From sequence record MK327931.1: a stretch of 64,000 nt of DNA; one strand, written 5' to 3'. Positions 1 through 64,000 of the stretch are shown here, piece after piece. The notes below the pieces were generated by a model. That model was not told the origin of the DNA, did no database searches, and was given only the letters and a program-made list of their open reading frames with translations. The position numbers and the translations under genes were made by a program. How positions within the stretch are numbered: the stretch's first letter is position 1; each line of letters opens with the position of its first letter.

Positions 1-152
1 AGGTTACCCGCCCTTTAGCCCCCTACGCATTTTGCCATAGTCCAATCCCTTTTATTTCAAAAAAGTCAAGGGATTACCTATGCATTTTTTTAACGCATAA
101 TTTTAAAAACGCCTTGACTTTTTTCTGAATCAGTACTAGATCCCTTTACGCA

Positions 153-362
153 TTAATCCTTCGTTACGCTAACGATTATCTGTGTATCCCCGTAGTCCTG
201 CCATACTTCCACGCCATCGGTCGCCCTGGTTAGTCGTGCTGTCATCTGCTTAATGGTCTTAGGCTTTAGTGGAACCTGTTGCAGTACTGTACGCATAGCA
301 TCATTGACGTTATCATGTACGCCTGCAATAGTACCTAGAACGCTGTATACTGTATAGAACAT
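153..362 (-). CDS. hypothetical early protein (69 aa)
   Basis: ORF track; AGGAGG SD upstream. Confidence 0.8.
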   Translation of the reverse strand: MFYTVYSVLGTIAGVHDNVNDAMRTVLQQVPLKPKTIKQMTARLTRATDGVEVWQDYGDTQIIVSVTKD

Positions 363-430
363 ATGTATGCCCTCCTGATATAGTTAAGGCCGCTACAAGG
401 CGGCCTATGATGTTTGGTGATGTGTAACGC

Positions 431-832
431 TTACAGTCCTAAGATAGTGCGTGCTTCGTTACGTTCCGTACACAGCTGCATGATGTGAGCAAGTAAGTCC
501 TTGCTAATGTATCCGGTGTTCATAGCTTCACGAATAGATACATCATACGCACCGAACCCCGTGCGAACGATACGCACATCATTCAGGTTAGTATTATAGA
601 TACCGCCGAGATCAACGGCTTCGAATACTACATCAACAGAATATTCATTGTTGCCATCGTGGAAGTTTTCCAGTGCAATAGTATTGGATACCGCCCAACG
701 TTTGCAGTTTCCAATGATGCGGCACTGTTCCGGTTGGATAGTACCATTACTTACAGCGTACTCCAGTGCATCTTTACCAAAAGTCCGAGCCAGTACTAAA
801 ACGTCAGCGAAGGAATTGATTGAGAAGGTCAT
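431..832 (-). CDS. hypothetical early protein (133 aa, MTFSINSF)
   Basis: start moved to ATG after AAGGAG; own promoter and hairpin at 850-915. Confidence 0.85.
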   Translation of the reverse strand: MTFSINSFADVLVLARTFGKDALEYAVSNGTIQPEQCRIIGNCKRWAVSNTIALENFHDGNNEYSVDVVFEAVDLGGIYNTNLNDVRIVRTGFGAYDVSIREAMNTGYISKDLLAHIMQLCTERNEARTILGL

Positions 833-921
833 GATAAAACTCCTTAATTTAGGAGGGAGAACCATTTCCCCCTCTCTATGTAAAACATTATACTTGATTC
901 TAAGTACTATGCAAGTACTTT

Positions 922-1254
922 TTACATTTTAATACCTGGATTCAGGTAGCGGTGAGATCCATATTCTGGATCGGTTTCGGTCCAGTACTGTAAATCGATA
1001 GTACCTTTCGCGTTAATCTTGTCTACCAGCTTATTCATCTTAGTGTATACTACGTCAGCATCGATGCGTTTAAAGCCAGTAGCTTTAGTGAAGTAGTAGT
1101 GATTTGCTTCACTATCATTAAGGATATACCGAGCACCGTTTGCAGTCTGTGCGATAATGATTGAGTATTCTACTTCCCGATCCAGACCGTCGATGAATAC
1201 AGATGAAACATTGGTACGGATGAAAGCTTTAACGATAGCGATTGAAGTACTCAT
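922..1254 (-). CDS. hypothetical early protein (110 aa)
   Basis: AGGAG SD; own TTGACA-TAATAA/AATAAT promoter. Confidence 0.85.
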   Translation of the reverse strand: MSTSIAIVKAFIRTNVSSVFIDGLDREVEYSIIIAQTANGARYILNDSEANHYYFTKATGFKRIDADVVYTKMNKLVDKINAKGTIDLQYWTETDPEYGSHRYLNPGIKM

Positions 1255-1403
1255 TTTGAATCTCCTAACTTTGTGGGCCGTCGCACCATTGCCGCCCTAC
1301 GAGATACATTATTGCAGTACTGATATACTTTGTCAATACTTTTTTTATTAATAGTTTTCACCCCACCAGCAGATAGTTACTCACCGTTATTAACTATATA
1401 TTT

Positions 1404-1487
1404 TAGATACACTCCTGCACCCAGTGGGCTAGTTTTTGTCTATGCGTATATAATAGCAAAGGGACTGACCGGAGTCAATCCCTTTTT
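1404..1487 (-). ncRNA. promoter-driven two-hairpin RNA module, family A copy 1
   Basis: TTGACT-17-TATTAT then TAG-ACAAAAA-CTA, GCCCACTGGGTGCA-GGAG-TGTATCT; no ORF. Confidence 0.6.
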
Positions 1488-1500
1488 TTATTCTTTTTTG

Positions 1501-1701
1501 TTAGATGATTCTCCAATCTTCTACGATCATGGTAAGATAACGGACCATCGATTCAAGTGATTCGAATTCCCGATAGTCTGCCGCTCCACCAGCGGTACAA
1601 GTACAGCCGATTAAACCATTTTGTAATTCCTTAATCTGTACATCGATAAGGTTGGCTTTAGCTTCTTTCAGTACTTCAACCAGGGCGATAGCGATAGACA
1701 T
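1501..1701 (-). CDS. hypothetical early protein (66 aa)
   Basis: GGAG SD; promoter cassette upstream. Confidence 0.8.
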   Translation of the reverse strand: MSIAIALVEVLKEAKANLIDVQIKELQNGLIGCTCTAGGAADYREFESLESMVRYLTMIVEDWRII

Positions 1702-1790
1702 AATGTTTTACTCCAAACTATTGACGGGAGAACTATTCCCCCGCTCTATGTAAAACATTATACATTACTGGTTAGTACTGTCAAATAGTT

Positions 1791-2048
1791 TTATGAAATA
1801 TCTTCGATGTAGTCGGCCCATTTCATTTTTTCAGTACTGTCAATGGCTACCGGATTATTTGGATCAAACCATTCACCATTCCCGCAATACATACCCACGG
1901 CAACGGTTTTATATCCATCCTGTGCAGTACTCCACGACATAGCACGATAGATATGGCCTTTAACTGGTTGCAATACTGGTAATGTTTTATGGTCTTCTAC
2001 GTAGGCCATAGCTTGAGGATTTACCCGATATTGTGTGAACTGTTCCAT
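1791..2048 (-). CDS. hypothetical early protein (85 aa)
   Basis: SD and own promoter. Confidence 0.8.
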   Translation of the reverse strand: MEQFTQYRVNPQAMAYVEDHKTLPVLQPVKGHIYRAMSWSTAQDGYKTVAVGMYCGNGEWFDPNNPVAIDSTEKMKWADYIEDIS

Positions 2049-2124
2049 TATGTTTCCCCTTGTAGTTAGTAAAGTTATTACATCAGTACTATCAAGCTAT
2101 GTCAATAGTACTGAAATAAAACTT

Positions 2125-2349
2125 TTAGATTAGATTATTGATGCCGTTGATGGTAGACTCGCTTTCTTCTTTCTCCCATTGGCGGTAGTACTTCCATGCT
2201 TCATGATATGTGGCGATTAGTTCATCTTTTTGATCCTGAGTACATGCCAGTACTGAATCACGGTGAGCGGTTTTATAGATAGAATCGAATGATTTCTTCT
2301 CTTCTGCCAGGTTAGCTACTTCCCGCATCAGTTCATCAAAGTTAGCCAT
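2125..2349 (-). CDS. hypothetical early protein (74 aa)
   Basis: AAGGAG SD and promoter cassette. Confidence 0.8.
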   Translation of the reverse strand: MANFDELMREVANLAEEKKSFDSIYKTAHRDSVLACTQDQKDELIATYHEAWKYYRQWEKEESESTINGINNLI

Positions 2350-2416
2350 TTTATTACTCCTTTTAGTGGGGGAGGATATCTCCCCCTATGCAAAACATTA
2401 TACTTTGTTTTAGTTA

Positions 2417-2680
2417 TTATGCAAGTACTTTTTTCATATAAAGATTATATTCTACACCGCCGTAACCTTCTACGATGATATGTTTTGCGTTATCACGTTT
2501 GCACATAGTGAAACCGTTGTTGATGTGTTCTGCATTTTCCAGGGCGACATCACCGATAGCGGCACATACGGCACTAATAACAGTATTCCGCAAAGTACTG
2601 GTATCATTAGCGGTCATAGTAGTTTGCAGTACTACGTTGTCGTATACGTGTGCATTGATAGTGATTTCGATAGTGTTCAT
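2417..2680 (-). CDS. hypothetical early protein (87 aa)
   Basis: CAGGAG SD and promoter cassette. Confidence 0.8.
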   Translation of the reverse strand: MNTIEITINAHVYDNVVLQTTMTANDTSTLRNTVISAVCAAIGDVALENAEHINNGFTMCKRDNAKHIIVEGYGGVEYNLYMKKVLA

Positions 2681-2766
2681 GGTGTATCTCCTGGACTGGC
2701 GGGAGAACTATTCCCCCGCTCTATGTAAAACATTATACGTTAATCTAACTACAATGCAAGTACTTT

Positions 2767-2958
2767 TTAAATTTTATTTCCGATATAGTCCGGTCTATTC
2801 TTTTCGGTCATACGCTTTGCTAATGTTTGCATATGGCTTATTGCGTTTAATGTGTCTTCCTCCAGGGATGAATCAACATAATCAGGATCATTCTTCACCT
2901 TGCAATGATTATGATAGCGTAGTACTGCCAGTACTTTTTTAACTTCTTCTACTGTCAT
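2767..2958 (-). CDS. hypothetical early protein (63 aa)
   Basis: ATGA-type coupling with upstream gene. Confidence 0.75.
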   Translation of the reverse strand: MTVEEVKKVLAVLRYHNHCKVKNDPDYVDSSLEEDTLNAISHMQTLAKRMTEKNRPDYIGNKI

Positions 2959-3227
2959 AATAAGTACCCCACTTCGTTAGCTTTCAGGTTAGTATCAATC
3001 ATCAGTGGATTTTTGTAGTTCACAAAACGATTAGTTTTCTCGATAGCGAATCCCATATAATCCAGCTTACTAACAGTACATTCATTCTTAAAAACTTCTT
3101 TCGCTGCATCGATGGCTGATTGCATGGATAACCGACCATCTAAATTAATGTTTCCAAATGATCCACCAGCAGAAGTAGGATTACCGTTCATATCTTTAAT
3201 GATCATAGTAGCGGAGTAGCTGGACAT
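2955..3227 (-). CDS. hypothetical early protein (90 aa)
   Basis: AAGGA SD and promoter cassette. Confidence 0.8.
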   Translation of the reverse strand: MSSYSATMIIKDMNGNPTSAGGSFGNINLDGRLSMQSAIDAAKEVFKNECTVSKLDYMGFAIEKTNRFVNYKNPLMIDTNLKANEVGYLL

Positions 3228-3314
3228 AATTTTGTTTCCTTTTAGTATCGGGGAGAACTATTCTCCCCTTGATGTAAACTATTATACAGTACTGATATAC
3301 TTTGTCAAATACTT

Positions 3315-3722
3315 TTATTCGCCCATATAGATTAAGTTATCATCGCCTACATAGGGATCGCAAACGTTGATTTCTTCGCAGTACTTCGTGAATACATCGC
3401 CATAGTGACCTAAACCACGATCCCAAAAACCAGTTCCGTGACCTTCGCGGGTAAGGAACAGATCATGACCAGCTTGCTCATAACCGTAATCAATAAACAT
3501 ACCGCGAACTACTTCCAGATCATTACCGTGTTTCTCAATGAAGCGAGAACATGCAATCACCGCCGCTTGACGTGCTTCATCAGATAACTCATAATCTTCC
3601 AGGTAATCGCCGTTATCATTATGTACAGTACTGAATTGCATAGCTTCAATGTAAGCTACAACCATTGCAGCATGATTTTTATCGTTAGTGATGTTCCGAG
3701 CGAGATTAGTAGTAGTAGACAT
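3315..3722 (-). CDS. conserved phage hypothetical protein (GHDxxLTRxGHGxGFWDR motif)
   Basis: motif recalled from small phage proteins; own promoter cassette. Confidence 0.8.
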   Translation of the reverse strand: MSTTTNLARNITNDKNHAAMVVAYIEAMQFSTVHNDNGDYLEDYELSDEARQAAVIACSRFIEKHGNDLEVVRGMFIDYGYEQAGHDLFLTREGHGTGFWDRGLGHYGDVFTKYCEEINVCDPYVGDDNLIYMGE

Positions 3723-3805
3723 GATTTTATTCCTTATTGTATTGGGGAGAACTATTCTCCCCTTGATGTAAACTATTATACAGTACTGATATACTTTGTC
3801 AATAC

Positions 3806-4027
3806 TTAATTACGTTTAAAATGATATGTGCCTTTATCATCCTGTACGCCCCACACTGATTTACCATCAACACCAGTGAAACCGGATTGTAATTCAATAT
3901 GGAAACCATTATTATCAACTACAAAAACTTTTTTATTTTCATCCCGATAACATTGATATTCTGAATCAACATTAAAGGCCGCATCATTCAGAAGATTGGA
4001 AGCGTAAATGCAAGTCATTGTAGTCAT
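3806..4027 (-). CDS. hypothetical early protein (73 aa, MTTMTC)
   Basis: start moved to ATG after AAGGA SD. Confidence 0.8.
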   Translation of the reverse strand: MTTMTCIYASNLLNDAAFNVDSEYQCYRDENKKVFVVDNNGFHIELQSGFTGVDGKSVWGVQDDKGTYHFKRN

Positions 4028-4150
4028 GATTTTATTCCTTATTACCAGGGAGAACCATTTCCCCCTCTCTATGTAAAACATTATACTTGATTCTAAGTAC
4101 AATGCAAGTACTTTTTATCAAATAGTTTTCAGTACTGAATACTTATATAA

Positions 4151-4240
4151 TAGATACACTTCCGCACCCTATGGGTCAGTGAGTTATCTCTCAATGAATA
4201 TATAATAGCAAAGGGACTGACCGGAGTCAATCCCTTTTTT
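4151..4240 (-). ncRNA. two-hairpin RNA module, family A copy 2
   Basis: TTGACT-17-TATTAT; TGAG-AGATAA-CTCA; CCCATAGGGTGCG-GAAG-TGTATCT. Confidence 0.6.
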
Positions 4241-4248
4241 AATCTTTT

Positions 4249-4833
4249 TTATCGTGTTACCTTACTTGCTTCTACATCACGCTTTTTATAGTACTGATTC
4301 CAGATATTGCGGGTTAAACCGTAATCAAGTACTTTAATAAGGCCATTACGATCCTGGCCGATATTCTGTTTTCTGATATCTCTTATCGTTAGTGTTGATA
4401 ATGTATCATCAACGTGTTGTAGTGCATCAGCAAAGCGGTGCTGGCGTTCAATGGCATTACGTTTAATATTGTACTTTAATTCATTGCACGCGTTTACGTG
4501 CTTTACACTGCCTTTACTTGCAGTACTCAACCGATCCATAACGATAAACATATTATCAGGATCGCATAAATGCATATGCACCTTTGCAAAGTACTGTTTC
4601 AATTGAGGGCGGTCATAATCTAAAAAATTCCATACCTTACATTCAGTTTCATTTTGTTCTACACCCGCATCACAATTCGCGACCTTGATCACTAACCGAT
4701 CATTTAAAGCGAATACAATACGGGAAGAACCCGCACCGATGATCTCCAGACCAGCTAACCGACAAGCTGAAAGGATCTCTTTGTTGGTTTCCATTTCTGA
4801 CAGGGTACGGATGAATTTAGTATAATTACGCAT
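4249..4833 (-). CDS. Ser/Thr protein kinase-like protein (194 aa)
   Basis: IGAGSSRIVF Gly loop, VIKVA, NETE, DIRKQNIG catalytic loop, LDYG; start after AAGGAG. Confidence 0.75.
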   Translation of the reverse strand: MRNYTKFIRTLSEMETNKEILSACRLAGLEIIGAGSSRIVFALNDRLVIKVANCDAGVEQNETECKVWNFLDYDRPQLKQYFAKVHMHLCDPDNMFIVMDRLSTASKGSVKHVNACNELKYNIKRNAIERQHRFADALQHVDDTLSTLTIRDIRKQNIGQDRNGLIKVLDYGLTRNIWNQYYKKRDVEASKVTR

Positions 4834-4864
4834 TGCATGTTCTCCTTGAGTTAATGAAACTATC

Positions 4865-5107
4865 TTACAGTACTTTACTATCAATGGCAACTACTTTTTT
4901 AACATTAACGGCGTGGATCACCTCCTTAGTGTTTTTAGTACTGAATACTTTCGCCGCCCCATTCACGACCGTGATACGATAGCGACCATTAACATCAACC
5001 ATATTAATAAAGTCCGGCGTGCTGAATGGTGTTGTTTTACATTTGAGTACTGTTAACAATTCCACCAGCGATGTAGTTTCTTTGATACGTTTTTCTAAAG
5101 TAATCAT
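4865..5107 (-). CDS. hypothetical early protein (80 aa)
   Basis: SD; duplicated 60-bp promoter/RBS upstream. Confidence 0.8.
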   Translation of the reverse strand: MITLEKRIKETTSLVELLTVLKCKTTPFSTPDFINMVDVNGRYRITVVNGAAKVFSTKNTKEVIHAVNVKKVVAIDSKVL

Positions 5108-5165
5108 TTTGTTTTTCCCCGTGTTGGTATGTACATATAGTACTAAAACATTTGAGTACTGTCAA

Positions 5166-5384
5166 TTAGATAATATTATATTTCTTAAAATAAAATGCGT
5201 CCTGTGTTGGTTGATACTCAATGCCATTGCCGTTATTGACTTCAACTAATAAACCTTTGTCAATAAGTTTTTTAATAGTACGATACCCTTGTTGAAAATT
5301 GGTAAAATGTGAATCATTACGAAAGGTATAACCGTGCTTAACTGCTTCATCAATAGTTTTCTTTTCGATTTTAGATAATTTCAT
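5166..5384 (-). CDS. hypothetical early protein (72 aa, MKLSKIE)
   Basis: start moved to ATG after GGGAG; same 60-bp promoter/RBS repeat. Confidence 0.8.
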   Translation of the reverse strand: MKLSKIEKKTIDEAVKHGYTFRNDSHFTNFQQGYRTIKKLIDKGLLVEVNNGNGIEYQPTQDAFYFKKYNII

Positions 5385-5437
5385 TTTGTTTCTCCCGTGT
5401 TGGTATATGTACATAGTACTAAAACATTTGAGTACTG

Positions 5438-5692
5438 TCAACGTGATATTAGTTTTATTTTCTTATTATATTGTTGGTGTTCATATAGGTTTATCTTTCC
5501 TGTGTTCTCAATTACTATTCTGTTGTTAGTGTCCACATCGATTACACGCAGTTTCCCGTTGCTTAACTTCCTTGGTAATAGGTTACCATTAATAAACTCA
5601 TTAGCAAGCTGTACGGCCTTTGTGATGATTCTCTTCGGTGCTTTATAGTGTACCCGTAAGATGTTATCTTTATATAGTTGAACCTTAATCAT
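5438..5692 (-). CDS. hypothetical protein, possibly RelE/ParE-like fold (84 aa)
   Basis: pattern KAVQL..F..G...PRKL..G.L...V....RIV......LYEHQQYN resembles a ParE-like family from memory. Confidence 0.6.
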   Translation of the reverse strand: MIKVQLYKDNILRVHYKAPKRIITKAVQLANEFINGNLLPRKLSNGKLRVIDVDTNNRIVIENTGKINLYEHQQYNKKIKLISR

Positions 5693-5753
5693 TTTGTTTG
5701 TCCTATAAAAAAGGCGGGAACTGATCCCGCCGTGTTGTTAGTACTGCAAGTTA

Positions 5754-6149
5754 TTAGATAACCTGGCGGCGTTTACTGAATACTGTTACACGATTACCCT
5801 TACGGTCGTGTCGGATCTCTTTCTGGTTGCGAATCAGTTCACTTGGACGCTTAAGGTTTGCCAGGTGATCCGCGTGAGTCCATGCGGTGTGGTTTACCTG
5901 TACTTTGATATCAGAATCAGCGATAAACTCATCTTGTGCGTCAAGTATTGCCGCCAGCATATCCGCTCGTTTTAGTTCTGCTGCTGTCAGTACTGGCTCA
6001 GGTGAATTCACAATATCAGAGATTTCTTTGAACTGTACGGCCCAGCGTTGACCTTTCGGTGCATCTTTGCCCATGTCTTTAAATGCTGCTCCTTCCTCGC
6101 GTGCAACAATACGGGCAGCTTCACGGGTAGCGTAGAATTTAGTAATCAT
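5754..6149 (-). CDS. hypothetical early protein, paralogue of 17936-18202
   Basis: shares (F/Y)ATRE.AR..AR..GA.FKDMG, G.RWA and DRKGNRVTV. Confidence 0.85.
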   Translation of the reverse strand: MITKFYATREAARIVAREEGAAFKDMGKDAPKGQRWAVQFKEISDIVNSPEPVLTAAELKRADMLAAILDAQDEFIADSDIKVQVNHTAWTHADHLANLKRPSELIRNQKEIRHDRKGNRVTVFSKRRQVI

Positions 6150-6244
6150 GGTATACATCCTATTAGTTGAGATAGTACTACAAGTTAGAGTCTATTATAA
6201 AGTACTATCTGGGCAATGTCAAATAGTACTTTAAATGGATTCTA

Positions 6245-6568
6245 TTACATGTCTTTCTTACGTTTTACATCGTAGTATCGAACTGTAATTTCTTTGTTGA
6301 TCTCTTCCTCGATGCGGTGAATAACTTTTTCTTTCGGGTTGAAACCTATAACGGTTTCTTTAATGATCTCCAAGCCCGTGTATTCGCCTTGTGTACCGTA
6401 ACCGTATGTAAAGGTTTCGTGTCCCAGGTCTTCCCAGCGGTCGCCAATTAACGCTGACACGTAGCAAGAGTGGTAAGTATTGCCGTTCCGATCAGTCCAG
6501 CGATTAACTTTAATGTCAAAGGAGGTTACAATTTTCAGTTCTACTTTCTGGGTAAGGATCATAGCCAT
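6245..6568 (-). CDS. hypothetical early protein, paralogue of 12363-12686
   Basis: shares RWTD..GNTYHSC.VS, E.FTYGY and RKKD. Confidence 0.85.
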   Translation of the reverse strand: MAMILTQKVELKIVTSFDIKVNRWTDRNGNTYHSCYVSALIGDRWEDLGHETFTYGYGTQGEYTGLEIIKETVIGFNPKEKVIHRIEEEINKEITVRYYDVKRKKDM

Positions 6569-6929
6569 TTTTATTTCTCTCTCTTTGTTAGGAGGGGAAC
6601 CATTCCCCTCGCTTGATGTAAACTATTATACAGTACTAAGATACTTTGTCAATACTTATTTTTTGGAAAGTTTACGCATTAATTCTACGCTTTCTTGTGA
6701 ACGTTTTGCTACCTGGCAAGCTGTATGGGCAGTAAACATTTTTGTATAGTCTGACGCTTTGCCACCAAACCGAGCGGCACGTTCACGGGCACTTGGAACT
6801 AATACTATTTCTTTCTTGCAGATAGTGCACTTAGCCATTTTTATTTCTCTCTCTTTGTTAGGAGGGGAACCGTTTCCCCTCACTTGATGTAAACTATTAT
6901 ACAGTACTAAGATACTTTATCAATACTTA
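6563..6929. repeat. about 95-bp near-identical direct repeats (6563-6657, 6833-6929) flanking one gene
   Basis: agccattttt(t)atttctctctctttgttaggaggggaacc...gatgtaaactattatacagtactaagatacttt in both. Confidence 0.9.
6656..6838 (-). CDS. small putative Zn-binding protein (60 aa; CxxC...HxxC)
   Basis: MAKCTIC...AHTACQ; start after GAGAG SD. Confidence 0.75.
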   Translation of the reverse strand: MAKCTICKKEIVLVPSARERAARFGGKASDYTKMFTAHTACQVAKRSQESVELMRKLSKK

Positions 6930-7202
6930 AGTATTGTAAATGTCGTGAATAGTGATAAAGTTTTTACGACCGTAAACCTGCAAATCAATATCAATGTAGT
7001 GCTTATCTAGTACATCCTCGACGCTTAACGCGGTGTCGTGGATATCTTCGTAGAATTGAGGATCTACAATCTTGCTTAAGTCATCCGGCGTTAACTTATC
7101 GTTAAGCCATTGAACCGCCTGGATATCTGCTTCACGTTTCCAGTCTTCCAGGTTAGTAGTCAGTACTTGTTCGATTTCGTTAGCTGTCAGTAGAATCCGC
7201 AT
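6927..7202 (-). CDS. hypothetical acidic early protein (91 aa)
   Basis: AAGGA SD and promoter. Confidence 0.8.
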   Translation of the reverse strand: MRILLTANEIEQVLTTNLEDWKREADIQAVQWLNDKLTPDDLSKIVDPQFYEDIHDTALSVEDVLDKHYIDIDLQVYGRKNFITIHDIYNT

Positions 7203-7271
7203 TTTTATGTTTCCTTATCAGTGGTTGATGTAAGTATTATACTCGTTTACTTTCTATTGTCAAACTATTTT

Positions 7272-7379
7272 ATCAGGGGAGTTTTTCGTATGTCTTACTC
7301 CTGGACTACTTAACAGGGTTACTTATTTCGTTCCCCGTCCTGATGTAAAACATTATACTTGATTCTAAGTACAATGCAA
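7272..7379 (-). ncRNA. promoter-driven 73-nt structured RNA, family B copy 1
   Basis: TTGCAT-17-TATAAT; ATCAGG..CCTGAT ends; GGAGT-AAGACATACGAAAA-ACTCC; no start codon. Confidence 0.6.
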
Positions 7380-7424
7380 GTACTTTTTTAAAAATAGTTT
7401 TCAGTACTAGCCACCAGCAAACAA

Positions 7425-7508
7425 TAGATACATTTATGCACCCTGTGGGCTGATTTGTTTCTATGCGTATATAATAGCAAAGGGACTGACCGGAGTCAAT
7501 CCCTTTTT
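7425..7508 (-). ncRNA. two-hairpin RNA module, family A copy 3
   Basis: TTGACT-17-TATTAT; GCCCACAGGGTGCA-TAAA-TGTATCT. Confidence 0.6.
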
Positions 7509-7517
7509 CAAATATTT

Positions 7518-7667
7518 TTAAACTTCTTTCGGGTTGCGATAGGTGATAGCGTTCGGGTACATTTGTTTAATGTTATTCCATGCCTGGTTAACATTATAAC
7601 CACTTGAGCGAATCAGTTGGTTACTACCGACACCTTGAAACACTACTTCGAATAAGAATTCTTTCAT
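7518..7667 (-). CDS. small hypothetical protein (49 aa, MKEFLFEV)
   Basis: read by hand; GAGGTG SD; coupled to upstream ORF. Confidence 0.7.
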   Translation of the reverse strand: MKEFLFEVVFQGVGSNQLIRSSGYNVNQAWNNIKQMYPNAITYRNPKEV

Positions 7668-7837
7668 GCTTTCACCTCGCTATCTGCTTTACCTTTACGC
7701 CAGGACATTACTAATTGTTCGCGTTGCCATAAGTCGAGTGATACAAAAAGTTTTGCGGTATCACTTTTAGGATACTCGCCAGTAGTACCTAACCGATAAA
7801 ACAGATCTTTCAGTACTGATAATTCTACTTGAATCAT
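7664..7837 (-). CDS. small hypothetical protein (57 aa, MIQVELS)
   Basis: read by hand; CAGGAG SD. Confidence 0.7.
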   Translation of the reverse strand: MIQVELSVLKDLFYRLGTTGEYPKSDTAKLFVSLDLWQREQLVMSWRKGKADSEVKA

Positions 7838-7926
7838 TTTATTACTCCTGATTGCGTTAATACTTCTACTATTGCATGAATGATCATAAGTACAGCTAAC
7901 ACAATAATCATCGGATTCATTTGCAT
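7834..7926 (-). CDS. small hydrophobic peptide (30 aa)
   Basis: read by hand; AAGGAG SD; single TM-like stretch. Confidence 0.6.
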   Translation of the reverse strand: MQMNPMIIVLAVLMIIHAIVEVLTQSGVIK

Positions 7927-7943
7927 AAGCTGTACTCCTTATA

Positions 7944-8156
7944 TTAATCTTTCAGCCAATGATCTTGAATGAATTTTTCACCGTATCCCTGTTTCATGGA
8001 TTCTAACAGGCGTTCGCGGTGAGCGGCGGCATATTGCTCAGTACTATGCGTTACGCCAGGCTGATAACGTGATACCCCATCCGGTCCGATGTATTGTACA
8101 TCCCACGGTTTTTCGTTAGTATCAGACCATTTACGAACGATTAGTTGACCTTGCAT
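7944..8156 (-). CDS. hypothetical early protein (70 aa)
   Basis: GAGG SD; promoter cassette. Confidence 0.8.
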   Translation of the reverse strand: MQGQLIVRKWSDTNEKPWDVQYIGPDGVSRYQPGVTHSTEQYAAAHRERLLESMKQGYGEKFIQDHWLKD

Positions 8157-8239
8157 TTTTCTTTCCTCTCAGTGGGGAGAATCATTTCTCCCCTTCATGT
8201 AACTTATTATACAGTACTAGATTATCTTGTCAATAGTTT

Positions 8240-8563
8240 TTATTCACCTTGTTTGAATTTAGTTTTCTCCATTGATTCCATGATTGCAACCAATACGCTG
8301 TGGATCTCGCTTAACGCGGAATCACTGAAAGCATTAATGAATAGTCGATCATTCTCGCGAATATTTTTAATGTACTTTTCAGCAGTAGTTGCGAATTCAT
8401 TCAACGGTAGATCAAATGCTTTATCCCATGATGGATGGCGTAATTGTAACAGTACTGGATTATCACGATCACCAGGGGAAAACGTACCAGTGATGAAACA
8501 TACGCCCGGAATACTTTCGAACTGGCAACGGACTTCCTTTGTGATAGTAGTATGAATGTACAT
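8240..8563 (-). CDS. hypothetical early protein (107 aa)
   Basis: GAGGA SD. Confidence 0.8.
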   Translation of the reverse strand: MYIHTTITKEVRCQFESIPGVCFITGTFSPGDRDNPVLLQLRHPSWDKAFDLPLNEFATTAEKYIKNIRENDRLFINAFSDSALSEIHSVLVAIMESMEKTKFKQGE

Positions 8564-8590
8564 TTATTGTTATCCTCTATTAAATTAATA

Positions 8591-8779
8591 TTACAGTTTA
8601 TGAATCAATTCTTTATCTAAGCGATAGCGTACATTATTAATAGTAACGGCATTGTTTTTAATGCTACGCTGTACAGGTCCACCAGCAATAACAAATGTTG
8701 CTTTATTACCCCGAACAATGATAGCACTTCCAGGATTACCGAAATCATCTTGTACTAAAATACTTGATAAGTTTTCCAT
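8591..8779 (-). CDS. hypothetical early protein (62 aa)
   Basis: GAGG SD; promoter cassette. Confidence 0.75.
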   Translation of the reverse strand: MENLSSILVQDDFGNPGSAIIVRGNKATFVIAGGPVQRSIKNNAVTINNVRYRLDKELIHKL

Positions 8780-8860
8780 TTTCATTTCCTCTTAGTAGGG
8801 GAAGATGTTTCCCCTTGATGTAAGTACTATAACACTACTGGATAGTACTGTCAATACTTT

Positions 8861-9118
8861 TTATCTCATAGATCTATGCCAACAATTACGCGGGGGACGT
8901 TTAAAAGTACTATCATGATCCTCCTGGCAAGTTATGCAGTACTTACATCCCTTAACAGCCTGGCGGCGATTCTCAGGGATTTTATCGCCACAGTCGAGGC
9001 AATGTATCAGTGATTCTATTTGTGCGTTAATTTGCTTTCTAGCGTGGTTTACGGCGGCCTGAATCACTGCGTTAATCTCGTCTTGTTCGGCCCCGTCTTT
9101 CGCGAATCCTACAGCCAT
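8861..9118 (-). CDS. TraR/DksA C4-type zinc-finger protein, YbiI-like
   Basis: MAVGFAKDGAEQDEI..., CLDCGDKIPENRRQAVKGCKYCITCQ matches the YbiI/TraR pattern. Confidence 0.9.
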   Translation of the reverse strand: MAVGFAKDGAEQDEINAVIQAAVNHARKQINAQIESLIHCLDCGDKIPENRRQAVKGCKYCITCQEDHDSTFKRPPRNCWHRSMR

Positions 9119-9315
9119 TATTTTAACCTTTTTCTATCATTAATTAATGCTTTCAGTACTATACTAATAACTTGCAATGATTCATCAATGACTATAAAAT
9201 TATTTTCTTTCATTAGATGATAGTTACCATTGATATTATATTCTAACGAGTACTGTTTACGTTTAATTTTTGATAATGTTTCTATTTGTTTTTGTACTGA
9301 TTTCATGCTAATCAT
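9118..9315 (-). CDS. hypothetical basic protein (65 aa)
   Basis: ORF track; TAATG coupling. Confidence 0.7.
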   Translation of the reverse strand: MISMKSVQKQIETLSKIKRKQYSLEYNINGNYHLMKENNFIVIDESLQVISIVLKALINDRKRLK

Positions 9316-9384
9316 TGTTAAACGTCCTGTAACGCATTCTAACGAGATAAACGGTTTAGTACTGGCATTGTATAGGGTAATGAA

Positions 9385-9415
9385 TTAAAGCCCACCAGCG
9401 TTAACCAGTGGGCTA
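9385..9415 (-). terminator. intrinsic terminator-like hairpin containing a Chi site
   Basis: agcccac..gtgggct stem followed by T-run on minus strand; CCACCAGC at 9392. Confidence 0.6.
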
Positions 9416-9420
9416 TAATC

Positions 9421-9564
9421 TTACATCTTGCGGATAATCTTAACAGTATCTTTCACCGATTTACCGTCTTGCTGGCATTGCTCGATCATTGCGTATTGTT
9501 CTGCGGTCAGATCCTCGCCAGTTTTTGCCAGTACTGCGTCGATGAATGAATCCAGTGCGATCAT
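9421..9564 (-). CDS. small hypothetical protein (47 aa), paralogue of 13303-13455
   Basis: read by hand; GKSVKDTVKII vs GKTINETASII. Confidence 0.7.
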   Translation of the reverse strand: MIALDSFIDAVLAKTGEDLTAEQYAMIEQCQQDGKSVKDTVKIIRKM

Positions 9565-9663
9565 TTTATTTCTCTCTTAGGTTAAGTTAACTACTGTTTA
9601 TAAAACTTATTATACAGTACTATCAAACGTTGTCAATATATTTAATAGTACTGGTAATATATT

Positions 9664-9843
9664 TTAGCGGTAATCGTCGTATGCTTTATTCACCTGGCGA
9701 ATGTAACTTTCAAAGGCTTCGTCTACCGTTTCATACTCCCGAACATAATCACCATAGGAAACTACATACATACCTTTTTGATCTTCAAACGTCATGATGA
9801 TAGAATCCAGACCAACGATTTCAGTTTTTGCGATGATAGCCAT
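9664..9843 (-). CDS. small hypothetical protein (59 aa, MAIIAKTE)
   Basis: read by hand; AAGGA SD and promoter. Confidence 0.75.
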   Translation of the reverse strand: MAIIAKTEIVGLDSIIMTFEDQKGMYVVSYGDYVREYETVDEAFESYIRQVNKAYDDYR

Positions 9844-9936
9844 TTTTTTAATTCCTTAGTAGTGTAGTTGATAAAACTTATTATGCCAGTACTATCAATC
9901 ATTGTCAATAGCTTTGATAGTACTGTGATAATATTT

Positions 9937-10149
9937 TTAGTTAATGATAGTCAGTGTAAAATTGTAATCACCACAGCGATATAGCACGTTATTCCCAAAT
10001 GTTCCAACTAATCGCACATCACACAAAACGCCGGTTTTTTCTTTTACTTCCTTGATACTTGTAACTCCTGTAATATCTTTATTAAAGTATTCATGATCTG
10101 AAAATAAAACTTGTTTTGCATTTTTTAATTTCGACCGGATATTAGCCAT
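9937..10149 (-). CDS. hypothetical early protein (70 aa)
   Basis: GAGAG SD; promoter cassette. Confidence 0.8.
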   Translation of the reverse strand: MANIRSKLKNAKQVLFSDHEYFNKDITGVTSIKEVKEKTGVLCDVRLVGTFGNNVLYRCGDYNFTLTIIN

Positions 10150-10244
10150 TTTGTTTTCTCTCTGTTAGTGGGGAGAAGTTTTTCTCCCCTTGATGTAAAC
10201 TATTATACAGTACTATAATCTATTGTCAAACTATTTTTTTTATA

Positions 10245-10586
10245 TTATTCGAAATCTTCTGGACCGGACTGATAATCATCTTCACCGTATGCACTTTCTA
10301 ACTTCTCGCCAGTGTGGTCATCAGTTAGTGAGTCATCCTCATAGTTCACGTCTACGCCAGTGATGTAAAACTGGCTATCGTCTGGATCATTGAAATTAAT
10401 TTTCTGTATGTTTACAATAACTGTATTGATGCCCAGGACACCGCCATCAGCCGTTACAAAGTACTGATATTTTTCACAACCGCCTGAATTGAAACCGTAA
10501 TTAATTTCGGCCCGACCATCATTTAAACGCAGTGCCTGAGCGATGATTTCATTTTCAAAGTTAGATTGAGCAATTGAGATAGTCAT
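10245..10586 (-). CDS. acidic conserved phage hypothetical protein (113 aa)
   Basis: DGGVL...NYED..L.DH....ESAYGE pattern; promoter cassette. Confidence 0.8.
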   Translation of the reverse strand: MTISIAQSNFENEIIAQALRLNDGRAEINYGFNSGGCEKYQYFVTADGGVLGINTVIVNIQKINFNDPDDSQFYITGVDVNYEDDSLTDDHTGEKLESAYGEDDYQSGPEDFE

Positions 10587-10707
10587 GATTTGTTTCCTTA
10601 TTACCAGGGGAAACCGTTTCCCCTTTCGATGTAAAACATTATACGCTTATTGAGATAGTTTGCAAGTACTTTTTAAAAATAGTTTTCAGTACTCAAACAT
10701 TATACAA

Positions 10708-10797
10708 TAGATACACTCCTGCACCCTGTGGGCTAGTGAGCTATCTCTCAATGAATATATAATAGCAAAATGGCTGACCGAAGTCAACCACTTTTTT
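10708..10797 (-). ncRNA. two-hairpin RNA module, family A copy 4
   Basis: TTGACT-17-TATTAT; TGAG-AGATAG-CTCA; GCCCACAGGGTGCA-GGAG-TGTATCT. Confidence 0.6.
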
Positions 10798-10934
10798 CAT
10801 TTATTTTTAGCTTTTAGAATCGCCGCCTTTCGTGTCATTCCTTGTTTGATGTACTCCTTTACTTTCGCTTTTTTAGCGTTTACCTTGTCTGCTTTCGTTT
10901 TAGGAGTACTGTAAATTATACCGTTAGGATTCAT
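10797..10934 (-). CDS. small very basic protein (45 aa)
   Basis: read by hand; MNPNGIIYSTPKTKADKVNAKKAK... Confidence 0.65.
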   Translation of the reverse strand: MNPNGIIYSTPKTKADKVNAKKAKVKEYIKQGMTRKAAILKAKNK

Positions 10935-11024
10935 TTAAATCACCATAAAGAATAGATAGGTTACTAACAACGCCGCGATCAATGCACCGACCAGGGCCGA
11001 ACTATAGTAAGCTAATGTTTTCAT
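10935..11024 (-). CDS. small hydrophobic peptide (29 aa)
   Basis: read by hand; coupled to neighbours. Confidence 0.55.
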   Translation of the reverse strand: MKTLAYYSSALVGALIAALLVTYLFFMVI

Positions 11025-11173
11025 TTTTTAGCCTGAAAATAATGTTTAATTTGTGCGGCGGTCAATGCACAATTACGCAGGAAGTTTTCTGTATAACTGC
11101 GGCGAGTACTGAAAGAGAATTGACCTTTGCCGTTGCCGATAGTAACATCAAACCGAGCGTTGTATTGTTTCAT
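11021..11173 (-). CDS. small hypothetical protein (50 aa, MKQYNARF)
   Basis: read by hand; AAGGAG SD; promoter cassette. Confidence 0.75.
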   Translation of the reverse strand: MKQYNARFDVTIGNGKGQFSFSTRRSYTENFLRNCALTAAQIKHYFQAKK

Positions 11174-11257
11174 TTTGATTCTCCTTGTATCAGGGGAGAA
11201 CCATTTCCCCCCCCTCTATGTAAACAATTATACAGTACTGGAAACTAATTGCAAGTA

Positions 11258-11404
11258 CTATTTTTTAGATTTACGCAAACTTTCTACCATCTCAGGAGTA
11301 AGGCCCGGCGGGTAGGAAACCACTTCATCCACAAAACGCAAAGGGAATACCCCAGCGAAAGGTGAACGTGCTTTCTTGTTAGTACTCTTTTTTGATGCTT
11401 TCAT
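11258..11404 (-). CDS. small basic protein (48 aa)
   Basis: read by hand; AAGGA SD; promoter cassette. Confidence 0.65.
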   Translation of the reverse strand: MKASKKSTNKKARSPFAGVFPLRFVDEVVSYPPGLTPEMVESLRKSKK

Positions 11405-11473
11405 TTCATATTCCTTAATTAGTGGGGAGAATCATTTCTCCCCTTCATGTAAAACATTATACAGTACTGAAAA

Positions 11474-11683
11474 CTAATTGCAAGTACTATTTGAAAGTAA
11501 ATGCTCATACGCTGCATTAACTACGTTTTCAATAACCGACTGTACAGAAAGATCCCCCACGTCCCGGCTATAGTAGAAATCGCTTACAGTGGTGTCATCG
11601 TATGCAAATACTTTACCAGGTACGGCATCAATCACATACATATTAACCTTTAAGATGTCGATCTTATCCTGTACAGTAAGCAT
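11474..11683 (-). CDS. hypothetical early protein (69 aa)
   Basis: ORF track; AAGG SD. Confidence 0.75.
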   Translation of the reverse strand: MLTVQDKIDILKVNMYVIDAVPGKVFAYDDTTVSDFYYSRDVGDLSVQSVIENVVNAAYEHLLSNSTCN

Positions 11684-11688
11684 ATTAA

Positions 11689-11961
11689 TTAACCTTTTAA
11701 GTACTGGCTTAAGTAGTCTTGTTGATCTTCGGTGATTGCAGCCATCTTCCCTAGTACTGGATTGATGATATAATCCCCTGTAACGTCCTGTAACGCATTC
11801 TCAGGCGGTTTAACGGCTGGGGTAGCCATAGCCATTGCCTGGACTTGTTCGACGCTGTAACGCTCATAAAGGCGGCATTCTTCCGGTGTTAACATAGCAT
11901 CAGTACGCTTCATCGGTTTAATGATGCTTTCGATCTCATTCAGTACTTGATTAACGTTCAT
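11689..11961 (-). CDS. hypothetical early protein (90 aa)
   Basis: ORF track; GGGA SD. Confidence 0.75.
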   Translation of the reverse strand: MNVNQVLNEIESIIKPMKRTDAMLTPEECRLYERYSVEQVQAMAMATPAVKPPENALQDVTGDYIINPVLGKMAAITEDQQDYLSQYLKG

Positions 11962-12012
11962 GGTATAATCCCCAATATAAGCGGCCTGAATCGACCGCTA
12001 ACGATGTTTTGA

Positions 12013-12282
12013 TTAATAGGTGTATGGTTGACGTTCAAACAATGATTGCACGTTGTACGCCCCACTAATGGGCTTTGCTGGTAAATCAATTTTATATTGT
12101 TCACGCTTAAAGATAATAAAACGGCAATTGTTTTTTACATCAAAATTGATTGAACGTTCCAGGAGTTTTCCATCGTGTACAAATACAAGATAACCGCTTG
12201 CTACTTGTTTTGTAGTACTGGTTGCAACCATAGACCGACGAACATGCGTACCTGCATCGATTAAAGTACTGATATTTTTCAT
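12013..12282 (-). CDS. hypothetical early protein (89 aa)
   Basis: GAGGA SD; own promoter. Confidence 0.8.
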   Translation of the reverse strand: MKNISTLIDAGTHVRRSMVATSTTKQVASGYLVFVHDGKLLERSINFDVKNNCRFIIFKREQYKIDLPAKPISGAYNVQSLFERQPYTY

Positions 12283-12362
12283 TATACGATCCTCTTAAGT
12301 TAATTTAATTTCTTTCCCCTATGCAGACACTATATCAAAGTATCTGCATAAAGTAAAGCTAA

Positions 12363-12686
12363 TTAAAGATCTTTTTTGCGTTTAACATTCTGTACAGTAC
12401 AATGCAACGGGATATTAAGATCATTGCACACACGAGTAAGGGAGGTTTCATCAGTATTAAGCCCGTCTACTGATTCCTTTAAGAGAGATAACGCCGTTTG
12501 TTGATATGCATCTTCATAGCCATAAGTAAATGATTCAACCGCCAGATCATTCAAACCGTTATCCAGTTCAACGCTTACATGACAAGAATGATAAGTATTG
12601 CCATATGAATCAGTCCAACGTTTACCGTCAACATTGATTGCACGGATTGCAGCCAGGGAAACGGTGTTAATGATAGTTTTAGCCAT
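12363..12686 (-). CDS. hypothetical early protein, paralogue of 6245-6568
   Basis: shared RWTD..GNTYHSC motif. Confidence 0.85.
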   Translation of the reverse strand: MAKTIINTVSLAAIRAINVDGKRWTDSYGNTYHSCHVSVELDNGLNDLAVESFTYGYEDAYQQTALSLLKESVDGLNTDETSLTRVCNDLNIPLHCTVQNVKRKKDL

Positions 12687-12775
12687 TTTTGTATTCCTTA
12701 AATTAATATGTTGTCTTGATAAAATCTATTATGCCAGTACTATCAAACTATGTCAATAGTACTGTGATAATATTT

Positions 12776-12919
12776 TTACTTACTTTTTGCTTTCTTTGCT
12801 GCTTCCACCTGGTCGGCCCATTCTTTACCCCATACTTGTAAATTATAATGGTACTGGCAAAGAGCAACGCCCCGCTTTAAACCCGTAATAGATTTCTGAC
12901 CACATTGACAAGTTTTCAT
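12776..12919 (-). CDS. small putative Zn-binding protein (47 aa; CxC...CxxH)
   Basis: read by hand; AAGGA SD; promoter cassette. Confidence 0.7.
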   Translation of the reverse strand: MKTCQCGQKSITGLKRGVALCQYHYNLQVWGKEWADQVEAAKKAKSK

Positions 12920-13005
12920 TTTAGTTTCCTTGTAGTGGGGAGAACCATTTCTCCCCTTGATGTAATGTATTATACTTTATTCGATTTACTTTGCAAGTAC
13001 TTTTT

Positions 13006-13233
13006 TTAATTTAATTCATCCAGGCAAAGGATACGCTCAACGCCCAAATCAGTTAAACTAATCGACGGCACTTGATAGGTTTCAATGTATGCTACACTTG
13101 CCCACTGACCGAACTCATTAACGGCCCAGGTATTCATTGCATTTTGCAATTCCGCACCTTCCTTGTTGGTAATTACAGCAACAGTAGAAGAATTACCAGT
13201 AGTACCAGATACGCGAGTGATTACGATAGCCAT
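13006..13233 (-). CDS. hypothetical early protein (75 aa)
   Basis: AGGA SD; own promoter. Confidence 0.8.
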   Translation of the reverse strand: MAIVITRVSGTTGNSSTVAVITNKEGAELQNAMNTWAVNEFGQWASVAYIETYQVPSISLTDLGVERILCLDELN

Positions 13234-13302
13234 TTTTTAATTCCTATTCAGTAGTTGATGTATGTATTATGTCAGTACTTAAAACTATTGTCAAACTATT
13301 TT

Positions 13303-13455
13303 TTAAAGTTTATCAATGATTGATGCCGTTTCATTGATAGTCTTGCCGTGTTTTGCACACGCGATAACTGCTTTAAATTCCTTTGATGACCAATCTTTCT
13401 TGCTGCATACTGACATTACTTGTAAAGTAAAACAATCCAGTTCATAAGTATTCAT
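13303..13455 (-). CDS. small hypothetical protein (50 aa), paralogue of 9421-9564
   Basis: read by hand; GAGGA SD. Confidence 0.7.
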   Translation of the reverse strand: MNTYELDCFTLQVMSVCSKKDWSSKEFKAVIACAKHGKTINETASIIDKL

Positions 13456-13669
13456 CTTTAAATCCTCAGTTAGTTAAGGTGTCTCGCCTTGATGTAATTA
13501 ATTATACGCTAATCTCTTAATCGTGCAAGTACTTTTTATTACTTTTTGCAAAATACTTTAAACGCTCTCAATCGCATTCTAACGACCTTAACTCCACCAG
13601 CTAGGGCGATGTATCAGATAATCAGTTTAATGCGTTAGGCGGTGCTAGTGGACTGGAATACTATAGACA

Positions 13670-13711
13670 CAAAAAAGCCCACTGTTTAAGGTGGGCTAGT
13701 GATTCAGTACT
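13670..13711 (-). terminator. intrinsic terminator, identical to 14406-14447
   Basis: agcccac-cttaaaca-gtgggct plus T6 on minus strand; 42-bp exact duplicate. Confidence 0.85.
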
Positions 13712-13718
13712 TTAATTT

Positions 13719-14201
13719 TTATGCTTCAACTTTGCGATGAGCTTCGATCCATTCCTCGCGAGTCATACCGCTTTCTTTGATAGCGTCCAGTACTACCGCA
13801 ATGCAGTTACCGCGTACAGGAATCAAATGTTCTTCCCCGTTATCAAGTACTACCGCTACACGTTCCTGAATCCATTTTTTAGGCTTAGATTCCGGCTTAT
13901 CTTCACCATACTTAACCGCCAGGGCTTTATGTGCCATTTCCACAACCACTTCCAGATCCAATCCAGACACTGCCGCCTGAATACTTTCAATTGTTGCTTG
14001 TAGTTCTGCTTCACGGGCTTTTTTCTGTTCTTCCAGTTCTGCTACCTTTTTGGCTTGCAGTTCTTTCGCAGTACTGTACGCAATGTTAAAATTGTTGCGT
14101 ACCGCTTTCATGGTATCGCTATCCAGTTCAGCCAGGATTTCTGCCGCTACGTTAGTTTCATTTGCTACCAGTGCTTTGATGAATGATTTTACATTAGCCA
14201 T
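13719..14201 (-). CDS. H-NS/StpA-like protein (160 aa) with divergent DNA-binding loop
   Basis: coiled coil plus GLDLEVVV; C-terminal VLDNGEEHLIPVRGNCIAVVLDAIKESGMTREEWI aligns by eye to H-NS [35 protein letters not shown]. Confidence 0.6.
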   Translation of the reverse strand: MANVKSFIKALVANETNVAAEILAELDSDTMKAVRNNFNIAYSTAKELQAKKVAELEEQKKAREAELQATIESIQAAVSGLDLEVVVEMAHKALAVKYGEDKPESKPKKWIQERVAVVLDNGEEHLIPVRGNCIAVVLDAIKESGMTREEWIEAHRKVEA

Positions 14202-14263
14202 TTTATAAATCCTCAATTAAAGTTTAGTTTACGTTAGATAGTGTATCAAAGTTTTCTCGACGT

Positions 14264-14352
14264 GTCCAGTTTTTCGTTCGACTTACTGGCGGTCTACTTA
14301 GTGCTCCCCGTCTTGATGTAATACATTCTACGCTTTTCTGTGGTAATGTCAA
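14264..14352 (-). promoter_or_regulatory. sigma70 promoter and structured 5' leader (family B RNA motif) of the H-NS-like gene
   Basis: TTGACA-17-TAGAAT; ACATCAAGACGGGGA..TAAGTAG..CCAGT-AAGTCGAACGAAAA-ACTGG. Confidence 0.65.
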
Positions 14353-14405
14353 CTACTTTTTTAAAACTATTTTTAAAGTATCTCAGTACTACGATACTAC
14401 AAAAA

Positions 14406-14447
14406 CAAAAAAGCCCACTGTTTAAGGTGGGCTAGTGATTCAGTACT
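14406..14447 (-). terminator. intrinsic terminator, identical to 13670-13711
   Basis: exact 42-bp duplicate. Confidence 0.85.
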
Positions 14448-14450
14448 AGA

Positions 14451-14750
14451 TTATAAACAGTTAATTACTCCGGTGTGCGTTACTTTCTCAGTATCCATAA
14501 CCGTGACCGATCCACGCTTAGTACTGGCATCATAATAAATTGTGGTGCTACCGTTTTCGTCTTCTTCATGGAACGGGCCGTTTTTAAATGCTTCCGGCTG
14601 GATCTCTAAATCCTTTAATACAATCTCGCCAGTTCTTTCATCGGTCATTGCAACAGTGCACTGAATGAATTTTTCATTACTTACATCTAATGACGCATTA
14701 ACAGCGAAAGAGGAAACAGATAAAGCCAGGGCGATGATTGCAATTTTCAT
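14451..14750 (-). CDS. putative exported protein (99 aa)
   Basis: signal peptide MKIAIIALALSVSSFAVNA. Confidence 0.8.
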   Translation of the reverse strand: MKIAIIALALSVSSFAVNASLDVSNEKFIQCTVAMTDERTGEIVLKDLEIQPEAFKNGPFHEEDENGSTTIYYDASTKRGSVTVMDTEKVTHTGVINCL

Positions 14751-14834
14751 TTGATTATCCTTAGTTACCAGGGGGAACCGCTCCCCCTTGCTATGTAAAA
14801 TATTATACAGTACTAAAAACTAATTGCAAGTACT

Positions 14835-15071
14835 TTATGATTTTTTATAAAACATTTCGGCAGTGATATTTTTACCCGTTGGCTGTACTTTATCCAGAAT
14901 TTTTTGATGCCCTGGCCGTCCAAATGAATATGATCCGTAAACCGTAAACCAGTAGTTACCCTCAGTGTTTACATGTACAGCACAATAGGGAACGCCCCGC
15001 GATTCATCACTAGTAAAGTGTGCTACCGTTCCCGTTACATTCGAAGTCGTTGATTTGATTTGTTCAAGCAT
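14835..15071 (-). CDS. hypothetical early protein (78 aa)
   Basis: AAGGA SD; promoter cassette. Confidence 0.8.
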   Translation of the reverse strand: MLEQIKSTTSNVTGTVAHFTSDESRGVPYCAVHVNTEGNYWFTVYGSYSFGRPGHQKILDKVQPTGKNITAEMFYKKS

Positions 15072-15178
15072 TTTCTTATTCCTTAGTTACCAGGGGAACC
15101 GCTCCCCTATGCAAAACATTATACGCGTTTAAAAACTAATAGCAAGTATTTTAATAAAAAGTATTTGGAAAATAATTG

Positions 15179-15260
15179 TTGACAAGTGCATCCAGTACTG
15201 GCATAATTACTACATCAAGACGAAACAGTCACTAACCCACCGGGTGCATAGATCCGTCTA
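15179..15260 (+). ncRNA. two-hairpin RNA module, family A copy 5 (plus strand)
   Basis: TTGACA-17-CATAAT; GAC-GAAACA-GTC; CCCACCGGGTGCA-TAGA-TCCGTCT; no ORF downstream. Confidence 0.55.
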
Positions 15261-15313
15261 TTAAATGATTCAGTACTGAAAAAGTAACGGGGAGTTATTA
15301 TCTCCCCGCGTTG

Positions 15314-15535
15314 TTATTTTGTAAGGTATAAACAGAAGTCACCTTTATTTGCTACGCCGCCAGTGTAACGCGATGAATAGTTAGAAATATCTTGTACTTC
15401 TGCTATTACCAGTGTATCATCATTCATTTCGTCGCAGAAGCAAACGGCTGGATCTTTTACGCCGATATTGTCGGCATGTTCCCGCATAGATTTAACCAGT
15501 GCTTCCAGTTGAGAAAGAGTAGTGATATTAGCCAT
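15314..15535 (-). CDS. hypothetical early protein (73 aa)
   Basis: start moved to ATG after GAGGA. Confidence 0.8.
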   Translation of the reverse strand: MANITTLSQLEALVKSMREHADNIGVKDPAVCFCDEMNDDTLVIAEVQDISNYSSRYTGGVANKGDFCLYLTK

Positions 15536-15621
15536 TGTATTTTCCTCATTACCAGGGAGAACCATTTCTCCCCTCTATGTAAACTATTATACAGTACTGA
15601 AAACTAATTGCAAGTACTTTT

Positions 15622-15825
15622 TTAATTTAATTGCTTTAAAACATACTCAAAGACACCACGCACATCATTGATCATCGCCTGGCGGTTAGCAGGTAACGCA
15701 TCAGGATCGCCACTATCCCAGGCATTGATAAAACTCCCCAAATCATGATAGATTTTATTCTGTAAGCCGATTAACTGTAATTCTTTTTCTTCAAGCTCTT
15801 TGATGCGGTCGATTAAATCACTCAT
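15622..15825 (-). CDS. hypothetical early protein (67 aa)
   Basis: start moved to ATG after ACTGAGGATTATCTA, the same leader as the upstream gene. Confidence 0.75.
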   Translation of the reverse strand: MSDLIDRIKELEEKELQLIGLQNKIYHDLGSFINAWDSGDPDALPANRQAMINDVRGVFEYVLKQLN

Positions 15826-15842
15826 TAGATAATCCTCAGTAC

Positions 15843-16127
15843 TTAACTGTAAGATCCGCAACGGTCGCAGTAGTGCCCGTCCTCGTCATCGTCAACGAAT
15901 TGACCGACGAAATGATCTACTTTCGCTTTCAGGTTATTATAATCGTTTTCTACTTCATTTAAACGCTTCTGGTAGTATTCCAGTGCTTTAAGATATGCCG
16001 CATCAGCAGTTTTCTCCTGCATAGCTAAATTCATGCCACGCGTTTCATCGTACAGCCAAAAACCATCGGTGCACTGGCTAATAGATAATGACTTGCTTAG
16101 TACTGTATAGTTAATTACTTTACCCAT
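15843..16127 (-). CDS. hypothetical protein, coiled coil plus C-terminal CxxC (94 aa)
   Basis: GAGGA SD; YCDRCG end. Confidence 0.8.
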   Translation of the reverse strand: MGKVINYTVLSKSLSISQCTDGFWLYDETRGMNLAMQEKTADAAYLKALEYYQKRLNEVENDYNNLKAKVDHFVGQFVDDDEDGHYCDRCGSYS

Positions 16128-16219
16128 TAGATAATCCTCAGTAAAGGCGGGAACTATTCCCCGCCTCGATATAAAGTATTATACGTTAATCTAACTACAA
16201 TGCAAGTACTTTTTAAATT

Positions 16220-16486
16220 TTATAATCCTTTTACTGCATCAGGTGCGACTACTCCATCAATGTATTGAACATCGTTTTCAACTTCACGGGCGGCATCATT
16301 CAGCAGATCAAAATTAAATTCCATTTCTTCCAGATCATCGAAATCAGGCTCATAACCATTAATTGTTGAATAAGTCCAAGTACCTTTTTCATAAGTTACG
16401 ACACTTACATCAGGGAAGAAATCTTGCACATGATCCATCGCATCCCGAACCAATTGATGTGCAGTTGTGATATTTAAAGTTTTCAT
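16220..16486 (-). CDS. hypothetical acidic early protein (88 aa)
   Basis: promoter cassette; D/E rich. Confidence 0.8.
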   Translation of the reverse strand: MKTLNITTAHQLVRDAMDHVQDFFPDVSVVTYEKGTWTYSTINGYEPDFDDLEEMEFNFDLLNDAAREVENDVQYIDGVVAPDAVKGL

Positions 16487-16579
16487 TTTGTTGCCCTTTT
16501 AGTGTGAGCGGGGAACCACTCCCCGCCTCGATGTAAAGTATTATACGCTTTTAAACTTAGTTTGCAAGTACTTTTTAAA

Positions 16580-17191
16580 TTAATATGCGATTGATTCTAC
16601 TACGTCATCAATAACATTGAATTGATATTCGTTACCCTCAATCAGTGCCGTAATGTTTTCAGTAGTGAATTGATCCTCATATGCATTCTCTAAATCACGG
16701 TACAACTTGCGGGATAATTCACGAATAGTTTCAGTGAGTAGTTCCTCAAGCTCATTAACTAACGTTTCTTGTTTTGCGGTTAAATCAGTGTAAGCCGATT
16801 CAATGTACCCGCTTACAGTATTCTCATGCGAGTAGTGGGAGTGAGAACGCTTTACACTCATCGCCAAATCATCTTCATTCAGCAGGTGACGGATTGAGCG
16901 ATACTTAGTTAATGCTCTTACCTTGCGTAAAAACTTCACTGCGTCAACGTGGTCAGTACTGATTGATGCACCGTCACCCTGGGACCAAAAACCACTGAAT
17001 TGTATTTCAGCTTCATTAATGCCATATTCCGGTAGTACTGTTTCTTTATAGTATTCAATTTCACTTTCAGAAAAATAATTGTCGTTTGAGTTTTTTTCAC
17101 GTTCCCGAACCAGTTCGATAGCTGACGTTTTTTGTTCTGCGTTCAATTCAGAAAAATCCATAACGAAAGTAGTAGTAGTGATAGTTTTCAT
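16580..17191 (-). CDS. conserved phage hypothetical acidic protein (203 aa; FSGFWSQGDGA motif)
   Basis: ORF track; GAGG SD; own promoter. Confidence 0.85.
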   Translation of the reverse strand: MKTITTTTFVMDFSELNAEQKTSAIELVREREKNSNDNYFSESEIEYYKETVLPEYGINEAEIQFSGFWSQGDGASISTDHVDAVKFLRKVRALTKYRSIRHLLNEDDLAMSVKRSHSHYSHENTVSGYIESAYTDLTAKQETLVNELEELLTETIRELSRKLYRDLENAYEDQFTTENITALIEGNEYQFNVIDDVVESIAY

Positions 17192-17259
17192 TTTGTAACC
17201 CTCATTCAGTAGTTGATGTAAGTATTATACGCTTTTAAAAACATTTGTCAAACTATTTT

Positions 17260-17369
17260 ATCAGGGGAGTTTTTCGTGTGCCTTACTCCTGGGCTACTTA
17301 ACGGGAAGTTACTTATTTCGTTCCCCGTCCTGATGTAAAACATTATACGCCTTTAAACATAGTTTGCAA
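17260..17369 (-). ncRNA. promoter-driven 75-nt structured RNA, family B copy 2
   Basis: near-identical to 7272-7346; TAAC/GTTA stem with variable loop; GGAGT-AAGGCACACGAAAA-ACTCC. Confidence 0.6.
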
Positions 17370-17414
17370 GTACTTTTTAAAAATAGTTTTCAGTACTGAA
17401 TATTTAAAAAAGTA

Positions 17415-17488
17415 TTGACAGCATTATCAAGTACTGGCATAATATACCCCATGACAACAGCTAACCCACCGGGTGCACAATTGTAACT
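17415..17488 (+). ncRNA. two-hairpin RNA module, family A copy 6 (plus strand)
   Basis: TTGACA-17-CATAAT; CCCACCGGGTGCA-CAAT-TGTAACT. Confidence 0.55.
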
Positions 17489-17508
17489 ATACTAAACTAC
17501 TTTTTCTA

Positions 17509-17587
17509 TAGATACACTCCCGCACCCTATGGGCTACGGCTTATCTGCCAATGAATACATTATGCCAGTACTGACAAAATAAGTCAA
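17509..17587 (-). ncRNA. two-hairpin RNA module, family A copy 7, convergent with copy 6
   Basis: TTGACT-17-CATAAT; GGC-AGATAA-GCC; GCCCATAGGGTGCG-GGAG-TGTATCT. Confidence 0.6.
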
Positions 17588-17617
17588 TACCGGCAATTGT
17601 AAAGATTTGTAAACTGC

Positions 17618-17848
17618 TTATACTGCAATCGCGTCCAGGCTATAATAATAATAAGTGCCGTATTGGTGTACTTTATTACCTTTTATTTCAGTACTGAATG
17701 AATCCGAACGGTTTGCATATGATGTTAATTTAAAGTACTTTGATTTGCTGATACGTTGCCATACACCGCAGATCCGCTGTAAGTAAGTAGTTTTATTCGT
17801 GGTAGTATCTTTTACAGTTTTAACTTCAGTCATATACATATTAGTCAT
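17618..17848 (-). CDS. hypothetical early protein (76 aa)
   Basis: GGAG SD; promoter cassette. Confidence 0.8.
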   Translation of the reverse strand: MTNMYMTEVKTVKDTTTNKTTYLQRICGVWQRISKSKYFKLTSYANRSDSFSTEIKGNKVHQYGTYYYYSLDAIAV

Positions 17849-17935
17849 TTTTATTACTCCAGGTTATAGGCGGGAAGAGTTCCCGCTCTCGATGTAAAAC
17901 ATTATACGCCATTAAACATAGTTTGCAAGTACTTT

Positions 17936-18202
17936 TTATTCAAGTACTGCAATCTTTTTAGTACGGTACACGGTCACGCGGTTGCCCTTTCGGTCGAGCT
18001 TTATTTCTACCACTCGACGCGATACACTATCAGGACTTTTCAACGCCGCTAACCAGTACTGTAATGATCTGGCGGTACTACGCTTTATAATGGCCCAACG
18101 TTTACCACGTTCCGATTGTACGCCCATATCTTTAAACGTTGCCCCGTCCTGGCGTGCGGCGATCCGAGCTTGTTCACGCGTCGCAAAATACTTAATATTC
18201 AT
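17936..18202 (-). CDS. hypothetical early protein, paralogue of 5754-6149
   Basis: shared motifs; start at MNIKYF. Confidence 0.8.
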   Translation of the reverse strand: MNIKYFATREQARIAARQDGATFKDMGVQSERGKRWAIIKRSTARSLQYWLAALKSPDSVSRRVVEIKLDRKGNRVTVYRTKKIAVLE

Positions 18203-18287
18203 GCTGTTGCCCTTATCGTTGGTGTATGAATAAAACACTATTATAAAGTACTATCGCAAAAAATGATAGTACTTTAAATAAATTCTA

Positions 18288-18527
18288 TTACATTCCAACC
18301 ATTGCAGCACGGATCGCAGTAGTGCTATATTTGAATCCGTCCGGCGTTTTATCTTGTCCAGTCTGTTCTAAAAATAACATCATATGACGGGCCGCATCAT
18401 TACGATTAGTATTGGCGGCAATAAAGTCCTGGGCCAACCGGTATAATGATTCATCGTTATTAATCCAAAGGCTTACATTCCAATGAGTTTTGTTTTTGTG
18501 ACCTAAGAACATTTTTGATTTAGCCAT
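18288..18527 (-). CDS. conserved phage hypothetical protein (79 aa; THWNVSLWINND motif)
   Basis: start moved to ATG after GAGGA. Confidence 0.8.
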   Translation of the reverse strand: MAKSKMFLGHKNKTHWNVSLWINNDESLYRLAQDFIAANTNRNDAARHMMLFLEQTGQDKTPDGFKYSTTAIRAAMVGM

Positions 18528-18620
18528 TTTTTTAATCCTCTTATATAGTGGGGAACTATTCCCCACCTGATGTAAAACATTATACGCTTTTAAACATAGT
18601 TTGCAAGTACTTTATTAAAC

Positions 18621-18983
18621 TTATTCGTAAATTTTGCCACTGTCAGCCCATACCAGGAAACGAGGCATATTATCCCATGCATCTTGTTTTAAATTTAAAC
18701 CGTGTAATACTTCTGTACTTTCCATTCCTGGTACTGGTTTACTATACACCGCGAAATTTTCGCCCATATACTGATAAACCATCGTCAAATCACTGGCGAT
18801 CATCTTATGGATCATCGCATCAAGCATCACGGTAGCGGCGTATTGTTCACGCTTAAGCGGCAACATTGTAATAAGTTCCCGATAAGCTGAAATGTGAATT
18901 TTTACCGTTTCAGCCGGAAGACCTTTCATCTCTTCACGGAAGTTGACCAGGTTAGAAATAATTTTATTGATTTGGGTCGCCAT
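18621..18983 (-). CDS. hypothetical early protein (120 aa)
   Basis: start moved to MATQIN; first promoter cassette of the zone at 19007-19072. Confidence 0.75.
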   Translation of the reverse strand: MATQINKIISNLVNFREEMKGLPAETVKIHISAYRELITMLPLKREQYAATVMLDAMIHKMIASDLTMVYQYMGENFAVYSKPVPGMESTEVLHGLNLKQDAWDNMPRFLVWADSGKIYE

Positions 18984-19302
18984 CGTATTAATCTCTTTTA
19001 AAGTGTAGCGGGAAGTGTTCCCGCTCTCGATGTAAAACATTATACGCCTTTAAACATAGTTTGCAAGTACTTTCTACATGTACTTTTAAAATAGTTTTCT
19101 TTCTATATAGGGGAACTATCATTCAGTACTATTATTCAGTACTGAATCAACCAAATCACTACTACACCCCATAAAACGGCCTCAGACGCATTCTAACGCA
19201 TTAATACACCTAAGCTATACATTTGCACCATTCCAATCATTCCAGGGCTTTACGGGCCGTTTAAACGCGTTAAATTATTTTCAATTATTTTGTTTTTAGC
19301 TA

Positions 19303-19382
19303 TTGACTCAGTACAGAAAAAGCGTATAATTACTACATAGACGCGAGAAAGCGGAAACCCCAGAGGGTGCGGAATTACGCCC
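19303..19382 (+). ncRNA. two-hairpin RNA module, family A copy 8
   Basis: TTGACT-16-TATAAT; CGC-GAGAAA-GCG; CCCAGAGGGTGCG-GAAT-TACGCCC. Confidence 0.55.
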
Positions 19383-19402
19383 AAAATTCAAGATATAAAA
19401 AA

Positions 19403-19485
19403 AGGATACACTCCCGCACCCTAGCAGGTAAACGCACTTTCTCAGTACTGAAATATAGTACCATAGTCCGGCCCAGGATAGCAAG
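19403..19485 (-). ncRNA. degenerate family A copy 9, convergent with copy 8
   Basis: GGGTGCG-GGAG-TGTATCC hairpin; weak promoter upstream. Confidence 0.4.
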
Positions 19486-19518
19486 CAAATTAATTAAAAC
19501 TTTTTTGCTTCCAGGGTA

Positions 19519-19598
19519 TTGCTTTATTTTTTCAGTACTGTATAATAGTTCCATCAAGTCGAGAAAGACTCAAGCCCACCGGGTGCATAGTTACGCCC
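19519..19598 (+). ncRNA. two-hairpin RNA module, family A copy 10
   Basis: TTGCTT-16-TATAAT; GTC-GAGAAA-GAC; GCCCACCGGGTGCA-TAGT-TACGCCC. Confidence 0.55.
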
Positions 19599-19643
19599 AA
19601 AATTCAGTACTGAAAAAATTTTTAAAAATATCCGTCCAGGCCG

Positions 19644-19675
19644 TTGACATTGCCCCCAGTTTATAAGATAATGAT
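19644..19675 (+). promoter_or_regulatory. rightward sigma70 promoter with no downstream ORF
   Basis: TTGACA-17-GATAAT. Confidence 0.6.
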
Positions 19676-19769
19676 TCCAGATTCAGAAAAATCTAACTCC
19701 AGATACTGCGGGGAAACTATCCCCACGCGGTAGGGGAACTATTGGAAAAAACAAAATAAAATTTTGATT

Positions 19770-19897
19770 TAGCCGTCTATACTTCCAGACGTGTAACCAT
19801 CTAGCCGTTTAGCCGTCCAAACGTCTAGCCATCCAGAAATCTAGCCGTCTAGATGGATAGCCATCTTTACTTCCAGACTTCTGGAGGGCTAGACATA
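19770..19897. repeat. degenerate 8-bp-period tandem array (TAGCCRTC / CARACGTC units)
   Basis: TAGCCRT at 19770, 19802, 19810, 19826, 19842, 19858, all multiples of 8 apart. Confidence 0.85.
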
Positions 19898-20933
19898 TCT
19901 ACGCCCAAAATCCATCCAGGGTAACTACACCCAAAATCCGTCAGTACTATACCATAGATCTATCTTTTGAAAGGGAGTATTCAGTACTGCCATCATAGCC
20001 CTCACTATGTTACCCTAGGAGGATGAAGACCATCATGTAGTACTGAATACTGTTAGAGGGAATCCACCAGCACAAGCTGGTGGTATAATGCTTTAGATTA
20101 AAATCAGTACTGACACCATTCTGTTAATATCAGTACTGTTATTACGATTTTCATATGAGGTTCAAAAAGATGTACCACCACAGGAGGAACTATCTTTTCT
20201 GTACTGTCTCACGACAGGAGGTAGAGTAAATGAATTGTTCGCAGCAACTCATCACCCCTTGAAGCTATGTAGAACATTATACAGTACTGAATCATAATGT
20301 CAATAGCTTTCTTTCATTATTCAGTACTGATATTCTTGAGAACTACCCGACTACAAACATCATTATATCCCACAAATCATAAACGTCCCAACGTAAATTT
20401 CAACTTTCGAAGATCCAACTTTTATTTCATAGGTACTCCAAAATTTTTAGGATCGAGATTTAGGATGGAGTACTAACCAACTTTTTGCTGGAGCCTCAAG
20501 GGGTAATTGAATTTTACCCCGAAGGGTAAAAGGGTAATTGTAATTAAGGTGAAAGTAATAATTCAGTACTAATCATTGCGTGATTACTTTTGATTACATT
20601 TGATGTAATTTGCAAAATGGAAAAGGAGCTTGGAAACTACAAAGTACGGCAGACTTCCTCTGCCTACTTAGTGGCATATCAGTACTGAATCATTCACACA
20701 CATTTCCGTGCATTCTTGTCTATACTAATCAGTACTGAATCATATATAATCATTCTGTGATTCTACGGTGCTCATATAAATGTTTATATATGATTACTTA
20801 TGACTACCTATGATTACGGGGTTTAGCCTGGGGAGAATCCTAGTGATCGCATTTGTCCAGGCTGAATTTTAACATATGCAACATATGTTAAAGCCTGTAT
20901 AATGCTTCCACTACGGAGCTTCCCCTAGCTATA

Positions 20934-21125
20934 TTACTTCCTATATATAATCATTAAGATATAGTAGTACTGATTATACTGTACATTCTCTTTAATATTA
21001 TAAGGGTCTATAGCAATCTCGGTACATCTATTAAATGCATATCTATTAAATGCCAGTGGAATTATAGATCTAATCCATACTTGTTCATTTTCTTTTAGTT
21101 TACTTATATAGAAGTTTTTATACAT
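20934..21125 (-). CDS. HKEYY-family tandem paralogue (63 aa)
   Basis: MYKNFYI...YYILMIIYRK. Confidence 0.8.
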   Translation of the reverse strand: MYKNFYISKLKENEQVWIRSIIPLAFNRYAFNRCTEIAIDPYNIKENVQYNQYYYILMIIYRK

Positions 21126-21140
21126 AGTATTCTCTATTAA

Positions 21141-21323
21141 TTAATATGATAGTACTAGTGTTAGTACTGAGCACAATTGTTCTTTGTAGTTCTTAGGGTA
21201 TATAGAATCTTTTATGCACTCATTGAAGTGCCATAGGTATAATCTTGGGTCGCATTCTTTATATATTCTTACGGGGACGAATGTTAGTTTTCTTATATAG
21301 AATTCTTTATGTTCTTTATTCAT
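21141..21323 (-). CDS. HKEYY-family tandem paralogue (60 aa)
   Basis: HKEFYI. Confidence 0.8.
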   Translation of the reverse strand: MNKEHKEFYIRKLTFVPVRIYKECDPRLYLWHFNECIKDSIYPKNYKEQLCSVLTLVLSY

Positions 21324-21328
21324 ATTAG

Positions 21329-21514
21329 TTAGTGTCTGTATATAAGTAATAGTAAGAATACGTACTGCACATCTTCATCTTTAGTATTGAGTACTGTACG
21401 TATTGCGTCATGGAACAAGAATATAGTACTTGGGTCATGAAAATTTAAAGGGGTTCTGGGTACGGCATGTTTGTAGTTCCCTTTAACAAATTGTGTGTAG
21501 TATTCTCTATGCAT
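21329..21514 (-). CDS. HKEYY-family tandem paralogue (61 aa)
   Basis: MHREYY...LLLIYRH. Confidence 0.85.
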   Translation of the reverse strand: MHREYYTQFVKGNYKHAVPRTPLNFHDPSTIFLFHDAIRTVLNTKDEDVQYVFLLLLIYRH

Positions 21515-21515
21515 A

Positions 21516-21701
21516 TTAGTACCTATATATTAGGGCGAGAATGTAGTACAATTCATATGGAATGTAATTTGGGGTGATCGCACACTGTGTATGGTAAATG
21601 AATTGTTCGGTATTTTTCTTATCCTTGATATCTATTGGGATTAGTGGTATAAGCATTTGGGAGTTTAGATCCAGATGGCTTAAGTAGAATTCTTTATGCA
21701 T
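21516..21701 (-). CDS. HKEYY-family tandem paralogue (61 aa)
   Basis: MHKEFY...LALIYRY. Confidence 0.85.
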   Translation of the reverse strand: MHKEFYLSHLDLNSQMLIPLIPIDIKDKKNTEQFIYHTQCAITPNYIPYELYYILALIYRY

Positions 21702-21710
21702 ATTGTTCTC

Positions 21711-21899
21711 TTAGAATACGAAAGCTAGGTACAGGGTATGATACAGTACTCGATGGTAGCTGTCAAAATCTAGTATACATGCTTTAGTGCACATAGTAAA
21801 ATACACTTTATCATTTTGTGCATTGATACCGCGAGGTTTATCTAATAGATTAGTTCTGAGGTACATTGGGAAATATTTTGTGTAGTATTCTTTATGCAT
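21711..21899 (-). CDS. HKEYY-family tandem paralogue (62 aa)
   Basis: start moved to MHKEYY. Confidence 0.85.
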   Translation of the reverse strand: MHKEYYTKYFPMYLRTNLLDKPRGINAQNDKVYFTMCTKACILDFDSYHRVLYHTLYLAFVF

Positions 21900-21900
21900 G

Positions 21901-22083
21901 TTAGTACCTGAATATAAGTAGGATAGTGTTATATAGCTGGTCATAACTACTACTATTTTCTATACTTCGTTCTATGCAGTTATTGAATCCCAGTACTGCC
22001 AAATCGTTATCCAGAGGGACTTTATATCTGGCGTAGTGTACAAAAATGCTGGGGAGAAATTGTGTGTAGTATTCTTTGTGCAT
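21901..22083 (-). CDS. HKEYY-family tandem paralogue (60 aa)
   Basis: MHKEYY...LLIFRY. Confidence 0.85.
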   Translation of the reverse strand: MHKEYYTQFLPSIFVHYARYKVPLDNDLAVLGFNNCIERSIENSSSYDQLYNTILLIFRY

Positions 22084-22084
22084 A

Positions 22085-22276
22085 TTAGTACCTATATATT
22101 AGTAAAAGGATGTGATACAGTACTCGATTATAGTCTTCAATATATATCGAGGATTTAGTGCACTGAATGAAGTAGTCTTTTTCGTAGTTTTTTTCTATAC
22201 CCAATGGTTCTGTTGGTACAAGGTGTTGGAGATACATTGGGAGTTTCTCTATGTAGTATTCTTTGTGGTTATTCAT
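22085..22276 (-). CDS. HKEYY-family tandem paralogue (63 aa)
   Basis: MNNHKEYY...LLLIYRY. Confidence 0.85.
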   Translation of the reverse strand: MNNHKEYYIEKLPMYLQHLVPTEPLGIEKNYEKDYFIQCTKSSIYIEDYNRVLYHILLLIYRY

Positions 22277-22277
22277 A

Positions 22278-22460
22278 TTAGTACCTGAATGTTAGCATTA
22301 CTACGTAGTACAGCATATATGGATTATCATCGTATATGAGCGTGTACTTAGTACATTGTTGGAACATTATCTTTGCGTGATCTTTTATTCCTATTGGTTC
22401 TGTTGGTATATGGTGCTGGAGATGCATAGGGATTTTATCCCTGTAGTATTCTTTGTGCAT
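22278..22460 (-). CDS. HKEYY-family tandem paralogue (60 aa)
   Basis: MHKEYY...MLTFRY. Confidence 0.85.
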   Translation of the reverse strand: MHKEYYRDKIPMHLQHHIPTEPIGIKDHAKIMFQQCTKYTLIYDDNPYMLYYVVMLTFRY

Positions 22461-22470
22461 GTTGTTCTCT

Positions 22471-22653
22471 TTAGTACTTATATATTAGGAGTAAAATGTT
22501 ATAGTACTGGTTCATTGCGTCATCATTTTCTATAGCACGTTTTACGCTATTCATGTAGTTAGATCGAGCGGCACGAGTTATGAGAAGAACTTTGTATGCA
22601 GCAAAGTATTTTTGCTGCACGGGTAGTTTAGAGATATAGTATTCTTTATACAT
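22471..22653 (-). CDS. HKEYY-family tandem paralogue (60 aa)
   Basis: start moved to MYKEYY; ends LLLIYKY. Confidence 0.85.
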   Translation of the reverse strand: MYKEYYISKLPVQQKYFAAYKVLLITRAARSNYMNSVKRAIENDDAMNQYYNILLLIYKY

Positions 22654-23317
22654 AGTTTGTAATATACGTAATGAGGTGATGCATTTTCTTATTAGTACTG
22701 ATAATTTCCTGTACATGTTTTGTCAGATTGTACGCGTTTTTATAGAGTACTGGATTATCGATTACAGTACTGTACATGAATAGTTCTTCTTCCTGTAGTT
22801 CTTTGTGTTCTAGTTCTTTGAGGAAATCTACAATTGATTTAGTTTCTTCTGAACGTTGTGCTTGCCAGAAGTGCATATTCTCGTGTACTTTTTCTGCATC
22901 AGTAGAGTATATGCCACCCATTTGGAATTGTGCTGTATTGACATCGTGGGAGGTGTTACAATTCCCGAAGAAGTATGTATTCCCGAAGTATAGCATTAAA
23001 GTGCACGGGGTATTATCCAACTGCATATTGATGATGAAGGATGCGTTCTTTAGTACCTTTGTGCTCGTATTAGTACTCAATACTTTTAAATCAGTATTAT
23101 AGATATTCATATAATGAACAGCTATATTATTTTTCTTCATGTACAATTCAAGGTTCTTTGATACGTTAACTCCATTTGTACTGGATTTTTCCTTTTTATT
23201 TCGTTTCTTTAGTACATTCGGGTGATACGTATATGCAGATGTAACTGATTCTGCCTGAATACTATTGAGGTACTTAAAGTGCTTAAGGTATTGTTTGCTG
23301 TGTGCATTAAGTTTCAT
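22646..23317 (-). CDS. hypothetical protein (223 aa) interrupting the paralogue array
   Basis: ORF track; AAGGA SD. Confidence 0.8.
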   Translation of the reverse strand: MKLNAHSKQYLKHFKYLNSIQAESVTSAYTYHPNVLKKRNKKEKSSTNGVNVSKNLELYMKKNNIAVHYMNIYNTDLKVLSTNTSTKVLKNASFIINMQLDNTPCTLMLYFGNTYFFGNCNTSHDVNTAQFQMGGIYSTDAEKVHENMHFWQAQRSEETKSIVDFLKELEHKELQEEELFMYSTVIDNPVLYKNAYNLTKHVQEIISTNKKMHHLITYITNYV

Positions 23318-23327
23318 TTGGTTTCCT

Positions 23328-23507
23328 TTATATAGATGCCAGGGCGAGGATTTCCCTGTAGGGATTATCTTGTGTTAGTACAGCATAAATGCAGCTATTG
23401 AGATTAATATTTTTAGTACTTTTTGTTCCTAGTTTGTAGTACTTCACGAAGGTGTCGTACATGAAACGGTCTTTTATGGTTATACGTTCTCTATAGAATT
23501 GTTGCAT
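23328..23507 (-). CDS. HKEYY-related paralogue (59 aa, MQQFYRE...YREILALASI)
   Basis: read by hand; AAGGA SD. Confidence 0.75.
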   Translation of the reverse strand: MQQFYRERITIKDRFMYDTFVKYYKLGTKSTKNINLNSCIYAVLTQDNPYREILALASI

Positions 23508-23515
23508 AGTATTCC

Positions 23516-23698
23516 TTAAATAGCGATTAGTTTCATTACTTCTCTGTATGTGTACTTTTCGTTTTGTGCATCTCTTGTGACGACATATAGGAAGGTGTGT
23601 TTATCTTTTTTGTTCCCGCAATTGTAGAAAATATTGAACTTATTGAAGTTGAATCTTTCGGCGTGTTGTAGTTTAGTTAAATAGAATTCTATGTTCAT
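23516..23698 (-). CDS. HKEYY-related paralogue (60 aa)
   Basis: MNIEFYL...YTYREVMKLIAI. Confidence 0.8.
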   Translation of the reverse strand: MNIEFYLTKLQHAERFNFNKFNIFYNCGNKKDKHTFLYVVTRDAQNEKYTYREVMKLIAI

Positions 23699-23706
23699 TT
23701 TCTTCC

Positions 23707-23892
23707 TTACATTTCAATAAGTTTAAGTACTGCTCGGTACGTGTACTTAGTTGTTAGTGCTTCTTTAATAGAAATGCAGAAGTAATGTTGTTTGTCTCTT
23801 ATACTGCCGCGTTTGTAGTACCACACATGGGAGTTGTGACTGTACTTGTCTCTGTCGGATAGTTGTTGGTAGTAGTAGCTTATATGATTCAT
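23707..23892 (-). CDS. HKEYY-related paralogue (61 aa)
   Basis: ...YTYRAVLKLIEM. Confidence 0.8.
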   Translation of the reverse strand: MNHISYYYQQLSDRDKYSHNSHVWYYKRGSIRDKQHYFCISIKEALTTKYTYRAVLKLIEM

Positions 23893-24101
23893 TATAATGT
23901 AATTAGCCTTACTATATTAAAGTACTCGGTCCCTGGTGTACCTTGTAGTATATTACGCACGACATTTTTTTGGTGCTGGATGATTGCTGAAGGTGCGGTT
24001 CTTTTTAGTTTTTTTAAAGTACTGAATTCTTGTTTAAGTATGAACTGTACATCTTTAGGGAGAATATCTATGTAGTACTGATGAATGTTTGTAGTTTTCA
24101 T
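23892..24101 (-). CDS. HKEYY-related paralogue (69 aa)
   Basis: HQYYIDILP...YFNIVRLITL. Confidence 0.8.
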   Translation of the reverse strand: MKTTNIHQYYIDILPKDVQFILKQEFSTLKKLKRTAPSAIIQHQKNVVRNILQGTPGTEYFNIVRLITL

Positions 24102-24111
24102 ATAGCACCTT

Positions 24112-24306
24112 TTAGAACTTAAAGATGAGGTTCAGGATAGAGCGGTACTTAGTTTCAGGGAACTGATGTTCTATTGCATAACGTGTCGCCATCCTGAAAT
24201 CGTAATTGTAATATAGATTATCCTTTCTCATAGGTGGTGCTAAAGAGAATGATAGCTGGTCTTGCTTGTGTAGTTTACTACCATAGAAATCTTTATGATT
24301 ATTCAT
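24112..24306 (-). CDS. HKEYY-related paralogue (64 aa)
   Basis: MNNHKDFY...YRSILNLIFKF. Confidence 0.8.
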   Translation of the reverse strand: MNNHKDFYGSKLHKQDQLSFSLAPPMRKDNLYYNYDFRMATRYAIEHQFPETKYRSILNLIFKF

Positions 24307-24508
24307 AGAAGTAGATTAGTCCTATTAAACCTGAGTACATAATATTTTTGTTATTGCATTCGATTGCTTCTAGAGTACTACGTATACAATTATTAAAGCA
24401 ATCTCTACCGAAGTGAGTATTGGTACTTACAGGTGATACACTCCTTAGAAACAATTGTTCTTCGTTGCTAAGGTATTTGGTGTAGAATTCTTTATGTTCA
24501 GTATTCAT
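24299..24508 (-). CDS. HKEYY-related paralogue (69 aa)
   Basis: HKEFYT...LIGLIYFY. Confidence 0.8.
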   Translation of the reverse strand: MNTEHKEFYTKYLSNEEQLFLRSVSPVSTNTHFGRDCFNNCIRSTLEAIECNNKNIMYSGLIGLIYFYE

Positions 24509-24509
24509 A

Positions 24510-24713
24510 TTAGTACTCGATTAAAAGGGCAAGGATATAATAGTATTGCATACTTTCTGCCCCTTGTAAAGCATTTCTTATGATATTACTCCTGTACGAG
24601 TTCAGGAGTTTAGGACAACGTTTGTAGTGTATAAAAGTATTTTGTGTATACAGTAGGCTTTCTCGTAGACCTTTTGTTGGTAGTGCATCGATGTAGTACT
24701 GTTCAATGTTCAT
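24510..24713 (-). CDS. HKEYY-related paralogue (67 aa)
   Basis: EQYYIDALP...YYYILALLIEY. Confidence 0.8.
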   Translation of the reverse strand: MNIEQYYIDALPTKGLRESLLYTQNTFIHYKRCPKLLNSYRSNIIRNALQGAESMQYYYILALLIEY

Positions 24714-24937
24714 ATAGATAGCAGTACTAAGATTTTTGATAATTGTTTATTGCTATCCCCGCAGATGTTGCTGTGTAAAATACTCACAATGAGGGTATCA
24801 ATTGCATTGTTCATCATAAGGGTGCATCTTGGACTATTATAATTTTTTAGCTCAATTAGCCACGAACTATCCGAGAGAAATTCCCCGTACTCTAGTTCAT
24901 TTAGAGTATTGAGGTAGTACTTAAGAGTATTTGTCAT
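24710..24937 (-). CDS. HKEYY-related paralogue (75 aa), first gene of the operon
   Basis: GGAG SD; KYYL...ILVLLSI. Confidence 0.75.
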   Translation of the reverse strand: MTNTLKYYLNTLNELEYGEFLSDSSWLIELKNYNSPRCTLMMNNAIDTLIVSILHSNICGDSNKQLSKILVLLSI

Positions 24938-24959
24938 GTGTAGTTCTCCTTATATTCCT

Positions 24960-24992
24960 TCTATAGTACACCAGTACTGAAAGGATGTCAAG
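24960..24992 (-). promoter_or_regulatory. sigma70 promoter driving the HKEYY operon
   Basis: TTGACA-17-TACTAT with AGTACT in spacer. Confidence 0.75.
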
Positions 24993-25039
24993 GGTTTTCT
25001 TTATGGGGTAAATATGATATAATGAATAAGGAGGGATTT

Positions 25040-26176
25040 ATGTTACCTTTTGTTAGAATGTTAAATTATGGGAACGTAGCACCAGAAAAACTAAAAGTTC
25101 GTGATATTGTTGCAGGTGCTAATTCATTATTACTAATAACCGAGGATAATGAATTATGGGTGCGTGGTAATAATTCGTATGGCAAATTAGGTATAGGAAC
25201 TGATACTATAGTGAATGTAACCGAGTGGACTAAAGTTAGAGATGATGTTAAGTTTGCTTGTGCTAGTAATTTAGTATGCGTTGTATTAACTGTAGATAAT
25301 AAAATTTTCTACTGTGGTGATGAATGGTTTGAATCTGGTGGTTCGACAAGTTCTAAAGTTGTTACATGGAAAGATGTTACGACACAATTTAGTGCAGTGA
25401 ATCTAAGCACAGTACGTGAAATGAAAATGACTTCTTATTGTGTAGGATTACTTACAAATGATAATAGATTATATGCTAAAGGATATGATAATAACCAATC
25501 ATTTGGTGGTTCAACAAGCAAAGTTAATGCTGTATTAGTTGCGTCAAATGTTTCAAAATTCTACACTTCTCTATCTGGTACTATATATTCTAGTACTACT
25601 GGTGGTTACTACCGCTGTGGTATAAGCAATACTGGAGCATTGGGTACTAGCACAAATTTAACTTCTTATAATTTGTACTCTGCTCCCGAATTTGCATCCG
25701 AATGTGCAGTTGGTATGTCAACATTAAACTCTGGTATATTATATTATGATACTAATGGTAGCACTAGATATGTTATAGCAGGTCAAAATAGATATTATCA
25801 ACTAGGTAATTCTTCTTCAAATACCACAAACGTATATTCGTATACAGAATTAACCGGATATAGAGGCAGGTTTAGGGATTTGTGGAGTGATATGAATAAC
25901 TCTGTTCTTTCTTTTGCTATAAGCACAGATGGCAATACTTTATATTATGCTGGTACTAACACTACACTATCTTCTGGTGACCCTGGTGTTGAATATTCAT
26001 CTACATTTAAAGAAGTACCACACGGGTTTAATGATATAACAAAGGCGGCATCGTTAGCCTATCTATCTATAGTGCAAGATTCAACGGGATGGTATTATTC
26101 TGGAAATGCAACTACGTTATATGGTTTGCCATCGAGTGATGAATTTATACCATTACCATTACCAACAATAATTTAA
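25040..26176 (+). CDS. MLPF-leader RCC1/BLIP-II-like beta-propeller 1 (378 aa)
   Basis: LWVRGNNSYGKLGIG repeats; start at MLPFVRM after AAGGAGG. Confidence 0.85.
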   Translation: MLPFVRMLNYGNVAPEKLKVRDIVAGANSLLLITEDNELWVRGNNSYGKLGIGTDTIVNVTEWTKVRDDVKFACASNLVCVVLTVDNKIFYCGDEWFESGGSTSSKVVTWKDVTTQFSAVNLSTVREMKMTSYCVGLLTNDNRLYAKGYDNNQSFGGSTSKVNAVLVASNVSKFYTSLSGTIYSSTTGGYYRCGISNTGALGTSTNLTSYNLYSAPEFASECAVGMSTLNSGILYYDTNGSTRYVIAGQNRYYQLGNSSSNTTNVYSYTELTGYRGRFRDLWSDMNNSVLSFAISTDGNTLYYAGTNTTLSSGDPGVEYSSTFKEVPHGFNDITKAASLAYLSIVQDSTGWYYSGNATTLYGLPSSDEFIPLPLPTII

Positions 26177-26247
26177 ATACAGGCCAGTACTTGATACTGG
26201 CTTTTCTTTTTTGTATTAAATATAGTATAATGAATAAGGAGGGAAAT

Positions 26248-27450
26248 ATGTTACCTTTTGGAAGAATGGTTAAGTACGCAAATATTGCACCAGGTCCAGA
26301 ACCTGTAGAGTTCTCAGATGTTTTACAACAACATTATACAAACTGTATGTATCTCCATAACCCAACTAATACTTTATATGGTTATGGTAGTAATAACTTT
26401 TACCAATTTGGTCTTGGGAATTCAGCAGCAGTTTCGTCATTTACAGTACTTGCAAGGAACTGTGCAGCCTTTTGGCTTGGTGTTCAAGGTTCATTGATGA
26501 TTGATTTGGATAATAAAATATACTACACTGGGTCGGTTGGTGCATTTTCTGATTATGGAGATGCAACACCTGTTAATGGTTATTTGACAACATGGACTGA
26601 TGTTACTGTTGCATTTAATAAAATAGGTGTTATGGCTAATATGATCAAGAGTGTATATATAGGTGAAAGTACTAGAATATTATTAACCGATGGTAGAGTA
26701 ATTGCGTGTGGAAGAAATACTAATGGTGAATGTGGCTCTGGTAATAAAAATTCCATCCCTACACTCACAGTTATGACTAATATGGGTGAAGTTACACATA
26801 TGGCATGTTCATTACAAGGAACGCACTATATCAAATCAAATAAAGATGCATGGTTTTGTGGTAAGGATAACTTTGGTGAAAGTGGATGTGGTGGTAGTTT
26901 TGTTGTATATTTGAACAAATTCGTGATTAGTAATGTAGAACATATTAGTACTACATACGATGTTACTTGGTGGTTTACTACTGGTGGGCCTGTATATTAT
27001 AGCGGGGCTAACAGTTCTGGACAAGCTGGTAATGGTACGACTACATCGGTAAATCAGCTAACACCAATTAGGAACACATCGGTCACGGTTGATGTAAGTA
27101 AGTACAGTACTTTTATTTGTCCAAGTAATATGGGAAATGCATCAATTGGTGCACCTATGGCACAATACGCACCATATGTTAGAAGTAGTGGTGCTAACTC
27201 ATATGGTCAAGAAGGTAATGGAACTAATACATTAGTTAGAACTTGGAATATTTTTAATCTTAGTGCAATAAGTGGTGGTTATGACAATGTTCTTATGGCA
27301 TCTAAAGATTGGAGCAGAACCATAATAATTACTAAAGATTATAAATTATATGCATGTGGTGGCTGGAATGGTAGTGGTGGTAGATTACCTGATGGCACTT
27401 ATAGTATTACTACACTAACATTAATGCCAACGCAGTTATGGCAACAATAG
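26248..27450 (+). CDS. MLPF-leader RCC1-like beta-propeller 2 (400 aa)
   Basis: YGYGSNNFYQFGLG, SGANSSGQAGNG repeats. Confidence 0.85.
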   Translation: MLPFGRMVKYANIAPGPEPVEFSDVLQQHYTNCMYLHNPTNTLYGYGSNNFYQFGLGNSAAVSSFTVLARNCAAFWLGVQGSLMIDLDNKIYYTGSVGAFSDYGDATPVNGYLTTWTDVTVAFNKIGVMANMIKSVYIGESTRILLTDGRVIACGRNTNGECGSGNKNSIPTLTVMTNMGEVTHMACSLQGTHYIKSNKDAWFCGKDNFGESGCGGSFVVYLNKFVISNVEHISTTYDVTWWFTTGGPVYYSGANSSGQAGNGTTTSVNQLTPIRNTSVTVDVSKYSTFICPSNMGNASIGAPMAQYAPYVRSSGANSYGQEGNGTNTLVRTWNIFNLSAISGGYDNVLMASKDWSRTIIITKDYKLYACGGWNGSGGRLPDGTYSITTLTLMPTQLWQQ

Positions 27451-27458
27451 GAGGGAAT

Positions 27459-28568
27459 ATGTTACCTTTTGGAAGAATGATTAGGTATGGAAATATTGTC
27501 CCTGGTCCTAAAAAAATAATTAAAGTTGGTGCTTCTACCCAAGGCCAATTCTTATTGACTGATTCACATGATTTATATTACATAGGTAGAAATCAAGGTG
27601 GTGAATCTGGAAATGGTAATACCAACACGGTGTCTTCGTGGACATTAGTAAGTGCAGATGTTTCTAATTTTTTCGTGGGTGATCGTACACTTGTTATTAT
27701 TAAAAATGATAATACGATATGGACATCAGGTCAAACGTACTGGTTCTCATCTTCTACAACTACTTCTTACAGTACTGTATTAGTTGAAAGAACTAATTGG
27801 TTTACCAATGCTATACCAGTAAGTGAAATTGCTAATATTGTATGCACAAATGGTTTAATATTTGTACTTAGCACTAATTCAGTACTCTATGGTGCAGGAG
27901 ATAATGGATATCGTGGTTCTTTGGGTATTGGTTCATCATCAATTTACACATTAACTCAATGTGCTACGAACGTTCGTAAAGTAATGACCAATGCGAATGA
28001 TAGTATGTATCTTACATTAGATAATAAGCTATATAGTTCTGGATGGAATAGTAGTGGGCAGCATGGTACGGGGAACCAAACACAAATTAACACTTGGGGA
28101 TTGCGTAGTTCTGGTGTAATCGATGCAGCCATTGGTGGTAATGCATTAAATTACTATAATGGTACATCATATTTCGTATGTGGTCAAACTCCAAACTTTC
28201 TTAGTTCAGGTACGACTACATTCCGTGCAGTTCCTTTAAGTACTTTGCCTAATAGTTCTCCATTGTTTATGACGAATTCACCTGCCTTAAATACTGCTAC
28301 ACAAATGGTAATTACTAGTACATATCAGAAGGGTGTTGGGGCGAACCGTGGTTTGGGATTAAACAATTCTCAAACTGGTGCTATATATAGTGCTACCAAT
28401 TTACAATTACCCGTTGAAGTTAGTGAGATTAGGGATGTTCTTTTTAGTGATGGTTTGACATCGATATTAACCAAAAATGGAGACGTGTATAGTACTGGAT
28501 CGTATTACGCCATTCCAGGTGCAATCGAGGATGTTGCAGTCTTTACTAAAATTGATTTACCAAAATAA
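27459..28568 (+). CDS. MLPF-leader RCC1-like beta-propeller 3 (369 aa)
   Basis: SSGWNSSGQHGTG repeats. Confidence 0.85.
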   Translation: MLPFGRMIRYGNIVPGPKKIIKVGASTQGQFLLTDSHDLYYIGRNQGGESGNGNTNTVSSWTLVSADVSNFFVGDRTLVIIKNDNTIWTSGQTYWFSSSTTTSYSTVLVERTNWFTNAIPVSEIANIVCTNGLIFVLSTNSVLYGAGDNGYRGSLGIGSSSIYTLTQCATNVRKVMTNANDSMYLTLDNKLYSSGWNSSGQHGTGNQTQINTWGLRSSGVIDAAIGGNALNYYNGTSYFVCGQTPNFLSSGTTTFRAVPLSTLPNSSPLFMTNSPALNTATQMVITSTYQKGVGANRGLGLNNSQTGAIYSATNLQLPVEVSEIRDVLFSDGLTSILTKNGDVYSTGSYYAIPGAIEDVAVFTKIDLPK

Positions 28569-28638
28569 CATAATGCCAGTACTCTGTACTGGCTTTCTTA
28601 TTTGTATTAAATATAGTATAATGAATAAAGGAGGGAAT

Positions 28639-29808
28639 ATGTTACCTTTTGGAAGAATGATTAAGTACGGAAATATTGCACCTGCTAAACCAAATATTAA
28701 AAAAATACTTGCTAACAACTATAATGTTGCTGTTTTAACAAACAGTGGTGATTTATATGTGCGTGGTGAGAATGCAAATGGTCTTTTGGGTTTAGGTCAC
28801 AAAAATACTGTTACTACATGGACTTATAGTACTTCTGGTGTTCAAGATTTTTGGATGGGAGCCACGACGATAGTTCTTAAGAAAAGCAATGATGAAATAT
28901 GGTACAGTGGAAGTTCAACAACTGTTGGTATGAAAGGGGCAGCAGTATCAATATGGACTTCTGCTATGCCAACATTCGATACATTAACATTACCAATATT
29001 AGATATAGCAGTTAGTTATCAGACTACAAGTGTGTTACTGTCAGACCAAACAATATGGAGTACTGGAGTGGGGTCAGATGGTCAGTTGGGTGATGGGACA
29101 ACAACTAACAATATTGCTGGTAAATTCGTCAAAAGTACTGTTCCGGCCGCAGCAAATCAATTACCTGTTAAATTGTTTGCAAGTAATTTAATGCACGGTT
29201 ATGTTACAAACCAAGGATGGCTATTTTATACAGGAAGAGTAAATGCAGTTACAAGTTCAGGAAGTAAGTTATATACTATATATTATGGTGCTCCTACCAG
29301 CTTAAGAAATACAATTAATATCAAGTACTACACGGAGAATGGTACTTCAATGGCAATGGCAATTGGTACTGATCCAAATGGAAAAACCATCATCGCAAAT
29401 GGCGGTTCGAGAATATTTGGTGCACAAGCAGATGGGACAAATGGTTCTCTCAATGATTATAGAGCATTTGAGGTTCAAACTGCTTCACTAATGCCACCCG
29501 GTGATGTAGTAAGCATTGCTAACAATACTTCATATTATAACCAAGTTATTGCTACAACAGATGGTATATATTGTTGCGGCTACAATCAATCTTCAGAAGC
29601 TGGTATGTTAGGTATTGGTACATCTACCAATGCATTGGTATATACCAAAGCAATCGTGCCTGATGGGTTTGATTATAGTAAGTCGCAGATGGCAGGTGGG
29701 TATAACCGAACTTATATAACTGATGGTAATTTTGTATATAGCACAGGGACAAATGTCACATATGGTGGCGTTAGTAGCTTAGAATTTGTATTAGATTCAC
29801 CAGTTTAA
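28639..29808 (+). CDS. MLPF-leader RCC1-like beta-propeller 4 (389 aa)
   Basis: LYVRGENANGLLGLG, WSTGVGSDGQLGDG. Confidence 0.85.
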   Translation: MLPFGRMIKYGNIAPAKPNIKKILANNYNVAVLTNSGDLYVRGENANGLLGLGHKNTVTTWTYSTSGVQDFWMGATTIVLKKSNDEIWYSGSSTTVGMKGAAVSIWTSAMPTFDTLTLPILDIAVSYQTTSVLLSDQTIWSTGVGSDGQLGDGTTTNNIAGKFVKSTVPAAANQLPVKLFASNLMHGYVTNQGWLFYTGRVNAVTSSGSKLYTIYYGAPTSLRNTINIKYYTENGTSMAMAIGTDPNGKTIIANGGSRIFGAQADGTNGSLNDYRAFEVQTASLMPPGDVVSIANNTSYYNQVIATTDGIYCCGYNQSSEAGMLGIGTSTNALVYTKAIVPDGFDYSKSQMAGGYNRTYITDGNFVYSTGTNVTYGGVSSLEFVLDSPV

Positions 29809-29879
29809 ATATATGCCAGTACTCTGTACTGGCATTCTTATTTGTATTAAATATAGTATAATGAATAAAGGAGGGAAAT

Positions 29880-31028
29880 ATGTTACCTTTTGCAAGAATG
29901 ATGAATTATGGGAATATTGCCCCTGGTAAGGATAGGCGTTTTAAAATATATTCAAGTGATTCTATGTATCTTCATGATACTTATACTAATAAGTTGTATG
30001 CATCTTCTGCGACGAATTGGGGTACTGGAACAGGTGTAGCATCGAGTAAATTTATTCTTTGTGCAGAGAATGTTAAACGAGTTCTATTGGAAGATAACAG
30101 TAGTAGTTGTCAATTGTATGAAGAGAAAGGTACTGGAAAAGTTTTTATCACTGGTAACACGAAGGCATTCACTGGTGTAACTGATACAAAAACTTTGTGG
30201 ACGGACTGTACTACGTGGATAACATCAGGTGGTATTAATGTTTCTGATATAAAATACATGAGTAGTTTTAATGATATGAAGGTGAATTTGATAACAAACG
30301 ATGGTACGTTGTATTGTTGTGGAGTTAACAATAACTCGAACCTATCATCATTTGGTGATGGTACAAACATTAATTCTTTTAACACATTCAAAAGGGTAGA
30401 TACTATAACTTCGGTTAAAAAGGCAGTTGGTAACATATACCTAAAAGAAGATAATACTTTATGGGGTTGTGGTTTTAACTATTACTATCAGTTAGGTACA
30501 GGTAATCAAACTTCTATTACTGGGGTGACGATGATTGCTTCGGATGTTATAGATTTTGATGTAAGTTATCAAAGTACATTTTTTATTAAATCGGATAATA
30601 ATTTGTACGCTTGTGGTAAACAGTTCGGTGCACAATACGGGAACGAATTTGGCACAGGTGGTACTTCTTCATCTACCGATATACAATACAAAACTCCGAC
30701 ATTATTGAGTTCAGGAGTTTATACTCTATATACTTGTGTTAGTAACATGGCATCACATATAGCTAAAGGTGATGAAGTTCTATACGCATCTGGGTCGAAT
30801 GGATTTGGTCAATTAGGTGTTGGTAATAATATTAATCAGTACTCATATACTCCTTCGTATACTTCGTTTAATAGTTCGTGTAATTTGGTACGCACTCCAT
30901 CTGGTTCACTTATACTTACGGACACTGAGCAATTATATTATTGTGGGTATGCTATGGTAGTAATGGGGGGAATTGCTGGACAAAACATTCTTAGTTATAC
31001 AGAAGTTGATATGTCATTTATACAATGA
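29880..31028 (+). CDS. MLPF-leader RCC1-like beta-propeller 5 (382 aa)
   Basis: WGCGFNYYYQLGTG, ASGSNGFGQLGVG. Confidence 0.85.
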   Translation: MLPFARMMNYGNIAPGKDRRFKIYSSDSMYLHDTYTNKLYASSATNWGTGTGVASSKFILCAENVKRVLLEDNSSSCQLYEEKGTGKVFITGNTKAFTGVTDTKTLWTDCTTWITSGGINVSDIKYMSSFNDMKVNLITNDGTLYCCGVNNNSNLSSFGDGTNINSFNTFKRVDTITSVKKAVGNIYLKEDNTLWGCGFNYYYQLGTGNQTSITGVTMIASDVIDFDVSYQSTFFIKSDNNLYACGKQFGAQYGNEFGTGGTSSSTDIQYKTPTLLSSGVYTLYTCVSNMASHIAKGDEVLYASGSNGFGQLGVGNNINQYSYTPSYTSFNSSCNLVRTPSGSLILTDTEQLYYCGYAMVVMGGIAGQNILSYTEVDMSFIQ

Positions 31029-31099
31029 TTTAATGCCAGTACACTGTACTGGCTTTCTTATTTGTATTAAATATAGTATAATGAATAAAGGAGGAATTT

Positions 31100-32242
31100 A
31101 TGTTACCTTTTGCAAGAATGATGAATTATGGGAATATTGCACCAGAACCAAAACCTCTATTTAAAAATAGATTACAAGCAAATTATAATACTCGTTTTTA
31201 TTTGCATGTTAATGGTGACTTGTACTGGTATGGTTCATCTTCATTTGGACAAGGTGGTAATGGTTCATTACAATCATCCACCGTATGGACCCGTGTGAAT
31301 AATAATATTGAACGTTACTGGGGTGGTGTTCTTGGTTCCATTGCCATTAAGAATGATGGAACTATTTGGTTCACAGGTGCTAGTATAGTAATGCCACAAA
31401 TCGGAACAAATACAAATGGGGTTTGGATTGATGTAACCCAGTACTTCACTGATTTTGGTGTCAGTGCTGATGATATTGATGGTATTGCTGTTGGGCAGAA
31501 TTTGCGTGTATTTTTAAAAAATGGAAAATGGTTCTACTGTGGTACTGGCGAAGCTGGTGTATTTGGTAACGCGTCAACAGCTAATGTCACATCGTTCAGA
31601 TACAGCACTATAGAAAATGTTAAAAGTTATGGCTGTTCTTTGCTCAGTACTGGGTTAGTACTTGATGATGGCTCCTATTGGTATGCAGGAAATACTGTTG
31701 CTCCTGGTAGTACAAAAACATCAAATATATTAAGTTTTACAAAAGACAATACGATCACCAATGCTATACAAGCTGTAAATACATACCGTACTTCATATAT
31801 ATTTCTTAATGATGGTTCAGTGAAGGTTGCTTCACCAAATGCATATGGTCAAGCTGGTGTAGGTACAGTATCAGCAGTACCAATGAGTACATTAATTCCC
31901 AATTTATCATTCCAAGGTGAAATAGAGTTGGTGGGTGGTTTATCCAACAACGAAGGGAATGGATGTGTTGTTAAAAATAATAATAAGTTATATACTTGTG
32001 GTCGAAATACCTATGGTCTATGTGGTGTTAATCAAACATCCGAAAATATACTAACTTTCACCGAAATGGTTCTTGATGCATTAGAAGGAAGACGAATTTC
32101 AGGCTTCGTAAATGATAATTTCTATTCAATGATAATTGATGAAAATAACAATTTGTATATGTGTGGTTTGGCTGAACTTGGAAATGTTCCAGTCAATAGA
32201 GTTCCAACAAGGGTTCCTGATTCACTTCTACCGTGGAAATAA
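31100..32242 (+). CDS. MLPF-leader RCC1-like beta-propeller 6 (380 aa)
   Basis: LYTCGRNTYGLCG. Confidence 0.85.
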   Translation: MLPFARMMNYGNIAPEPKPLFKNRLQANYNTRFYLHVNGDLYWYGSSSFGQGGNGSLQSSTVWTRVNNNIERYWGGVLGSIAIKNDGTIWFTGASIVMPQIGTNTNGVWIDVTQYFTDFGVSADDIDGIAVGQNLRVFLKNGKWFYCGTGEAGVFGNASTANVTSFRYSTIENVKSYGCSLLSTGLVLDDGSYWYAGNTVAPGSTKTSNILSFTKDNTITNAIQAVNTYRTSYIFLNDGSVKVASPNAYGQAGVGTVSAVPMSTLIPNLSFQGEIELVGGLSNNEGNGCVVKNNNKLYTCGRNTYGLCGVNQTSENILTFTEMVLDALEGRRISGFVNDNFYSMIIDENNNLYMCGLAELGNVPVNRVPTRVPDSLLPWK

Positions 32243-32312
32243 TATAATGCCAGTATCAAGTACTGGCATTTCTTTTTGATTAAATATAGTATAACAAATA
32301 AAGGAGGGAATT

Positions 32313-33500
32313 ATGTTACCTTTTGCAAGAATGATGAATTATGGGAATATTGCCCCAGTACCACTTCAAATTAAGAAAATAATCCCAACTGATTTAGATG
32401 TTGTGGTTCTGTATACGGATGGTCAACTATATGCACGTGGGAATAATAGTTTTGGGAAATTCGGTAGAGGAAACAACACTGCATTAAAATCATGGACATT
32501 AATTAGAGAAAACGTTAACGATTGCTGGCTTACACAAGGAACTTTATTAGTAAAAGACAATGACTCAAATTATTATTACTGTGGATATGGTAGTCATATT
32601 GGTTTATCAACTAGTACTACTACGTTTTTAAGTTATAACCAATATATTCAAAATTTGTACACACAAAGTTCAAGTACTTCAATTAAACAGATGTATGGAG
32701 GTACTACGTGGTTTACTTTCTTAATGGACAATAATACAATATGGAGTACAGGGTGGAACAGTGCTAGACAATTCGCCGATGGAACGGGAACTACTTATGA
32801 AATAACCGATGGTTCATTTGTAAAAGCGGTCACACCTAATGTTGATATTGCACAAATACAGTCAACAAATAACTGTGTATTGTTGTTTGATAAACAAAAT
32901 AATTTATATATTGGTGGTGTTACATCCGGTATAAGTTCCGCGACTACATGGACTTCATATAATCAATATACTTTATATCAACCAAATACAACATACACAA
33001 AAACGTTACAATACACAGGATGCTCAACTGGTGCAGTAAGTGCTTTAGTTGAAAATCCAAATACAGGAGCACGTCAGTTCCTTGTCGGTGGGTTAGCTAA
33101 TAATGGGGCATGGGGAAATAACACTACATCTAGCTCTGTTAATGGAGTTTTAGGAAATAACAGTACGACGTTACCACCCGGTACTTTGTATTCAATTCAT
33201 ACTGGATACCCACCACAATCTAGTATACTAATTACGAGTACTGGTGTATATGCAACTGGTTTAAATGCCAGTAGTTATGCTGGTTCATTGGGTATTGGTA
33301 CTAGTGCAACTGTTGGTAAGTTTACTGCATGTCCAATGCCTACACAAATAACATATTCTATGTATGATAAAATAAAAATATATAGAGGTTCATATCGTAC
33401 ATTTCTAACTGATATGAAAAATATATATTCAACCGGAACTTATGATGATGGTGGTCCTAGTACAACTAGATATGTACTAGATACACCCCGACAATTATAA
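32313..33500 (+). CDS. MLPF-leader RCC1-like beta-propeller 7 (395 aa)
   Basis: LYARGNNSFGKFGRG. Confidence 0.85.
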   Translation: MLPFARMMNYGNIAPVPLQIKKIIPTDLDVVVLYTDGQLYARGNNSFGKFGRGNNTALKSWTLIRENVNDCWLTQGTLLVKDNDSNYYYCGYGSHIGLSTSTTTFLSYNQYIQNLYTQSSSTSIKQMYGGTTWFTFLMDNNTIWSTGWNSARQFADGTGTTYEITDGSFVKAVTPNVDIAQIQSTNNCVLLFDKQNNLYIGGVTSGISSATTWTSYNQYTLYQPNTTYTKTLQYTGCSTGAVSALVENPNTGARQFLVGGLANNGAWGNNTTSSSVNGVLGNNSTTLPPGTLYSIHTGYPPQSSILITSTGVYATGLNASSYAGSLGIGTSATVGKFTACPMPTQITYSMYDKIKIYRGSYRTFLTDMKNIYSTGTYDDGGPSTTRYVLDTPRQL

Positions 33501-33572
33501 TATAATAGCCAGTACTCAGTACTGGCTTTTCTTTTTGTATTAAATATATTATAATGAATAAAGGAGGGAATT

Positions 33573-34310
33573 ATGTTACCTTTTGGAAGAATGATTAAGT
33601 ACGGGAATGAAATTGAATATAAGCCACATGGTGAACAATTAATCACGACAATAGGAACAACACAATTTACAGTTCCTGCTGGCGTTACCGAAATATCAGT
33701 ATGTGTTATTTCGCCGGGTGGTCAACGTGGTGCTGGCGGCGGCTTATCGTGGCGTAATAATATTCCGGTTACTAGTGGTGAGTACTTAAGTGTTTCTCTT
33801 ACGCATACCAACACTACTACACCAGTTGAAAACGGTTTATATCGTGGAACTGAAAAACTATGTGTTAGCTTCACTGGTGCATATACGGTTGGTGGACTAG
33901 GTGGAAAAGCTGCTAACGCTATTAATGATGGTGGTGGTAATGGTGGCAATACTGGTGTAAGTGGTGGTGCAGTCATTGGTGGTGGTGCTGGTGGCTACAC
34001 AGGTAAAGGTGGTAACGGAGATGCAATCACTGGTGAAAATGGTGCTGGCGGCGGCGGGGGCGGTGGTACATTCTATAATACCTCGTTCATTGGTACGGGT
34101 GGTGGTACTGGTATCATTGTTCAAGGTGCTAATGGTATTGGTGGTAGCTACGGTGGTTCATATAATGGTGGTGCTGGTAGTGGTGGTGCTGGTAAGATGT
34201 ATGGTGGTGGTGGTAGTATATGGGATAATTCTTCTTATACGGCTGCTGGTGGTGGTGCTGTGCGAATAATATGGGGAAATGGGAGATATTATCCTAACAA
34301 TTCAGTATAA
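33573..34310 (+). CDS. MLPF-leader glycine-rich protein (tail-fibre-type Gly-rich domain, 245 aa)
   Basis: FTVPAGVTEISVCVISPGG...GGGAVRIIWG pattern; same leader, no propeller repeats. Confidence 0.8.
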   Translation: MLPFGRMIKYGNEIEYKPHGEQLITTIGTTQFTVPAGVTEISVCVISPGGQRGAGGGLSWRNNIPVTSGEYLSVSLTHTNTTTPVENGLYRGTEKLCVSFTGAYTVGGLGGKAANAINDGGGNGGNTGVSGGAVIGGGAGGYTGKGGNGDAITGENGAGGGGGGGTFYNTSFIGTGGGTGIIVQGANGIGGSYGGSYNGGAGSGGAGKMYGGGGSIWDNSSYTAAGGGAVRIIWGNGRYYPNNSV

Positions 34311-34380
34311 AATATAGGCCAGTACAGAGTACTGGCTTTTCTTTTTGATTAAATATAGTATAATGAATAAAGGAGGAAAT

Positions 34381-35556
34381 ATGTTACCTTTTGCAAGAAT
34401 GGTTAAGTATGGAAATATTAAACCTGCACCTTCTGGTGTATTAAAGATTAGTACATCGTCATCACATATGGGTATGTTATTTGATAGTGGTAACTTATAT
34501 CTACGTGGAAGTGGTGCACATTATAGGCTAGGAAATAATAGTACGGAGTATGTACAAAATGGGTGGGTACAGTGTCCATATAAAGTTTCTAATGTTTGGT
34601 GTTTATTCGCAGGGACAATTATACTTACGACTGACGGAGAATTTTACTTAGCAGGGCAAATGAACTATGTCGGTGTATCTGCATCACCTGTTCCCGGATG
34701 GACTAATATTACATCTATATTGTCTACAATTCCAAGCCTTACTACAGTTCAAGATATAGCTTCTACCGAAACTACCGCATCCAATGGTTCTTTGTTAATT
34801 CTGTTAAGTGATGGTAACTTATATGGGATAGGCCGTAATGCTGGGGGTGAATTGGGTGTTACTGGAATAAAATCAACACCTATTTTGATTAACACGGGTG
34901 TTACTTTAATCGCAGGAACACAGTCGGGTGGTGCTTTCCATTTTGTAAAAAATGGACAATATTACAGATGTGGTAATAATGCAAGTTATAACCTAGGTTC
35001 AAGTTCATCTAAACTATCCACATTTACAGTAAGTACTGATATATCTGGAACAGTTATTGGTATTTCATGTACTCCTGAAACCACTTCAGTACTTACATCC
35101 AATAGAAATAAGATTAATGTATATACTGCTGGAAAAAACACTGATTATTGTTTAGGAATAGGGTATGGCGACACTACTATTATCATGAGTCCATTTAGTA
35201 CCACTCCTGTAATTAGTGGTATTATACCAGATGCTGGGTCGATGAACAATCACAGTTTGAATTATTTTATAATGGCAATGACACAGAATGGTAAACTTTA
35301 TACATGTGGTAGTGGTGTTCCTCTTGGTTGGCCTGTTACTACTGCATCAGAAAGATCTTATTACCACCAGGTACAATATGAGGATATGGATGTTGCACCA
35401 GATGTTAATGCATTTTCAGTACAAGGTGGTTCTGGTGTGTTATACGCGTTAGTAGGGACTAATGAGGTGTACTGGTGTGGTAACGGGTCTATGTTTCAGG
35501 AACAGAGTCCAGGTACACAACAAGTTAAAATGAAGAAAATGATTTTACCAGAATAG
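34381..35556 (+). CDS. MLPF-leader RCC1-like beta-propeller 8 (391 aa)
   Basis: LYGIGRNAGGELG; close to 37908-39077. Confidence 0.85.
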   Translation: MLPFARMVKYGNIKPAPSGVLKISTSSSHMGMLFDSGNLYLRGSGAHYRLGNNSTEYVQNGWVQCPYKVSNVWCLFAGTIILTTDGEFYLAGQMNYVGVSASPVPGWTNITSILSTIPSLTTVQDIASTETTASNGSLLILLSDGNLYGIGRNAGGELGVTGIKSTPILINTGVTLIAGTQSGGAFHFVKNGQYYRCGNNASYNLGSSSSKLSTFTVSTDISGTVIGISCTPETTSVLTSNRNKINVYTAGKNTDYCLGIGYGDTTIIMSPFSTTPVISGIIPDAGSMNNHSLNYFIMAMTQNGKLYTCGSGVPLGWPVTTASERSYYHQVQYEDMDVAPDVNAFSVQGGSGVLYALVGTNEVYWCGNGSMFQEQSPGTQQVKMKKMILPE

Positions 35557-35564
35557 GAGTGAAT

Positions 35565-36707
35565 ATGTTACCTTTTGGAAGAATGGTTAAGTACGGGAAT
35601 ATTATAATCCCACTTGATATAAAAAAAGTGGATTTAACAATAAATGGTTGTATAATACTTACAAGTGATGGTAAATTATATGCAAGTGGGACTCAATCAG
35701 CAGGTCAATTTGGATTAGGAAATAGAACAACACTTACAGTACGTACATTAATAGCCGAAAATGTGGTTAATTTTTGGTTTAGTCAGTCTGGATTAACTAT
35801 TTTAAAAAATGATAGTTCATATTGGTTTAGTGGAGCAGCATATGCCTATGGAGATAGTGGTAATGTTTTTATTAACATTGATAGTTTAATCAAAGACAAA
35901 TTTGACAATGCGAGTGAAATATATGTTGCACGTGATCATGCAACTATTATTGTAAACTCAGATGGTTCAGTTTGGGTTTTAGGTTCTAATTTATATAGTA
36001 TGATTGGGTTAGCAAGTACTACAACAAACGCCCCTACATGGACACAAAATACAAACCTTACTGGTGTTTCTAAAATGCAATTTGGTCATCTGAACGCATG
36101 TGGAATAAGATCGAATGGCGACGTTGTTGCGTGGGGTGAGAACAGATTCAACTGCTTCACAACTGTGGGCGGTACTGGTTACCTGACACCAAGAGTAGTT
36201 AAGTCAAATGTGATTGATTTTTATTTAACTGCAACATCTTGTTTTATGTGGAGTGATGCTACTTCTGTTTATTTTAGTGGCTATACTGGGGACACTGGAT
36301 TATTAAATTCTGCGGCTGGTACTACCTTTCAGTCATACAATATATACAGTGTAGCTCAACCGGAAACATATGTAAGTTCAGAGTTTCGTTTTATAAAGCA
36401 TACAAACTACAACTATGGTAATGCTGTTAACTTACCAGTATACGTTAAATTTAGAATTAATGGTGAAGTTTATAGTAGTGGATATAACTTAAGTAGTAGT
36501 TTGGGGGTAAATTCCGTTTCCACCAGCGTAAAAAATACAACTTTAGTTCCAGGTGCATCAAAAATGACATCGTGGGTGGCTGGTGATACTAATGTTAAAT
36601 TAGCTACTATTGATGGTAGTTTATATGGTGCAGGTAACGTACAATATATTTTAGATAAACCAAGTCAAGAAATTTATCCCACATATCAAAATTTAAATAT
36701 AATATAA
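35565..36707 (+). CDS. MLPF-leader RCC1-like beta-propeller 9 (380 aa)
   Basis: LYASGTQSAGQFGLG, VVAWGENRF. Confidence 0.85.
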   Translation: MLPFGRMVKYGNIIIPLDIKKVDLTINGCIILTSDGKLYASGTQSAGQFGLGNRTTLTVRTLIAENVVNFWFSQSGLTILKNDSSYWFSGAAYAYGDSGNVFINIDSLIKDKFDNASEIYVARDHATIIVNSDGSVWVLGSNLYSMIGLASTTTNAPTWTQNTNLTGVSKMQFGHLNACGIRSNGDVVAWGENRFNCFTTVGGTGYLTPRVVKSNVIDFYLTATSCFMWSDATSVYFSGYTGDTGLLNSAAGTTFQSYNIYSVAQPETYVSSEFRFIKHTNYNYGNAVNLPVYVKFRINGEVYSSGYNLSSSLGVNSVSTSVKNTTLVPGASKMTSWVAGDTNVKLATIDGSLYGAGNVQYILDKPSQEIYPTYQNLNII

Positions 36708-36717
36708 AGGAGGGAAT

Positions 36718-37897
36718 ATGTTACCTTTTTCTAGAATGGTTAAGTACGGGAATATAGCACCTGTATATGAATCTAGTGTGATTAAAATGCAAGCACCATC
36801 AGCTTTTACCAACAACACATTGATGATTCTGTATAAGAACGGTGATTTGTGGGGTATTGGCGGTAACAATGCTGGTATATTCGGTCTTGGAAATACAACG
36901 ACACAGACCAAATGGGGTCGCTTAATGCAAAATGTGAAAAATTTTTGGTGCACAAGGAATGCTTCATATAGCTTAGTTCAGACCAATGATAATAAATTTT
37001 ATTATGCAGGTTGGAACCTTTGGACTGGTACATCTAGTGCAGTTCAAAGTACTACATTTGTTGATTGTACGTCTTATTTTTCAGGTTTTAATGTGGATAA
37101 TATCAAGGAGATATATCCAAATGTTCGTAATATGTTTTTACTAACAAATGATAGTGTTCTTTACGCAATAGGTGATAATTCGACCTATGAGTTGGGTAGT
37201 AGTTCATCTACACTTACATCATTTACACAGGTTAATATTAATGTTAAAAAGGTTAGTTCATTTTTCAATAGTCCGACTTGGATAATTAAAAATGATAATT
37301 CAGTATGGCGATGTGGTAAAACTAGTACTGGTACATTGTTAACTGGTTCTGCTACTGATACGTTGACGATTTGGACAAAGTATAGTTTTCCTACAGGACA
37401 GTACCCCGTTGATATAATTTCATATAACAATATGTTGGGTATAGTTCTTAATGTAGATAATACTTATCCGCTATATGGTGTAGGGTCACAAAATTCACGG
37501 ACAATTAGGAAATGGTGTTCTATCTAATACTAATAAGATATCTTTAACGCCACAAAGTACTTATTTACAATTAACTAATGTTTCCGATTTTGAATTTATA
37601 CAAACATATTCACAAAATCCTAGGGGATTATTATATAGAAATGGAAGTCGTATTTTTGGAACAGGGTATAATAATTATGGACAGCTTGGTAACAATTCAT
37701 CTAATAATGCTTCAATTTTCGTCCAAGCACAATTTCCAAATTCTGTAGTTTATGATCCGTCAACATCGTTGGTTGCTGCGAATGACAATGCATTATTTGC
37801 ATATGTGAATGGGAAATTATACTACACTGGTATGTCTCCAGTAGGGACAGTTGTTGGTACATGGACTTTAACTGAATACCAATTGCCACAAATTTAA
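36718..37897 (+). pseudogene. MLPF-leader beta-propeller with a single +1 frameshift near 37490-37498
   Basis: ORF stops at 37527 but the +1 frame continues GQLGNG...GTGYNNYGQLGNN...LPQI to TAA 37897; span 1180 nt = 3n+1. Confidence 0.8.
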
Positions 37898-37907
37898 GGA
37901 GAAAATT

Positions 37908-39077
37908 ATGTTACCTTTTGGAAGAATGTTAAAGTACGGAAATATTAAACCAACTCTTCCTGAAATAAAGAAATTGGATGGTAGTCAATTACATGTCGGA
38001 TTACTTTATAGTACAGGGAATATGTACATGCGTGGTTCTGGTTCGAACTATAAATTAGGTACAGGGGATGCTAGTGATGTATTAGGTGGTTGGGTACATG
38101 TACCCTATGAAGTTGATGATTTTTGGGCGTGTGTATCCGGTACATTAATAAAGACTGTTGATAATAAATTATATTGTGCAGGTCTATACATGGGTGGATA
38201 TTTTGGGGCTAGTGGTTCATATGTTAACTGGACTGAAGTAACTTCATTATTTGTAGGTATTGACGTGTCGCAAATAAAGAATATAGAATTTACGTCAGCG
38301 GGTACTTCCGGTAGTACACTAATATTGATGTTAGATGGTCGTTTATATGGGTTCGGTATGAACAGTAGATCTGAGTTAGGTGTTAATAACAAAGTTGTAT
38401 CTCCCATTCTTATAGATACTGGGGTAAGTGCAATAGGAGCACATAAGTTAGGCGGTTCATCGTTCCATTATATAAAAGGCGGTAAGTACTACAGATGTGG
38501 AACATCGGTTGGTAGTAATATTGGAAGTTCTTCTTTAACTACTTTTACGGTATTGAGTATTCCTGATAACGTTATATCTATGCAAATATTATATGACAAC
38601 GTACAGTTATTATGTTTAGGAAGTTCTGGATATAGTATCTATATGGCTGGTTCTAATGATTATGGTGGAAGAGGTGTTGGCGGTTCTACGGTTTATACTA
38701 CATTCAGGAAAATAGATCTTACAGGATTTGGTGTTGTTCCCAGTGAAATACTATTTGAAAATGCTGGAAATGGTTATGTTAATATATCAACTGATAGTAC
38801 TGGAGTATATACATGTGGTGGTGGAGCGGGTGTTAACGGTTTAGGTAGACCAACTAATGTAATACCAAGTTCACAGTTGGGAGTAGTTCAGTTCAGTACT
38901 GGAGTAGAACAATCAAATATAAGTCGTGTGTATTCACAGAGTTCGAGTTCTGTTATATATTGTATAGTCAATAATGAATTGTACTGGGCTGGTAGTAATT
39001 CATATTTTACTGATCAAACCACAAATACTGGTACACAATTTTCATTTATTAAGATGAAGGATATGCCTTCTGCTTAG
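37908..39077 (+). CDS. MLPF-leader RCC1-like beta-propeller 10 (389 aa)
   Basis: LYGFGMNSRSELG. Confidence 0.85.
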   Translation: MLPFGRMLKYGNIKPTLPEIKKLDGSQLHVGLLYSTGNMYMRGSGSNYKLGTGDASDVLGGWVHVPYEVDDFWACVSGTLIKTVDNKLYCAGLYMGGYFGASGSYVNWTEVTSLFVGIDVSQIKNIEFTSAGTSGSTLILMLDGRLYGFGMNSRSELGVNNKVVSPILIDTGVSAIGAHKLGGSSFHYIKGGKYYRCGTSVGSNIGSSSLTTFTVLSIPDNVISMQILYDNVQLLCLGSSGYSIYMAGSNDYGGRGVGGSTVYTTFRKIDLTGFGVVPSEILFENAGNGYVNISTDSTGVYTCGGGAGVNGLGRPTNVIPSSQLGVVQFSTGVEQSNISRVYSQSSSSVIYCIVNNELYWAGSNSYFTDQTTNTGTQFSFIKMKDMPSA

Positions 39078-39148
39078 ATTTTATGCCAGTGCCTTGTACT
39101 GGCATTTTTTGTCCTAAATATAATAACGATTTACATTTGGAGGATACA

Positions 39149-39554
39149 ATGCTACCCTTTCGAAGAATTATCACATCATCAAAAAAGAACATACAACCTT
39201 CTGTTACAAAAATAGCTTCATCTGATAAGACAGTTTTTGCCCTTATGTCAGATGGTACGTTGTACAGTAGAGGTTCTCAATAGTTTGGGTTATTAATATT
39301 TTTCTAATCATATTATAACTTTATTAGGTGTTTACTCAACTGGTTATAACACAAGACAATTAGGTATAGGTACACAAACCGATGCGTCGGCCTATACCAA
39401 ATGTGTACTACCAATAGAGATGAATAACGTATATGTTACAGCAACTTTATACAGAACTTACTTAACCGATGGTATACAAATTTACAGTACTGGACAAAAT
39501 ATTACAGACGGTGGAGTTGCCAGTACTGTATTTGTCAAAGATTCACCATTTTAG
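39149..39554 (+). pseudogene. internally deleted MLPF-leader propeller relic
   Basis: MLPFRR...LYSRGSQ* then, in another frame, GVYSTGYNTRQLGIG...RTYLTDG..YSTG...DSPF*, like the C-termini of propellers 4 and 7. Confidence 0.8.
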
Positions 39555-40197
39555 GAATATTGTACAGAGTGTATGCAGTTATTTTAGAACTCTTTTTAAA
39601 TTCATCATAGAGAAAATTCAAAATTCTGGAGCATTCAATATACTTTTCAATATCTTTATGGATTAATGAGTACTGAAACATTAAATCAGATGATATATTG
39701 TAGGTACTACCTTTTAAACTGTTTAAAATATCACAGATTTCAGGGTTTACGGGTACTTCGTCAAAATTATCATCTAAAACATTTATTTCAAAATCAAAGC
39801 CATCTTTGTTTTTGATTAATTTGATAATAGAATCACCATAAACATTATATTGTTTTAATGGATTTACTACAATGTTAAAAAGATTGGATGTATTACAATC
39901 AATATCCATAAAGTATGTATTATCATTGTACTTAATATTGAAACATCCGTACTCAATAAAATCACCAGGAGTTATTGATGAGTTTCTTCTCGTTTCAACA
40001 TAAGAAGCTTTAATTTTGTTTTTATGTAAAAGAGTAATAAATTTCTTAGACTGTTTAGCACCAGCTAAGTAAGTATTATAACTTGGTCTTTTAAAGATTA
40101 TAGGACTAGACTTCTCGCCAGAGAAATATTTTTTTATAAATTTACGTTGTTTAAAAAAATAGTTTTTATAAAACAAACCTAATTTTGATTTCATCAT
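39535..40197 (-). CDS. hypothetical protein (220 aa)
   Basis: ORF track; AAGGAG SD. Confidence 0.8.
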   Translation of the reverse strand: MMKSKLGLFYKNYFFKQRKFIKKYFSGEKSSPIIFKRPSYNTYLAGAKQSKKFITLLHKNKIKASYVETRRNSSITPGDFIEYGCFNIKYNDNTYFMDIDCNTSNLFNIVVNPLKQYNVYGDSIIKLIKNKDGFDFEINVLDDNFDEVPVNPEICDILNSLKGSTYNISSDLMFQYSLIHKDIEKYIECSRILNFLYDEFKKSSKITAYTLYNIPKMVNL

Positions 40198-40238
40198 AAC
40201 TCCTTATACATCCAGTACTTAATAGTACTGGATTTTTA

Positions 40239-40610
40239 TTATGACATACGCTTATTATGAATGGAATTATGAATGGATTTTAAATAATTATATAATTTTA
40301 TCAATCCACTACCAGTAGCTACAAACAGTAGTGCTGTTGGTATCATACATCCAAACATGGTTATTAATTCATGTATTTCCATACCATCACTATTTGGTCC
40401 CACATCAAATATAACAACCAAAACAACACCTAAAATGCTTAGACAATAATATCCCATAAAGACCATAAAAGTGATATATCCGGCACTTGATTTAATATTA
40501 CATAACATATTATACACTGGATTAATACAGAAGAAGTATAATAACCATACCAGTGTTCCAGTACTGAACATAATAATTGAAATAATGGAAAATATCTCAC
40601 GGTAACTCAT
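40239..40610 (-). CDS. small 3-TM membrane paralogue
   Basis: three hydrophobic segments, basic C-terminus. Confidence 0.8.
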   Translation of the reverse strand: MSYREIFSIISIIMFSTGTLVWLLYFFCINPVYNMLCNIKSSAGYITFMVFMGYYCLSILGVVLVVIFDVGPNSDGMEIHELITMFGCMIPTALLFVATGSGLIKLYNYLKSIHNSIHNKRMS

Positions 40611-40611
40611 A

Positions 40612-40974
40612 TTATTTCCTCATACCCAAACGTTGGTGGATTTCAGAGATCTTTATATACAATAGTACCACAAGGTGCAGTACTAAACAACATATAATTA
40701 CGGCTAATACCAATGAACATATCATAAGACCGAAGGTTATTGTATTCAAAGAGGATGTGAACAGTCCAATTATTAATACAATAAAACCAAAATTGAATAC
40801 TGTACCCAACACAGTATATGCTGGACTATATCTCTTTTGGATTACATCATATATATTTGATAATGGTCGCTTATGGAAGTACTTCCCAATGCACACGAAT
40901 GCATTCAGTGAGAAGATAAATGTATACGCCATTACTAGTAATTGACCAACGAAAGATAATTCTATCCCGTTCAT
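40612..40974 (-). CDS. small 3-TM membrane paralogue
   Basis: start moved to MNGIEL after GAGG; GKYFHKR. Confidence 0.8.
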   Translation of the reverse strand: MNGIELSFVGQLLVMAYTFIFSLNAFVCIGKYFHKRPLSNIYDVIQKRYSPAYTVLGTVFNFGFIVLIIGLFTSSLNTITFGLMICSLVLAVIICCLVLHLVVLLYIKISEIHQRLGMRK

Positions 40975-40975
40975 A

Positions 40976-41344
40976 CTAACCTCGTTTACGTTTTTTAATT
41001 GTACTGTGCATCTTTTCGAAATAGGGAACCAAAACATATTGAACAGTTTGCCAGATAACCATTAGATTATGCACTGCACCACCAAGGATACCAAACACTA
41101 GAACAATAATTGCCATAATAGGATCACCGTCTACCATACCCCATTTAAAGATATGTAAAATCCAAGCAATGACTAGACAAAATAAACTAAGCCAATACGT
41201 AATGAAAAATCCGGCTTGTAATTCATAATCATCAGCAATTTCATCGTATACCGTTTCTAAAAATGATACACAAAAGAATTTACCAATTATAACCACAGTA
41301 CTAATAAACAGCATAGCAGTTAAGATAATAAGAGCAATTTCCAT
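40976..41344 (-). CDS. small 3-TM membrane paralogue
   Basis: GKFF motif, ends KKRKRG. Confidence 0.8.
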   Translation of the reverse strand: MEIALIILTAMLFISTVVIIGKFFCVSFLETVYDEIADDYELQAGFFITYWLSLFCLVIAWILHIFKWGMVDGDPIMAIIVLVFGILGGAVHNLMVIWQTVQYVLVPYFEKMHSTIKKRKRG

Positions 41345-41658
41345 TACATCCCTCGTTTACGCTTTTGATTGCGTCTAAATTCTGTTAGTCCACGGCTAAT
41401 CGGCGGCATCAGACTACATAAAAAAGTAACAGTTGTTGGTAGTAACATCAAGTCAATCATTGCTGTATTATCAGGTGGATCACATACCAAATAATACAAA
41501 CAAGTAATACTAATAATGGTTGACCCAATAAAAGGAATACAAAATTCTTTTATCTGTTTTTCAACATAATCAAACATCTTCAGTACAAATAAAAATCCAA
41601 CCCAACACATAATGAAATAGAATGAATACAACGTGTAAATCAATGTTACGATATCCAT
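41344..41658 (-). CDS. small 3-TM membrane paralogue
   Basis: ends QKRKRGM; TAATG coupling. Confidence 0.8.
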   Translation of the reverse strand: MDIVTLIYTLYSFYFIMCWVGFLFVLKMFDYVEKQIKEFCIPFIGSTIISITCLYYLVCDPPDNTAMIDLMLLPTTVTFLCSLMPPISRGLTEFRRNQKRKRGM

Positions 41659-41996
41659 TAGTACCTCGCATCAGGAACTTTAGCACGTAATTTATGAACG
41701 ACTGGGAACAACAACAAACTTACATATGCAATAGTTGAACCCCAATAGAATACTAATACAATTGGTTCACCATTAGAACGGAAACCTCTACTAATCATTG
41801 AGTAGTGAATAATAGGCATAATCATCGCCATACCAAACCATGCGTGTAATTTTAATTGCAGCATGTTATCAGCGATGAATACTGAAATTGGTCGTTTGAA
41901 GAACCACATCAGAAAGTAGAATCCAGCACTAATAATATAGTACAAAGTACTAACTTTCATATACCACGGCAGTAAATCAATAAAGTACTCCATCAT
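41658..41996 (-). CDS. small 3-TM membrane paralogue
   Basis: WFFKR; ends LRAKVP. Confidence 0.8.
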   Translation of the reverse strand: MMEYFIDLLPWYMKVSTLYYIISAGFYFLMWFFKRPISVFIADNMLQLKLHAWFGMAMIMPIIHYSMISRGFRSNGEPIVLVFYWGSTIAYVSLLLFPVVHKLRAKVPDARY

Positions 41997-42340
41997 TCCT
42001 CCGGTATCTTATTTCGAAGTTCAATCATAACACAACAAATTTTAATGGTCAATATAAAAGTTAAACATATCATCCCAAGTGTGCCGTAAACTGCGGAAAA
42101 AGCTGGTAGTACCTTTCCTGTGAGTGTTGCTACAATACATGCAATCAATGTTGATGCAAACAACGATTGATTAATGACAGAATTCATAAAATCTTCACCA
42201 TTACGTTTATAGAATTGTCGTTTAAAATACCATCCTAGAAACATAACTACCCAAAATGATACATAAGTTGTTAGAATAATCCCTGCAAGTGAATGTGCAA
42301 CTGGACTACTCCTTAAAAACTCAAGATAAGCTTCAAACAT
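41993..42340 (-). CDS. small 3-TM membrane paralogue
   Basis: WYFKR; ends LRNKIPEE. Confidence 0.8.
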   Translation of the reverse strand: MFEAYLEFLRSSPVAHSLAGIILTTYVSFWVVMFLGWYFKRQFYKRNGEDFMNSVINQSLFASTLIACIVATLTGKVLPAFSAVYGTLGMICLTFILTIKICCVMIELRNKIPEE

Positions 42341-42678
42341 TAGAAGTCTCCGCGAATTTTATCTCTACCATGAATAATGAGATGGATTAAGTATACAACT
42401 AACCAAATGAACAACCCAAAGAATACAATATATTGTGAGATTGAGTTCAAGTGAGGATTAGCACAATAAATTAAGTGTGCCATAAGACCAACAATTGCAA
42501 ACAAACCTTGAACAAGTGTGTAAAGAACTAGTGATGAATTCCTCACTGGATACAGTTTAAAAACAATTTTCTTTTTAAAATACCATAGTACTACAACTAG
42601 TGCATGATAAAAGAAAAAACCAAACAGATAAATCAAAGTAATACTAATCATTGTATCTGATTTAAAAAATTCTAACAT
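42340..42678 (-). CDS. small 3-TM membrane paralogue
   Basis: start at TAATG overlap; WYFKKKIVFKLY. Confidence 0.8.
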   Translation of the reverse strand: MLEFFKSDTMISITLIYLFGFFFYHALVVVLWYFKKKIVFKLYPVRNSSLVLYTLVQGLFAIVGLMAHLIYCANPHLNSISQYIVFFGLFIWLVVYLIHLIIHGRDKIRGDF

Positions 42679-43019
42679 TAGAATCCCCATTTAAAGTTAT
42701 TACGAGCTTTAATAATAAAGTACATAGTACACACCAATAACCAGACGATTAGTCCTGAAAACACAACATATTGTGTAATGTGTGGTGTGTTATCAATTTG
42801 TAACATGTAAATCACATATGTCATCACACCAAATAAAATAAACCCACCTTGTATAATGCTATATACAACTAAGAATACATTATCATACGAATACAATTTA
42901 AAAACAACTTTCCTTTTAAAATACCAAAGACTAATTACAATTGAATGATAAAACAAGAATACAAACATGTATATCAGTGTAATACCAAGCATTATATTAG
43001 ATTCAAAAAACTCACGCAT
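42678..43019 (-). CDS. small 3-TM membrane paralogue
   Basis: WYFKRKVVFKLY; closest to the downstream neighbour. Confidence 0.8.
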   Translation of the reverse strand: MREFFESNIMLGITLIYMFVFLFYHSIVISLWYFKRKVVFKLYSYDNVFLVVYSIIQGGFILFGVMTYVIYMLQIDNTPHITQYVVFSGLIVWLLVCTMYFIIKARNNFKWGF

Positions 43020-43084
43020 TGGGTGTCTCCAGTGATTAAACTTTTGTTATAGTACTACACATTGTTAGTACTGTCAATATTGAA

Positions 43085-43855
43085 TTAAATTTTCTCAAGG
43101 AACAAGTTTTCGCACTGTTCTTCCCAATCGTATGGGTTGTTGTTATATACTGCCGAAATCAACAGTGGCATACGCAGTGAAGGTGAACGAAGAGAATCTT
43201 CATGTTTTAACATCCAGTTCAGAATTGCTTTACTACCGTTACTGTTAACACCTTTAGATGCAAGGATATTAGTCTTAGTCATTACATTTTCAATATGAAT
43301 CATGATATCACTTTTAGTCTGAATCTGTAAATCCACGTACACAGAACGAGACATAAGAGCAGCATAATGAGCAGACATTTTAGTTTTAGCTTTAGCATCT
43401 AACGCTAAATCTTTGTTAGTAATGAATACGATGCGACCATTAAAATCAAAGCTATTAGGAATTCCGTTAGTGCTCAAGTACTTAGAGCTAGTCATATAAG
43501 ACACGGTACGCTTACCACTATCCAGTACTGCTTTGAGCAGGTTCATACCGTCTTCAGAATCAAAAATACTGTCCATATCGTCCAGTACTAACACGTTGGT
43601 GCTGTGACGATTCTTGTACAGAACTTCGTACAGAGCCAGTGTAGTCATCTTACCACTGATAGTAGCTACGTTCCATTCTGCTGCGTCATGAGCCTTCTGG
43701 AGACGTTGGGACAAGGTGTAAGTCTTACCAACACCAGGAGCACCACTGACAACCATACTTTTTACAGTACTGCTATCATCGAGCAAACACTCAAGAGCAA
43801 CCATCATGGAGTTGAAGTTTTTCTGAATTTGAATGCTGCGTGCTTCTCTGGTCAT
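43085..43855 (-). CDS. AAA+/P-loop ATPase (256 aa)
   Basis: Walker A GAPGVGKT, Walker B LVLDD, IVFITN sensor, ALMSR. Confidence 0.9.
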   Translation of the reverse strand: MTREARSIQIQKNFNSMMVALECLLDDSSTVKSMVVSGAPGVGKTYTLSQRLQKAHDAAEWNVATISGKMTTLALYEVLYKNRHSTNVLVLDDMDSIFDSEDGMNLLKAVLDSGKRTVSYMTSSKYLSTNGIPNSFDFNGRIVFITNKDLALDAKAKTKMSAHYAALMSRSVYVDLQIQTKSDIMIHIENVMTKTNILASKGVNSNGSKAILNWMLKHEDSLRSPSLRMPLLISAVYNNNPYDWEEQCENLFLEKI

Positions 43856-43923
43856 TTCTTTACCCTCTTCAGTTGATGAAATGATTATAGCAAAAAGGGC
43901 TGACCGAAGTCAACCCTTTTGTT

Positions 43924-45042
43924 TTAGATAATTTGTACTTCACCATAGATCTGCACGATTTGCTTTCCTGGATTCTCTTCAATGAGTTTAAGGAAAGATT
44001 TCAATGCTCCAATATGGTCTTCATAATACGCAATACGAATGAAGTTATATCCATTTTTTATTGCGTATTCTGTTTTGATTTTATCGTGTTTTTTCCTCAT
44101 AAGTCCGTTTCCCCATCCTGATTCACGTTCTTCAAAGTGATTACTACCATCATATTCAAATAACGTATTAATATCACGAATATAAAAATCATATGGAAGT
44201 TTTGATTTATTTTTTAAATCAGGAAATGTTTTCTCTCTTTCAGTAACAAACATTCCTCTCAAAAACTCTTTACAATCATTATGACCAAATGAGTGTGTTT
44301 CTAATTGGGAACAACATCCACACTTTTGTGCTTGTTTACTAGTAAACGCATAATAGTCTTGATTACACTCGTGTCCTTTATCACATATATATTTTACATA
44401 ATAACGACCATTTGATTTCTTGTAAACTTCTTTTAATGTATATCCTAGTTCATTACAGCGTGTGTTAGCAATTGTTTCACGCATTTCAGGTGTTATAAAA
44501 TATCTAACGTTCATTGATGTTTTTGTAATTATATCATTTATTCTTCGTGGTTGTGTAAATCCATCGGAATATGTGAATTTAATATATGACATTATCCCAT
44601 TGTCTAAATGTTCATTTTCATATATATAGCATCCTCTTTCCTCAAGAGAACCCAATTTGGTTACATAGTAATAATAATTTTCATCTGTATAGGTAAATGA
44701 TGGCTTGAATTTATTGTTTGTTATTTTTTCAAGCTTTGTTTTTAAACCAGTTATTTTATAATTATCATACAATACCCCATTATACATAATCAGTAAATTG
44801 TTATTACTATTTCCGTTTTTACCAAACTCACGTGATGATTTAACTGATAATCCAATAATAGTAATATTGTCAATATCTTTGTTTTTTAATTTTGCTTCTA
44901 TGTCATCAACATGATCCTTAGCAGTGAGTCCTTTTGAAACCCTTTTTATATCTTCAGGCTTCATCCATTCAAAACGCATACCAAGTTCTTCATGAAAATA
45001 AACTTTTTCACCATCTTCATTTAAATAATACTGTTCAAACAT
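43924..45042 (-). CDS. putative free-standing (homing-type) endonuclease with Zn-ribbon and Vsr/DUF559-like C-terminus (372 aa)
   Basis: CDKGH...CGCC; EKTFPDL..K..LPYDFY...FEYDG..HF...HDKIK..YA..NG...IRI. Confidence 0.7.
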   Translation of the reverse strand: MFEQYYLNEDGEKVYFHEELGMRFEWMKPEDIKRVSKGLTAKDHVDDIEAKLKNKDIDNITIIGLSVKSSREFGKNGNSNNNLLIMYNGVLYDNYKITGLKTKLEKITNNKFKPSFTYTDENYYYYVTKLGSLEERGCYIYENEHLDNGIMSYIKFTYSDGFTQPRRINDIITKTSMNVRYFITPEMRETIANTRCNELGYTLKEVYKKSNGRYYVKYICDKGHECNQDYYAFTSKQAQKCGCCSQLETHSFGHNDCKEFLRGMFVTEREKTFPDLKNKSKLPYDFYIRDINTLFEYDGSNHFEERESGWGNGLMRKKHDKIKTEYAIKNGYNFIRIAYYEDHIGALKSFLKLIEENPGKQIVQIYGEVQII

Positions 45043-45271
45043 TACTTAATACTCCTTTCCAGTACTGAACCCGTCCAGCACCATTAATCTTAGCTTTAAT
45101 CTTATCTTTTTCGACAAGACCTTCTTTGAAATCGATGGAAGTATTATCGCACTGAATTACATCTAAGTCAAGTACTTCTTGTGTACTTAATGAAGTATTA
45201 TCTGCAATTTGTTGTAAAGTAATTACATCAGTACCGAAGAATTCAGCTAATCGTATAAAAGATAGTTTCAT
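45035..45271 (-). CDS. hypothetical protein (78 aa)
   Basis: GAGG SD; fused promoter upstream. Confidence 0.8.
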   Translation of the reverse strand: MKLSFIRLAEFFGTDVITLQQIADNTSLSTQEVLDLDVIQCDNTSIDFKEGLVEKDKIKAKINGAGRVQYWKGVLSNV

Positions 45272-45336
45272 TTGTTACCTCTTGTGTTGATGAAATAATT
45301 ATAGCAAAAAGGGCTGACCGAAGTCAACCCTTTATG

Positions 45337-45696
45337 TTATTCTAATTCACTCATAGTACTAATAGTTAATCCCATTTCTTCTGCAATGTTGCATAACATA
45401 CCAACTGCATTACGAAGAATATCAGTGTTGTCCACCGATAATGATGAGTTTTCATTTACAGTTGAAGACTCAATGTAGTACTCAAAATAACGAGAAGTTG
45501 AACGCACAACTTTAACACCTTCATAGTTCTGTAGTTCAGAGTTGATACGCTCGATGAGCGAATCTTCCAGTACTCGATAGTCACCATTCATTCCACGTTT
45601 CCATCCATCAGCAGGACGGAAATAAAAAGTTTTTGTACGTTGAATTGTTGAGATTGTTAGTGGGTTGTATTCTGCGATTTCACTTAAAGATGCCAT
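45337..45696 (-). CDS. hypothetical protein (119 aa)
   Basis: GAGGA SD; own promoter. Confidence 0.8.
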   Translation of the reverse strand: MASLSEIAEYNPLTISTIQRTKTFYFRPADGWKRGMNGDYRVLEDSLIERINSELQNYEGVKVVRSTSRYFEYYIESSTVNENSSLSVDNTDILRNAVGMLCNIAEEMGLTISTMSELE

Positions 45697-45802
45697 GTTG
45701 TATTCCTCATTTGGTGATGTACATAATACAGAAAGATAGAACAGGTGTCAATGTTTATATATCAAATATCCAAATACTTTGGTGTATCACATACTACATC
45801 AA

Positions 45803-45997
45803 CTAATCCTCGCTGAAGACAACAAGAAGGAATGACACGAACAATGCCGCATAACAAGGAGCTATCTTCATGTACCACGGGACTTCATAATACCATGTAC
45901 CTAATTCATCCCACGAAAAGAGTATACTCAAACCGAAGCCGATTAGCGATAGTACAATAAAAGAAATCCAGAAACGCGTTGAATATACTAATAACAT
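45803..45997 (-). CDS. small 2-TM membrane protein (64 aa)
   Basis: two hydrophobic segments; AAGGA SD. Confidence 0.75.
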   Translation of the reverse strand: MLLVYSTRFWISFIVLSLIGFGLSILFSWDELGTWYYEVPWYMKIAPCYAALFVSFLLVVFSED

Positions 45998-46035
45998 GTT
46001 ATGTTCCTTTGTGTAACCGAAGTCAACCCTTTCCT

Positions 46036-46551
46036 TTAATAATTATTCATTTCATCTTTGATTTGTTCTTCAATTTCGTCGAACATATCAGTACTAGATT
46101 CGTTCTTACTACTTACGTTCTGCATATCTTTAACGTACTGTGGACATTCAACATCAGTAAACTTATACCACGTAGGCTTCATCTGGAGCTTCTCAATCAA
46201 ACGATCACGAGACATTTTAATCTCTGACTCCGTTGGTACGTAGTCATTACAAAACTCAGTAGGGAAGCCGCTAATGTCGTTTACTTCAGTGTTTTGAATC
46301 TTCATACCACGACGCAGACATTCGTTGACAATATCAATATGACGCTTCTGTAAGTACAATAACTTGTCGTAAAAGAATGTCACATGACCTGAACCTAACA
46401 GATAAGTACTATTAATTTTGAAATCACGTACACGCTTACGTGCTTGAACGTGTTTTTGTACAGCACCAAATACACGTGGGAGTTCACGATATTCAGCCAT
46501 CAGATGTTGGTCAGCAAGTTCTTTAACGTGTACTAAGTTAATGCGTGTCAT
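46036..46551 (-). CDS. denV: pyrimidine-dimer DNA glycosylase / endonuclease V with acidic C-terminal extension
   Basis: [41 protein letters not shown] as in T4 DenV. Confidence 0.95.
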
Positions 46552-46618
46552 GTATTCATCCTCTCGTCTTGATGAAATAATTATAGCAAAAAGGGCTGAC
46601 CGAAGTCAACCCTTTTCT

Positions 46619-46888
46619 TTATTCAATGATCCCCAACTTCACAATCTCATACCCGTCCAGATAGCCGTAGGAACACTCAGGTGTTTCATAAGATGAACCA
46701 TCATGGATGCCCTGGCATTGACTTTTGGAATTCTCAAGCAATCGTTGCAGTACTGATACGTCATCAAGAACGTAATACAAGTTAGCATATAGGTCAGTTA
46801 CAATACAGTACTCCAACATATCAAATGTATCAATCGAAATTTCAACCTTAGCAAATCGTTTCTTTTCTTTATTATACAGTGCGTACAT
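46619..46888 (-). CDS. hypothetical protein (89 aa), paralogue of 48760-49014
   Basis: MYALYNK...YEIVKL vs MFALRNK...YEILQL. Confidence 0.75.
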   Translation of the reverse strand: MYALYNKEKKRFAKVEISIDTFDMLEYCIVTDLYANLYYVLDDVSVLQRLLENSKSQCQGIHDGSSYETPECSYGYLDGYEIVKLGIIE

Positions 46889-46889
46889 A

Positions 46890-47261
46890 TTAATCTCCAT
46901 AATCAAGTTTAACTAACTTACCACCCAGATACCCAAAGTTTTCTGGCTTCGCATCTGAATAGAAGAAGTCAGTACTTAACTCTGAATTCAATGCTAAAGC
47001 ACACAACTCCACCCAAAATAAACCCCTATGTTGAACTGGCTTACAACGTTTCTGTACAGTTACTAGTCCAGTACATGATGACCACAACGTAGGACAGATA
47101 CTACTATCACTACGATTGGAGTACTGCATCCACGAACGTTCATTGAGGTTAGCTATCATCCCTGTTAAGAATAGCTTCCAACTTTTAAAGGTTGGAATCT
47201 TGATAGCATATTCCCCAATGAGGATAACAGTTCGTGTTGCACCTTTCAAATCTATATTCAT
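46890..47261 (-). CDS. minimal protein-kinase-like protein (123 aa)
   Basis: GATRTV, YAIKIP, NE, DAKPENFG, LDYG. Confidence 0.65.
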   Translation of the reverse strand: MNIDLKGATRTVILIGEYAIKIPTFKSWKLFLTGMIANLNERSWMQYSNRSDSSICPTLWSSCTGLVTVQKRCKPVQHRGLFWVELCALALNSELSTDFFYSDAKPENFGYLGGKLVKLDYGD

Positions 47262-47269
47262 ATTTTTAA

Positions 47270-47521
47270 TTAGAAGAACACAAACCAAGTCCAGAACAAA
47301 TTCCACATTACAAATAAAGACATAGTGGTTTTATGTACAATATCAGCAGTACTGGTCCATCCTCCACCGTGTCCTATTCCATTTATGAATAGAACTAAGA
47401 ACAAGATACCATTTACTACAATAGTACATACTAAGTACACAAATACATTCCATGCAAGTCCAGGGGATACTAAAGTAAATGGTAAAACTATTAGTAGTAT
47501 TAGAACTAATAATATTTTCAT
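47270..47521 (-). CDS. small membrane protein (83 aa)
   Basis: hydrophobic segments; GAGG SD. Confidence 0.75.
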   Translation of the reverse strand: MKILLVLILLIVLPFTLVSPGLAWNVFVYLVCTIVVNGILFLVLFINGIGHGGGWTSTADIVHKTTMSLFVMWNLFWTWFVFF

Positions 47522-47560
47522 TTATCGCCTCACTTAATTAACGTGACATATCACGTAATA

Positions 47561-47737
47561 TTAGTACGAATCAGATTCCCAGTACTCGATTGCTTCTTTC
47601 AGCAATTCTTTAGCACGTTGTTTTGCAATGCGAGCGGGGAACTGATATGTGTACATTAACTGACGCTTCACTTCATTCAGTGAAAGCTGTTCATGGTACA
47701 GTGCATCCATCAGTCGATTACGAGTACGTAGTTTCAT
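47561..47737 (-). CDS. small hypothetical protein (58 aa, MKLRTRN)
   Basis: read by hand; AAGGA SD. Confidence 0.7.
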   Translation of the reverse strand: MKLRTRNRLMDALYHEQLSLNEVKRQLMYTYQFPARIAKQRAKELLKEAIEYWESDSY

Positions 47738-47748
47738 ATAAGTTATCC

Positions 47749-48303
47749 TTATTTCAAAGAATCATAGTAAGCAGTGTCAAAGATTGGAGTCATAATAACA
47801 TAGTCAATACGGTCAATGTAAGTTGAACTCCACATTTCTGGTTTGTCATATAACTGACGCTCGCGTTCATTCATACGAGTCAGTACTTCTTCCAATTTAC
47901 TACGTGAATCCATCAATGTATTACTCGAACCATAAGTGAAGTACTCAGTCCAATGATATTCATATTCAGTACTGATAGATTGAATAGTACCATCTTTGAA
48001 ATGAGCTAAGGCATAACCTTTCTCTACAAAGTTATCAGGTGGAAGAACACCATCTGGATTAGTTTTCAATGCTTGTGCTAACTTTTCTTTAATTTCATTT
48101 AACGTGCATACTGAACGAATGTTCTTCAGGTTTGATACTTGAAAATCACTGTACTTTCCAAAGAAAAAGACACGCCAATCTTTAGGTTCATTATCAGATA
48201 CGGTAGCATCAGGGTGATGGGCGAGTAAACGAAGAAGGCCAGCTTTGTGACCGTTAATGTAGATTTCATGGATGTGGTTAGCAGTTTTCTTAAAAGTAAT
48301 CAT
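47749..48303 (-). CDS. hypothetical protein (184 aa)
   Basis: GAGGA SD; promoter and hairpin cassette at 48322-48380. Confidence 0.8.
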   Translation of the reverse strand: MITFKKTANHIHEIYINGHKAGLLRLLAHHPDATVSDNEPKDWRVFFFGKYSDFQVSNLKNIRSVCTLNEIKEKLAQALKTNPDGVLPPDNFVEKGYALAHFKDGTIQSISTEYEYHWTEYFTYGSSNTLMDSRSKLEEVLTRMNERERQLYDKPEMWSSTYIDRIDYVIMTPIFDTAYYDSLK

Positions 48304-48379
48304 GGTAGTTCCTCGATTGTAGGGATGAGAAGTTCATCCCCTTGATAAGCATTATACAGTACTGAATGTGTTTGTCAAC

Positions 48380-48760
48380 TCAAAATAAATTCATTTCATG
48401 TGCGTATTGTGGTTCAAGATAAGATAAGTTTTTGAAACTGTCTTTCAATTCTGCATCATCTACGTACACAGTACCAGGTACATTCCCCATAGTGAAGCCA
48501 ACCCAAACAGTCATGTTTCCAGTTCCTAAGCGGGGCATTGATAGCGTCCCGTCAGGTGAAACATCAAACGCTACACTAAAGTCATCCGTTACAACTTCCG
48601 AACCATTTTCCAGAATAATACAACCACGTTCTTTAAGCTTCTGAATGTGGATAGAAGCCTCTACTGCACGTTTAAAGTTATAGTAAGACTCTTTATCCTC
48701 AAACATAGATTGTTTAACCAGACGCTTGTTTAGCTCGGTTACTTTGTACATTTGTCGCAT
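48380..48760 (-). CDS. hypothetical protein (126 aa)
   Basis: start at TAATG overlap. Confidence 0.75.
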   Translation of the reverse strand: MRQMYKVTELNKRLVKQSMFEDKESYYNFKRAVEASIHIQKLKERGCIILENGSEVVTDDFSVAFDVSPDGTLSMPRLGTGNMTVWVGFTMGNVPGTVYVDDAELKDSFKNLSYLEPQYAHEMNLF

Positions 48761-49014
48761 TACTTCAACTCCCACAGTTGTAGAATTTCATAAGAGCCTG
48801 GTGGTGCTGGATTGATAATCTCAGGGTATTCAGTACTGTTAGGATTACCACCAGCATTGAACTCAGCAAGTAATAATTCGAGTTCATTCCTATCATGTAC
48901 AACAAACACGCAATATCCAGTTCCTTCTTCAAGAACTGTAGTTGACCCCGCACAATCCCATACGGTATCAATACATAATAATTCTTTAGTGTTTTTATTA
49001 CGCAACGCAAACAT
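48760..49014 (-). CDS. hypothetical protein (84 aa), paralogue of 46619-46888
   Basis: AGGAG SD. Confidence 0.8.
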   Translation of the reverse strand: MFALRNKNTKELLCIDTVWDCAGSTTVLEEGTGYCVFVVHDRNELELLLAEFNAGGNPNSTEYPEIINPAPPGSYEILQLWELK

Positions 49015-49023
49015 ATTTGTCTC

Positions 49024-49368
49024 CTATCGATTCGGCATATTCTTTCGTAGTCGCAAGAGAAATTCAACCACTGACCATGTTGTAATGAAGGCAATATAAG
49101 TTGCAAGGAATCCAGTAAGAATAAATGCAACCAGCGTACTACCATTTGGGGAATCAGTTTTAATGCCGATGACACCATCGGCTACAGTGAAACATGTAGC
49201 CATTAATGTGTAACCTACGTACAACACAAAGAAAAACTCATTCTCCATTGAAGGATAGAAACGGTTAAACACTTTATAAAATTTAAAGTACAGTAGGATT
49301 ATACCAACAAAGGCATAGAATGTAAACAGTGTTGTTATAATATATGAGATTAGGTTCAAATTATACAT
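49024..49368 (-). CDS. small 3-TM membrane paralogue
   Basis: YFKFYKVFNRFYP; ends LRKNMPNR. Confidence 0.8.
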   Translation of the reverse strand: MYNLNLISYIITTLFTFYAFVGIILLYFKFYKVFNRFYPSMENEFFFVLYVGYTLMATCFTVADGVIGIKTDSPNGSTLVAFILTGFLATYIAFITTWSVVEFLLRLRKNMPNR

Positions 49369-49369
49369 A

Positions 49370-49717
49370 TCAACGCTCCGGTAGATTATCACGTAATGTT
49401 TTAATTCGATGATACATTTTCATACCAATATTACCAAAGATACCATATCCAAGTACTAAAATGTATGCGATAAGCATAGTAATAATTACTATAGTACCAA
49501 AACTATAATGTACACTACTGATACCCATTGTAGTTTCAACGATTATTTGAGAAACTGAAAGAATCAAAAGTACAACTACAATTGGATGATTTGGGTACAT
49601 TCGGTTGAACAACGTTTTGTACTTAAAGAAGCACAGTACTCCACCAAATAAGAAGTAAACAATGTAAATGCAAGCAACAGCATAGGCAAACATGTTAGTG
49701 TAATAAATCATTACCAA
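49370..49717 (-). CDS. small 3-TM membrane paralogue
   Basis: FFKYKTLFNRMYP; ends LRDNLPER. Confidence 0.8.
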   Translation of the reverse strand: MVMIYYTNMFAYAVACIYIVYFLFGGVLCFFKYKTLFNRMYPNHPIVVVLLILSVSQIIVETTMGISSVHYSFGTIVIITMLIAYILVLGYGIFGNIGMKMYHRIKTLRDNLPER

Positions 49718-49720
49718 TCC

Positions 49721-50059
49721 TTACTTTTCAGGGATATTAGAACGCCATATATCAATGCGATGAACTAGTCCAAAGAACAACCATACTGGAACGGCAGCTA
49801 TCATAACAACAAATGAAAACCCAGTCAAGACCGATACCAGATTTAATTCATCAGTACTATACCCACATATCAGTACTTCTAATATTCCCCACGTACATGC
49901 ACAAAACATCAAGAATGAAATTGGGGCATCATAGTAGATACGTTCATATAAAGTAGTGTATCGGAAGAATGCAATAATGTAGCAAAACATATAATACACC
50001 CAAACCAAAGATACTACATAAAATGATACTTTGTTTATTAATTCAAAATATTGTTCCAT
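49721..50059 (-). CDS. small 3-TM membrane paralogue
   Basis: FFRYTTLYERIY; ends WRSNIPEK. Confidence 0.8.
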   Translation of the reverse strand: MEQYFELINKVSFYVVSLVWVYYMFCYIIAFFRYTTLYERIYYDAPISFLMFCACTWGILEVLICGYSTDELNLVSVLTGFSFVVMIAAVPVWLFFGLVHRIDIWRSNIPEK

Positions 50060-50061
50060 TT

Positions 50062-50343
50062 TTACCCCAATATATATTCAGAGAGTAATGTATTAGCTTC
50101 ATCTTTGTTCTTAAGGTAATACATGTAATATAGATTCGGTTCACCATCTTTAGCACTCAAATCGAAGTACTTTAAACTATGTACTTTCATAGTAAAAACA
50201 AATAATGACTTAAAACCAATCTCACCGTACTTAATAAACAGTTCATCCAAATGAATGTAACTTTTTGATTTGGATAATTCTTTAACGTCTGCATCAATTT
50301 CAGATAAAAGATGCTTACCTATTAAGTTTTCAAATGAACGCAT
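50062..50343 (-). CDS. hypothetical protein (93 aa)
   Basis: AAGGA SD. Confidence 0.75.
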   Translation of the reverse strand: MRSFENLIGKHLLSEIDADVKELSKSKSYIHLDELFIKYGEIGFKSLFVFTMKVHSLKYFDLSAKDGEPNLYYMYYLKNKDEANTLLSEYILG

Positions 50344-50404
50344 GATTTTATCCTTTACCGCAATTTTTATGGTTTATTAAGAATACATCAGAACATCAGT
50401 TCTG

Positions 50405-51046
50405 TCAATAAAAAACTGGATCTTCTTCAGTAATTGGTATTTCTCTACGCACATCACACGAAAGAGGATCAGTAATGAATACATTCCCATCTTTATCCAT
50501 CATCACATTACTTGAATGAATGTCTGGTACAAAACGCCCGTGAAACTCTTTCATGATGTTAGCAGCGACCGTTGCAATAGCAATCTCTTCAGAATTTCCA
50601 CGCATATCATTCACTGAAGTTGCGTACTGACCAGCATGTGCATACGAATACAAATCTCCAATTTTAGTACTAACAAAGTCATCATAATTATTTTTTTGTT
50701 TAATTATAGGATAGTACTTGTCCATCTCATACCATCCAAAGTTTCCTTGTTCGTTTGCACTGTAGATCACAGGAAGAAACTTGGTTCCTGCGTTTTCAAT
50801 GCAGTACTTTGCATAAGCACGAAAACCATCCCAGCGTGAAGTGGTTACTTTAAATGCACTTCCAGGATAGTTTTTATGTTCAACTACTACAGAGTACATC
50901 CCCATTCCAAGCAAAGTAAGTCCAGCAGCTTTAACTTGTGGAAAGATTACGCGTTCAGCATAAGGAATATCAAACTCCATCGCACAACGAGTTTTTGATG
51001 GACGCAAAATGTCAATTAAAGTTTTGAATATTTCTTGCTTAGTCAT
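50405..51046 (-). CDS. T7 gp0.7-like Ser/Thr protein kinase
   Basis: LGMGMYSVV.EH...PGSAFKV....DG..AY..YC...LP.IY, DIHSSNVM, FITDPLS parallel T7 kinase LGNGHFSAAYSH..LPNRVIKV, DMHSGNIM, YITDPVS. Confidence 0.85.
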   Translation of the reverse strand: MTKQEIFKTLIDILRPSKTRCAMEFDIPYAERVIFPQVKAAGLTLLGMGMYSVVVEHKNYPGSAFKVTTSRWDGFRAYAKYCIENAGTKFLPVIYSANEQGNFGWYEMDKYYPIIKQKNNYDDFVSTKIGDLYSYAHAGQYATSVNDMRGNSEEIAIATVAANIMKEFHGRFVPDIHSSNVMMDKDGNVFITDPLSCDVRREIPITEEDPVFY

Positions 51047-51115
51047 TACTTTATCCTCTGTAGTTAATACCAACATCATAACAAAAAAGGCTGACCGAAG
51101 TCAACCCTTTTATTA

Positions 51116-51535
51116 TCATTTACAGTTTTCTATAACTATTGCACGTTTTAGTATTTTACTTTCATAAACATACTTAAGATGACCTTCTTCACGAATACGA
51201 TTGAACACATATCCTAGTTTATCTTTTAGTACTGAAGCGGTATCAATGTCAAGATTAACTTCAACCCCTCCTGTTAATTTAACTTTATATGTAAAGCTAA
51301 AAGCATCACCAGATTCAACCAATGGGACTACTTGTTCATACGTATTCAACATAACTCGTTCATCATTAACTAAATTATATATTACTATATCACAAGTTTT
51401 TACCCCAATTTCCTCTAAGGTAGGAGCATTGTCTACTATAACATCTTTTACTGTATTAGCAACCTGTTTAGCATCTGCTGCATATACATTAAAACTAAAA
51501 AGTACTAAAATAATACTTAAAAAAATCTTTTTCAT
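51116..51535 (-). CDS. putative exported protein (139 aa)
   Basis: signal peptide MKKIFLSIILVLFSFNVYA. Confidence 0.8.
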   Translation of the reverse strand: MKKIFLSIILVLFSFNVYAADAKQVANTVKDVIVDNAPTLEEIGVKTCDIVIYNLVNDERVMLNTYEQVVPLVESGDAFSFTYKVKLTGGVEVNLDIDTASVLKDKLGYVFNRIREEGHLKYVYESKILKRAIVIENCK

Positions 51536-51544
51536 TATATATCC

Positions 51545-51874
51545 TTATTTTATTTTACACGTCATATCGGGTTGTGCTGGTTTATTATTTTTAAACGGAT
51601 TAGGTTTTTTATCTTTCTTTTTATCTTTTAAAGGTTTTTTGTCTTCTTTTTTATCTTTATCTTTGTCTTTTTTATTTTTATCAGGTTCAGAGGGAGTATT
51701 ACATTGTGCTGGGGGTTGATTAGTTGGAGTACAGCTATTGTCTGATGGGAGTATTACTTCTTTACAATTGTAAAATAGTAAACTTTTATTTGTGGTTAAA
51801 TTATGAAAACGATAGTTACGTTCATTATTATAATAAATTGTTTTAGTACTTTCAATGTCATTACACATTGCCAC
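51545..51874 (-). CDS. Lys/Asp-rich low-complexity protein, possibly the 3' half of a frameshifted gene
   Basis: KDKDKDKKEDKK tract; GTG start, weak SD. Confidence 0.55.
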   Translation of the reverse strand: MAMCNDIESTKTIYYNNERNYRFHNLTTNKSLLFYNCKEVILPSDNSCTPTNQPPAQCNTPSEPDKNKKDKDKDKKEDKKPLKDKKKDKKPNPFKNNKPAQPDMTCKIK

Positions 51875-51878
51875 GGAA

Positions 51879-52130
51879 TCACCGAAACTCTTTTTCTATT
51901 CCCATTACATCAGTCTTACGCTCAGATAGTATACCTGAAGTATATGAATCTTTGTTGTCAAACGCATTAAATCCAATAGTTCTGTCGGTGTCGTGTATTA
52001 TTCCTTTTGTGTATGAGGTAGTATAGAACTCCCCATTTCTGAAATCCTGCCTTGCTACGGAGCAATGATAATCTGCACCATAAGCAGTACTGGAAAATAA
52101 TACAATTCCAAATATAATATATTTTTTCAT
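51879..52130 (-). CDS. putative exported protein (83 aa)
   Basis: start moved to MKKYIIFGIVLFSSTAYG after GAGGG. Confidence 0.75.
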   Translation of the reverse strand: MKKYIIFGIVLFSSTAYGADYHCSVARQDFRNGEFYTTSYTKGIIHDTDRTIGFNAFDNKDSYTSGILSERKTDVMGIEKEFR

Positions 52131-52201
52131 TGTAATCCCTCTTCTTAATTCCTCTTTTGTATTTACAAAAAAAGGCTGACCGAAGTCAACCTTTAGTTTT
52201 A

Positions 52202-53746
52202 TCATTTACCGTATTTGCTCATGATGTCCTTTTCCCAATGAGTTACGTTACCGTTATCGTAATCTTTAAAGGAATTATCAAGAGTAGTTAATGCATATTC
52301 GTATGCTTCAGGTGATTCAATGTCAACATCATCAGCACCATTTACTAAATCAGTCCATGCTTTTTGTAGTTTACGAGCATTTTTACCAACATTACTTTTA
52401 ATCCAACTAATGTTTTTGTTGATACTCTTATTATCAGCACCAGCTTTTTTACCAATATCGGATATCCACATCATTAGCTTTTGGAGTTCATGAATGGAGT
52501 TGTCGTTCATTTCACGATCTTTAGCCAATTCTGCTTCCATGCCATCAGTATCAGTACCATCTTTAGAACCTACATCAATTCCATGTTTAGCTAATAGTTT
52601 ACCAAGTTCAAAGAATGCTGCCTCAGCAGGGAAGTCATAACCTTTGTCTTTGTAGTTGTTCCATGCACTATCAAACTCATCTACAAATCGGTTGGCATAA
52701 TCTGGATTGTCCACGAGAGCTTTGTACACTGCCATTGCATGTTCAAATCCTTCTTTGTCAGAACCAAACTCTCCCATTTCTGGACGATGAATGTAACCAT
52801 CCATATCAACAGTATCAGGTAAATCATCATGAGATGTTTCAGCATCTTTCTGGTCAACTGCACCTTCTTCATCTGCACGAACTAAGTAACCATCTTTTGA
52901 TACTTTCTCACCATGTTCAGCTTCATACTTTTTCATAGTATTGAATGCAGAATTCATAACAGTGATGAATCGAGACTTCTCACCTGGTGAGTAAGAATCT
53001 AATGCTGCTTTAATAGCATCATGTACTAATTGAATCTTATCATCTTTGCCTTCAAGACGATTTTCTAACTTAGCAAGAACATTCTTAACTTGCTGGGCGT
53101 TAGCACGGTCTTCTTTACCTATACGGTTAACAGTATGGAGGATGCTTTCAAGACTTGCTTCTTCAGCAGTCGCTTCTTCTTGTCCTTCAAGTGCACGCAT
53201 GATAGTACTGAATACTTCAGTTGGTTCAGTACTGGTATTTCCACTCATTGCATCAAGTACAGCTTGTGCTTTGACTTTTAATTCTTCTTTAGGTACAGAT
53301 TGCAATTCTTTCACAATACCTTGGATAAGTTGTGGTTTATTAGCAAAAATCTTACCTAACTTATCAGACAATTCTTTGACAGGGTTAACCGCCTTTGGTG
53401 CTTCTTGTTTTGGTTCTTCTTTCGCAGGAGAAGACTTTTCTTTTTCTTCACGTTCCATATCAGCTAGGCGTTGTTTTTGTGTAGCATTAAGAAGTCCCAA
53501 TGAATTAACATAACGTAGCTTTTCTAGCTCAGTCATGTTCTCAGTACTCTTAACTTCACCTGCTTCTGCGTTTGCTTTACCAGCTAGACCAGTTCCTTGG
53601 TTACGTGATCCACGTGAACCTTGACCTGCTTGATAACTATTTGGTCGGCGGTTGCGTTCACTCCATTTATCCGAGTGACCAGCCATGTTACCACCATTTT
53701 TATCAGTAAAATTACTTGGCATTTGATTTCTCTCCATAGATTTCAT
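52202..53746 (-). CDS. acidic helical protein (514 aa), likely late/virion-associated
   Basis: TATAAATA late box upstream; shares YxxSLGLL and SLES..H..NR blocks with 53992-54375. Confidence 0.8.
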   Translation of the reverse strand: MKSMERNQMPSNFTDKNGGNMAGHSDKWSERNRRPNSYQAGQGSRGSRNQGTGLAGKANAEAGEVKSTENMTELEKLRYVNSLGLLNATQKQRLADMEREEKEKSSPAKEEPKQEAPKAVNPVKELSDKLGKIFANKPQLIQGIVKELQSVPKEELKVKAQAVLDAMSGNTSTEPTEVFSTIMRALEGQEEATAEEASLESILHTVNRIGKEDRANAQQVKNVLAKLENRLEGKDDKIQLVHDAIKAALDSYSPGEKSRFITVMNSAFNTMKKYEAEHGEKVSKDGYLVRADEEGAVDQKDAETSHDDLPDTVDMDGYIHRPEMGEFGSDKEGFEHAMAVYKALVDNPDYANRFVDEFDSAWNNYKDKGYDFPAEAAFFELGKLLAKHGIDVGSKDGTDTDGMEAELAKDREMNDNSIHELQKLMMWISDIGKKAGADNKSINKNISWIKSNVGKNARKLQKAWTDLVNGADDVDIESPEAYEYALTTLDNSFKDYDNGNVTHWEKDIMSKYGK

Positions 53747-53762
53747 TTTTTCTCTATGTCTA

Positions 53763-53770
53763 TATTTATA
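53763..53770 (-). promoter_or_regulatory. T4-type late promoter TATAAATA
   Basis: reverse complement of tatttata; overlaps a TTGACT-TATACT sigma70 promoter. Confidence 0.7.
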
Positions 53771-53808
53771 GTATAAAGAAAAGGCTGACCGAAGTCAACC
53801 TTATTTTG

Positions 53809-53922
53809 TTACTTAGATTGTTCTTGTGCAGGTGGATTTACTTTTTGATCCACTACATAGAATACACCACCAACCAGTACTGCGGCGATGAGTGCAGCAA
53901 CTACAAATTTCAAACCTTGCAT
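53809..53922 (-). CDS. small single-TM protein (37 aa)
   Basis: read by hand; GAGG SD. Confidence 0.7.
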   Translation of the reverse strand: MQGLKFVVAALIAAVLVGGVFYVVDQKVNPPAQEQSK

Positions 53923-53991
53923 ATATGATACCTCAGTTATATTGAGAAGTTATGATACAACAAAGGGCTGACCTTAGTCAACCCCTTTTTA

Positions 53992-54375
53992 TTACTTCTT
54001 GAACTTATGTTTTTCACTTTCGATTGCATTCACGATTTCATCATGAATTTTACGAAGATTGTGAGTTTTCTTGAGAGAATCATGCAATGCACGGAATGCA
54101 GAGTGTACAGTTGCTTTAAAGTGCTCTTTAGGAGTTACTTTAAGTTTCTCGATAATATCACGTACATAGATTGGGTGATCTTCAAACACACGGTTTAGCT
54201 CGTGGCCTAGAGACTCTAGACTAAACGCTTTTTCACGTGAAGGACGATCATGTGCAAGACTTTGGTCAGGTTTTAGAAGACCTAGTGAATCTAGATATTT
54301 GTGCTTATGTGCATTGTCTAGACCAGAAATATCAACATCATGGGATGGATCTTTCTTATTCCATTTATCAACCAT
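53992..54375 (-). CDS. His-rich short paralogue of 52202-53746 (127 aa)
   Basis: DKW, KYLDSLGLL, SLESLGHELNR; late box at 54412-54419. Confidence 0.8.
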   Translation of the reverse strand: MVDKWNKKDPSHDVDISGLDNAHKHKYLDSLGLLKPDQSLAHDRPSREKAFSLESLGHELNRVFEDHPIYVRDIIEKLKVTPKEHFKATVHSAFRALHDSLKKTHNLRKIHDEIVNAIESEKHKFKK

Positions 54376-54411
54376 TTTTATAACTCCTATAAGAGATAAA
54401 TTTTACTATAA

Positions 54412-54419
54412 TATTTATA
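54412..54419 (-). promoter_or_regulatory. T4-type late promoter TATAAATA
   Basis: reverse complement of tatttata upstream of 54375. Confidence 0.7.
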
Positions 54420-54490
54420 GTTCCTGTGTCATTTATATGAACTGACATAGAAAATTATATCATATTAAAAATGGTTGTCCCAAAGTTAAA

Positions 54491-54934
54491 TCAGTACTGA
54501 TCAAGTTCAGATGTAAAAATGAATGCATCCATGTCTTCCAACGTAAGTTTTAAGTCTGGTACGTACTTAAGAATAACGCACTCTGGCTTCTTAATAGCAG
54601 CTTGATAAGCAGCAATGGCAAGGGATTCCAACTGCTGTGCTGTATAATTTTTACGTTCTGCATTAAAAACTTTGTTTTTGATATCACCACCTGGGAGTTT
54701 TTCAAACTCACGCATAACTGCGGTAAGAACATCGTCAGCAGTGTTACTATATACCCATTGGGGTAATTGCATTACATTATAAATCACACCACTATCATCC
54801 ATCAAAGAGATCCATTTATATCCATCACTCGCACTAAACAAACGCCCTTTTAGTACTGTGTTATTAGTTAAATTTACAAATGCAAAAATATCTTGTTCGT
54901 TAAGTTCAATACTATTAACATTTACCCAACTCAT
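54491..54934 (-). CDS. hypothetical protein (147 aa)
   Basis: start moved to MSWV after GGGGA. Confidence 0.75.
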   Translation of the reverse strand: MSWVNVNSIELNEQDIFAFVNLTNNTVLKGRLFSASDGYKWISLMDDSGVIYNVMQLPQWVYSNTADDVLTAVMREFEKLPGGDIKNKVFNAERKNYTAQQLESLAIAAYQAAIKKPECVILKYVPDLKLTLEDMDAFIFTSELDQY

Positions 54935-54947
54935 TACGATTCCCCAT

Positions 54948-55520
54948 TCATAAATCACGAACAATATTCATTAAACACAATTTAGGTTTTATAGCATTCA
55001 ACACCCATATGCATTCTTTGTAAGTAGCTATTATATCATCTAAATGCTCAGTTACAATGCTTTCTTGAAAATATTCTTCATCATTGAGCTTTGCTAATTT
55101 AGTAACATCACACGTAGGCACTATAGGTCTGGATTGTACACCCATTCCATTATTGATATTAGTGAAATGTACAAAATGGTACTTCACAACACCTTTATCT
55201 AGATTTACTATACATGACAAGTTTTCCAACTCAGTTAGTTCTTTACTACAAGTAACATTAATGAAACCAGTATTATAGGCTCTATAATCATCTACTGATA
55301 TCTCAAAATCATTACGCTGAAATATAAGTGAAATGAGTTTGTCCAGTGGTTTTACATTCATATATTTTAATGAATTTACGTATGATACTTCAATCTTAGA
55401 TGAAATTATTTTTTTACTAAGTGCAGTCAATTCTTTATTAGATTTACCTGTTAATACTATAGGTTTAAACCTAGAACTCTTATTTTTCTTTGATACTTTA
55501 AAACGACCTTTACGATTCAT
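54948..55520 (-). CDS. hypothetical protein (190 aa)
   Basis: start moved to MNRK after GAGGA. Confidence 0.75.
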   Translation of the reverse strand: MNRKGRFKVSKKNKSSRFKPIVLTGKSNKELTALSKKIISSKIEVSYVNSLKYMNVKPLDKLISLIFQRNDFEISVDDYRAYNTGFINVTCSKELTELENLSCIVNLDKGVVKYHFVHFTNINNGMGVQSRPIVPTCDVTKLAKLNDEEYFQESIVTEHLDDIIATYKECIWVLNAIKPKLCLMNIVRDL

Positions 55521-55527
55521 ATTTTCC

Positions 55528-55749
55528 TCAATTAATAATTTCACATTTAACGTGTGGTTTATATAACATAATTAACCCATTTTTAAGTACAATGATTGTT
55601 CCTCGGTCAGTAATAGAAACGTTTTTAATTATACTTTTTTTATATGTTTCAACATATTTCTCTTCGTAATTTATACATTTAACATATTCTTTTTGTTTAG
55701 CACTTACAACAGTACTGAATAATATCAGTACAAGTACTATATATTTCAT
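55528..55749 (-). CDS. putative exported protein (73 aa)
   Basis: signal peptide MKYIVLVLILFSTVVSA. Confidence 0.75.
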   Translation of the reverse strand: MKYIVLVLILFSTVVSAKQKEYVKCINYEEKYVETYKKSIIKNVSITDRGTIIVLKNGLIMLYKPHVKCEIIN

Positions 55750-55801
55750 TACTATACCTTATAAACAAAAAGGAATTCATTTAAGAATTCCTATTTTACA
55801 A

Positions 55802-56095
55802 TCATTTATCTAACATACCATTGTGTAAACGTTCATATACTTCAGTTCGACGCAAATTCACAATATCTTCTGCGTATTTTAATGTAAATGCCCATGCTTT
55901 TGGATGTACGTTAAGCTTCATACGAATTCGATTTTTCATCAACTCTCCACTTAAACGAATAAATTCGTGTACACCACGACTACCGTATTCAGTAATTAAA
56001 TCATTAATGTACATATCACGAAGAGTTTCATCTGCACATTCTTTAACCATTTCTACGTCAGCGACGATGCTTTCATTAACTGAAGTACTGATCAT
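55802..56095 (-). CDS. hypothetical protein (97 aa)
   Basis: AAGG SD. Confidence 0.75.
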   Translation of the reverse strand: MISTSVNESIVADVEMVKECADETLRDMYINDLITEYGSRGVHEFIRLSGELMKNRIRMKLNVHPKAWAFTLKYAEDIVNLRRTEVYERLHNGMLDK

Positions 56096-56106
56096 TTTAA
56101 TTTACC

Positions 56107-56373
56107 TTATTTAAATTCGACTGTAATTTTATCACCTTCAACTACGAACTTACAGTTGTAGCGACGTGCCATATCCATGTACATATGCTCAGAGTACCAG
56201 GGAACATCAATAATCGGATGCTCTGCGTATTGTAGAACTTCACGGTCGCCAACTGTAGTGATGACGAAAGAAATGTTCATCTCTCGTAAAAACAGTTCAG
56301 CACCAGGAGAACGATTAATAAATTCAGTATCATTACGTAAAGTAAATCCATTATATTGTAATTTAAGCTTCAT
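56107..56373 (-). CDS. hypothetical protein (88 aa)
   Basis: GAGGA SD. Confidence 0.8.
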   Translation of the reverse strand: MKLKLQYNGFTLRNDTEFINRSPGAELFLREMNISFVITTVGDREVLQYAEHPIIDVPWYSEHMYMDMARRYNCKFVVEGDKITVEFK

Positions 56374-56387
56374 ATGTTATCCTCTAT

Positions 56388-56732
56388 TCAATACCATTCT
56401 TTAAAACCATTAAGTTCGGCTATGTGAGTAATTATAACACATATAACATTCAGGTCAAGTATAATTTGATCATAATTTAATTTTATACGATCATCATTAT
56501 ATGCCCTAAAGACTACATCGTAATCAAAGAAATTTGCGTTTTCATCATTCATTGAAACGATTCGGTATCTACGTCTTCCATCTGTATTGAATATTGTTAA
56601 ACACTGTTGAAACTTTCTCATTAACTGTTTAGATAGGATATTATAATATTCAATATCTTTTTGTGAATTACGTGGGTCATCAGGAAGATAGAATGAAACA
56701 AATTTCTTTAATTCTATTTGAGTTTTATCCAT
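56388..56732 (-). CDS. hypothetical protein (114 aa)
   Basis: GAGG SD. Confidence 0.8.
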   Translation of the reverse strand: MDKTQIELKKFVSFYLPDDPRNSQKDIEYYNILSKQLMRKFQQCLTIFNTDGRRRYRIVSMNDENANFFDYDVVFRAYNDDRIKLNYDQIILDLNVICVIITHIAELNGFKEWY

Positions 56733-57165
56733 ATATTACCTCATGTGTTTCTCTTTTACTTTGTCGGAACTCATCCTTTGCTTCCTTAACTGACATGATA
56801 CGAACTAATTTAGCACTACCGCAATAGTACTGAACCTGATTACGACCAATGTCTACATGGTGGTCTGGAACTTCATATACAGATATAGCAAACCCAGCAC
56901 GATGCAATTTACCTAAGTCCATAGTGAAGAATCTGAACAAATCTTTCAAACTTTGACAGCCAAATACCCATCCACTTTTGATTGAATAGATCCCATCCTC
57001 AGTTGGTTCAGGTTGGAATTGAGAAGGTGTAGTCATGAGCATACGGTCAAATCCATTTTTAGTACTGTATCTGGTTGAATACCGTGCAAACGGACCTACA
57101 GTTCGTGCAGGATCTAAGTTAGGTTCAATGTAACTAAATTTAAGTTCAAAACGATATACATACAT
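56725..57165 (-). CDS. conserved phage hypothetical protein (146 aa; GPF...P.P.ED...FG..S...FF...GF....YEV...G..QV)
   Basis: GAGGA SD; fused promoter upstream. Confidence 0.8.
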   Translation of the reverse strand: MYVYRFELKFSYIEPNLDPARTVGPFARYSTRYSTKNGFDRMLMTTPSQFQPEPTEDGIYSIKSGWVFGCQSLKDLFRFFTMDLGKLHRAGFAISVYEVPDHHVDIGRNQVQYYCGSAKLVRIMSVKEAKDEFRQSKRETHEVIYG

Positions 57166-57219
57166 AATTAAAATCCTCTAATTTATTAAGAGAATTATAA
57201 CAAAAAAGGCTGACCGAAG

Positions 57220-57411
57220 TCAACCTTTGTTTTGAAGTTCTTGAACTAATTGTCGTACTTCGTTAATATTTTTACACTGCTTTACAGTGAAGTAATCATA
57301 CTTACGACCATAGGTTCTTGGGTCATCACCTTCCATATACTGCTGCACATCAAAGATTTGTAAGTAGGGATGCTGCATAACACGAATATTATCACTTTGA
57401 TAAATCAACAT
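57220..57411 (-). CDS. hypothetical protein (63 aa)
   Basis: start moved to MLIYQ after AAGGA. Confidence 0.75.
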   Translation of the reverse strand: MLIYQSDNIRVMQHPYLQIFDVQQYMEGDDPRTYGRKYDYFTVKQCKNINEVRQLVQELQNKG

Positions 57412-57415
57412 AATA

Positions 57416-57766
57416 TCAATCCTTATATTTACACAAGCCACCAAAACTAGTTTCTTTAGCACCACGACGCATCATAACTAATTTAGCATATTGTGTGCCA
57501 TTACTATCTTCATATACATCTACTTCAATAAACGCTAAGAAGTTAGGGTCTGTGTCGTTAGAAAACTCAGTGAAGCTAATGTCGCCTACTGTATGCTCTT
57601 TAACAAACGTATATGATTGTCCATCAATATATACAATATCTCGATCGTCACTATCACCTTGATAGATATGTTTAATATTACCATCGGTACAAACTAAACC
57701 TTCCAATGGTTCAGCATATGACAATCCACACATTAACATACATACAAAAAATAAAATAATTTTCAT
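57416..57766 (-). CDS. putative exported protein, paralogue of 58158-58517
   Basis: signal peptide; C...G....DG..Y.F pattern. Confidence 0.8.
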   Translation of the reverse strand: MKIILFFVCMLMCGLSYAEPLEGLVCTDGNIKHIYQGDSDDRDIVYIDGQSYTFVKEHTVGDISFTEFSNDTDPNFLAFIEVDVYEDSNGTQYAKLVMMRRGAKETSFGGLCKYKD

Positions 57767-57768
57767 GA

Positions 57769-58146
57769 TTATTTTCCTCCAACGTTAAGTGATTTCTTGT
57801 ACTGATATTCTTTATAAGTACTATACCATATATCACCAACGTAAATCAAGTACCACGTAGCAGGATAAAGAGCCAATCCAGTACTGATATATACGAACTT
57901 TTGGTCAAGGACATCAAATACATACAGAAGGAAAGTTACTCCCATAATGCAAGAACAAATTAACCACAAGTTATAAGCAATCGAATCGCAAGCAAAAATA
58001 GAATCAAGCTTAGAAATTAGGACATATTTGTTTGTTAAAATGAAATGAATTACTGCAACTAAACAATATCCTGCCATAAAAATAGAAATTAAAAAAGACA
58101 GAATAATTGGAATATTCAACAACAAAAGTAAAATAGTGTTTACCAT
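57769..58146 (-). CDS. 3-TM membrane protein (125 aa)
   Basis: hydrophobic segments. Confidence 0.75.
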   Translation of the reverse strand: MVNTILLLLLNIPIILSFLISIFMAGYCLVAVIHFILTNKYVLISKLDSIFACDSIAYNLWLICSCIMGVTFLLYVFDVLDQKFVYISTGLALYPATWYLIYVGDIWYSTYKEYQYKKSLNVGGK

Positions 58147-58157
58147 TTTTTTAAGTC

Positions 58158-58517
58158 CTATATTTCACAGTGTAAGTTCAATTTATCTATATCTAGGTCA
58201 CGGCGTACCGATGAGTCCAAGTAAATTACTATATAGATATCACCATTACCAGTTCTTGGGTCTACAATTAATATTACGTTTGCTAATGTACCAGAATCAT
58301 CTCTATAAGTCGAGATTTTTTTATTACCGATAATACTTTCTACTTTAAAACGATAAATCACACCATCAACAACTATATTTTTACCATTTCTAGGGTCGTT
58401 AGTCAATACATGCCACGTTCCCTTAGTACTACGACAATATGTTTCTGCTGCTGCACCATAACTAAAACATGAAAATAATGCACACACAAGTGCTATTAAT
58501 TTTATATAACTCTTCAT
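58158..58517 (-). CDS. putative exported protein, paralogue of 57416-57766
   Basis: signal peptide; GAGG SD. Confidence 0.8.
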   Translation of the reverse strand: MKSYIKLIALVCALFSCFSYGAAAETYCRSTKGTWHVLTNDPRNGKNIVVDGVIYRFKVESIIGNKKISTYRDDSGTLANVILIVDPRTGNGDIYIVIYLDSSVRRDLDIDKLNLHCEI

Positions 58518-58595
58518 AACAAACCTCTAACGAGAAATACTTCTGTACTATATATATGTACAGAAGTATTTAATACTATAGAGATATTTTCACTG

Positions 58596-58922
58596 TTACA
58601 TCTTATTCGTGAACTTGAATTTGATAATATCAATCCAAATTTTAACATTTCCTGCAAATAGTGCTTTGATTAGCCACATAATTGCAACAAAGTTCTCAAC
58701 TAAATCCAAAGTTTTAACTACTGCACCGAGTGGGAAGATAAAACTCAAAACCCATACAATTACTGAAACCACAACGACTGTATAGAAAATACGCACAATC
58801 GGTGAATCAAGCATAAACAACTCAGAGAACTCTTTTTTATCATTATCATCAGTAATAAAGCATTCGTAAACCAGAAGCCAAATCAGAATTAAAGACGGAA
58901 TTGAAATTAGTACTGATAGCAT
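58596..58922 (-). CDS. 3-TM membrane protein (108 aa)
   Basis: hydrophobic segments; GAGG SD; own promoter. Confidence 0.8.
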   Translation of the reverse strand: MLSVLISIPSLILIWLLVYECFITDDNDKKEFSELFMLDSPIVRIFYTVVVVSVIVWVLSFIFPLGAVVKTLDLVENFVAIMWLIKALFAGNVKIWIDIIKFKFTNKM

Positions 58923-58979
58923 ATTTTTTACCTCAAGTTTAAGTGTTAAGTTTCAGACTACAGGAACCATTATACAGTA

Positions 58980-59222
58980 CTACGAACGTTTGTCAACATT
59001 TGTTTCTTCAATAAGCATAAGATAACTTAACACGAAGAGTAATACCGAAATAATATCAATAACTGTAAAGCTCACTGGAATGATAATAGACACCAGTACT
59101 AATGCCACGTTTAGCAAGAATACAGTAGTGAGATCTACCATCGTTCGTCTAGTGGCTAATGCCACTAGTGTAGGATAGAACATAAACAATAGTGCAACAA
59201 CAAAACTTAGTACTAGATACAT
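58980..59222 (-). CDS. small 2-3 TM protein, T4 Imm-like hydropathy (80 aa)
   Basis: FYPTLVALATRR...VFLLN pattern reminiscent of superinfection-immunity proteins. Confidence 0.55.
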   Translation of the reverse strand: MYLVLSFVVALLFMFYPTLVALATRRTMVDLTTVFLLNVALVLVSIIIPVSFTVIDIISVLLFVLSYLMLIEETNVDKRS

Positions 59223-59875
59223 TTCTTTTTCACCTTAATAAAATTATAACACAAAACCACATCAACATCTGGTTCATCATACAAGTACTCAAAACGTTCT
59301 TTACTTCGTTTAGTACCGATATACTCACCATTCTTATGCCAACGCCATCCACCATCCTTTGGTTGTTCAGACTTAAGTACTGGGTGATAGCACAGGACAA
59401 TTTCTTCTGGACCTTCAATTAGGTTCTTGTACTTATTCATAATCTGTTCAAGCGTATCTGCTACACCATAAGATGGATGCATAAGATAAGACTCAGGACG
59501 TGGACGTCCACTTGGTAGAATATCATCAGTACTATTAAAGATAGCACGGAAGTCTTCAGATGTGTATAGACTTCCATCTTCATGGATCATTGGGTATTCA
59601 TCCACTACATCGTAATCAGTGAAGTGTTCAATTGCATGTCCAGGTCGATAACCTGCAAGGATACCTGCATGTTTAGTCTGGACAATAGTCATAACAGATG
59701 TATTGTTGTTTACAGTTGGATCATGAATTTCAGCCCAGAACGGATGATTTGGGTCAAAAGTTGCATTTACCAATGTACACTCACCAATGTAATCAAACAT
59801 AGTTTCCTTGAAGTTTAAAGAAACCCCACGTAATGCCCAGTCAGGTGAAGTGATGAAATTAAGATTAACTAACAT
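59213..59875 (-). CDS. conserved phage hypothetical protein (GWRWHKxGxYIG motif)
   Basis: GAGGA SD before MLVNLN; alternative start 59800. Confidence 0.8.
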   Translation of the reverse strand: MLVNLNFITSPDWALRGVSLNFKETMFDYIGECTLVNATFDPNHPFWAEIHDPTVNNNTSVMTIVQTKHAGILAGYRPGHAIEHFTDYDVVDEYPMIHEDGSLYTSEDFRAIFNSTDDILPSGRPRPESYLMHPSYGVADTLEQIMNKYKNLIEGPEEIVLCYHPVLKSEQPKDGGWRWHKNGEYIGTKRSKERFEYLYDEPDVDVVLCYNFIKVKKKCI

Positions 59876-59906
59876 AAGTATCCTCAGATGCAATTTTTTG
59901 ATGTGG

Positions 59907-60122
59907 TTATTGTATCAAAGATGTATCTATTTGTACAACATTTATTGTAACTATTTCGTACATATAGTCAGGTGCATTGAACTCAGCATACCACTCAATG
60001 ATCTCACAGGCAGCATCAACTTGGTTGTTCGCATTAACACGTCTTGCATAGGTACTAGACATTTTATATCTACCATTTACATACACGTTATATACACCAT
60101 GACACCACCACATCTTAGTCAT
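59907..60122 (-). CDS. hypothetical protein (71 aa)
   Basis: ORF track; overlap coupling. Confidence 0.7.
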   Translation of the reverse strand: MTKMWWCHGVYNVYVNGRYKMSSTYARRVNANNQVDAACEIIEWYAEFNAPDYMYEIVTINVVQIDTSLIQ

Positions 60123-60333
60123 TTATGCTAGGCCATACTTTGTATTGTAAGTTCTGGTATTGAAATTTACCAATTTCATTTTTCTTACGGAATGATTCAT
60201 CTACTTGAATTTCCGCATCGTACTGACCATCAGCCTGTACAACGTACTTAAATTCTTCTACGTGTGAAAAACGTTGACCTTCACCTTCTGGTTTATAGAC
60301 TTGTACTAAACCTTCAACTAGATATAAATTCAT
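60115..60333 (-). CDS. hypothetical protein (72 aa)
   Basis: GAGGA SD. Confidence 0.75.
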   Translation of the reverse strand: MNLYLVEGLVQVYKPEGEGQRFSHVEEFKYVVQADGQYDAEIQVDESFRKKNEIGKFQYQNLQYKVWPSIND

Positions 60334-60336
60334 TTA

Positions 60337-60558
60337 TCATTCCTCATCACTTTCAGTTAGCATAATGCTATGTACAGTTTCCACATAGCGGTGTGTTTTG
60401 GGTGTGTTATACTTTGTAATTTCATCAAACAATTTAAACAGTGCATCTACTTCACTAAGAGCACGAATGAATACATCCATCTTGGTGACTACTCTGGAAA
60501 ACCCGCGTATGTTATTAAATTCAGAGACGTGTTCATACACAACATAGTATCTATTCAT
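60337..60558 (-). CDS. hypothetical protein (73 aa)
   Basis: ATGA coupling. Confidence 0.75.
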   Translation of the reverse strand: MNRYYVVYEHVSEFNNIRGFSRVVTKMDVFIRALSEVDALFKLFDEITKYNTPKTHRYVETVHSIMLTESDEE

Positions 60559-61073
60559 ATATTAAAAAGTTCCATGAATTCATTGAATAAAGAAGTTCTA
60601 ATGCACATAACAAATTCAAAGTCAACATCGATGGTGTCAAGTAGTTTGAACAACTTTGGTACTAATGGATCATTCACCTCAAAGTTATGAATCAAACTTT
60701 GTTGAAACACATTTTCTTCAGTACTATAATCAATAACAAAATATTCAGCAATACCAGGTGGTGTGTAAACATCATATAAAATATGGCGGTGATGATTTGT
60801 TTTAGAACTAGGGGAATATATAAGTTCTATTTCATAAGATTTATCAGCACTGCGTGCGTAACAAACAATATCAGTACTTGTTATTTCTGAACCATCACTT
60901 CTCTCTGAAAAACAAACATCAGCATAGCGTTTTCCAGAGAGATTCAAAAGATCATGAGTTGTTTTACCATAACAGAAATCAGTTTCAATGCGTATCACAT
61001 CTTGATATTCAATTGGTCTTGTATCGCGGCGTTCACGATTAAACACTAATTTCAACAACTCATTAATATCCAT
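60555..61073 (-). CDS. hypothetical protein (172 aa)
   Basis: TAATG coupling. Confidence 0.8.
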   Translation of the reverse strand: MDINELLKLVFNRERRDTRPIEYQDVIRIETDFCYGKTTHDLLNLSGKRYADVCFSERSDGSEITSTDIVCYARSADKSYEIELIYSPSSKTNHHRHILYDVYTPPGIAEYFVIDYSTEENVFQQSLIHNFEVNDPLVPKLFKLLDTIDVDFEFVMCIRTSLFNEFMELFNI

Positions 61074-61273
61074 TACTTAGTCTCAATAACCTTTAGATTT
61101 ACAAAGTCACCTTTAACCTTCATACATTTGTATTCAGTGCGAGTTTCATCACCAGCATCACGAGGCCAATGAGTTGCAGAGTAACACTGATCAGGTGTTT
61201 TATATACACCTTCACCAACGGTGCGAGTGATTTCACCATTAGTTAGTACTACTGCAAGATATAAAGTAAACAT
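61073..61273 (-). CDS. small exported/periplasmic protein with two Cys (66 aa)
   Basis: AAGGA SD. Confidence 0.7.
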   Translation of the reverse strand: MFTLYLAVVLTNGEITRTVGEGVYKTPDQCYSATHWPRDAGDETRTEYKCMKVKGDFVNLKVIETK

Positions 61274-61281
61274 ATTAGTCC

Positions 61282-61428
61282 TTAGAATAATTTATTAATA
61301 ATAATAGCACCCAAACCAAGTACTGCAATAATTGCAGATACCCACATTACCGCGTTCACTGCACCTGTGAGTTCTTTATCAAACTCTCGGCACTTCTTGC
61401 GGTAATCTTCCCACTCTTTGTTATTCAC
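61282..61428 (-). CDS. small C-terminally anchored membrane protein (48 aa)
   Basis: read by hand; AGGAG SD, GTG start overlapping upstream TGA. Confidence 0.7.
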   Translation of the reverse strand: MNNKEWEDYRKKCREFDKELTGAVNAVMWVSAIIAVLGLGAIIINKLF

Positions 61429-61640
61429 ACTACCACTCCTAATAGGTCGGTAGCTTTCTTGAGAACTACATCAATCGTTTCCAGTACTGCACCTTTGTGT
61501 TCAATTGATACAATATTATTATAAGTATCAAGGTCCAAGTACTCCATATATTCTGTTTTGAATACACGAACTTCAGTACTGGTGATTTTAATATCACAAC
61601 CTTTATCCCAAATAACCTGCATCATTTCATTGGTAGTCAT
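61425..61640 (-). CDS. hypothetical protein (71 aa)
   Basis: TAATG coupling. Confidence 0.75.
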   Translation of the reverse strand: MTTNEMMQVIWDKGCDIKITSTEVRVFKTEYMEYLDLDTYNNIVSIEHKGAVLETIDVVLKKATDLLGVVV

Positions 61641-61915
61641 TATTCAACCTTATCATAAACAAGTTTGTGTGTGCTTAGTACTTTGTTGTGATGTCCAGGG
61701 CATTCATATACATACAATCGCTCCTGACGTTTTTCCCAACCACCACAGATACGACCTGATTGTGTACATATTTCATACTCGTTAATAAAAGACTTGCCTG
61801 TGAATGTACAATCCTGACGAACTAAGTCTTTTGCACTAAACCTGCCGTCATCATTACATGCTGTAAGAAACATTGTACAGAATACAAAGACAACTGTCAA
61901 TAGTTTTTTAATCAT
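61640..61915 (-). CDS. putative lipoprotein (91 aa)
   Basis: lipobox LTAC; four further Cys. Confidence 0.8.
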   Translation of the reverse strand: MIKKLLTVVFVFCTMFLTACNDDGRFSAKDLVRQDCTFTGKSFINEYEICTQSGRICGGWEKRQERLYVYECPGHHNKVLSTHKLVYDKVE

Positions 61916-62280
61916 TGAATATCACCCCAACGGAAACCTTTCATATAATTCAAATTCACCTCAACTAGTTCATGTGTTTTTGTACACCAAATGGAGAGAG
62001 TTTTTGTAACATCACCAGGTTCAGATTCATAATTCACACAATAACCTTCAATGCGTAGAGTTTTGTTAGTCCAATGTTCCCACTCAATCCAAATTTCATT
62101 TGGATAATAAACCATATCTTCTTTGAACGTATGGAATTGATCCATTGGTAAATGACCTTTAACTTCAATTACTTCAGCACTTCGAGCCAGTTTTTCAAGC
62201 TTGTACTTTATTTCAGCAAGATATTCTTCATCATTCAGACGAGTGAATAAATCTGTTGCACGGGTTGTATCAAGGCTCAT
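61912..62280 (-). CDS. hypothetical protein (122 aa)
   Basis: GGAG SD; ATGA coupling. Confidence 0.8.
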   Translation of the reverse strand: MSLDTTRATDLFTRLNDEEYLAEIKYKLEKLARSAEVIEVKGHLPMDQFHTFKEDMVYYPNEIWIEWEHWTNKTLRIEGYCVNYESEPGDVTKTLSIWCTKTHELVEVNLNYMKGFRWGDIQ

Positions 62281-62528
62281 TGTTGTACTCCATTAATCAC
62301 TGAAGTGTTGATTCGTGTTTTTCCGCTAGTGTATCCAGTACTGGTGTTTGCATTAGGACAATAAACTGTATACAACGTTGCACCAGCACCTTCCTGTTGC
62401 ATACGATAAATCTTACATCCTGCTTCTTTTAATTCAGTAGGGAGTTCAAAATCACTTGTGCGTTCTTTGGTTGAAGCATCACATGCAGTGAGTAAAAATG
62501 CGACGAGTACTGCTACAATGTATTTCAT
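62277..62528 (-). CDS. putative lipoprotein (83 aa)
   Basis: lipobox LTAC; GGAGG SD. Confidence 0.85.
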   Translation of the reverse strand: MKYIVAVLVAFLLTACDASTKERTSDFELPTELKEAGCKIYRMQQEGAGATLYTVYCPNANTSTGYTSGKTRINTSVINGVQQ

Positions 62529-62836
62529 TAACGAACCTCCACTTCTTGAGAAAGAGCATGAGTCAGTGCATTTGAGTTCGAACCATTCATTTCACGCTGA
62601 CATACAAACATAATGGCATCTTGTACTGAACCTGCGATTTCATACTCACGACCTTCTGGATCAGTTACCAGATGTTCAACGATACAACCACCTCTCAGTA
62701 CAGAAGCACCAGTACTTACACTAATTCTGTAACCTAAGAAATCAAACTGCATACATGCGTCAGTAGGTTTCATCCAATAACCGCTGTTTTGATTCAAATC
62801 GATGATTACAAAACCTTGAGTGTTAGTTTGAAACAT
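62528..62836 (-). CDS. hypothetical protein (102 aa)
   Basis: GAGGA SD; structured leader upstream. Confidence 0.8.
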   Translation of the reverse strand: MFQTNTQGFVIIDLNQNSGYWMKPTDACMQFDFLGYRISVSTGASVLRGGCIVEHLVTDPEGREYEIAGSVQDAIMFVCQREMNGSNSNALTHALSQEVEVR

Positions 62837-62865
62837 AGTTAATTCCTCATTTAATTTAAAAGGGC

Positions 62866-62917
62866 GGGAACGCAGTGACGAGTACGATTATGCTGTCTTT
62901 CCTTTCACTGCATTCCC
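62866..62917 (-). promoter_or_regulatory. 13-bp stem leader hairpin with 26-nt loop
   Basis: GGGAATGCAGTGA pairs with TCACTGCGTTCCC directly after a TTGACA-TATAAT promoter. Confidence 0.65.
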
Positions 62918-62954
62918 TTTGATATAAACATTATACTGCTATTATTCAGTACTG

Positions 62955-63233
62955 TCAATCGATATAAGTACCTTTTTTAACATCACAGACTTCTTCCATC
63001 CAATGTGGATTTTCGTTTTTATCAGTGAAGATTTGTTCTGCTTCTTCTTTTGTTTCAGCTAGGACAATACGATCCCCTTCATCCAAATCACGGATACGAT
63101 ACACTTTCAGTTCTTGTTTCTTCTCAAGGATATTACACAGTTCACGTGCTTTTTCTTCATCGCACTTCCCTTCATTAGCATAAAACCAAATTGCTTTTTT
63201 AATAAGGTCACGTTCTTCTTTAGAAAAAGACAT
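62955..63233 (-). CDS. hypothetical protein (92 aa)
   Basis: start moved to MSFSKE after AGGA; own promoter. Confidence 0.75.
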   Translation of the reverse strand: MSFSKEERDLIKKAIWFYANEGKCDEEKARELCNILEKKQELKVYRIRDLDEGDRIVLAETKEEAEQIFTDKNENPHWMEEVCDVKKGTYID

Positions 63234-63403
63234 AATATTTCCTATCATTTGTTAAAGTGGATTTCGTTTGATATAAACATTATACAGTACTGATATCTTC
63301 TGTCAAGTATTAATCACCAAAAATCATCATATACCCAAAGCAAGCAACACAGATGACTAAAACTAACAATACCAACGATAGCCTCTAACATCATTTTATA
63401 TCC

Positions 63404-63604
63404 TTAATCGATAATTTTATATTCACGATGACCATAGAAGCCAGCTTCAAGGATGCGATTACCATCAGCATCTTCCAAGTCCCAACCACGGGATGTTTCG
63501 GCAATAATAGTCATGATGTGACCTCTTGGGAAAATTCCACTCAGAGTGGATACATCCTCAAGTAATTGAACTTTCTTTCCAACATTGGAATTCGGTTTAA
63601 ACAT
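63404..63604 (-). CDS. hypothetical protein (66 aa)
   Basis: start moved to MFKPN after AAGGG. Confidence 0.75.
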   Translation of the reverse strand: MFKPNSNVGKKVQLLEDVSTLSGIFPRGHIMTIIAETSRGWDLEDADGNRILEAGFYGHREYKIID

Positions 63605-63614
63605 TTTATGGCCC

Positions 63615-63797
63615 TTATTCATTGATCACATCAAGTACTTTGTCCAGCTTTTTACCAATACTTTCCTTTGGTTTCTCACCATTCTGGAATACATTAGTAC
63701 TGCAATACTCAGGACGCGTATTAGGAAACTTCTCGTTCATCCAGGAGTGACCGTAAACACCCAGCATGATGCCAACGATAAGAATGATAATTTGCAT
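63615..63797 (-). CDS. small N-anchored membrane protein (60 aa)
   Basis: GAGGA SD; hydrophobic N-terminus. Confidence 0.75.
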   Translation of the reverse strand: MQIIILIVGIMLGVYGHSWMNEKFPNTRPEYCSTNVFQNGEKPKESIGKKLDKVLDVINE

Positions 63798-63812
63798 GAT
63801 AATTTCCTCTGA

Positions 63813-64000
63813 TTAAATGTTAGTAGTATAGTACTTGATTTCGTTTTGAATTGCAAGTTCTATTTGTTTATTGAAAAGAATTCCAAACTCTTTAATTGAT
63901 TCACAATCGAATTCAATAGAAAAAGTATACTCTGGTACACGTACATTGTCAATACCCAAATACTCTTTTATGTAAATTTTAATGAGTTTACATAGTGCAG
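63813..64000 (-). CDS. partial hypothetical protein running in from beyond the window
   Basis: open frame ...LCKLIKIYIKEYLG...KYYTTNI*. Confidence 0.65.
   Translation of the reverse strand, partial: ALCKLIKIYIKEYLGIDNVRVPEYTFSIEFDCESIKEFGILFNKQIELAIQNEIKYYTTNI

Follow-up and report, generated by a model that had tools for sequence, protein, structure and literature searches.

A conserved RNA motif in the early leaders of coliphages

Results

To take a closer look at three repeated elements in the jumbo coliphage vB_EcoM_G17 (MK327931.1), we analyzed bases 1-64000 of its genome, a stretch of 64,000 nucleotides that we refer to as the window. All genes concerned lie on the minus strand. Copy A is located at 7272-7344 and measures 73 nt from ATCAGG to CCTGAT, the end at 7346 given in the preliminary description including the two bases AC that precede it. 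Its upstream promoter (7352-7379; TTGCAT, 16 nt, TATAAT) belongs to a family of roughly 24 promoter copies between 0.8 and 20 kb, and by analogy with T7 A1 the start site is predicted at 7344-7346. A second promoter with 12 of 12 consensus positions (7236-7263; TTGACA, 16 nt, TATAAT) directly follows copy A and drives G17_00019 (6927-7202), which encodes a 91 aa protein of unknown function (phrog_14947); the same gene follows the motif in Justusliebigvirus muut. Copy B (17260-17334, 75 nt) is arranged in the same way, with an upstream promoter at 17342-17369 (TTGCAA, 16 nt, TATAAT) and a second promoter at 17224-17251 (TTGACA, 16 nt, TATAAT; 12 of 12) driving G17_00049 (16580-17191), which encodes a 203 aa protein of unknown function (phrog_5162). 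Copies A and B are about 90% identical and differ at three single bases and in the 3' strand of the first hairpin.

Copy C (14264-14319) is a short form lacking both the outer stem and the first hairpin. Its transcription unit starts from a promoter at 14325-14352 (TTGACA, 16 nt, TAGAAT), with only two weak 9-of-12 promoter matches downstream of the motif, and contains G17_00042 (13719-14201), which encodes a 160 aa protein. An intrinsic terminator lies upstream of the unit (14412-14433) and a terminator with an identical stem-loop closes it (13676-13697). As the three copies lie inside the roughly 20-kb terminal repeat, there are six per packaged genome.

The observation that these are copies of one motif is confirmed: all three elements are present at the positions described, on the minus strand. 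The pattern TAAGTAG-N6-AGTAAG-N4-ACGAAAAACT matched three times without mismatch, against none in 100 shuffles, and a covariance model of the core found only these three sites in the window with 52.8 (A), 51.8 (C) and 49.1 bits (B), the next best hit scoring 9.8 bits. Copies A and B are both predicted to fold into a three-way junction, with -18.8 kcal/mol (z -2.06) and -19.4 kcal/mol (z -2.25), respectively. In copy A the outer stem is formed by 7339-7344 with 7272-7277, followed by the first hairpin (7313-7338), UAAGUAG (7306-7312) and the second hairpin (7278-7301) with the loop AAGACAUACGAAAA. UAAGUAG and the second hairpin are located at 17294-17300 and 17266-17289 in copy B and at 14294-14300 and 14266-14289 (CCAGU/ACUGG) in copy C.

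The exchange of GGAGT/ACTCC for CCAGT/ACTGG in the second hairpin, which the preliminary description had regarded as a double compensatory change, is real and is extended in other phages by CCUGU/ACAGG, CUUGU/ACAAG and CUUG/CAAG. Across 23 distinct sequences 93% of cells are paired and three of five pairs change on both sides, which was reached in none of 500 shuffles. In contrast, the TAAC/GTTA hairpin proposed there is not the best pairing, as ACGGGG(A) with (U)CCCYGU gives -18.8 kcal/mol against -10.1 kcal/mol and also occupies the position of a hairpin that covaries in T7-like phages. The outer stem ATCAGG/CCTGAT is invariant in all relatives and is therefore predicted but not supported by covariation. 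G-U pairs make the structure strand-specific, so that it forms in RNA rather than in duplex DNA.

In order to see whether the motif is private to this phage we searched for its core, which is UAAGUAG, 4 nt and a 5-bp stem around the loop AAG-NCRN-ACGAAAA. The same core is present in T7 (NC_001604) at 549-588, between the promoters A1 (+1 at 498) and A2 (+1 at 626), where it scores 62.9 bits, as well as in phiA1122 and about 440 T7-like records from many enterobacterial hosts. It was also found in 45 Asteriusvirus, rV5-like and Justusliebigvirus records, in Munch, in the Alcyoneusvirus phages K64-1/phiKp_21, in LTH01, in Hallingskeid and EJP2, and in one phiEco32-like contig, and the lineages covered include Munch-like and Erwinia jumbo phages. 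All 46 loci that we read as homologues score 35–67 bits with the next best score at 25 bits. The family is defined here by YAAGUAG, 4 nt, a 4–5 bp stem and the loop (N)UAAG-NCRN-AMGAAAR on the transcribed strand after a sigma-70 promoter, a definition that the three window copies fit with 49–53 bits. The loop positions are not absolutely invariant, as 121Q has AUGAAAA and LTH01 has AAGAAAA. The motif is absent from E. coli genomes at BLAST sensitivity, and the only good hits among bacterial-genome loci are two short contigs (1.1 and 2.7 kb) carrying the T7-type sequence, which we read as phage contamination. A search against Rfam 15 gave no hits at gathering score in the whole window, and with E up to 10 only unrelated noise appeared on copy A and on the T7, phiA1122 and L028 loci (L028 being one of the further loci examined).

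The core always starts 20–55 nt after a sigma-70 early start site and a second complete promoter nearly always follows, so that only some of the mRNAs of the gene behind it carry the motif. The same cassette precedes at least five different genes in different phages. Although copies A and B, like copy C, each have their own upstream promoter and no start codon, no terminator-like site lies between the motif and the next gene, and the second promoter starts 9–10 nt after the motif. They are therefore leader modules, forming the 5' part of a read-through leader, rather than the free-standing, terminated sRNA genes that had been proposed.

The gene behind copy C is plausibly H-NS-like. Its orthologues in EJP2, Munch, Hallingskeid, K64-1/phiKp_21 and the jumbo-phage contig L005 all follow the same motif at only 26–38% protein identity. 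G17_00042 itself has no Pfam hit, whereas its 36%-identical Alcyoneusvirus orthologue from phiKp_21 scores 26.1 bits on the Pfam model of the H-NS N-terminal oligomerisation domain (Histone_HNS_N), above the cut-off of 24.5. The family profile aligns to the C-terminal DNA-binding domain of H-NS (residues 63–136) with 71% probability (E = 3.7e-5), but the QGR loop (TWTGQGRTP in H-NS) is replaced by a shorter (T/R)GN(M/C) sequence and there is no hit to solved structures by sequence. The AlphaFold model is poor (pLDDT 64), which makes the fold search meaningless.

Discussion

Taken together, we read the three elements as copies of a widespread, strand-specific structured RNA domain that forms at the 5' end of immediate-early transcripts made by the host sigma-70 RNA polymerase in virulent phages of Enterobacterales, with the region between A1 and A2 of T7 being the best-known instance. 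Another hairpin usually precedes the core, and in the G17 type a terminal stem starting at about +1 also closes the whole structure. It travels as a horizontally exchanged module of a strong promoter plus the RNA in front of a second, complete promoter-gene unit, and therefore the RNA domain itself, not regulation of one particular gene, looks like the selected product. In this view the invariant unpaired bases would be the docking site of a conserved host factor, and the RNA would be made in bulk in the first minutes of infection and stay as part of the leader or be cut from it, in T7 by RNase III cutting at R0.3, to sequester or recruit that factor. While the motif, its structure, its position and its distribution follow from our analysis, the binding of a host factor and a role as decoy or recruiter are inferred, and we give this reading a probability of only about 0.4. 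The six copies per packaged genome would fit a dosage-dependent role. However, no binding partner has been identified, nothing here shows that the RNA accumulates or acts in trans, the strict position next to a promoter would fit a co-transcriptional role on RNA polymerase equally well, and in jumbo phages the motif stays linked to one gene family, which hints at gene-specific regulation there.

T7 is among the best-studied viruses, yet the papers we found treat this region only as promoters or as an internalisation signal, and the roughly 40-nt structured element in its first transcript, kept almost base for base in phages that share little else, has neither an assigned function nor an Rfam entry. 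Conservation this strong across podoviruses and several myovirus lineages, including jumbo phages, implies a common and important interaction with the host in the first minutes of infection, and its partner could reveal either a new way for phages to take over or evade the host through RNA or a new class of signal acting on host RNA polymerase. In T7 on E. coli K-12 the element is also cheaply accessible to experiment. The distribution further shows that regulatory RNA modules, not only genes, move horizontally between phage families. A more far-reaching possibility, which is not excluded but which we consider unlikely on present evidence, is that an immediate-early decoy or recruiter RNA binding a core host factor of Enterobacterales has been exchanged as a ready-made promoter-plus-RNA cassette between unrelated virulent phage families (T7-like, phiEco32-like, rV5-like and several jumbo lineages). 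One specific version follows from the conserved linkage to a phage H-NS homologue: the partner could be an H-NS-family protein (host H-NS or StpA, and the phage paralogue), and the RNA would then be part of an anti-silencing system.

It could also be possible, although we regard it as less likely, that the motif acts in cis on RNA polymerase like HK022 put, folding as it leaves the polymerase and binding the elongation complex to suppress pausing, backtracking or termination, so that polymerases starting at the first early promoter would become more processive. The motif always lies within the first 20–90 nt of a sigma-70 transcript, in T7 it sits in the A1–A3 early promoter cluster at the left genome end, in the phiEco32-like contig it sits between two tandem promoters, and an unidentified antitermination strategy has been postulated for the related phage 7-11. 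The G17 type starts at about +1 to +3, is about 75 nt long and has two stem-loops, as described for putL. In contrary, nearly all transcripts of the G17_00042 unit should carry the motif, as the unit has one strong promoter, yet it ends in a canonical terminator identical to the one upstream, and transcripts from the second promoters lack the motif. T7 A1 transcripts terminate normally at the early terminator in vitro, and inspection by eye revealed no -10-like pause element.

The interpretation of the preliminary description, in which one protein or RNA recognises the element and the free copies titrate a regulator of the H-NS-like mRNA, is only partly supported. A strand-specific RNA motif with a covarying stem and conserved unpaired bases does point to recognition by one factor. 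For a circuit in which the motif is the operator of the H-NS-like gene, bound by that protein or its regulator, speak its position in front of the orthologues of G17_00042, the H-NS-like character of the protein family, the reported RNA binding of H-NS-family proteins and the extra copies in the same early region. However, hundreds of T7-like phages, and rV5-like phages, keep the same invariant bases, although the first gene of T7 is 0.3/ocr and no counterpart of the H-NS-like gene is known there. In Munch, Hallingskeid and K64-1/phiKp_21 a second promoter lies between the motif and the gene, so that much of the mRNA would escape control, and copies A and B have no terminator. Any recognising factor is therefore more likely host-encoded than the H-NS-like protein of the phage; titration remains possible, but a private circuit is not supported and we consider it unlikely.

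Similarly doubtful is a passive 5' stabiliser or processing signal, in which the paired 5' end would protect the leader from 5'-end-dependent decay or the element would mark a cleavage site. The outer stem begins at the predicted start site, the neighbouring promoters all carry a simple GGGG...CCCC hairpin at the 5' end and an A/U-rich stretch follows the outer stem, but a stabiliser does not need 20 invariant unpaired bases kept across unrelated phage families, and in T7 the motif lies 340 nt before gene 0.3 and RNase III separates it from that mRNA. Least likely is a DNA-level element, either an upstream activating or UP-like site for the second promoter or a recombination hot spot like the PeSL cassettes of T4-type phages, because, even though the motif contains an A-tract, nearly always lies just upstream of a TTGACA box and has clearly moved between genomes and gene contexts, the compensatory changes with G-U intermediates are strand-specific, the distance from the second hairpin to the -35 box varies from 2 to 42 nt without helical phasing, and no second promoter follows closely in the loci L012/L021 or L028 and only a weak one in copy C.

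Among described systems the leader between A1 and A2 of T7, part of its untranslated early leader, is the closest, with a homologous core consisting of UAAGUAG, 4 nt, a 4–5 bp stem and the loop (A)UAAG-UCGC-ACGAAAAA, a preceding hairpin and the -35 box of the next promoter behind it. It differs from the G17 type in having no closing outer stem, a short first hairpin (CCGG-GGUCAA-CCGG) with a separate 5' hairpin before it, and one copy per genome. The PeSL cassettes (promoter-early stem-loops) of the T4-type phages RB49 and phi1 (PMC2839356, PMC4122927) likewise combine a strong sigma-70-like promoter and an AT-rich upstream region with an adjacent GGGG...CCCC stem-loop, are repeated many times in front of small orphan genes and are shuffled between genomes. 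The roughly 24 copies in G17 fit this description, and the motif copies share their promoter and start region. However, the PeSL stem-loop is a simple hairpin said to act as a terminator, whereas the motif has a second hairpin with a long conserved loop, is not followed by a U-tract and is conserved in sequence across phage families. The HK022 put RNAs (putL, putR) are also about 70-nt, two-stem RNAs beginning just after an early host-polymerase promoter, but they are found in lambdoid temperate phages and show no sequence relationship, the best hit of our model in the complete HK022 genome being 8.2 bits (E = 1), and the termination signals directly downstream of copy C argue against antitermination here. 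Phage decoy RNAs such as RNA anti-CRISPRs and pseudo-ToxI antitoxin mimics offer a functional analogy only, as small structured phage RNAs that are made early, present in several copies and could sequester a host protein; no similarity to a CRISPR repeat or to ToxI was established and no target is known. Lambda nut and the rrn boxB-boxA-boxC leaders are promoter-proximal RNA signals as well, with a hairpin plus conserved single-stranded bases that recruit host factors. There is no boxA next to the G17 copies, while T7 has its boxA-like CGCTCTTTAACAA 230 nt further downstream and one metagenomic T7-like contig has it 20 nt after the motif.

Organisation and structure of the motif

The three copies of the motif are located in the early region of Escherichia phage vB_EcoM_G17 (MK327931.1, Asteriusvirus, 370 kb), whose published description reports terminal redundancies of about 20 kb. 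The window matches bases 1–64000 of this genome at the same coordinates, with 100% identity over the two short stretches tested and 99.7% over 6800–8000. As the motif copies lie inside this repeat, each of them occurs twice in the deposited genome. From 0.8 to 20 kb all genes are small, lie on the minus strand and have no assigned function, and about 24 of them are preceded by one family of sigma-70-type promoters (AAAAAGTAC-TTGCA, 16–17 nt, TATAAT; 800–20400, minus strand). Each promoter is followed by a start region ACAT(C/A)RAG and a simple GGGG...CCCC hairpin of the type GGGGAGAA-NNNN-TTCTCCCC, and then by a ribosome-binding site and a small orphan gene. This is the architecture described as PeSL cassettes in T4-type phages, and the start region also resembles that of the T7 promoter A1 (CCATCGAGAGGGAC).

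Read on the minus strand, copies A (7344 to 7272) and B (17334 to 17260) show a promoter followed by ACAUCAGG-ACGGGGA...CCCYGU-UAAGUAG-NCCA-GGAGU-AAGNCAYACGAAAA-ACUCC-CCUGAU and, 9–10 nt later, a second promoter with a perfect consensus (TTGACA, 16 nt, TATAAT), a short leader and the gene. Copy C (14319 to 14264) starts the same way (ACAUCAAGACGGGGA) but then goes straight to UAAGUAG-ACCG-CCAGU-AAGUCGAACGAAAA-ACUGG, and another 60 nt lead to the H-NS-like gene G17_00042. The shared pattern occurs three times in the window, whereas it was not found in shuffled sequences. Using a covariance model built from 23 distinct homologues we found only these three sites in the 64 kb, with scores of 49–53 bits, the next best hit scoring 9.8 bits. 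The preliminary description, which had reported two near-identical units and a covarying copy in the leader of the H-NS-like gene, was therefore confirmed in its observation.

The second hairpin is well supported. Across phage groups its stem reads GGAGU/ACUCC, CCAGU/ACUGG, CCUGU/ACAGG, CUUGU/ACAAG, CUUG/CAAG or CCUG/CGGG, with 93% of cells being paired against 38–50% when the partner is slid. Three of five pairs change on both sides and no shuffle out of 500 reaches the observed values. Even within Asteriusvirus, G17 (CCAGU/ACUGG) and EJP2 (CCUGU/CCAGG) differ by a flipped pair. The hairpin just before UAAGUAG covaries in T7-like phages (CCGG/CCGG, CCAG/CUGG, CCAC/GUGG, CUCC/GGGG, GCUG/CGGC), while in the G17 type the equivalent pairing is ACGGGG(A) with (U)CCCYGU, which varies only through G-C to G-U changes and small indels. 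That fold, closed by AUCAGG/CCUGAU, is the minimum-energy structure with –18.8 and –19.4 kcal/mol (z about –2.1 to –2.3), and the TAAC/GTTA pairing that had been proposed instead is 8.7 kcal/mol worse. The outer stem never varies and remains a prediction. G-U pairs in all helices make the structure specific to the transcribed strand. We also considered an alternative long-range pairing GGGA/UCCC, as phage muut (2509–2590) has one extra G in the 5' G-run and one extra C in the 3' C-run of the motif in comparison to its close relatives outra and EmilieFrey. This pairing gives only –5.6 kcal/mol, and the paired insertion could be a coincidence, a homopolymer sequencing error or a hint of alternative G-run/C-run pairing.

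Distribution of the motif

To take the analysis beyond G17 we searched for the motif in other genomes and found that it is not private to this phage. A BLAST search with copy A as query identified it in Justusliebigvirus (muut, outra, EmilieFrey) and in rV5-like phages (A73, W70, A7_1, A5-4), and a search with copy C identified the core in T7-like Yersinia phages and in other jumbo phages. In T7 itself it lies at 549–588, between the annotated start of promoter A1 (498) and the –35 box of A2 (start 626), with the sequence CCGGGGUCAACCGG-A-UAAGUAG-ACAG-CCUG-AUAAGUCGCACGAAAAA-CAGG-UA-TTGACA. A first pattern scan of IMG/VR, which demanded AGTAAG, found only three loci, but relaxing the pattern gave about 30 more T7-like contigs. 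A BLAST search with one further instance hit 440 phage records. Those examined are all roughly 40-kb genomes and the named ones are T7-like, with hosts including Escherichia, Klebsiella, Salmonella, Yersinia, Shigella, Citrobacter, Enterobacter, Pantoea, Serratia, Cronobacter and Pectobacterium. Further instances are present in Salmonella phage Munch, Klebsiella phages K64-1 and phiKp_21, the rV5-like LTH01, Erwinia phage Hallingskeid, a related jumbo contig (L005) and a 68-kb contig related to phiEco32-like phages. The covariance model scores all of these at 35–67 bits and everything else at 25 bits or less.

In contrast, a BLAST search of the core against 5,426 E. coli genomes gave no match, although short seed complementarity to host RNAs would not be detected this way. 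The only good hits among bacterial-genome loci are two short contigs (1.1 and 2.7 kb) carrying the T7-type sequence, which we read as phage contamination. Scans of genomes and metagenomes with a loose 16-base pattern returned mostly chance matches, from which the model separated at least about 13 real hits, a number that is no measure of how common the motif is in metagenomes.

Rfam 15 has no family for the motif, as neither a scan of the window at gathering score nor permissive scans of copy A and the T7-like loci gave anything relevant. Full-text literature searches, including one for the literal sequence, also did not reveal a paper describing it, even if an earlier mention cannot be excluded because most of the older work on T7 and T3 was outside the searchable literature. 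As a kind of element, a promoter-proximal structured leader RNA in phage early transcripts carried on a mobile promoter cassette, the motif has known relatives in PeSL, put and nut, but it is homologous to none of them.

Genomic context of the motif

The motif is always located on the transcribed strand, with UAAGUAG beginning 20–55 nt after a predicted or annotated sigma-70 start site. In nearly every case a second promoter follows, which lies 2 nt after the hairpin in T7-like phages, 14 nt in G17 copies A and B, and 17–42 nt in LTH01, SFPH2-like phages and Munch. The exceptions are the loci L012/L021, the metagenomic phage contig L028 and G17 copy C, which has only a weak TTGATA, 17 nt, TAAACT. 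In L028 (4111–4190) a boxA-like CGCTCTTTAACAA follows instead of a second promoter, the motif being followed 20 nt later by CGCTCTTTAACAATCTGG. In the window, one exact GCTCTTTAACAA, the boxA consensus as found in T7 at about 812, is present at 57595–57606 on the plus strand, but it is far from the motif and within chance expectation (36 of 100 shuffles). No intrinsic terminator follows the motif.

The cassette precedes different genes in different phages, namely the G17_00019 family in G17 and muut, the G17_00049 family in G17, PBECO4 and 121Q, and other genes in 121Q, A73, A7_1, EmilieFrey and outra. In jumbo phages, however, the short form is tied to one gene family, as orthologues of G17_00042 follow it in G17, EJP2, Munch, L005, Hallingskeid and K64-1/phiKp_21 at only 26–38% protein identity. 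In G17 this gene is bracketed by two terminators with an identical 22-nt stem-loop (AGCCCACCTTAAACAGTGGGCT) at 14412–14433 and 13676–13697, which makes it an insulated single-gene unit. Its leader ends in AAACUAAACUUUAAUUGAGGA (14225–14245, minus strand), which resembles the UUAACUUUA translational enhancer of T7 gene 10, and similar AACUUUAA strings precede the orthologues in Munch and 121Q.

The H-NS-like gene

G17_00042 itself has no significant Pfam hit, but its orthologue from phiKp_21 passes the curated threshold for the H-NS N-terminal domain (26.1 bits against 24.5). A profile of eight family members aligns to residues 63–136 of E. coli H-NS, whose sequence was entered by hand, with 71% probability. 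The predicted secondary structure, a long helix followed by two strands and two helices, fits to H-NS, although the AlphaFold model was of low confidence and too poor for a fold search, which was uninformative, and a profile search of solved structures found nothing. The QGR DNA-binding loop is replaced by a shorter (T/R)GN(M/C) sequence. The label H-NS-like is thus reasonable, but the protein may bind differently, or may act as an H-NS antagonist, the latter being inference only.

Proposed function

Twenty unpaired bases are kept almost unchanged in phage families that otherwise share no alignable DNA, while the stems drift and compensate, and this pattern indicates a specific partner. Since these phages share few proteins but share hosts, the partner is most likely a conserved host component. 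The gene behind the cassette has its own excellent promoter. In T7, A2 and A3 transcripts lack the motif, and RNase III cuts the leader away from the gene 0.3 mRNA at R0.3. Gene-specific control of translation or stability is therefore unlikely and the RNA domain itself looks like the product. We therefore favour a leader-embedded non-coding RNA that would be made in bulk at the very start of infection and would sequester or recruit a host factor, with a confidence of about 0.4 for the whole statement. The three copies in the terminal repeat fit a dosage argument. While the motif, its structure apart from the predicted outer stem, its position and its distribution follow directly from the sequence data, the binding of a host factor and the action of the RNA on it are inferred.

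The main alternative, which we regard as possible but less likely, is a put-like action on the transcribing polymerase. It fits the position and size of the motif, but it is weakened by the canonical terminator that closes the copy C unit, whose only strong promoter makes motif-bearing transcripts, and by the lack of any homology to put. The preliminary description had proposed that the free copies could titrate a regulator of the H-NS-like mRNA, and this interpretation was only partly supported. Such a private circuit is kept alive by the conserved linkage to the H-NS-like gene but it cannot explain the T7-like phages, and appears doubtful. A passive stabiliser, which is similarly unlikely, and a DNA-level site, the least likely of these readings, fit the conservation pattern poorly. 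Helical phasing with the second promoter, a –10-like pause element, an Hfq ARN tract, a CsrA GGA site and a tRNA mimic were set aside after inspection by eye only.

Other repeats in the window

A family of terminator-like hairpins with a conserved stem and loop (GGCTGACCGAAGTCAACC or GGGACTGACCGGAGTCAATCCC) is present at 1432–1487, 4184–4239, 7453–7508 and 10741–10796 and at nine sites between 43867 and 57227. In the copy at 7479–7506 the stem contains a TTGACT box, which together with TATTAT 17 nt downstream makes a promoter-like site, so that this would be a composite terminator-promoter. Three copies of a 95-nt composite repeat, consisting of a terminator hairpin, a promoter-like site and a second small hairpin (GCACCCTGTGGGCTG), are located at 1404–1498, 4156–4250 and 7425–7519. 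As one of them lies just upstream of motif copy A, G17_00019 may have three promoters in tandem, as T7 has A1–A3. On the plus strand between 25000 and 38000, eleven tandem units of about 1.2 kb each begin with a near-identical ribosome-binding site and ATGTTACCTTTTGGAAGAATG, which looks like a tandem array of paralogous genes.

What the first reader, a model, noticed from the sequence alone, without database searches (positions are those of the whole stretch)
13719..14201. Early H-NS-like protein with a rewritten DNA-binding loop
Seen: a long coiled coil, a GLDLEVVV block (compare H-NS GIDPNELL), a K/P linker, and a C-domain aligning by eye to the H-NS DNA-binding domain. The TWTGQGRTP minor-groove motif is replaced by LIPVRGNCI. 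Established: H-NS silences AT-rich foreign DNA, and phages counter it (T7 gp5.5, T4 Arn). Inference: this is either a dominant-negative partner that poisons H-NS/StpA filaments or a re-targeted phage nucleoid protein. In the second case it is a candidate reader of the AGTACT palindrome.
Basis: inference. Interest (0 to 1): 0.66.

Follow-up and report, generated by a model that had tools for sequence, protein, structure and literature searches.

The report
Divergent H-NS-like early phage protein
A jumbo coliphage carries, in its terminal repeat, an early gene for a very divergent full-length relative of the bacterial DNA-silencing protein H-NS. Its DNA-contact loop reads Arg-Gly-Asn instead of Gln-Gly-Arg, so it probably binds AT-rich DNA, but this is untested.

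Summary
The window is bases 1-64000 of Escherichia phage vB_EcoM_G17 (Asteriusvirus, 371 kb). The finding is gene G17_00042 (13719-14201, minus strand, 160 aa), annotated 'hypothetical protein'.

**Homology to H-NS is supported:**
- My family profile aligns collinearly with an H-NS family profile over both domains (hhalign 93%, P=2.5e-7). That is about as far apart as H-NS and MvaT. Reversed and shuffled controls fail.
- HMM searches in both directions pick each other's family out of decoys.
- The C-domain folds as beta-beta-alpha-alpha. Its best solved matches are the H-NS, MvaT and Ler DNA-binding domains, with low scores.
- The curated Pfam models for H-NS and MvaT do not match.

**The loop is altered, not erased.** R130-G131-N132 sits on H-NS Q112-G113-R114. 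Gly-Asn is invariant in all 25 family members, and Asn is what MvaT uses at that position.

**Context.** The gene is a single transcription unit with a near-consensus sigma-70 promoter, inside the direct terminal repeat. Orthologs lie near one end of the record (five of six fetched), three of them in an annotated terminal repeat.

[quoted passage not shown] Poisoning of host H-NS could not be tested. A role as AGTACT reader is not supported. The ortholog in Klebsiella phage Muenster already carries a GenBank note of an HHpred hit to StpA. I rate this a new variant of a known kind.

The parts
13719..14201 (-). CDS G17_00042, 160 aa plus stop; a divergent full-length H-NS-superfamily protein
   Evidence: ORF and translation. 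GenBank annotation 'hypothetical protein'. PHROG 27871, function unknown, E=8.5e-87. hhalign against the H-NS family: 93.4%, P=2.5e-7.
13911..14201 (-). Residues 1-97: N-terminal helical domain (helices 2-12, 16-25, 28-77, 83-97), aligned to the H-NS oligomerisation domain
   Evidence: AF2 model with pLDDT 70-81 in this part. hhalign N-domain against N-domain: P=2.3e-4. Two family members give sub-threshold hits to Pfam Histone_HNS_N, best 21.5 bits against a cut-off of 24.5.
13950..13964 (-). Residues 80-84, GLDLE: the turn between the long helix and helix 4. G80 aligns to H-NS G69 of GIDPNELL
   Evidence: G80 is invariant in 25/25 family members. Alignment.
13863..13910 (-). Residues 98-113: linker with K and P, net charge 0
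   Evidence: pLDDT below 50. Charge table: linker 0, against +5 in E. coli H-NS.
13734..13862 (-). Residues 114-156: C-terminal domain, beta1 114-118, beta2 124-128, alpha1 135-144, alpha2 148-155
   Evidence: AF2 model of residues 93-160, core pLDDT 83-87. Foldseek rank 1 is the H-NS CTD 2L93. VIA-align rank 1 is the MvaT CTD 2MXF, Z 3.3, rmsd 2.8 A over 44 of 47 residues; the Ler CTD 2LEV scores Z 2.1.
13806..13814 (-). Codons CGC GGT AAC = R130-G131-N132: the loop between beta2 and alpha1, aligned to H-NS Q112-G113-R114
   Evidence: Read from the sequence. BLASTP and hhalign put it in this register. G131 and N132 are invariant in 25/25 members; position 130 varies (R, S, T, K, N, H).
14210..14214 (-). 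Ribosome-binding site GAGGA, 8 nt before the ATG
   Evidence: Read from the sequence.
14325..14352 (-). Sigma-70-type promoter TTGACA-16 nt-TAGAAT (11 of 12). It is one copy of the repeated early-promoter module of this region
   Evidence: Promoter scan. Repeat family D2, copy at 14306-14368.
13676..13697 (-). Intrinsic terminator just after the gene. An identical stem-loop at 14412-14433 ends the gene upstream, so the gene is a single transcription unit
   Evidence: Terminator scan. GenBank regulatory features. Repeat family D4.

Best explanation
G17_00042 is a divergent but complete member of the H-NS superfamily. It has an N-terminal helical, coiled-coil oligomerisation domain, a flexible linker, and a small beta-beta-alpha-alpha DNA-binding domain.

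It is probably transcribed by host RNA polymerase soon after the phage DNA enters the cell. The evidence for that is a near-consensus sigma-70 promoter and a position in the terminal repeat.

[quoted passage not shown] This would be a hybrid of two known modes:
- the Q/R-G-R hook of H-NS, from which it keeps the first arm and the Gly;
- the Gly-Asn half-hook of MvaT, which supplies the last arm.

On a 36% G+C phage genome that depends on sigma-70 promoters early, the likeliest role is a phage-owned nucleoid protein. It would occupy AT-rich phage DNA in place of, or in competition with, host H-NS/StpA, much as the counter-silencer Ler does.

Shown here: homology, architecture, predicted fold, loop conservation, and the promoter, terminator and repeat context. 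Inferred: DNA binding, oligomerisation and the biological role.
For: **Homology**
- hhalign of the 25-member family against 30 diverse H-NS proteins: 93.4%, P=2.5e-7, collinear over residues 15-154 on H-NS 10-136. The 16-member version gives 87.6%.
- Controls: reversed H-NS scores 22.3, column shuffles reach at most 16.3.
- Benchmark: H-NS against MvaT gives 94.2%, score 47.4.
- The family HMM ranks H-NS ORFs 1-12 among 631 decoy ORFs, best E=1.7e-5. The reciprocal search agrees.
- Independent support: the GenBank note on the Muenster ortholog reads 'HHpred hit to NP_417155.1 97.2%', which is StpA.
- The nearest named cluster in the ESM Atlas is H-NS, score 0.75, a lead only.

**Fold**
- Helices 2-12, 16-25, 28-77 and 83-97, then a disordered linker, then beta-beta-alpha-alpha.
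- Foldseek rank 1 of 350,542 chains is the H-NS CTD 2L93.
- VIA-align finds only 4 of 48,161 chains at Z>=2. The top one is the MvaT CTD-DNA complex (Z 3.3, 44 of 47 residues), and Ler CTD is also listed.

**Loop**
- G131-N132 are invariant in 25/25 members and R114 is kept in 22/25.
- The three members that lack R114 have K-G-N-K and an added Lys-containing insert.
- In MvaT, N100 overlays H-NS R114 and contacts bases (PMC4466236).

**Context**
- Near-consensus promoter, own terminator, and a second identical copy 350,149 bases downstream.
- Five of six orthologs fetched lie within 1-6 kb of a record end, three of them in an annotated terminal repeat; RaK2's lies at 230 kb of its record.
Against: - The curated models do not match. 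Pfam Histone_HNS and MvaT_DBD find nothing in the whole G17 genome at E<=10. Pfam and NCBIfam scans of the protein give nothing. HMMER profile searches of PDB sequences find no H-NS.
- The structural scores are low in absolute terms: Foldseek E=0.84 and Z 2.1-3.3. The domain has under 50 residues, so these scores alone prove little.
- In the Asteriusvirus proteins the linker has net charge 0 and the C-domain net -4 (pI 4.6). H-NS has +5 and 0.
- The Lys on helix alpha1 that most other members keep is Leu here.
- The last Arg of the hook, essential in H-NS and Ler, is missing.
- All of this could mean weak or no DNA binding in this genus.
- No binding, oligomerisation or expression data exist.
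Confidence: 0.55

Rival explanations
1. Dominant-negative partner. The N-terminal domain co-oligomerises with host H-NS and/or StpA and caps or distorts their filaments. This lifts silencing of the AT-rich phage DNA. The C-domain would be secondary.
For: - The N-domain aligns to the H-NS oligomerisation domain.
- Truncated or variant H-NS proteins are known to poison H-NS/StpA (PMC7074111).
- The acidic C-domain and non-basic linker of the Asteriusvirus version would suit a subunit that joins filaments but binds DNA poorly.
- Early expression fits a host take-over function.
Against: - Identity to H-NS is only about 15-18% in the profile alignment.
- Core residues of dimerisation site 2 differ: H-NS Y61 and M64 align to E72 and Q75 (read from the alignment).
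- Known antagonists of this kind (H-NST) lack the C-domain. Here the loop Gly-Asn is invariant across genera.
- Relatives occur in phages recorded on Xanthomonas, Erwinia and Pectobacterium, whose H-NS proteins differ.
- The complex prediction could not be run, so there is no test either way.
Confidence: 0.2
2. Sequence-specific reader of the AGTACT palindrome. The protein would recognise the hexamer that litters the genome and overlaps the -35 element of the early promoters, for example to shut off early transcription.
For: - AGTACT is the commonest hexamer of the window: 282 sites against 20.6 expected.
- It is enriched 6-7 fold across five Rak2-like genomes that all carry the family.
- It overlaps the -35 element of 18 minus-strand early promoters in the first 19 kb.
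Against: - These phages share hundreds of genes, so co-occurrence is uninformative.
- H-NS-type domains read the minor groove, which cannot easily tell A:T from T:A or G:C from C:G. Yet only the exact word is enriched among 36 W-S-W-W-S-W classes: next highest 94, other palindromes 7-48.
- The loop's first position varies among genera while the word is the same in all of them.
Confidence: 0.07
3. Not a relative of H-NS at all. It would be a coiled-coil protein with a small unrelated C-terminal domain, and the resemblance would come from composition and chance.
For: - The curated Pfam and NCBIfam models and PDB sequence searches are blank.
- Whole-protein fold searches give only generic helical hits.
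- The structural scores of the C-domain are below the usual significance levels.
Against: - Both domains match separately and in the same order: P=2.3e-4 and 8.9e-5, and 2.5e-7 together.
- The reversed control keeps coiled-coil composition and still fails.
- Reciprocal HMM ranking against decoys agrees.
- Two structure searches that do not depend on each other both put an H-NS-superfamily DNA-binding domain first.
- The Muenster annotators reached StpA independently.
Confidence: 0.08

Closest known systems
H-NS / StpA of Enterobacteria (Pfam Histone_HNS_N + Histone_HNS; PDB 3NR7, 2L93, 1HNR, 2LRX)
   Same: - Same order of parts: two short helices, a long helix, a Gly-containing turn (GLDLE against GIDPN), a fourth helix, a linker, then a beta-beta-alpha-alpha domain with the contact loop between beta2 and alpha1.
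- Collinear profile match at 93%.
- The H-NS CTD is Foldseek rank 1.
- The pattern after the loop is alike: V-(L/I)-K-x-A-(M/V)-x3-G-x-(S/T)-x2-(D/E)-(F/W)-(I/L).
   Different: - 160 aa against 137 aa, with about 15-18% identity.
- The curated Pfam models do not match.
- The loop is R-G-N, not Q-G-R. The Trp of TWTG is Ile or Met. The Pro after the loop is kept in only some members.
- The linker is not basic and the C-domain is acidic in this genus.
- It is phage-encoded and lies in a terminal repeat.
MvaT / MvaU of Pseudomonas (Pfam MvaT_DBD; PDB 2MXE, 2MXF)
   Same: - Gly-Asn at the tip of the loop. In MvaT, G99-N100 enter the minor groove and N100 takes the place of H-NS R114 (PMC4466236).
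- An Arg upstream of beta1 (R114, kept in 22 of 25 members) could play the part of MvaT R80.
- The MvaT CTD-DNA complex is the best VIA-align hit: Z 3.3 over 44 of 47 residues.
- It is about as distant from H-NS as MvaT is.
   Different: - There is no significant profile similarity to MvaT itself: 2.5-22%.
- PF22055 does not match.
- The loop is not shortened as in MvaT.
- The lysine network on helix alpha1 is absent in the Asteriusvirus proteins.
- The Gly-Asn is therefore probably convergent.
Ler of attaching-effacing E. coli (H-NS-family counter-silencer; PDB 2LEV)
   Same: - It is an H-NS-family DNA-binding domain with an altered hook (V-G-R) that displaces H-NS from AT-rich DNA rather than silencing it (PMC4466236; PMC7074111).
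- The Ler CTD appears in both structure searches.
- It is the functional model I favour.
   Different: - Ler keeps the last Arg and loses the first arm. This protein does the reverse.
- Per the review's table, Ler resembles H-NS only in its C-terminal part.
- Ler is a chromosomal island gene, not a phage early gene.
Phage- and plasmid-borne full-length H-NS homologs (H-NS of phage EPV1, Sfh of R27, Acr2; review PMC7074111)
   Same: A mobile element carries its own full-length H-NS-type protein. The proposed purposes are to manage silencing of its own AT-rich DNA or to act on host defence genes.
   Different: - Those are close relatives of the host's H-NS and are recognisable by ordinary searches.
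- This family is far more divergent. It has no plasmid relatives. Among the named phage records listed by two tblastn searches it occurs only in 310-386 kb jumbo phages.
- It has a different loop.
H-NST and other truncated H-NS antagonists; T7 gp5.5, T4 Arn
   Same: They are anti-H-NS functions of mobile elements and phages.
   Different: - H-NST has only the N-terminal domain.
- From my own knowledge, gp5.5 and Arn are unrelated in sequence.
- This protein has a complete C-domain with a conserved loop.

Membership tests
H-NS family | Match to the curated C-terminal model Pfam PF00816 Histone_HNS (cut-off 25.6 bits) | tested here: not met
   There is no hit for the protein at E<=10. There is none in six frames of the whole G17 genome. 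None of the 16 members hits it.
H-NS family | Match to the curated N-terminal model Pfam PF22470 Histone_HNS_N (cut-off 24.5 bits) | tested here: not met
   P0001 has no hit. Two of 16 family members hit below the cut-off, best E=2.1e-4 at 21.5 bits.
H-NS family | Detectable homology over both domains, in the same order | tested here: met
   hhalign gives 93.4%, P=2.5e-7, residues 15-154 on H-NS 10-136. The Muenster GenBank note records an HHpred hit to StpA at 97.2%.
H-NS family | Architecture: helical oligomerisation domain (alpha1-alpha2-long alpha3-turn-alpha4), flexible linker, small beta-beta-alpha DNA-binding domain | tested here: met
   The AF2 models show H2-12, H16-25, H28-77, H83-97, a linker below pLDDT 50, then E114-118, E124-128, H135-144, H148-155. 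This is a prediction, not an experiment.
H-NS family | C-domain fold superposes on solved H-NS-type DNA-binding domains | tested here: inconclusive
   The best hits are the right ones: 2L93 at rank 1 and 1HNR at rank 4 by Foldseek; 2MXF at Z 3.3 and 2LEV at Z 2.1 by VIA-align. The scores are below the usual thresholds, with Foldseek E=0.84.
H-NS family | AT-hook-like Q/R-G-R motif in the loop | tested here: not met
   The aligned loop is R130-G131-N132. Gly is kept, and the last Arg is Asn in all 25 members.
H-NS family | Basic linker between the domains | tested here: not met
   The net charge is 0 in P0001 and -1 to +3 across the family. In 30 H-NS proteins it is +2 to +7.
H-NS family | Self-association into dimers and filaments; heteromers with paralogs | not testable with these tools
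H-NS family | Preferential binding to AT-rich DNA through the minor groove | not testable with these tools
   This needs EMSA, ITC, NMR or ChIP.
MvaT family | Match to Pfam PF22055 MvaT_DBD, or profile similarity to MvaT proteins | tested here: not met
   There is no hit in the G17 genome. hhalign against 16 MvaT proteins gives 2.5% and 22%.
MvaT family | AT-pincer: Gly-Asn in loop 2 plus an Arg from the segment before beta1 | tested here: inconclusive
   Gly-Asn is present and invariant. R114 is kept in 22 of 25 members and lies 17 residues before G131; in MvaT, R80 lies 19 residues before G99. The spatial position is not established.
MvaT family | Lysine network on the helix after the loop | tested here: not met
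   Helix 135-144 of P0001 has a single Lys, and the C-domain has net charge -4. Other genera keep one Lys or Arg at the position of residue 138.
Truncated H-NS antagonists (H-NST type) | N-terminal oligomerisation domain only, no DNA-binding domain | tested here: not met
   A complete C-domain is present with invariant loop residues.

The most novel reading that the evidence does not exclude
The Rak2-like jumbo phages would carry their own 'chromatin' protein. It is a third solution for the H-NS hook (R-G-N, first arm as in H-NS and last arm as in MvaT), and it is made at once from both copies of the terminal repeat. It would coat the incoming AT-rich genome so that host H-NS/StpA cannot silence the sigma-70 early promoters. 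Later it might help to close those promoters. It would do this either by itself or together with whatever factor reads the AGTACT words that overlap their -35 elements.
Probability: 0.15. Interest if true: 0.7.

Novelty: new variant of a known kind. Interest (0 to 1): 0.45.

Why it matters
H-NS silences AT-rich incoming DNA, and T7 and T4 are known to neutralise it with unrelated small proteins.

This looks like a different strategy. A whole clade of 310-386 kb phages keeps a very divergent full-length H-NS-type protein in the terminal repeat, behind a host-type promoter. Its loop combines features of two experimentally defined binding modes, H-NS Q/R-G-R and MvaT R...G-N. That makes it a natural test of which parts of the hook are needed for AT-rich recognition.

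It also gives a name and testable hypotheses to a protein family (PHROG 27871) that is 'hypothetical' in nearly all records.

The claim is modest for two reasons. Phage- and plasmid-borne H-NS homologs are known. One GenBank record already notes the HHpred hit to StpA.

Tried and rejected
- **Whole-protein fold searches.** Foldseek against PDB, VIA-align wide and BFVD gave only generic long-helix matches, plus the Yersinia phage ortholog. They were uninformative because the long helix dominates.
- **Sequence searches of PDB.** The single protein and the family profile found no H-NS, MvaT or Ler at E<=10.
- **Family libraries.** NCBIfam was blank. The Pfam sub-threshold hits (DUF3846, KfrA_N, Tox-PL-2, RNase_H, head scaffolding PHROG 206) are inconsistent between members, so I dismissed them.
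- **ESM Atlas.** The C-terminal part gave no usable hit.
- **hhalign against a single H-NS sequence.** It gave only 3.6%. A diverse H-NS alignment was needed.
- **The search for related loci with the family alignment.** It failed for lack of a conserved 7-10 column stretch.
- **Plasmids.** No relatives.
- **Context of a distant member.** It was only a 921-base contig.
- **RNA evidence.** Only assembled contigs from wastewater RNA libraries cover the gene, which does not show transcription. Of 17 listed differences inside the CDS, 12 fall on third codon positions, as expected for a gene under purifying selection.
- **Complex prediction with the H-NS N-domain.** There is no verdict on binding to H-NS.
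- **Literature.** I found no paper linking Rak2-like phages with H-NS, or phages with AGTACT enrichment, in the held library.
Full report
**Where we are.** The window is identical to bases 1-64000 of Escherichia phage vB_EcoM_G17 (MK327931.1, genus Asteriusvirus, 370,817 bp). The finding is gene G17_00042, annotated 'hypothetical protein'. It lies on the minus strand at 13719-14201. The ATG at 14201 is preceded by GAGGA at a spacing of 8 nt, and all relatives start at the same Met. The longer TTG frame listed by the ORF finder is therefore not the start.

- The protein (160 aa) has a long predicted helix at residues 28-77 whose hydrophobic residues follow a 3-4 spacing.
- The block GLDLEVVV sits at residues 80-87.
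- A low-confidence linker with Lys and Pro covers residues 98-113.
- A small C-terminal domain follows (AF2).
LIPVRGNCI lies on TWTGQGRTP.

**Ordinary annotation tools see nothing.**
- Pfam gives no credible hit.
- PHROGs gives family 27871, of unknown function.
- NCBIfam gives nothing.
- PDB sequences give nothing, either for the protein or for a family profile.
- The Pfam models Histone_HNS and MvaT_DBD find nothing in six frames of the whole G17 genome at E<=10.
- By curated thresholds, then, the protein is not a member of either family.

**The family.**
- The word search found only close relatives.
- The exhaustive profile search found 15 representatives, down to about 25% identity and 150-225 aa long.
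- tblastn of the phage collection shows that the gene is present throughout the Rak2-like jumbo phages and their kin. These include Asteriusvirus, Alcyoneusvirus (RaK2, K64-1, Muenster), Mimasvirus (GAP32, CBB) and Eneladusvirus (Yen9-04, Serratia BF, Erwinia pEa_SNUABM). Salmonella Munch/7t3 and a Xanthomonas phage also carry it.
- There are no plasmid relatives and no paralog in G17 beyond the second repeat copy.
- In an alignment of 25 members, the invariant residues are G80, G131 and N132.
- Nearly invariant are D82, K97, R114, V115, G122, R148 and I152.

**Homology to H-NS.** I collected 30 diverse H-NS proteins and 16 MvaT proteins from genomes that match the Pfam models. I extracted them with scripts. 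The comparisons gave:

| Comparison | Probability | P-value | Score |
|---|---|---|---|
| 16-member phage profile vs H-NS profile (15-153 on 10-135) | 87.6% | 3.5e-6 | 40.6 |
| 25-member phage profile vs H-NS profile (15-154 on 10-136) | 93.4% | 2.5e-7 | 46.9 |
| H-NS profile reversed (keeps coiled-coil composition) | 2.6-6.4% | | 19.6 / 22.3 |
| 60 column shuffles of the H-NS alignment | | | 9.6 +/- 2.0, max 16.3 |
| N-domain vs N-domain | | 2.3e-4 | |
| C-domain vs C-domain | | 8.9e-5 | |
| H-NS vs MvaT (accepted distant relatives, as a yardstick) | 94.2% | | 47.4 |
| Phage family vs MvaT | 2.5-22% | | |

- The cross-comparisons, N-domain against C-domain and the reverse, are not significant.
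- In a plain HMM search against 631 six-frame ORFs from the H-NS loci, the 12 best hits of the phage-family HMM are all H-NS genes (best E=1.7e-5).
- The H-NS HMM in turn ranks the phage proteins directly behind the H-NS proteins.
- Independently, the GenBank record of Klebsiella phage Muenster calls its ortholog a 'putative DNA-binding protein' and notes an HHpred hit to NP_417155.1 at 97.2%. That accession is StpA, the H-NS paralog.
- The nearest named cluster in the ESM Atlas is an H-NS cluster, at a score that counts only as a lead.

**Structure.**
- The full-length model (pLDDT 67) gives helices 2-12, 16-25, 28-77 and 83-97, a disordered linker, and a poorly resolved C-domain. Its fold searches return only generic helical matches.
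- Folding residues 93-160 alone, with the family alignment, gives a confident core (pLDDT 83-87). The strands are 114-118 and 124-128, the helices are 135-144 and 148-155, and there is a final bridge.
- This is the beta1-beta2-alpha1-alpha2-(beta3) topology described for the MvaT C-domain, whose fold resembles that of H-NS (PMC4466236).
- Foldseek against 350,542 PDB chains puts the Salmonella H-NS C-domain 2L93 first (E 0.84, rmsd 3.0 A over 38 columns, 29% identity). 1HNR is fourth and the Ler-DNA complex 2LEV is 38th.
- VIA-align against 48,161 representatives, which does not depend on Foldseek, finds only four chains with Z>=2. The first is the MvaT C-domain-DNA complex 2MXF (Z 3.3, rmsd 2.8 A, 44 of 47 residues). 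The third is Ler 2LEV (Z 2.1).
- The absolute scores are weak, as they must be for a domain of fewer than 50 residues. The identity of the top hits is specific.

**The loop.**
- In every alignment R130-G131-N132 falls on H-NS Q112-G113-R114.
- In some members the following residues read G-N-M-P, against G-R-T-P in H-NS. This fixes the register.
- Many H-NS relatives have R-G-R, so Arg at the first position is ordinary.
- The central Gly is kept.
- The last Arg, which enters the minor groove in H-NS and Ler, is Asn in all 25 members.
- That is the MvaT solution. The backbones of G99 and N100 and the N100 side chain hydrogen-bond to bases in the minor groove. N100 overlays H-NS R114. R80, from the segment before beta1, supplies the missing arm (PMC4466236).
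- The family has a nearly invariant Arg (R114) at the start of beta1. The three members that lack it, all Alcyoneusvirus, have K-G-N-K and an added Lys-containing insert. This pattern is what one expects of DNA-contact residues, though that is inference.
- The motif is therefore modified, not erased. Because the family is not otherwise close to MvaT, the Gly-Asn is probably convergent.

**What speaks against strong DNA binding here.**
- In the Asteriusvirus proteins the linker has net charge 0, against +5 in E. coli H-NS.
- The C-domain has net charge -4 (pI 4.6).
- The Lys or Arg that most other members keep on helix alpha1 is Leu.
- Members from other genera are neutral to basic.

**Context.**
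- The gene is a transcription unit of its own. It has a promoter TTGACA-16-TAGAAT (11 of 12) at 14352-14325.
- It has an intrinsic terminator at 13697-13676, and an identical terminator at 14433-14412 closes the gene upstream.
- The promoter is one copy of a repeated module of this region (family D2).
- An identical copy of the locus lies 350,149 bases downstream at 363749-364599. This fits a direct terminal repeat of up to about 20.7 kb, although I compared only 851 bases plus one short second match.
- Most orthologs lie close to one end of their record: GAP32_005, CBB_3 (inside a 22,456-bp repeat), Munch_006, Yen9-04 g001 and Muenster_011 (inside a 20-kb repeat). RaK2_00332 lies at about 230 kb of its record.
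- For CBB, the authors took the RpoD-like promoters and the many short ORFs of this region, including the repeat, as the early region (PMC5259590).
No transcript data could be had, because only assembled contigs from wastewater RNA libraries cover the gene.

**Mechanism.**
- The genome has 36% G+C and relies on sigma-70 promoters early, so it is a natural target of H-NS. A phage protein that occupies the same DNA without silencing it, as Ler does, is the most economical role.
- The dominant-negative reading (0.2) remains open, and the two are not exclusive.
- Against the dominant-negative reading: the invariant loop, the low identity at core positions of dimerisation site 2, and the presence of the family in phages recorded on hosts as different as Xanthomonas, Erwinia and Pectobacterium.

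**The AGTACT idea.**
- The palindrome is real and striking. There are 282 sites in the window against 20.6 expected, and it is the commonest hexamer of all. C is preferred before it and G after it, and it is densest in the first 24 kb.
- It is enriched 6-7 fold in five whole Rak2-like genomes.
- It overlaps the -35 element of 18 minus-strand promoters of the form AGTACTTGCA...GTATAAT in the first 19 kb, against 0.02 expected.
- Among the 36 word classes that look alike from the minor groove (W-S-W-W-S-W), only this exact word is enriched.
- The loop residue before Gly-Asn differs between genera that share the word.
- The gene's own promoter has AGTAGT instead.
Who reads the word remains open.

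**Novelty.**
- Full-length H-NS homologs on phages and plasmids are known: H-NS of EPV1, Sfh and Acr2 (PMC7074111).
- One GenBank note already records the StpA hit.
- What appears to be new, as far as the held literature shows, is threefold:
  - the family is conserved across this whole clade of jumbo phages;
  - its position near the genome end and in the terminal repeat is largely conserved;
  - it has a hybrid R-G-N loop.
- I rate this a new variant of a known kind, of moderate interest.

Noticed in passing
window 1-64000 (e.g. 13706-13711, 13789-13794, 13846-13851, 14070-14075): AGTACT is the commonest hexamer of the window: 282 sites against 20.6 +/- 4.4 expected, with the next hexamer at 154. 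C is preferred before it and G after it (CAGTACTG). It is densest in the first 24 kb. Whole-genome counts are 850-1235 in G17, RaK2, GAP32, CBB and Munch, against 142-187 for the reversed word. Other palindromes of the same W-S-W-W-S-W type are not enriched. I found no paper on this, and what reads the word is unknown.
   Followed up: partly
window 887-19071, minus strand (e.g. 12969-13001, 13501-13533, 14802-14834, 15586-15618): There is a family of 18 near-identical early promoters of the form AGTACTTGCA(A/T)-spacer-GTATAAT, against 0.02 expected. AGTACT overlaps the -35 hexamer. In several copies a second AGTACT sits just before the extended -10 element. An A-tract lies upstream and a G-rich hairpin downstream.
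   Followed up: partly
window 13658-13711 and 14394-14447: A 54-nt terminator module is repeated at 94% identity. On the coding (minus) strand it runs: stop codon, a few bases, AGTACT, then the stem-loop AGCCCACC...GGTGGGCT and a T-run. Genes of this region seem to be built from standard promoter and terminator cassettes.
   Followed up: no
window 13600-14450 = MK327931.1 363749-364599: The locus is duplicated exactly at an offset of 350,149 bases. A second short match (7320-7401 and 357469-357550) has the same offset. The first ~20.7 kb of the window therefore probably lies in a direct terminal repeat, which the G17 feature rows I saw (7000-21000) do not mark.
   Followed up: partly
window 14748-14791, 15069-15112, 15532-15575: A G/C-rich hairpin (CCAGGGGGAACCGCTCCCCC-like) recurs in the 5' leaders of neighbouring small genes, next to their ribosome-binding sites. 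It may be a translational or RNA-stability element.
   Followed up: no
L131 (Klebsiella phage Muenster) 2035-3666: In the same terminal-repeat early region of Muenster, the annotators note a small protein with HHpred hits to RNA polymerase sigma factors and a YeeU-like antitoxin. Both are candidate host take-over functions near the H-NS-like gene.
   Followed up: no

What the first reader, a model, noticed from the sequence alone, without database searches (positions are those of the whole stretch)
20934..24937. Tandem array of 17 miniproteins with fixed ends and hypervariable middles
Seen: 59-75 aa ORFs beginning (H)KE(Y/F)Y or similar and ending in a Y..(I/L)L.LI(Y/F)RY helix. They are translationally coupled, several through the repeated junction AGG TAC TAA T ATG (which nearly contains the AGTACT motif), and are driven by one sigma70 promoter at 24960. 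Central residues are barely conserved. Inference: a diversified library on one small helical scaffold, as expected of decoys or inhibitors for a variable family of host defence sensors.
Basis: partly seen in the sequence, partly recalled or inferred. Interest (0 to 1): 0.72.

Follow-up and report, generated by a model that had tools for sequence, protein, structure and literature searches.

The report
Tandem mini-protein gene family in jumbo phage
A giant E. coli phage carries one early operon of 17 tiny genes, at least 16 of them diverged copies of a single four-helix protein of an apparently new fold found only in this phage genus; they are real and conserved genes, but what they do (probably bind host or rival factors early in infection) is still unknown.

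Summary
The window is the left end of Escherichia phage vB_EcoM_G17 (Asteriusvirus, 370.8 kb). They are packed with gaps of -8 to +15 nt behind a sigma70-type promoter (24991-24963) that is conserved in all ten relatives examined.

Eleven minis form one clear family (phrog_11711, unknown function). Five more join it by profile-profile comparison. The first gene, m01, is unproven.

AlphaFold gives a confident four-helix domain (pLDDT 90) with no neighbour in PDB or BFVD outside the family. The family occurs only in Asteriusvirus and only in this array, which ends 266 bp from the 20,668-bp terminal repeat.

Copy number is 15-21 in ten relatives, with 58 orthogroups. Similarity falls with distance along the array, as expected of tandem duplication. 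Orthologues are under purifying selection (dN/dS 0.39), weakest in the central loop.

"One scaffold, diversified" is supported. "Anti-defence decoys" is untested: there is no similarity to any known inhibitor and no expression data. The best reading is an early, cytoplasmic repertoire of host-directed binders. Interest is moderate.

The parts
24963..24991 (-). Sigma70-type promoter of the array: TTGACA (24991-24986), 17-nt spacer containing CAGTACTG, TACTAT (24968-24963)
   Evidence: The -35 hexamer, the upstream AAAACCC and the spacing are conserved in all 10 relatives; the -10 hexamer varies as TACTAT, TACAAT or TAGAAT. The architecture matches the roughly 40 near-consensus promoters of the window.
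24946..24951 (-). AAGGAG ribosome-binding site of the first gene
   Evidence: conserved in all 10 relatives.
24710..24937 (-). m01, 75 aa: first gene, single copy in every relative; membership of the family unproven
   Evidence: hhalign against the core gives probability 1.6% and against the pair subfamily P 9e-4. The broad HMM gives E 0.004.
24510..24713 (-). m02, 67 aa, 'pair' subfamily (with m05)
   Evidence: m02 against m05 scores 1e-10. The pair profile against the core profile gives 93.5% probability, E 2e-7, over 58 columns.
24299..24508 (-). m03, 69 aa, core family
   Evidence: HMM E 1e-12; matches phrog_11711.
24112..24306 (-). m04, 64 aa, core family
   Evidence: HMM E 2e-8.
23892..24101 (-). 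m05, 69 aa, 'pair' subfamily; absent from phage 121Q
23707..23892 (-). m06, 61 aa, 'trio' subfamily
   Evidence: Trio members match each other at 1e-5 to 1e-10. The trio profile against the core gives 95.3% probability, E 2e-8, over 54 columns.
23516..23698 (-). m07, 60 aa, 'trio' subfamily
23328..23507 (-). m08, 59 aa, 'trio' subfamily
22646..23317 (-). 223-aa ORF embedded in the operon, not detectably related to the minis (phrog_29152, unknown function), kept at the same slot in the relatives whose annotation or gene calls were read
   Evidence: No Pfam or PDB match. The AlphaFold model is poor, pLDDT 43. dN/dS is 0.47.
22471..22653 (-). m09, 60 aa, core family
22278..22460 (-). m10, 60 aa, core family
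   Evidence: the closest paralogue is its neighbour m11.
22085..22276 (-). m11, 63 aa, core family; the member that was modelled
   Evidence: AlphaFold pLDDT 90.1, pTM 0.75, helices at residues 3-9, 14-17, 30-45 and 49-62.
21901..22083 (-). m12, 60 aa, core family
21711..21899 (-). m13, 62 aa, core family. Its coding sequence contains a promoter-like site at 21766-21738 (11 of 12 matches) of unknown relevance
21516..21701 (-). m14, 61 aa, core family; not annotated in the GenBank record of G17
   Evidence: annotated in 121Q as gp262.
21329..21514 (-). m15, 61 aa, core family
21141..21323 (-). m16, 60 aa, core family; not annotated in the GenBank record of G17
   Evidence: annotated in 121Q as gp264.
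20934..21125 (-). m17, 63 aa, core family; last gene of the operon
20825..20897 (-). Two conserved hairpins just 3' of the last stop codon (20897-20858 and 20863-20825, sharing the AGCCTG arm), with no U tract. Possibly a 3'-end or stability element of the operon transcript
   Evidence: (2 compensatory pairs).
1..20668 (.). Context: the left direct terminal repeat of the genome. The array ends 266 bp inside the unique region and is transcribed toward the repeat
   Evidence: An identical 20,668-bp copy lies at the right end of the record. PhageTerm gives a 20,668-bp DTR for the near-identical phage Sharanji (PMC11895373).

Best explanation
This is a single early operon of an Asteriusvirus jumbo phage. 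It carries a genus-restricted tandem multigene family of roughly 60-aa soluble proteins.

A conserved host-type (sigma70) promoter is followed by 18 tightly packed ORFs. Sixteen of the 17 minis are paralogues of one compact four-helix domain. Its aromatic and hydrophobic core is conserved: an N-terminal HKEYY..L helix, a central F..C(T/I)..(I/L) helix and a C-terminal YY.IL.LIYRY helix. A loop of 15-20 residues and some helix surfaces differ from copy to copy.

The family grew by local tandem duplication. Near-identical junction DNA probably helps unequal recombination. Copies are gained, lost and replaced between relatives, yet each copy is kept by purifying selection.

Most likely mechanism: host RNA polymerase transcribes the operon within minutes of DNA entry, together with the small genes of the adjacent terminal repeat. 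Each mini then stays in the cytoplasm and binds a different partner through its variable loop and surface. The partners would be host proteins, most plausibly strain-variable defence or stress components, or else conserved takeover targets or rival-phage factors.

Shown here: gene reality, common ancestry, shared fold, promoter conservation, confinement to a single locus, and turnover. Inferred: early timing, cytoplasmic binding, and the class of target.
For: - Real genes. Orthologue dN/dS is 0.39 pooled, against 1.05 for an antisense control ORF. The ORFs are kept in 36 phage records.
- One family. HMM and profile-profile links join 16 of the 17 minis.
- One fold. The AlphaFold model has pLDDT 90.1 and four helices.
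- Conserved core, variable loop, seen both between paralogues and between orthologues.
- Operon structure. Gaps are -8 to +15 nt.
- Promoter. Conserved in 10 relatives. It belongs to a class of about 40 near-consensus sigma70 promoters (4.3 expected by chance), nearly all on the minus strand, about half in the terminal repeat and most of the rest among the genes at 43-64 kb, and none in the RCC1-like virion-gene block at 25-43 kb.
- Analogy. In the related phage CBB, RpoD-like promoters mark a block of short hypothetical genes next to and inside the terminal repeat, which its authors regard as early host-takeover genes (PMC5259590).
- Position. The array ends 266 bp from the DTR.
- Soluble. 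No 19-residue hydrophobic window reaches 1.6.
- Not virion-associated. The minis are absent from the phAPEC6 virion proteome, which does list the neighbouring RCC1-like proteins and a 4.7-kDa protein (PMC7247149).
- Turnover. There are 15-21 copies and 58 orthogroups in 10 phages. Similarity decays with distance along the array (rho -0.31, p 0.0016). Junction DNA repeats of 32-75 nt are 61-94% identical.
- Confinement. All 20 copies in a whole relative genome lie in the one array.
Against: - No expression data exist for any Asteriusvirus in the literature searched.
- No similarity to any characterised anti-defence, takeover or regulatory protein by sequence (Pfam, NCBIfam, PADLOC, PDB sequences) or by fold.
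- No net positive selection. Even the loop only approaches neutrality (local pN about 0.10-0.11 against pS about 0.11-0.15).
- The proteins are not acidic DNA mimics: pI runs from 5 to 10, median 8.1.
- Many orthologues are nearly identical in phages isolated on different E. coli and Salmonella strains. That fits conserved targets as well as it fits variable ones.
- The array promoter matches the consensus less well (10 of 12) than most promoters of its class.
Confidence: 0.45

Rival explanations
1. The minis serve the phage itself. They would be small adaptors, chaperones or regulators for the equally expanded RCC1-like virion proteins encoded divergently next door, or small transcription or DNA-binding factors that tune the phage's own programme.
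For: - The array and the block of about 13 RCC1-like paralogues (25022-39077) diverge from one intergenic region of roughly 85-100 bp in every relative seen, including a metagenomic one.
- Both blocks are multi-copy.
- Many minis are mildly basic.
- An expansion of about 35 small zinc-ribbon proteins in Bacillus phage G has been proposed to act as transcription factors or DNA binders (PMC7824862).
Against: - The two blocks appear to differ in timing. The minis have a sigma70-type promoter of the early class. The RCC1 block has none of these promoters, and its products are virion proteins.
- RCC1-like genes occur in Yersinia, Erwinia and Cronobacter jumbo phages, whereas searches with the mini family found it only in E. 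coli and Salmonella Asteriusvirus records.
- There is no HTH or other DNA-binding fold match.
- The minis were not found in virions.
Confidence: 0.15
2. The minis are weapons or shields in phage-phage conflict, acting in superinfection exclusion or as inhibitors of co-infecting phages or satellites. They diversify because the rivals vary.
For: Early-type promoter, small size, turnover between close relatives and a large pan-repertoire. Nothing in the data separates this from host-directed binding.
Against: No membrane segment of the kind many exclusion proteins have; no homology to any known exclusion protein; no positive evidence.
Confidence: 0.12
3. The minis are packaged internal proteins injected with the DNA, like the polymorphic T4 internal proteins. 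The conserved N-terminus would act as a capsid-targeting signal.
For: A conserved N-terminal motif of about 10 residues on otherwise varied small proteins, arranged in a variable tandem locus, resembles the T-even IP loci (from general knowledge of T4 IPI-III and their capsid-targeting sequence; not tested against those sequences here).
Against: - There is no conserved (L/I)xE cleavage motif after the N-terminal segment (alignments).
- The N-terminal helix is an integral part of the predicted domain.
- The promoter is of the early sigma70 type, not late.
- No array protein is among the 62 virion proteins of phAPEC6, although a 4.7-kDa protein was detected.
Confidence: 0.04
4. The array is largely dispensable ballast: a selfishly duplicating cassette, or decaying gene copies with no present function.
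For: Copies are gained and lost freely between close relatives. Constraint is relaxed compared with typical core genes (0.39, against 0.10 for a nearby 120-aa gene). Some records contain truncated copies.
Against: dN/dS is well below 1 for nearly all orthogroups, while an overlapping antisense ORF gives 1.05. Reading frames are intact in all ten relatives. The promoter, ribosome-binding site and tight packing are conserved. The fold is confidently predicted.
Confidence: 0.05

Closest known systems
phrog_11711 (PHROGs v4, unknown function)
   Same: Eleven of the 17 minis match this profile, best E 5e-28. It is the existing database handle for the core of the family.
   Different: The PHROG carries no function and no description of the tandem array. 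It does not capture the pair and trio subfamilies or m01.
Host-takeover module of Bacillus phage SPO1: a cluster of 26 mostly small early genes in the terminal region (PMC6873191; Herelleviridae profile PMC7414437)
   Same: A block of very small genes at or next to a long terminal repeat, behind strong promoters read by the host sigma factor. Such blocks are thought to act on host machinery early in infection.
   Different: The SPO1 genes are not described as paralogues of one another (from general knowledge; not tested here), and they lie inside the redundancy. Here 16 genes share one scaffold, and the array lies just outside the repeat. There is no sequence or fold similarity.
Anti-CRISPR / anti-defence operons (acr-aca loci and 'anti-defence islands')
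   Same: Clusters of small, fast-turning-over early proteins with no recognisable domains, varying between close relatives.
   Different: Those loci are generally described as collecting unrelated proteins, usually with an HTH regulator (Aca); this is from general knowledge. Here there is one diversified fold and no HTH gene, and no member is similar to a known inhibitor.
Lineage-specific expansions of small proteins in jumbo phages, for example about 35 zinc-ribbon copies in Bacillus phage G (PMC7824862)
   Same: A single small domain amplified many times within one jumbo-phage lineage, function unknown.
   Different: A different fold with no metal-binding motif (at most one conserved Cys). 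Here the copies are strictly contiguous in one operon.
Terminal multigene families of large eukaryotic DNA viruses (African swine fever virus MGF100/110/360/505; poxvirus terminal host-range families). Resemblance from general knowledge, not tested
   Same: Tandem paralogue arrays next to the genome termini, with copy-number variation by gain and loss between isolates. In those viruses they are linked to host range and immune evasion.
   Different: Unrelated viruses and proteins. The comparison is an analogy of genome architecture only.
T4-type internal proteins (IPI-III) with an N-terminal capsid-targeting sequence
   Same: Polymorphic tandem small genes with a fixed N-terminal segment. IPI is an injected anti-restriction protein.
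   Different: No cleavage motif, an early-type promoter, and not found in virions of a relative.

Membership tests
phrog_11711 | Significant match to the PHROG profile HMM | tested here: met
   11 of 17 members match, best E 5e-28. The other six do not match directly, and five of them are linked by profile-profile comparison.
   16 of 17 are supported. m01 is not: hhalign gives probability 1.6% against the core and P 9e-4 against the pair subfamily; the broad HMM gives E 0.004.
   Only m11, with a 71-sequence alignment of core members, was modelled (pLDDT 90.1). BFVD models of two other members match it, one closely (TM 0.80) and one only loosely (TM 0.52).
Anti-CRISPR / anti-defence operon | Homology or structural similarity to an experimentally validated inhibitor | tested here: not met
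   No Pfam, NCBIfam, PHROG-annotated or PDB-sequence match. Foldseek against PDB finds nothing below E 3.
Anti-CRISPR / anti-defence operon | Associated HTH regulator (Aca) in the operon | tested here: not met
   The only non-mini gene is the 223-aa ORF, which has no Pfam hit. No mini shows an HTH fold match.
Anti-CRISPR / anti-defence operon | Inhibition of a defence system in vivo | not testable with these tools
   Requires plating of wild-type and array-deleted phage on defence-carrying laboratory strains.
Early / host-takeover gene block (SPO1-like, CBB-like) | Promoters read by the host's primary sigma factor | tested here: met
   TTGACA-N17-TACTAT, conserved in 10 relatives; same class as about 40 near-consensus sites against 4.3 expected. 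This is sequence evidence only.
Early / host-takeover gene block (SPO1-like, CBB-like) | Transcription in the first minutes of infection | not testable with these tools
   No Asteriusvirus transcriptome was found.
Early / host-takeover gene block (SPO1-like, CBB-like) | Location in or next to the long terminal repeat | tested here: met
   The DTR is window 1-20668, and the array ends at 20934.
T4-like internal proteins | N-terminal capsid-targeting sequence ending in a prohead-protease site (L/I-x-E) | tested here: not met
   The conserved N-terminus HKEYY..KL has no conserved Glu at the required spacing.
T4-like internal proteins | Presence in the virion | tested here: not met
   None of the array products is among the 62 virion proteins of the relative phAPEC6 (PMC7247149). 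This was not tested for G17 itself.
HTH or other small DNA-binding domains | Fold match to a DNA-binding domain | tested here: not met
   Best PDB hits have E >= 3.4 and TM <= 0.46 normalised to the query, and are not DNA-binding domains.

The most novel reading that the evidence does not exclude
The array is a phage-encoded 'repertoire' system. A previously undescribed four-helix scaffold would carry a hypervariable loop as its specificity determinant, with each copy neutralising a different, strain-variable E. coli or Salmonella immune sensor or effector. The near-identical gene junctions would act as recombination points that let whole cassettes be swapped between co-infecting relatives. 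On this reading the genus-wide pool (at least 58 orthogroups in ten genomes) functions as a shared library of counter-defence modules.
Probability: 0.2. Interest if true: 0.8.

Novelty: new variant of a known kind. Interest (0 to 1): 0.5.

Why it matters
Jumbo phages of the Rak2/121Q group are being characterised for therapy against E. coli and Salmonella, yet more than 80% of their genes have no known function. This array is a compact, cleanly delimited block of 17 such genes.

Three things make it tractable:
- One deletion removes the whole family.
- Each member is only about 60 aa, with a confident predicted structure and no known fold neighbour.
- Natural relatives provide dozens of variants.

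If the minis are counter-defence or takeover binders, they would be a rare case in phages of a single scaffold diversified into a repertoire. In large eukaryotic DNA viruses that architecture is linked to host range. They would also be a source of new small inhibitors of bacterial proteins.

If they turn out to have no host-directed role, the result would still say how jumbo phages tolerate and maintain multigene families next to their terminal repeats.

Tried and rejected
- 223-aa ORF as a mini with a large insert in the loop. Chimeras of its two ends score 9.7 bits against the family HMM, no better than other window proteins (9.6, 9.4). Its AlphaFold model is too poor to judge (pLDDT 43), so no fold search was run on it.
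- T4-like packaged internal proteins. Rejected on the missing cleavage motif, the promoter type and the virion proteome of a relative.
- HTH or DNA-binding domain. No fold match.
- Family libraries. Pfam, NCBIfam and PADLOC gave only isolated single-member hits at E 0.004-0.1, consistent with chance.
- Rfam on 18900-25100. Nothing.
- Wider homologues. A profile search of 1.84 billion representative proteins found 31 genuine hits, all about 60 aa. Two long hits (P0081, P0088) are translated simple repeats and were discarded.
- The search for related loci with the family alignment failed because no stretch was conserved enough.
- Copy-number correlation between minis and RCC1-like genes. It could not be measured because tblastn merges adjacent copies into 'places'.
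- Syntenic locus in Yersinia phage fHe-Yen9-04. It lies at a record end and was uninformative.
- My first fixed-spacing pattern for the promoter element found nothing because the spacing varies. A scoring scan replaced it.
- The junction's near-AGTACT as a signal. It is explained by the R-Y-stop codons, while the true AGTACTG element sits in the promoters.

Full report
**Identity of the window.** The region 20900-25000 is 100% identical to Escherichia phage vB_EcoM_G17 (MK327931.1; Asteriusvirus; 370,817 bp) at the same coordinates. It is 88-99% identical to more than 30 E. coli and Salmonella jumbo phages of the 121Q/PBECO4 group. The window is therefore the first 64 kb of the G17 record. The first 20,668 bases are repeated without a single difference at the right end of the record. 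This matches the 20,668-bp direct terminal repeat that PhageTerm found for the near-identical phage Sharanji (PMC11895373) and the roughly 21-kb repeats confirmed by restriction mapping in fEgEco12 (PMC13070987). The array ends at 20934, 266 bp inside the unique region, and is transcribed toward the repeat.

**Checking the observation.** All 17 ORFs of 59-75 aa are present on the minus strand at the stated coordinates. I number them m01 (24937-24710) to m17 (21125-20934) in transcription order. The GenBank record of G17 omits two of the minis (m14 at 21516-21701 and m16 at 21141-21323), which are annotated in 121Q. Gaps between the 18 ORFs run from -8 to +15 nt. AGGTACTAAT-ATG is the junction three times exactly and twice with one change. 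Upstream lies TTGACA-17 nt-TACTAT (24991-24963) and an AAGGAG ribosome-binding site.

**Are the minis one family?** Pairwise, m03, m04 and m09-m17 are clearly related. m02/m05 and m06/m07/m08 form separate groups, and m01 stands alone.
- An HMM of m09-m17 retrieves m03 and m04 at E 1e-12 and 2e-8 from all 425 window ORFs, with the remaining six at the top of the sub-threshold list.
- The same eleven match phrog_11711, a PHROG of unknown function. No mini has a Pfam, NCBIfam or meaningful PADLOC hit.
- I fetched the locus from nine relatives and iterated the search. The core profile then recruits the pair and trio types. All 175 hits lie on the array strand inside the arrays, so there is no sign of profile drift.
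- Profile-profile comparison gives pair against core 93.5% probability (E 2e-7, 58 columns) and trio against core 95.3% (E 2e-8, 54 columns).
- m01 remains unproven: P 9e-4 against the pair type, probability 1.6% against the core, and E 0.004 with the broad HMM, against 0.19 for the best unrelated ORF.

Sixteen of the 17 are therefore demonstrably paralogues. Median pairwise identity among the 17 is 22%, range 9-50%.

**Fold.** AlphaFold2 on m11, using a 71-sequence alignment of core members, gives mean pLDDT 90.1 and pTM 0.75. The model has helices at residues 3-9, 14-17, 30-45 and 49-62 and a long loop at 18-29. Foldseek finds nothing in the PDB (best E 3.4, TM at most 0.46). In BFVD the only hits with E below 0.01 are two Asteriusvirus-type minis. 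A profile search of PDB sequences is empty. No 19-residue window is hydrophobic enough for a membrane segment. The pI ranges from 5.0 to 10.0, and Tyr makes up 11% of residues, twice the window background.

A 45-orthogroup alignment shows three conserved stretches: HKEYY..KL, a central F..C(T/I)..(I/L) and YY.IL.LIYRY. These correspond to helices 1, 3 and 4 and consist mostly of aromatic and aliphatic residues. The loop between helices 2 and 3 and the turn before helix 4 carry almost no conservation.

**Distribution.**
- A word-indexed search of 5.8 billion proteins finds 66 clusters, all 41-98 aa. The hits that carry a name, or that sit on long contigs, are E. coli and Salmonella phage genomes of about 350 kb.
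- An exhaustive HMM search of 1.84 billion representatives finds 33 hits. Thirty-one are genuine and about 60 aa (one is a 41-aa fragment). Two are translated simple repeats.
- tblastn finds the family in 36 phage records, all Escherichia or Salmonella phages and, where classified, Asteriusvirus.
- In the complete genome of the relative ECO103 4-12-1, all 20 members lie in one array at 322,542-327,333. The best hit elsewhere has E 0.09.
- No member occurs elsewhere in the window, in G17 64-114 kb, or just upstream of the right repeat.
- A metagenomic relative has the same layout: RCC1-like genes, then divergently the minis, a 222-aa ORF, more minis, a gene-poor gap, and small genes.

**Evolution.** Copy number in ten phages is 15-21. 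The order is conserved: m01 type, pair type, one or two core members, optionally another pair type, three to six trio types (two in JNE01 and Turkey5, where a core member sits between them), the roughly 223-aa ORF, then nine to eleven core members (ORF position).
- At 65% identity the 175 proteins fall into 58 orthogroups. JNE01 and Turkey5 share none with the other eight phages.
- Within G17, similarity falls with distance along the array (Spearman -0.31, permutation p 0.0016), and the nearest paralogue is usually one to three genes away.
- DNA repeats of 32-75 nt with 61-94% identity sit at the gene junctions with a period of about 185-195 nt. These are plausible substrates for unequal recombination. 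That last step is inference.
- Nei-Gojobori dN/dS over orthologous pairs is 0.39 pooled. The embedded 223-aa ORF gives 0.47, a neighbouring 120-aa gene 0.10, and an antisense ORF used as a negative control 1.05. These pooled pairwise figures are not phylogenetically independent.
- Split by the model's secondary structure, helices give 0.36 and loops 0.48. Around residues 23-26, pN (0.10-0.11) approaches pS (0.11-0.15). Orthologue alignments show the differences concentrated in that loop.

The genes are therefore real and maintained. The loop is the least constrained part, and there is no overall signal of positive selection.

**Transcription context.** The promoter, including the -35 hexamer, an upstream AAAACCC, the spacing and the ribosome-binding site, is conserved in all ten relatives. 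The -10 hexamer drifts toward consensus in the two most divergent ones.
- A scan of the window finds 40 sites matching at least 11 of 12 positions of TTGACA-N16-18-TATAAT, against 4.3 in shuffles.
- Nearly all are on the minus strand. About half lie within the terminal repeat, most of the rest lie at 43-64 kb, and none lies in the RCC1-like block at 25-43 kb.
- Most share the form TTGACA-N8-(T/C)AGTACTG-TATAAT. This explains the 64 copies of CAGTACTG, against 0.9 expected.
- The array's promoter has the same build, but with a weaker -10 (10 of 12).
- In the related phage CBB, RpoD-like promoters likewise mark a region of short hypothetical genes beside and inside the terminal repeat, which its authors interpret as early host-takeover genes (PMC5259590).
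- No transcriptome of an Asteriusvirus was found, so early timing is inferred, not shown.
- In the phAPEC6 virion proteome, the RCC1-like neighbours gp549 and gp551 are present. No array protein is, although a 4.7-kDa protein was detected (PMC7247149).
- Immediately 3' of m17 lie two conserved hairpins (20897-20825) with two compensatory pairs and no U tract. They may define or stabilise the 3' end of the transcript.

**The 223-aa ORF.** It belongs to phrog_29152 (unknown function) and has homologues only in this genus. It has no Pfam or PDB-sequence match. Its AlphaFold model is unusable (pLDDT 43). The idea that it is a mini with an inserted domain is not supported.

**Interpretation.** The evidence establishes a genus-restricted, tandemly duplicated family on one new-looking four-helix scaffold. 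It sits in one tightly packed operon behind a conserved host-type promoter, at the edge of the terminal repeat, with birth-and-death turnover and purifying selection on each copy. I read this as an early, cytoplasmic repertoire of small binders directed at host factors: counter-defence first, then takeover, then rival phages. My confidence is about 0.45.

Counter-defence specifically is not supported by any homology, by selection pattern or by experiment. Alternatives with real weight are a phage-internal role linked to the adjacent RCC1-like virion-protein expansion (0.15) and phage-phage conflict (0.12). Packaged internal proteins (0.04) and functionless ballast (0.05) are disfavoured by the data above.

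**Comparison with known systems.** The closest database entity is phrog_11711, of which 11 members are bona fide members. In architecture the array resembles the SPO1 host-takeover module and the early block of CBB (small early genes at a long terminal repeat), anti-defence operons (small, fast-turning-over early proteins), and single-domain expansions in other jumbo phages (phage G zinc ribbons, PMC7824862). As an analogy only, it also resembles the terminal multigene families of large eukaryotic DNA viruses. It differs from the phage examples in combining one diversified scaffold, strict contiguity in one operon, and a fold with no known neighbour. I found no paper describing the array. I rate it a new variant of a known kind, of moderate interest (0.5).

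Noticed in passing
window 1-64000, densest at 1-20700 and 43000-64000, minus strand: A phage-specific promoter class, TTGACA-N8-(T/C)AGTACTG-TATAAT. There are 40 sites matching at least 11 of 12 sigma70 consensus positions, against 4.3 expected, almost all on the minus strand. This accounts for the 64 copies of the palindrome CAGTACTG, against 0.9 expected. None lies in the RCC1-like block at 25-43 kb.
   Followed up: partly
window 1-20668: The left direct terminal repeat of G17. An identical 20,668-bp copy ends the GenBank record, and the repeat is filled with small minus-strand genes behind the promoters above.
   Followed up: yes
window 19040-20933: A stretch of about 1.9 kb with almost no annotated genes, spanning the end of the terminal repeat. 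It is 87-96% identical in nearly all Asteriusvirus genomes, although the neighbouring array is far more variable. It holds strong promoter-like sites on both strands, 11 CAGTACTG copies and one annotated terminator. Rfam finds nothing.
   Followed up: partly
window about 19323-19374: A 52-nt piece, overlapping a plus-strand promoter-like site at 19303-19330, is 94-96% identical in phages outside Asteriusvirus (Salmonella phages SE_PL and Munch, Erwinia phage Kaldavass). It may be a conserved small RNA or a regulatory site.
   Followed up: no
window 20825-20897, minus strand: Two overlapping conserved hairpins directly after the last gene of the array. Two base pairs are kept by compensatory changes across relatives, and there is no U tract.
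   Followed up: partly
window 25022-39077, plus strand: A divergently oriented block of about 13 paralogous RCC1-like (beta-propeller) genes of about 380-440 aa. Two orthologues are virion proteins in phAPEC6. Relatives annotate them variously as 'DNA condensation protein' or 'HERC1'.
   Followed up: partly
window 21141-21323 and 21516-21701, minus strand: Two array genes are missing from the G17 GenBank annotation but are annotated in 121Q as gp264 and gp262. Several other records annotate only 4-9 of the array genes.
   Followed up: yes
window 14000-19040: A megablast of 14000-20930 hits 159 phage records, including genera other than Asteriusvirus (Phapecoctavirus, Justusliebigvirus, records labelled Campylobacter phage), and 10 places within G17. 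The wider hits must come from 14000-19040, because 19040-20933 alone hits only 42 records. The shared element was not identified.
   Followed up: no
window 43913, 45327, 46609 (and a variant at 57223), minus strand: Identical 30-mers TTGACTTCGGTCAGCCCTTTTTGCTATAAT. Each is a promoter-like site whose -35 region overlaps a small GAC-TTCG-GTC hairpin, repeated in front of several genes.
   Followed up: no
L011 32-1053 (G17 349031-350052), minus strand: Five overlapping ORFs of about 65-71 aa lie just upstream of the right terminal repeat. They look like another small-gene run but do not match the mini family.
   Followed up: partly
window 21738-21766, minus strand (inside m13): An 11-of-12 sigma70-like site with the AGTACTG element lies within coding sequence, at the codons for R-V-L-Y-H. 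It could be an internal promoter for m14-m17 or a by-product of the conserved C-terminal helix codons.
   Followed up: no
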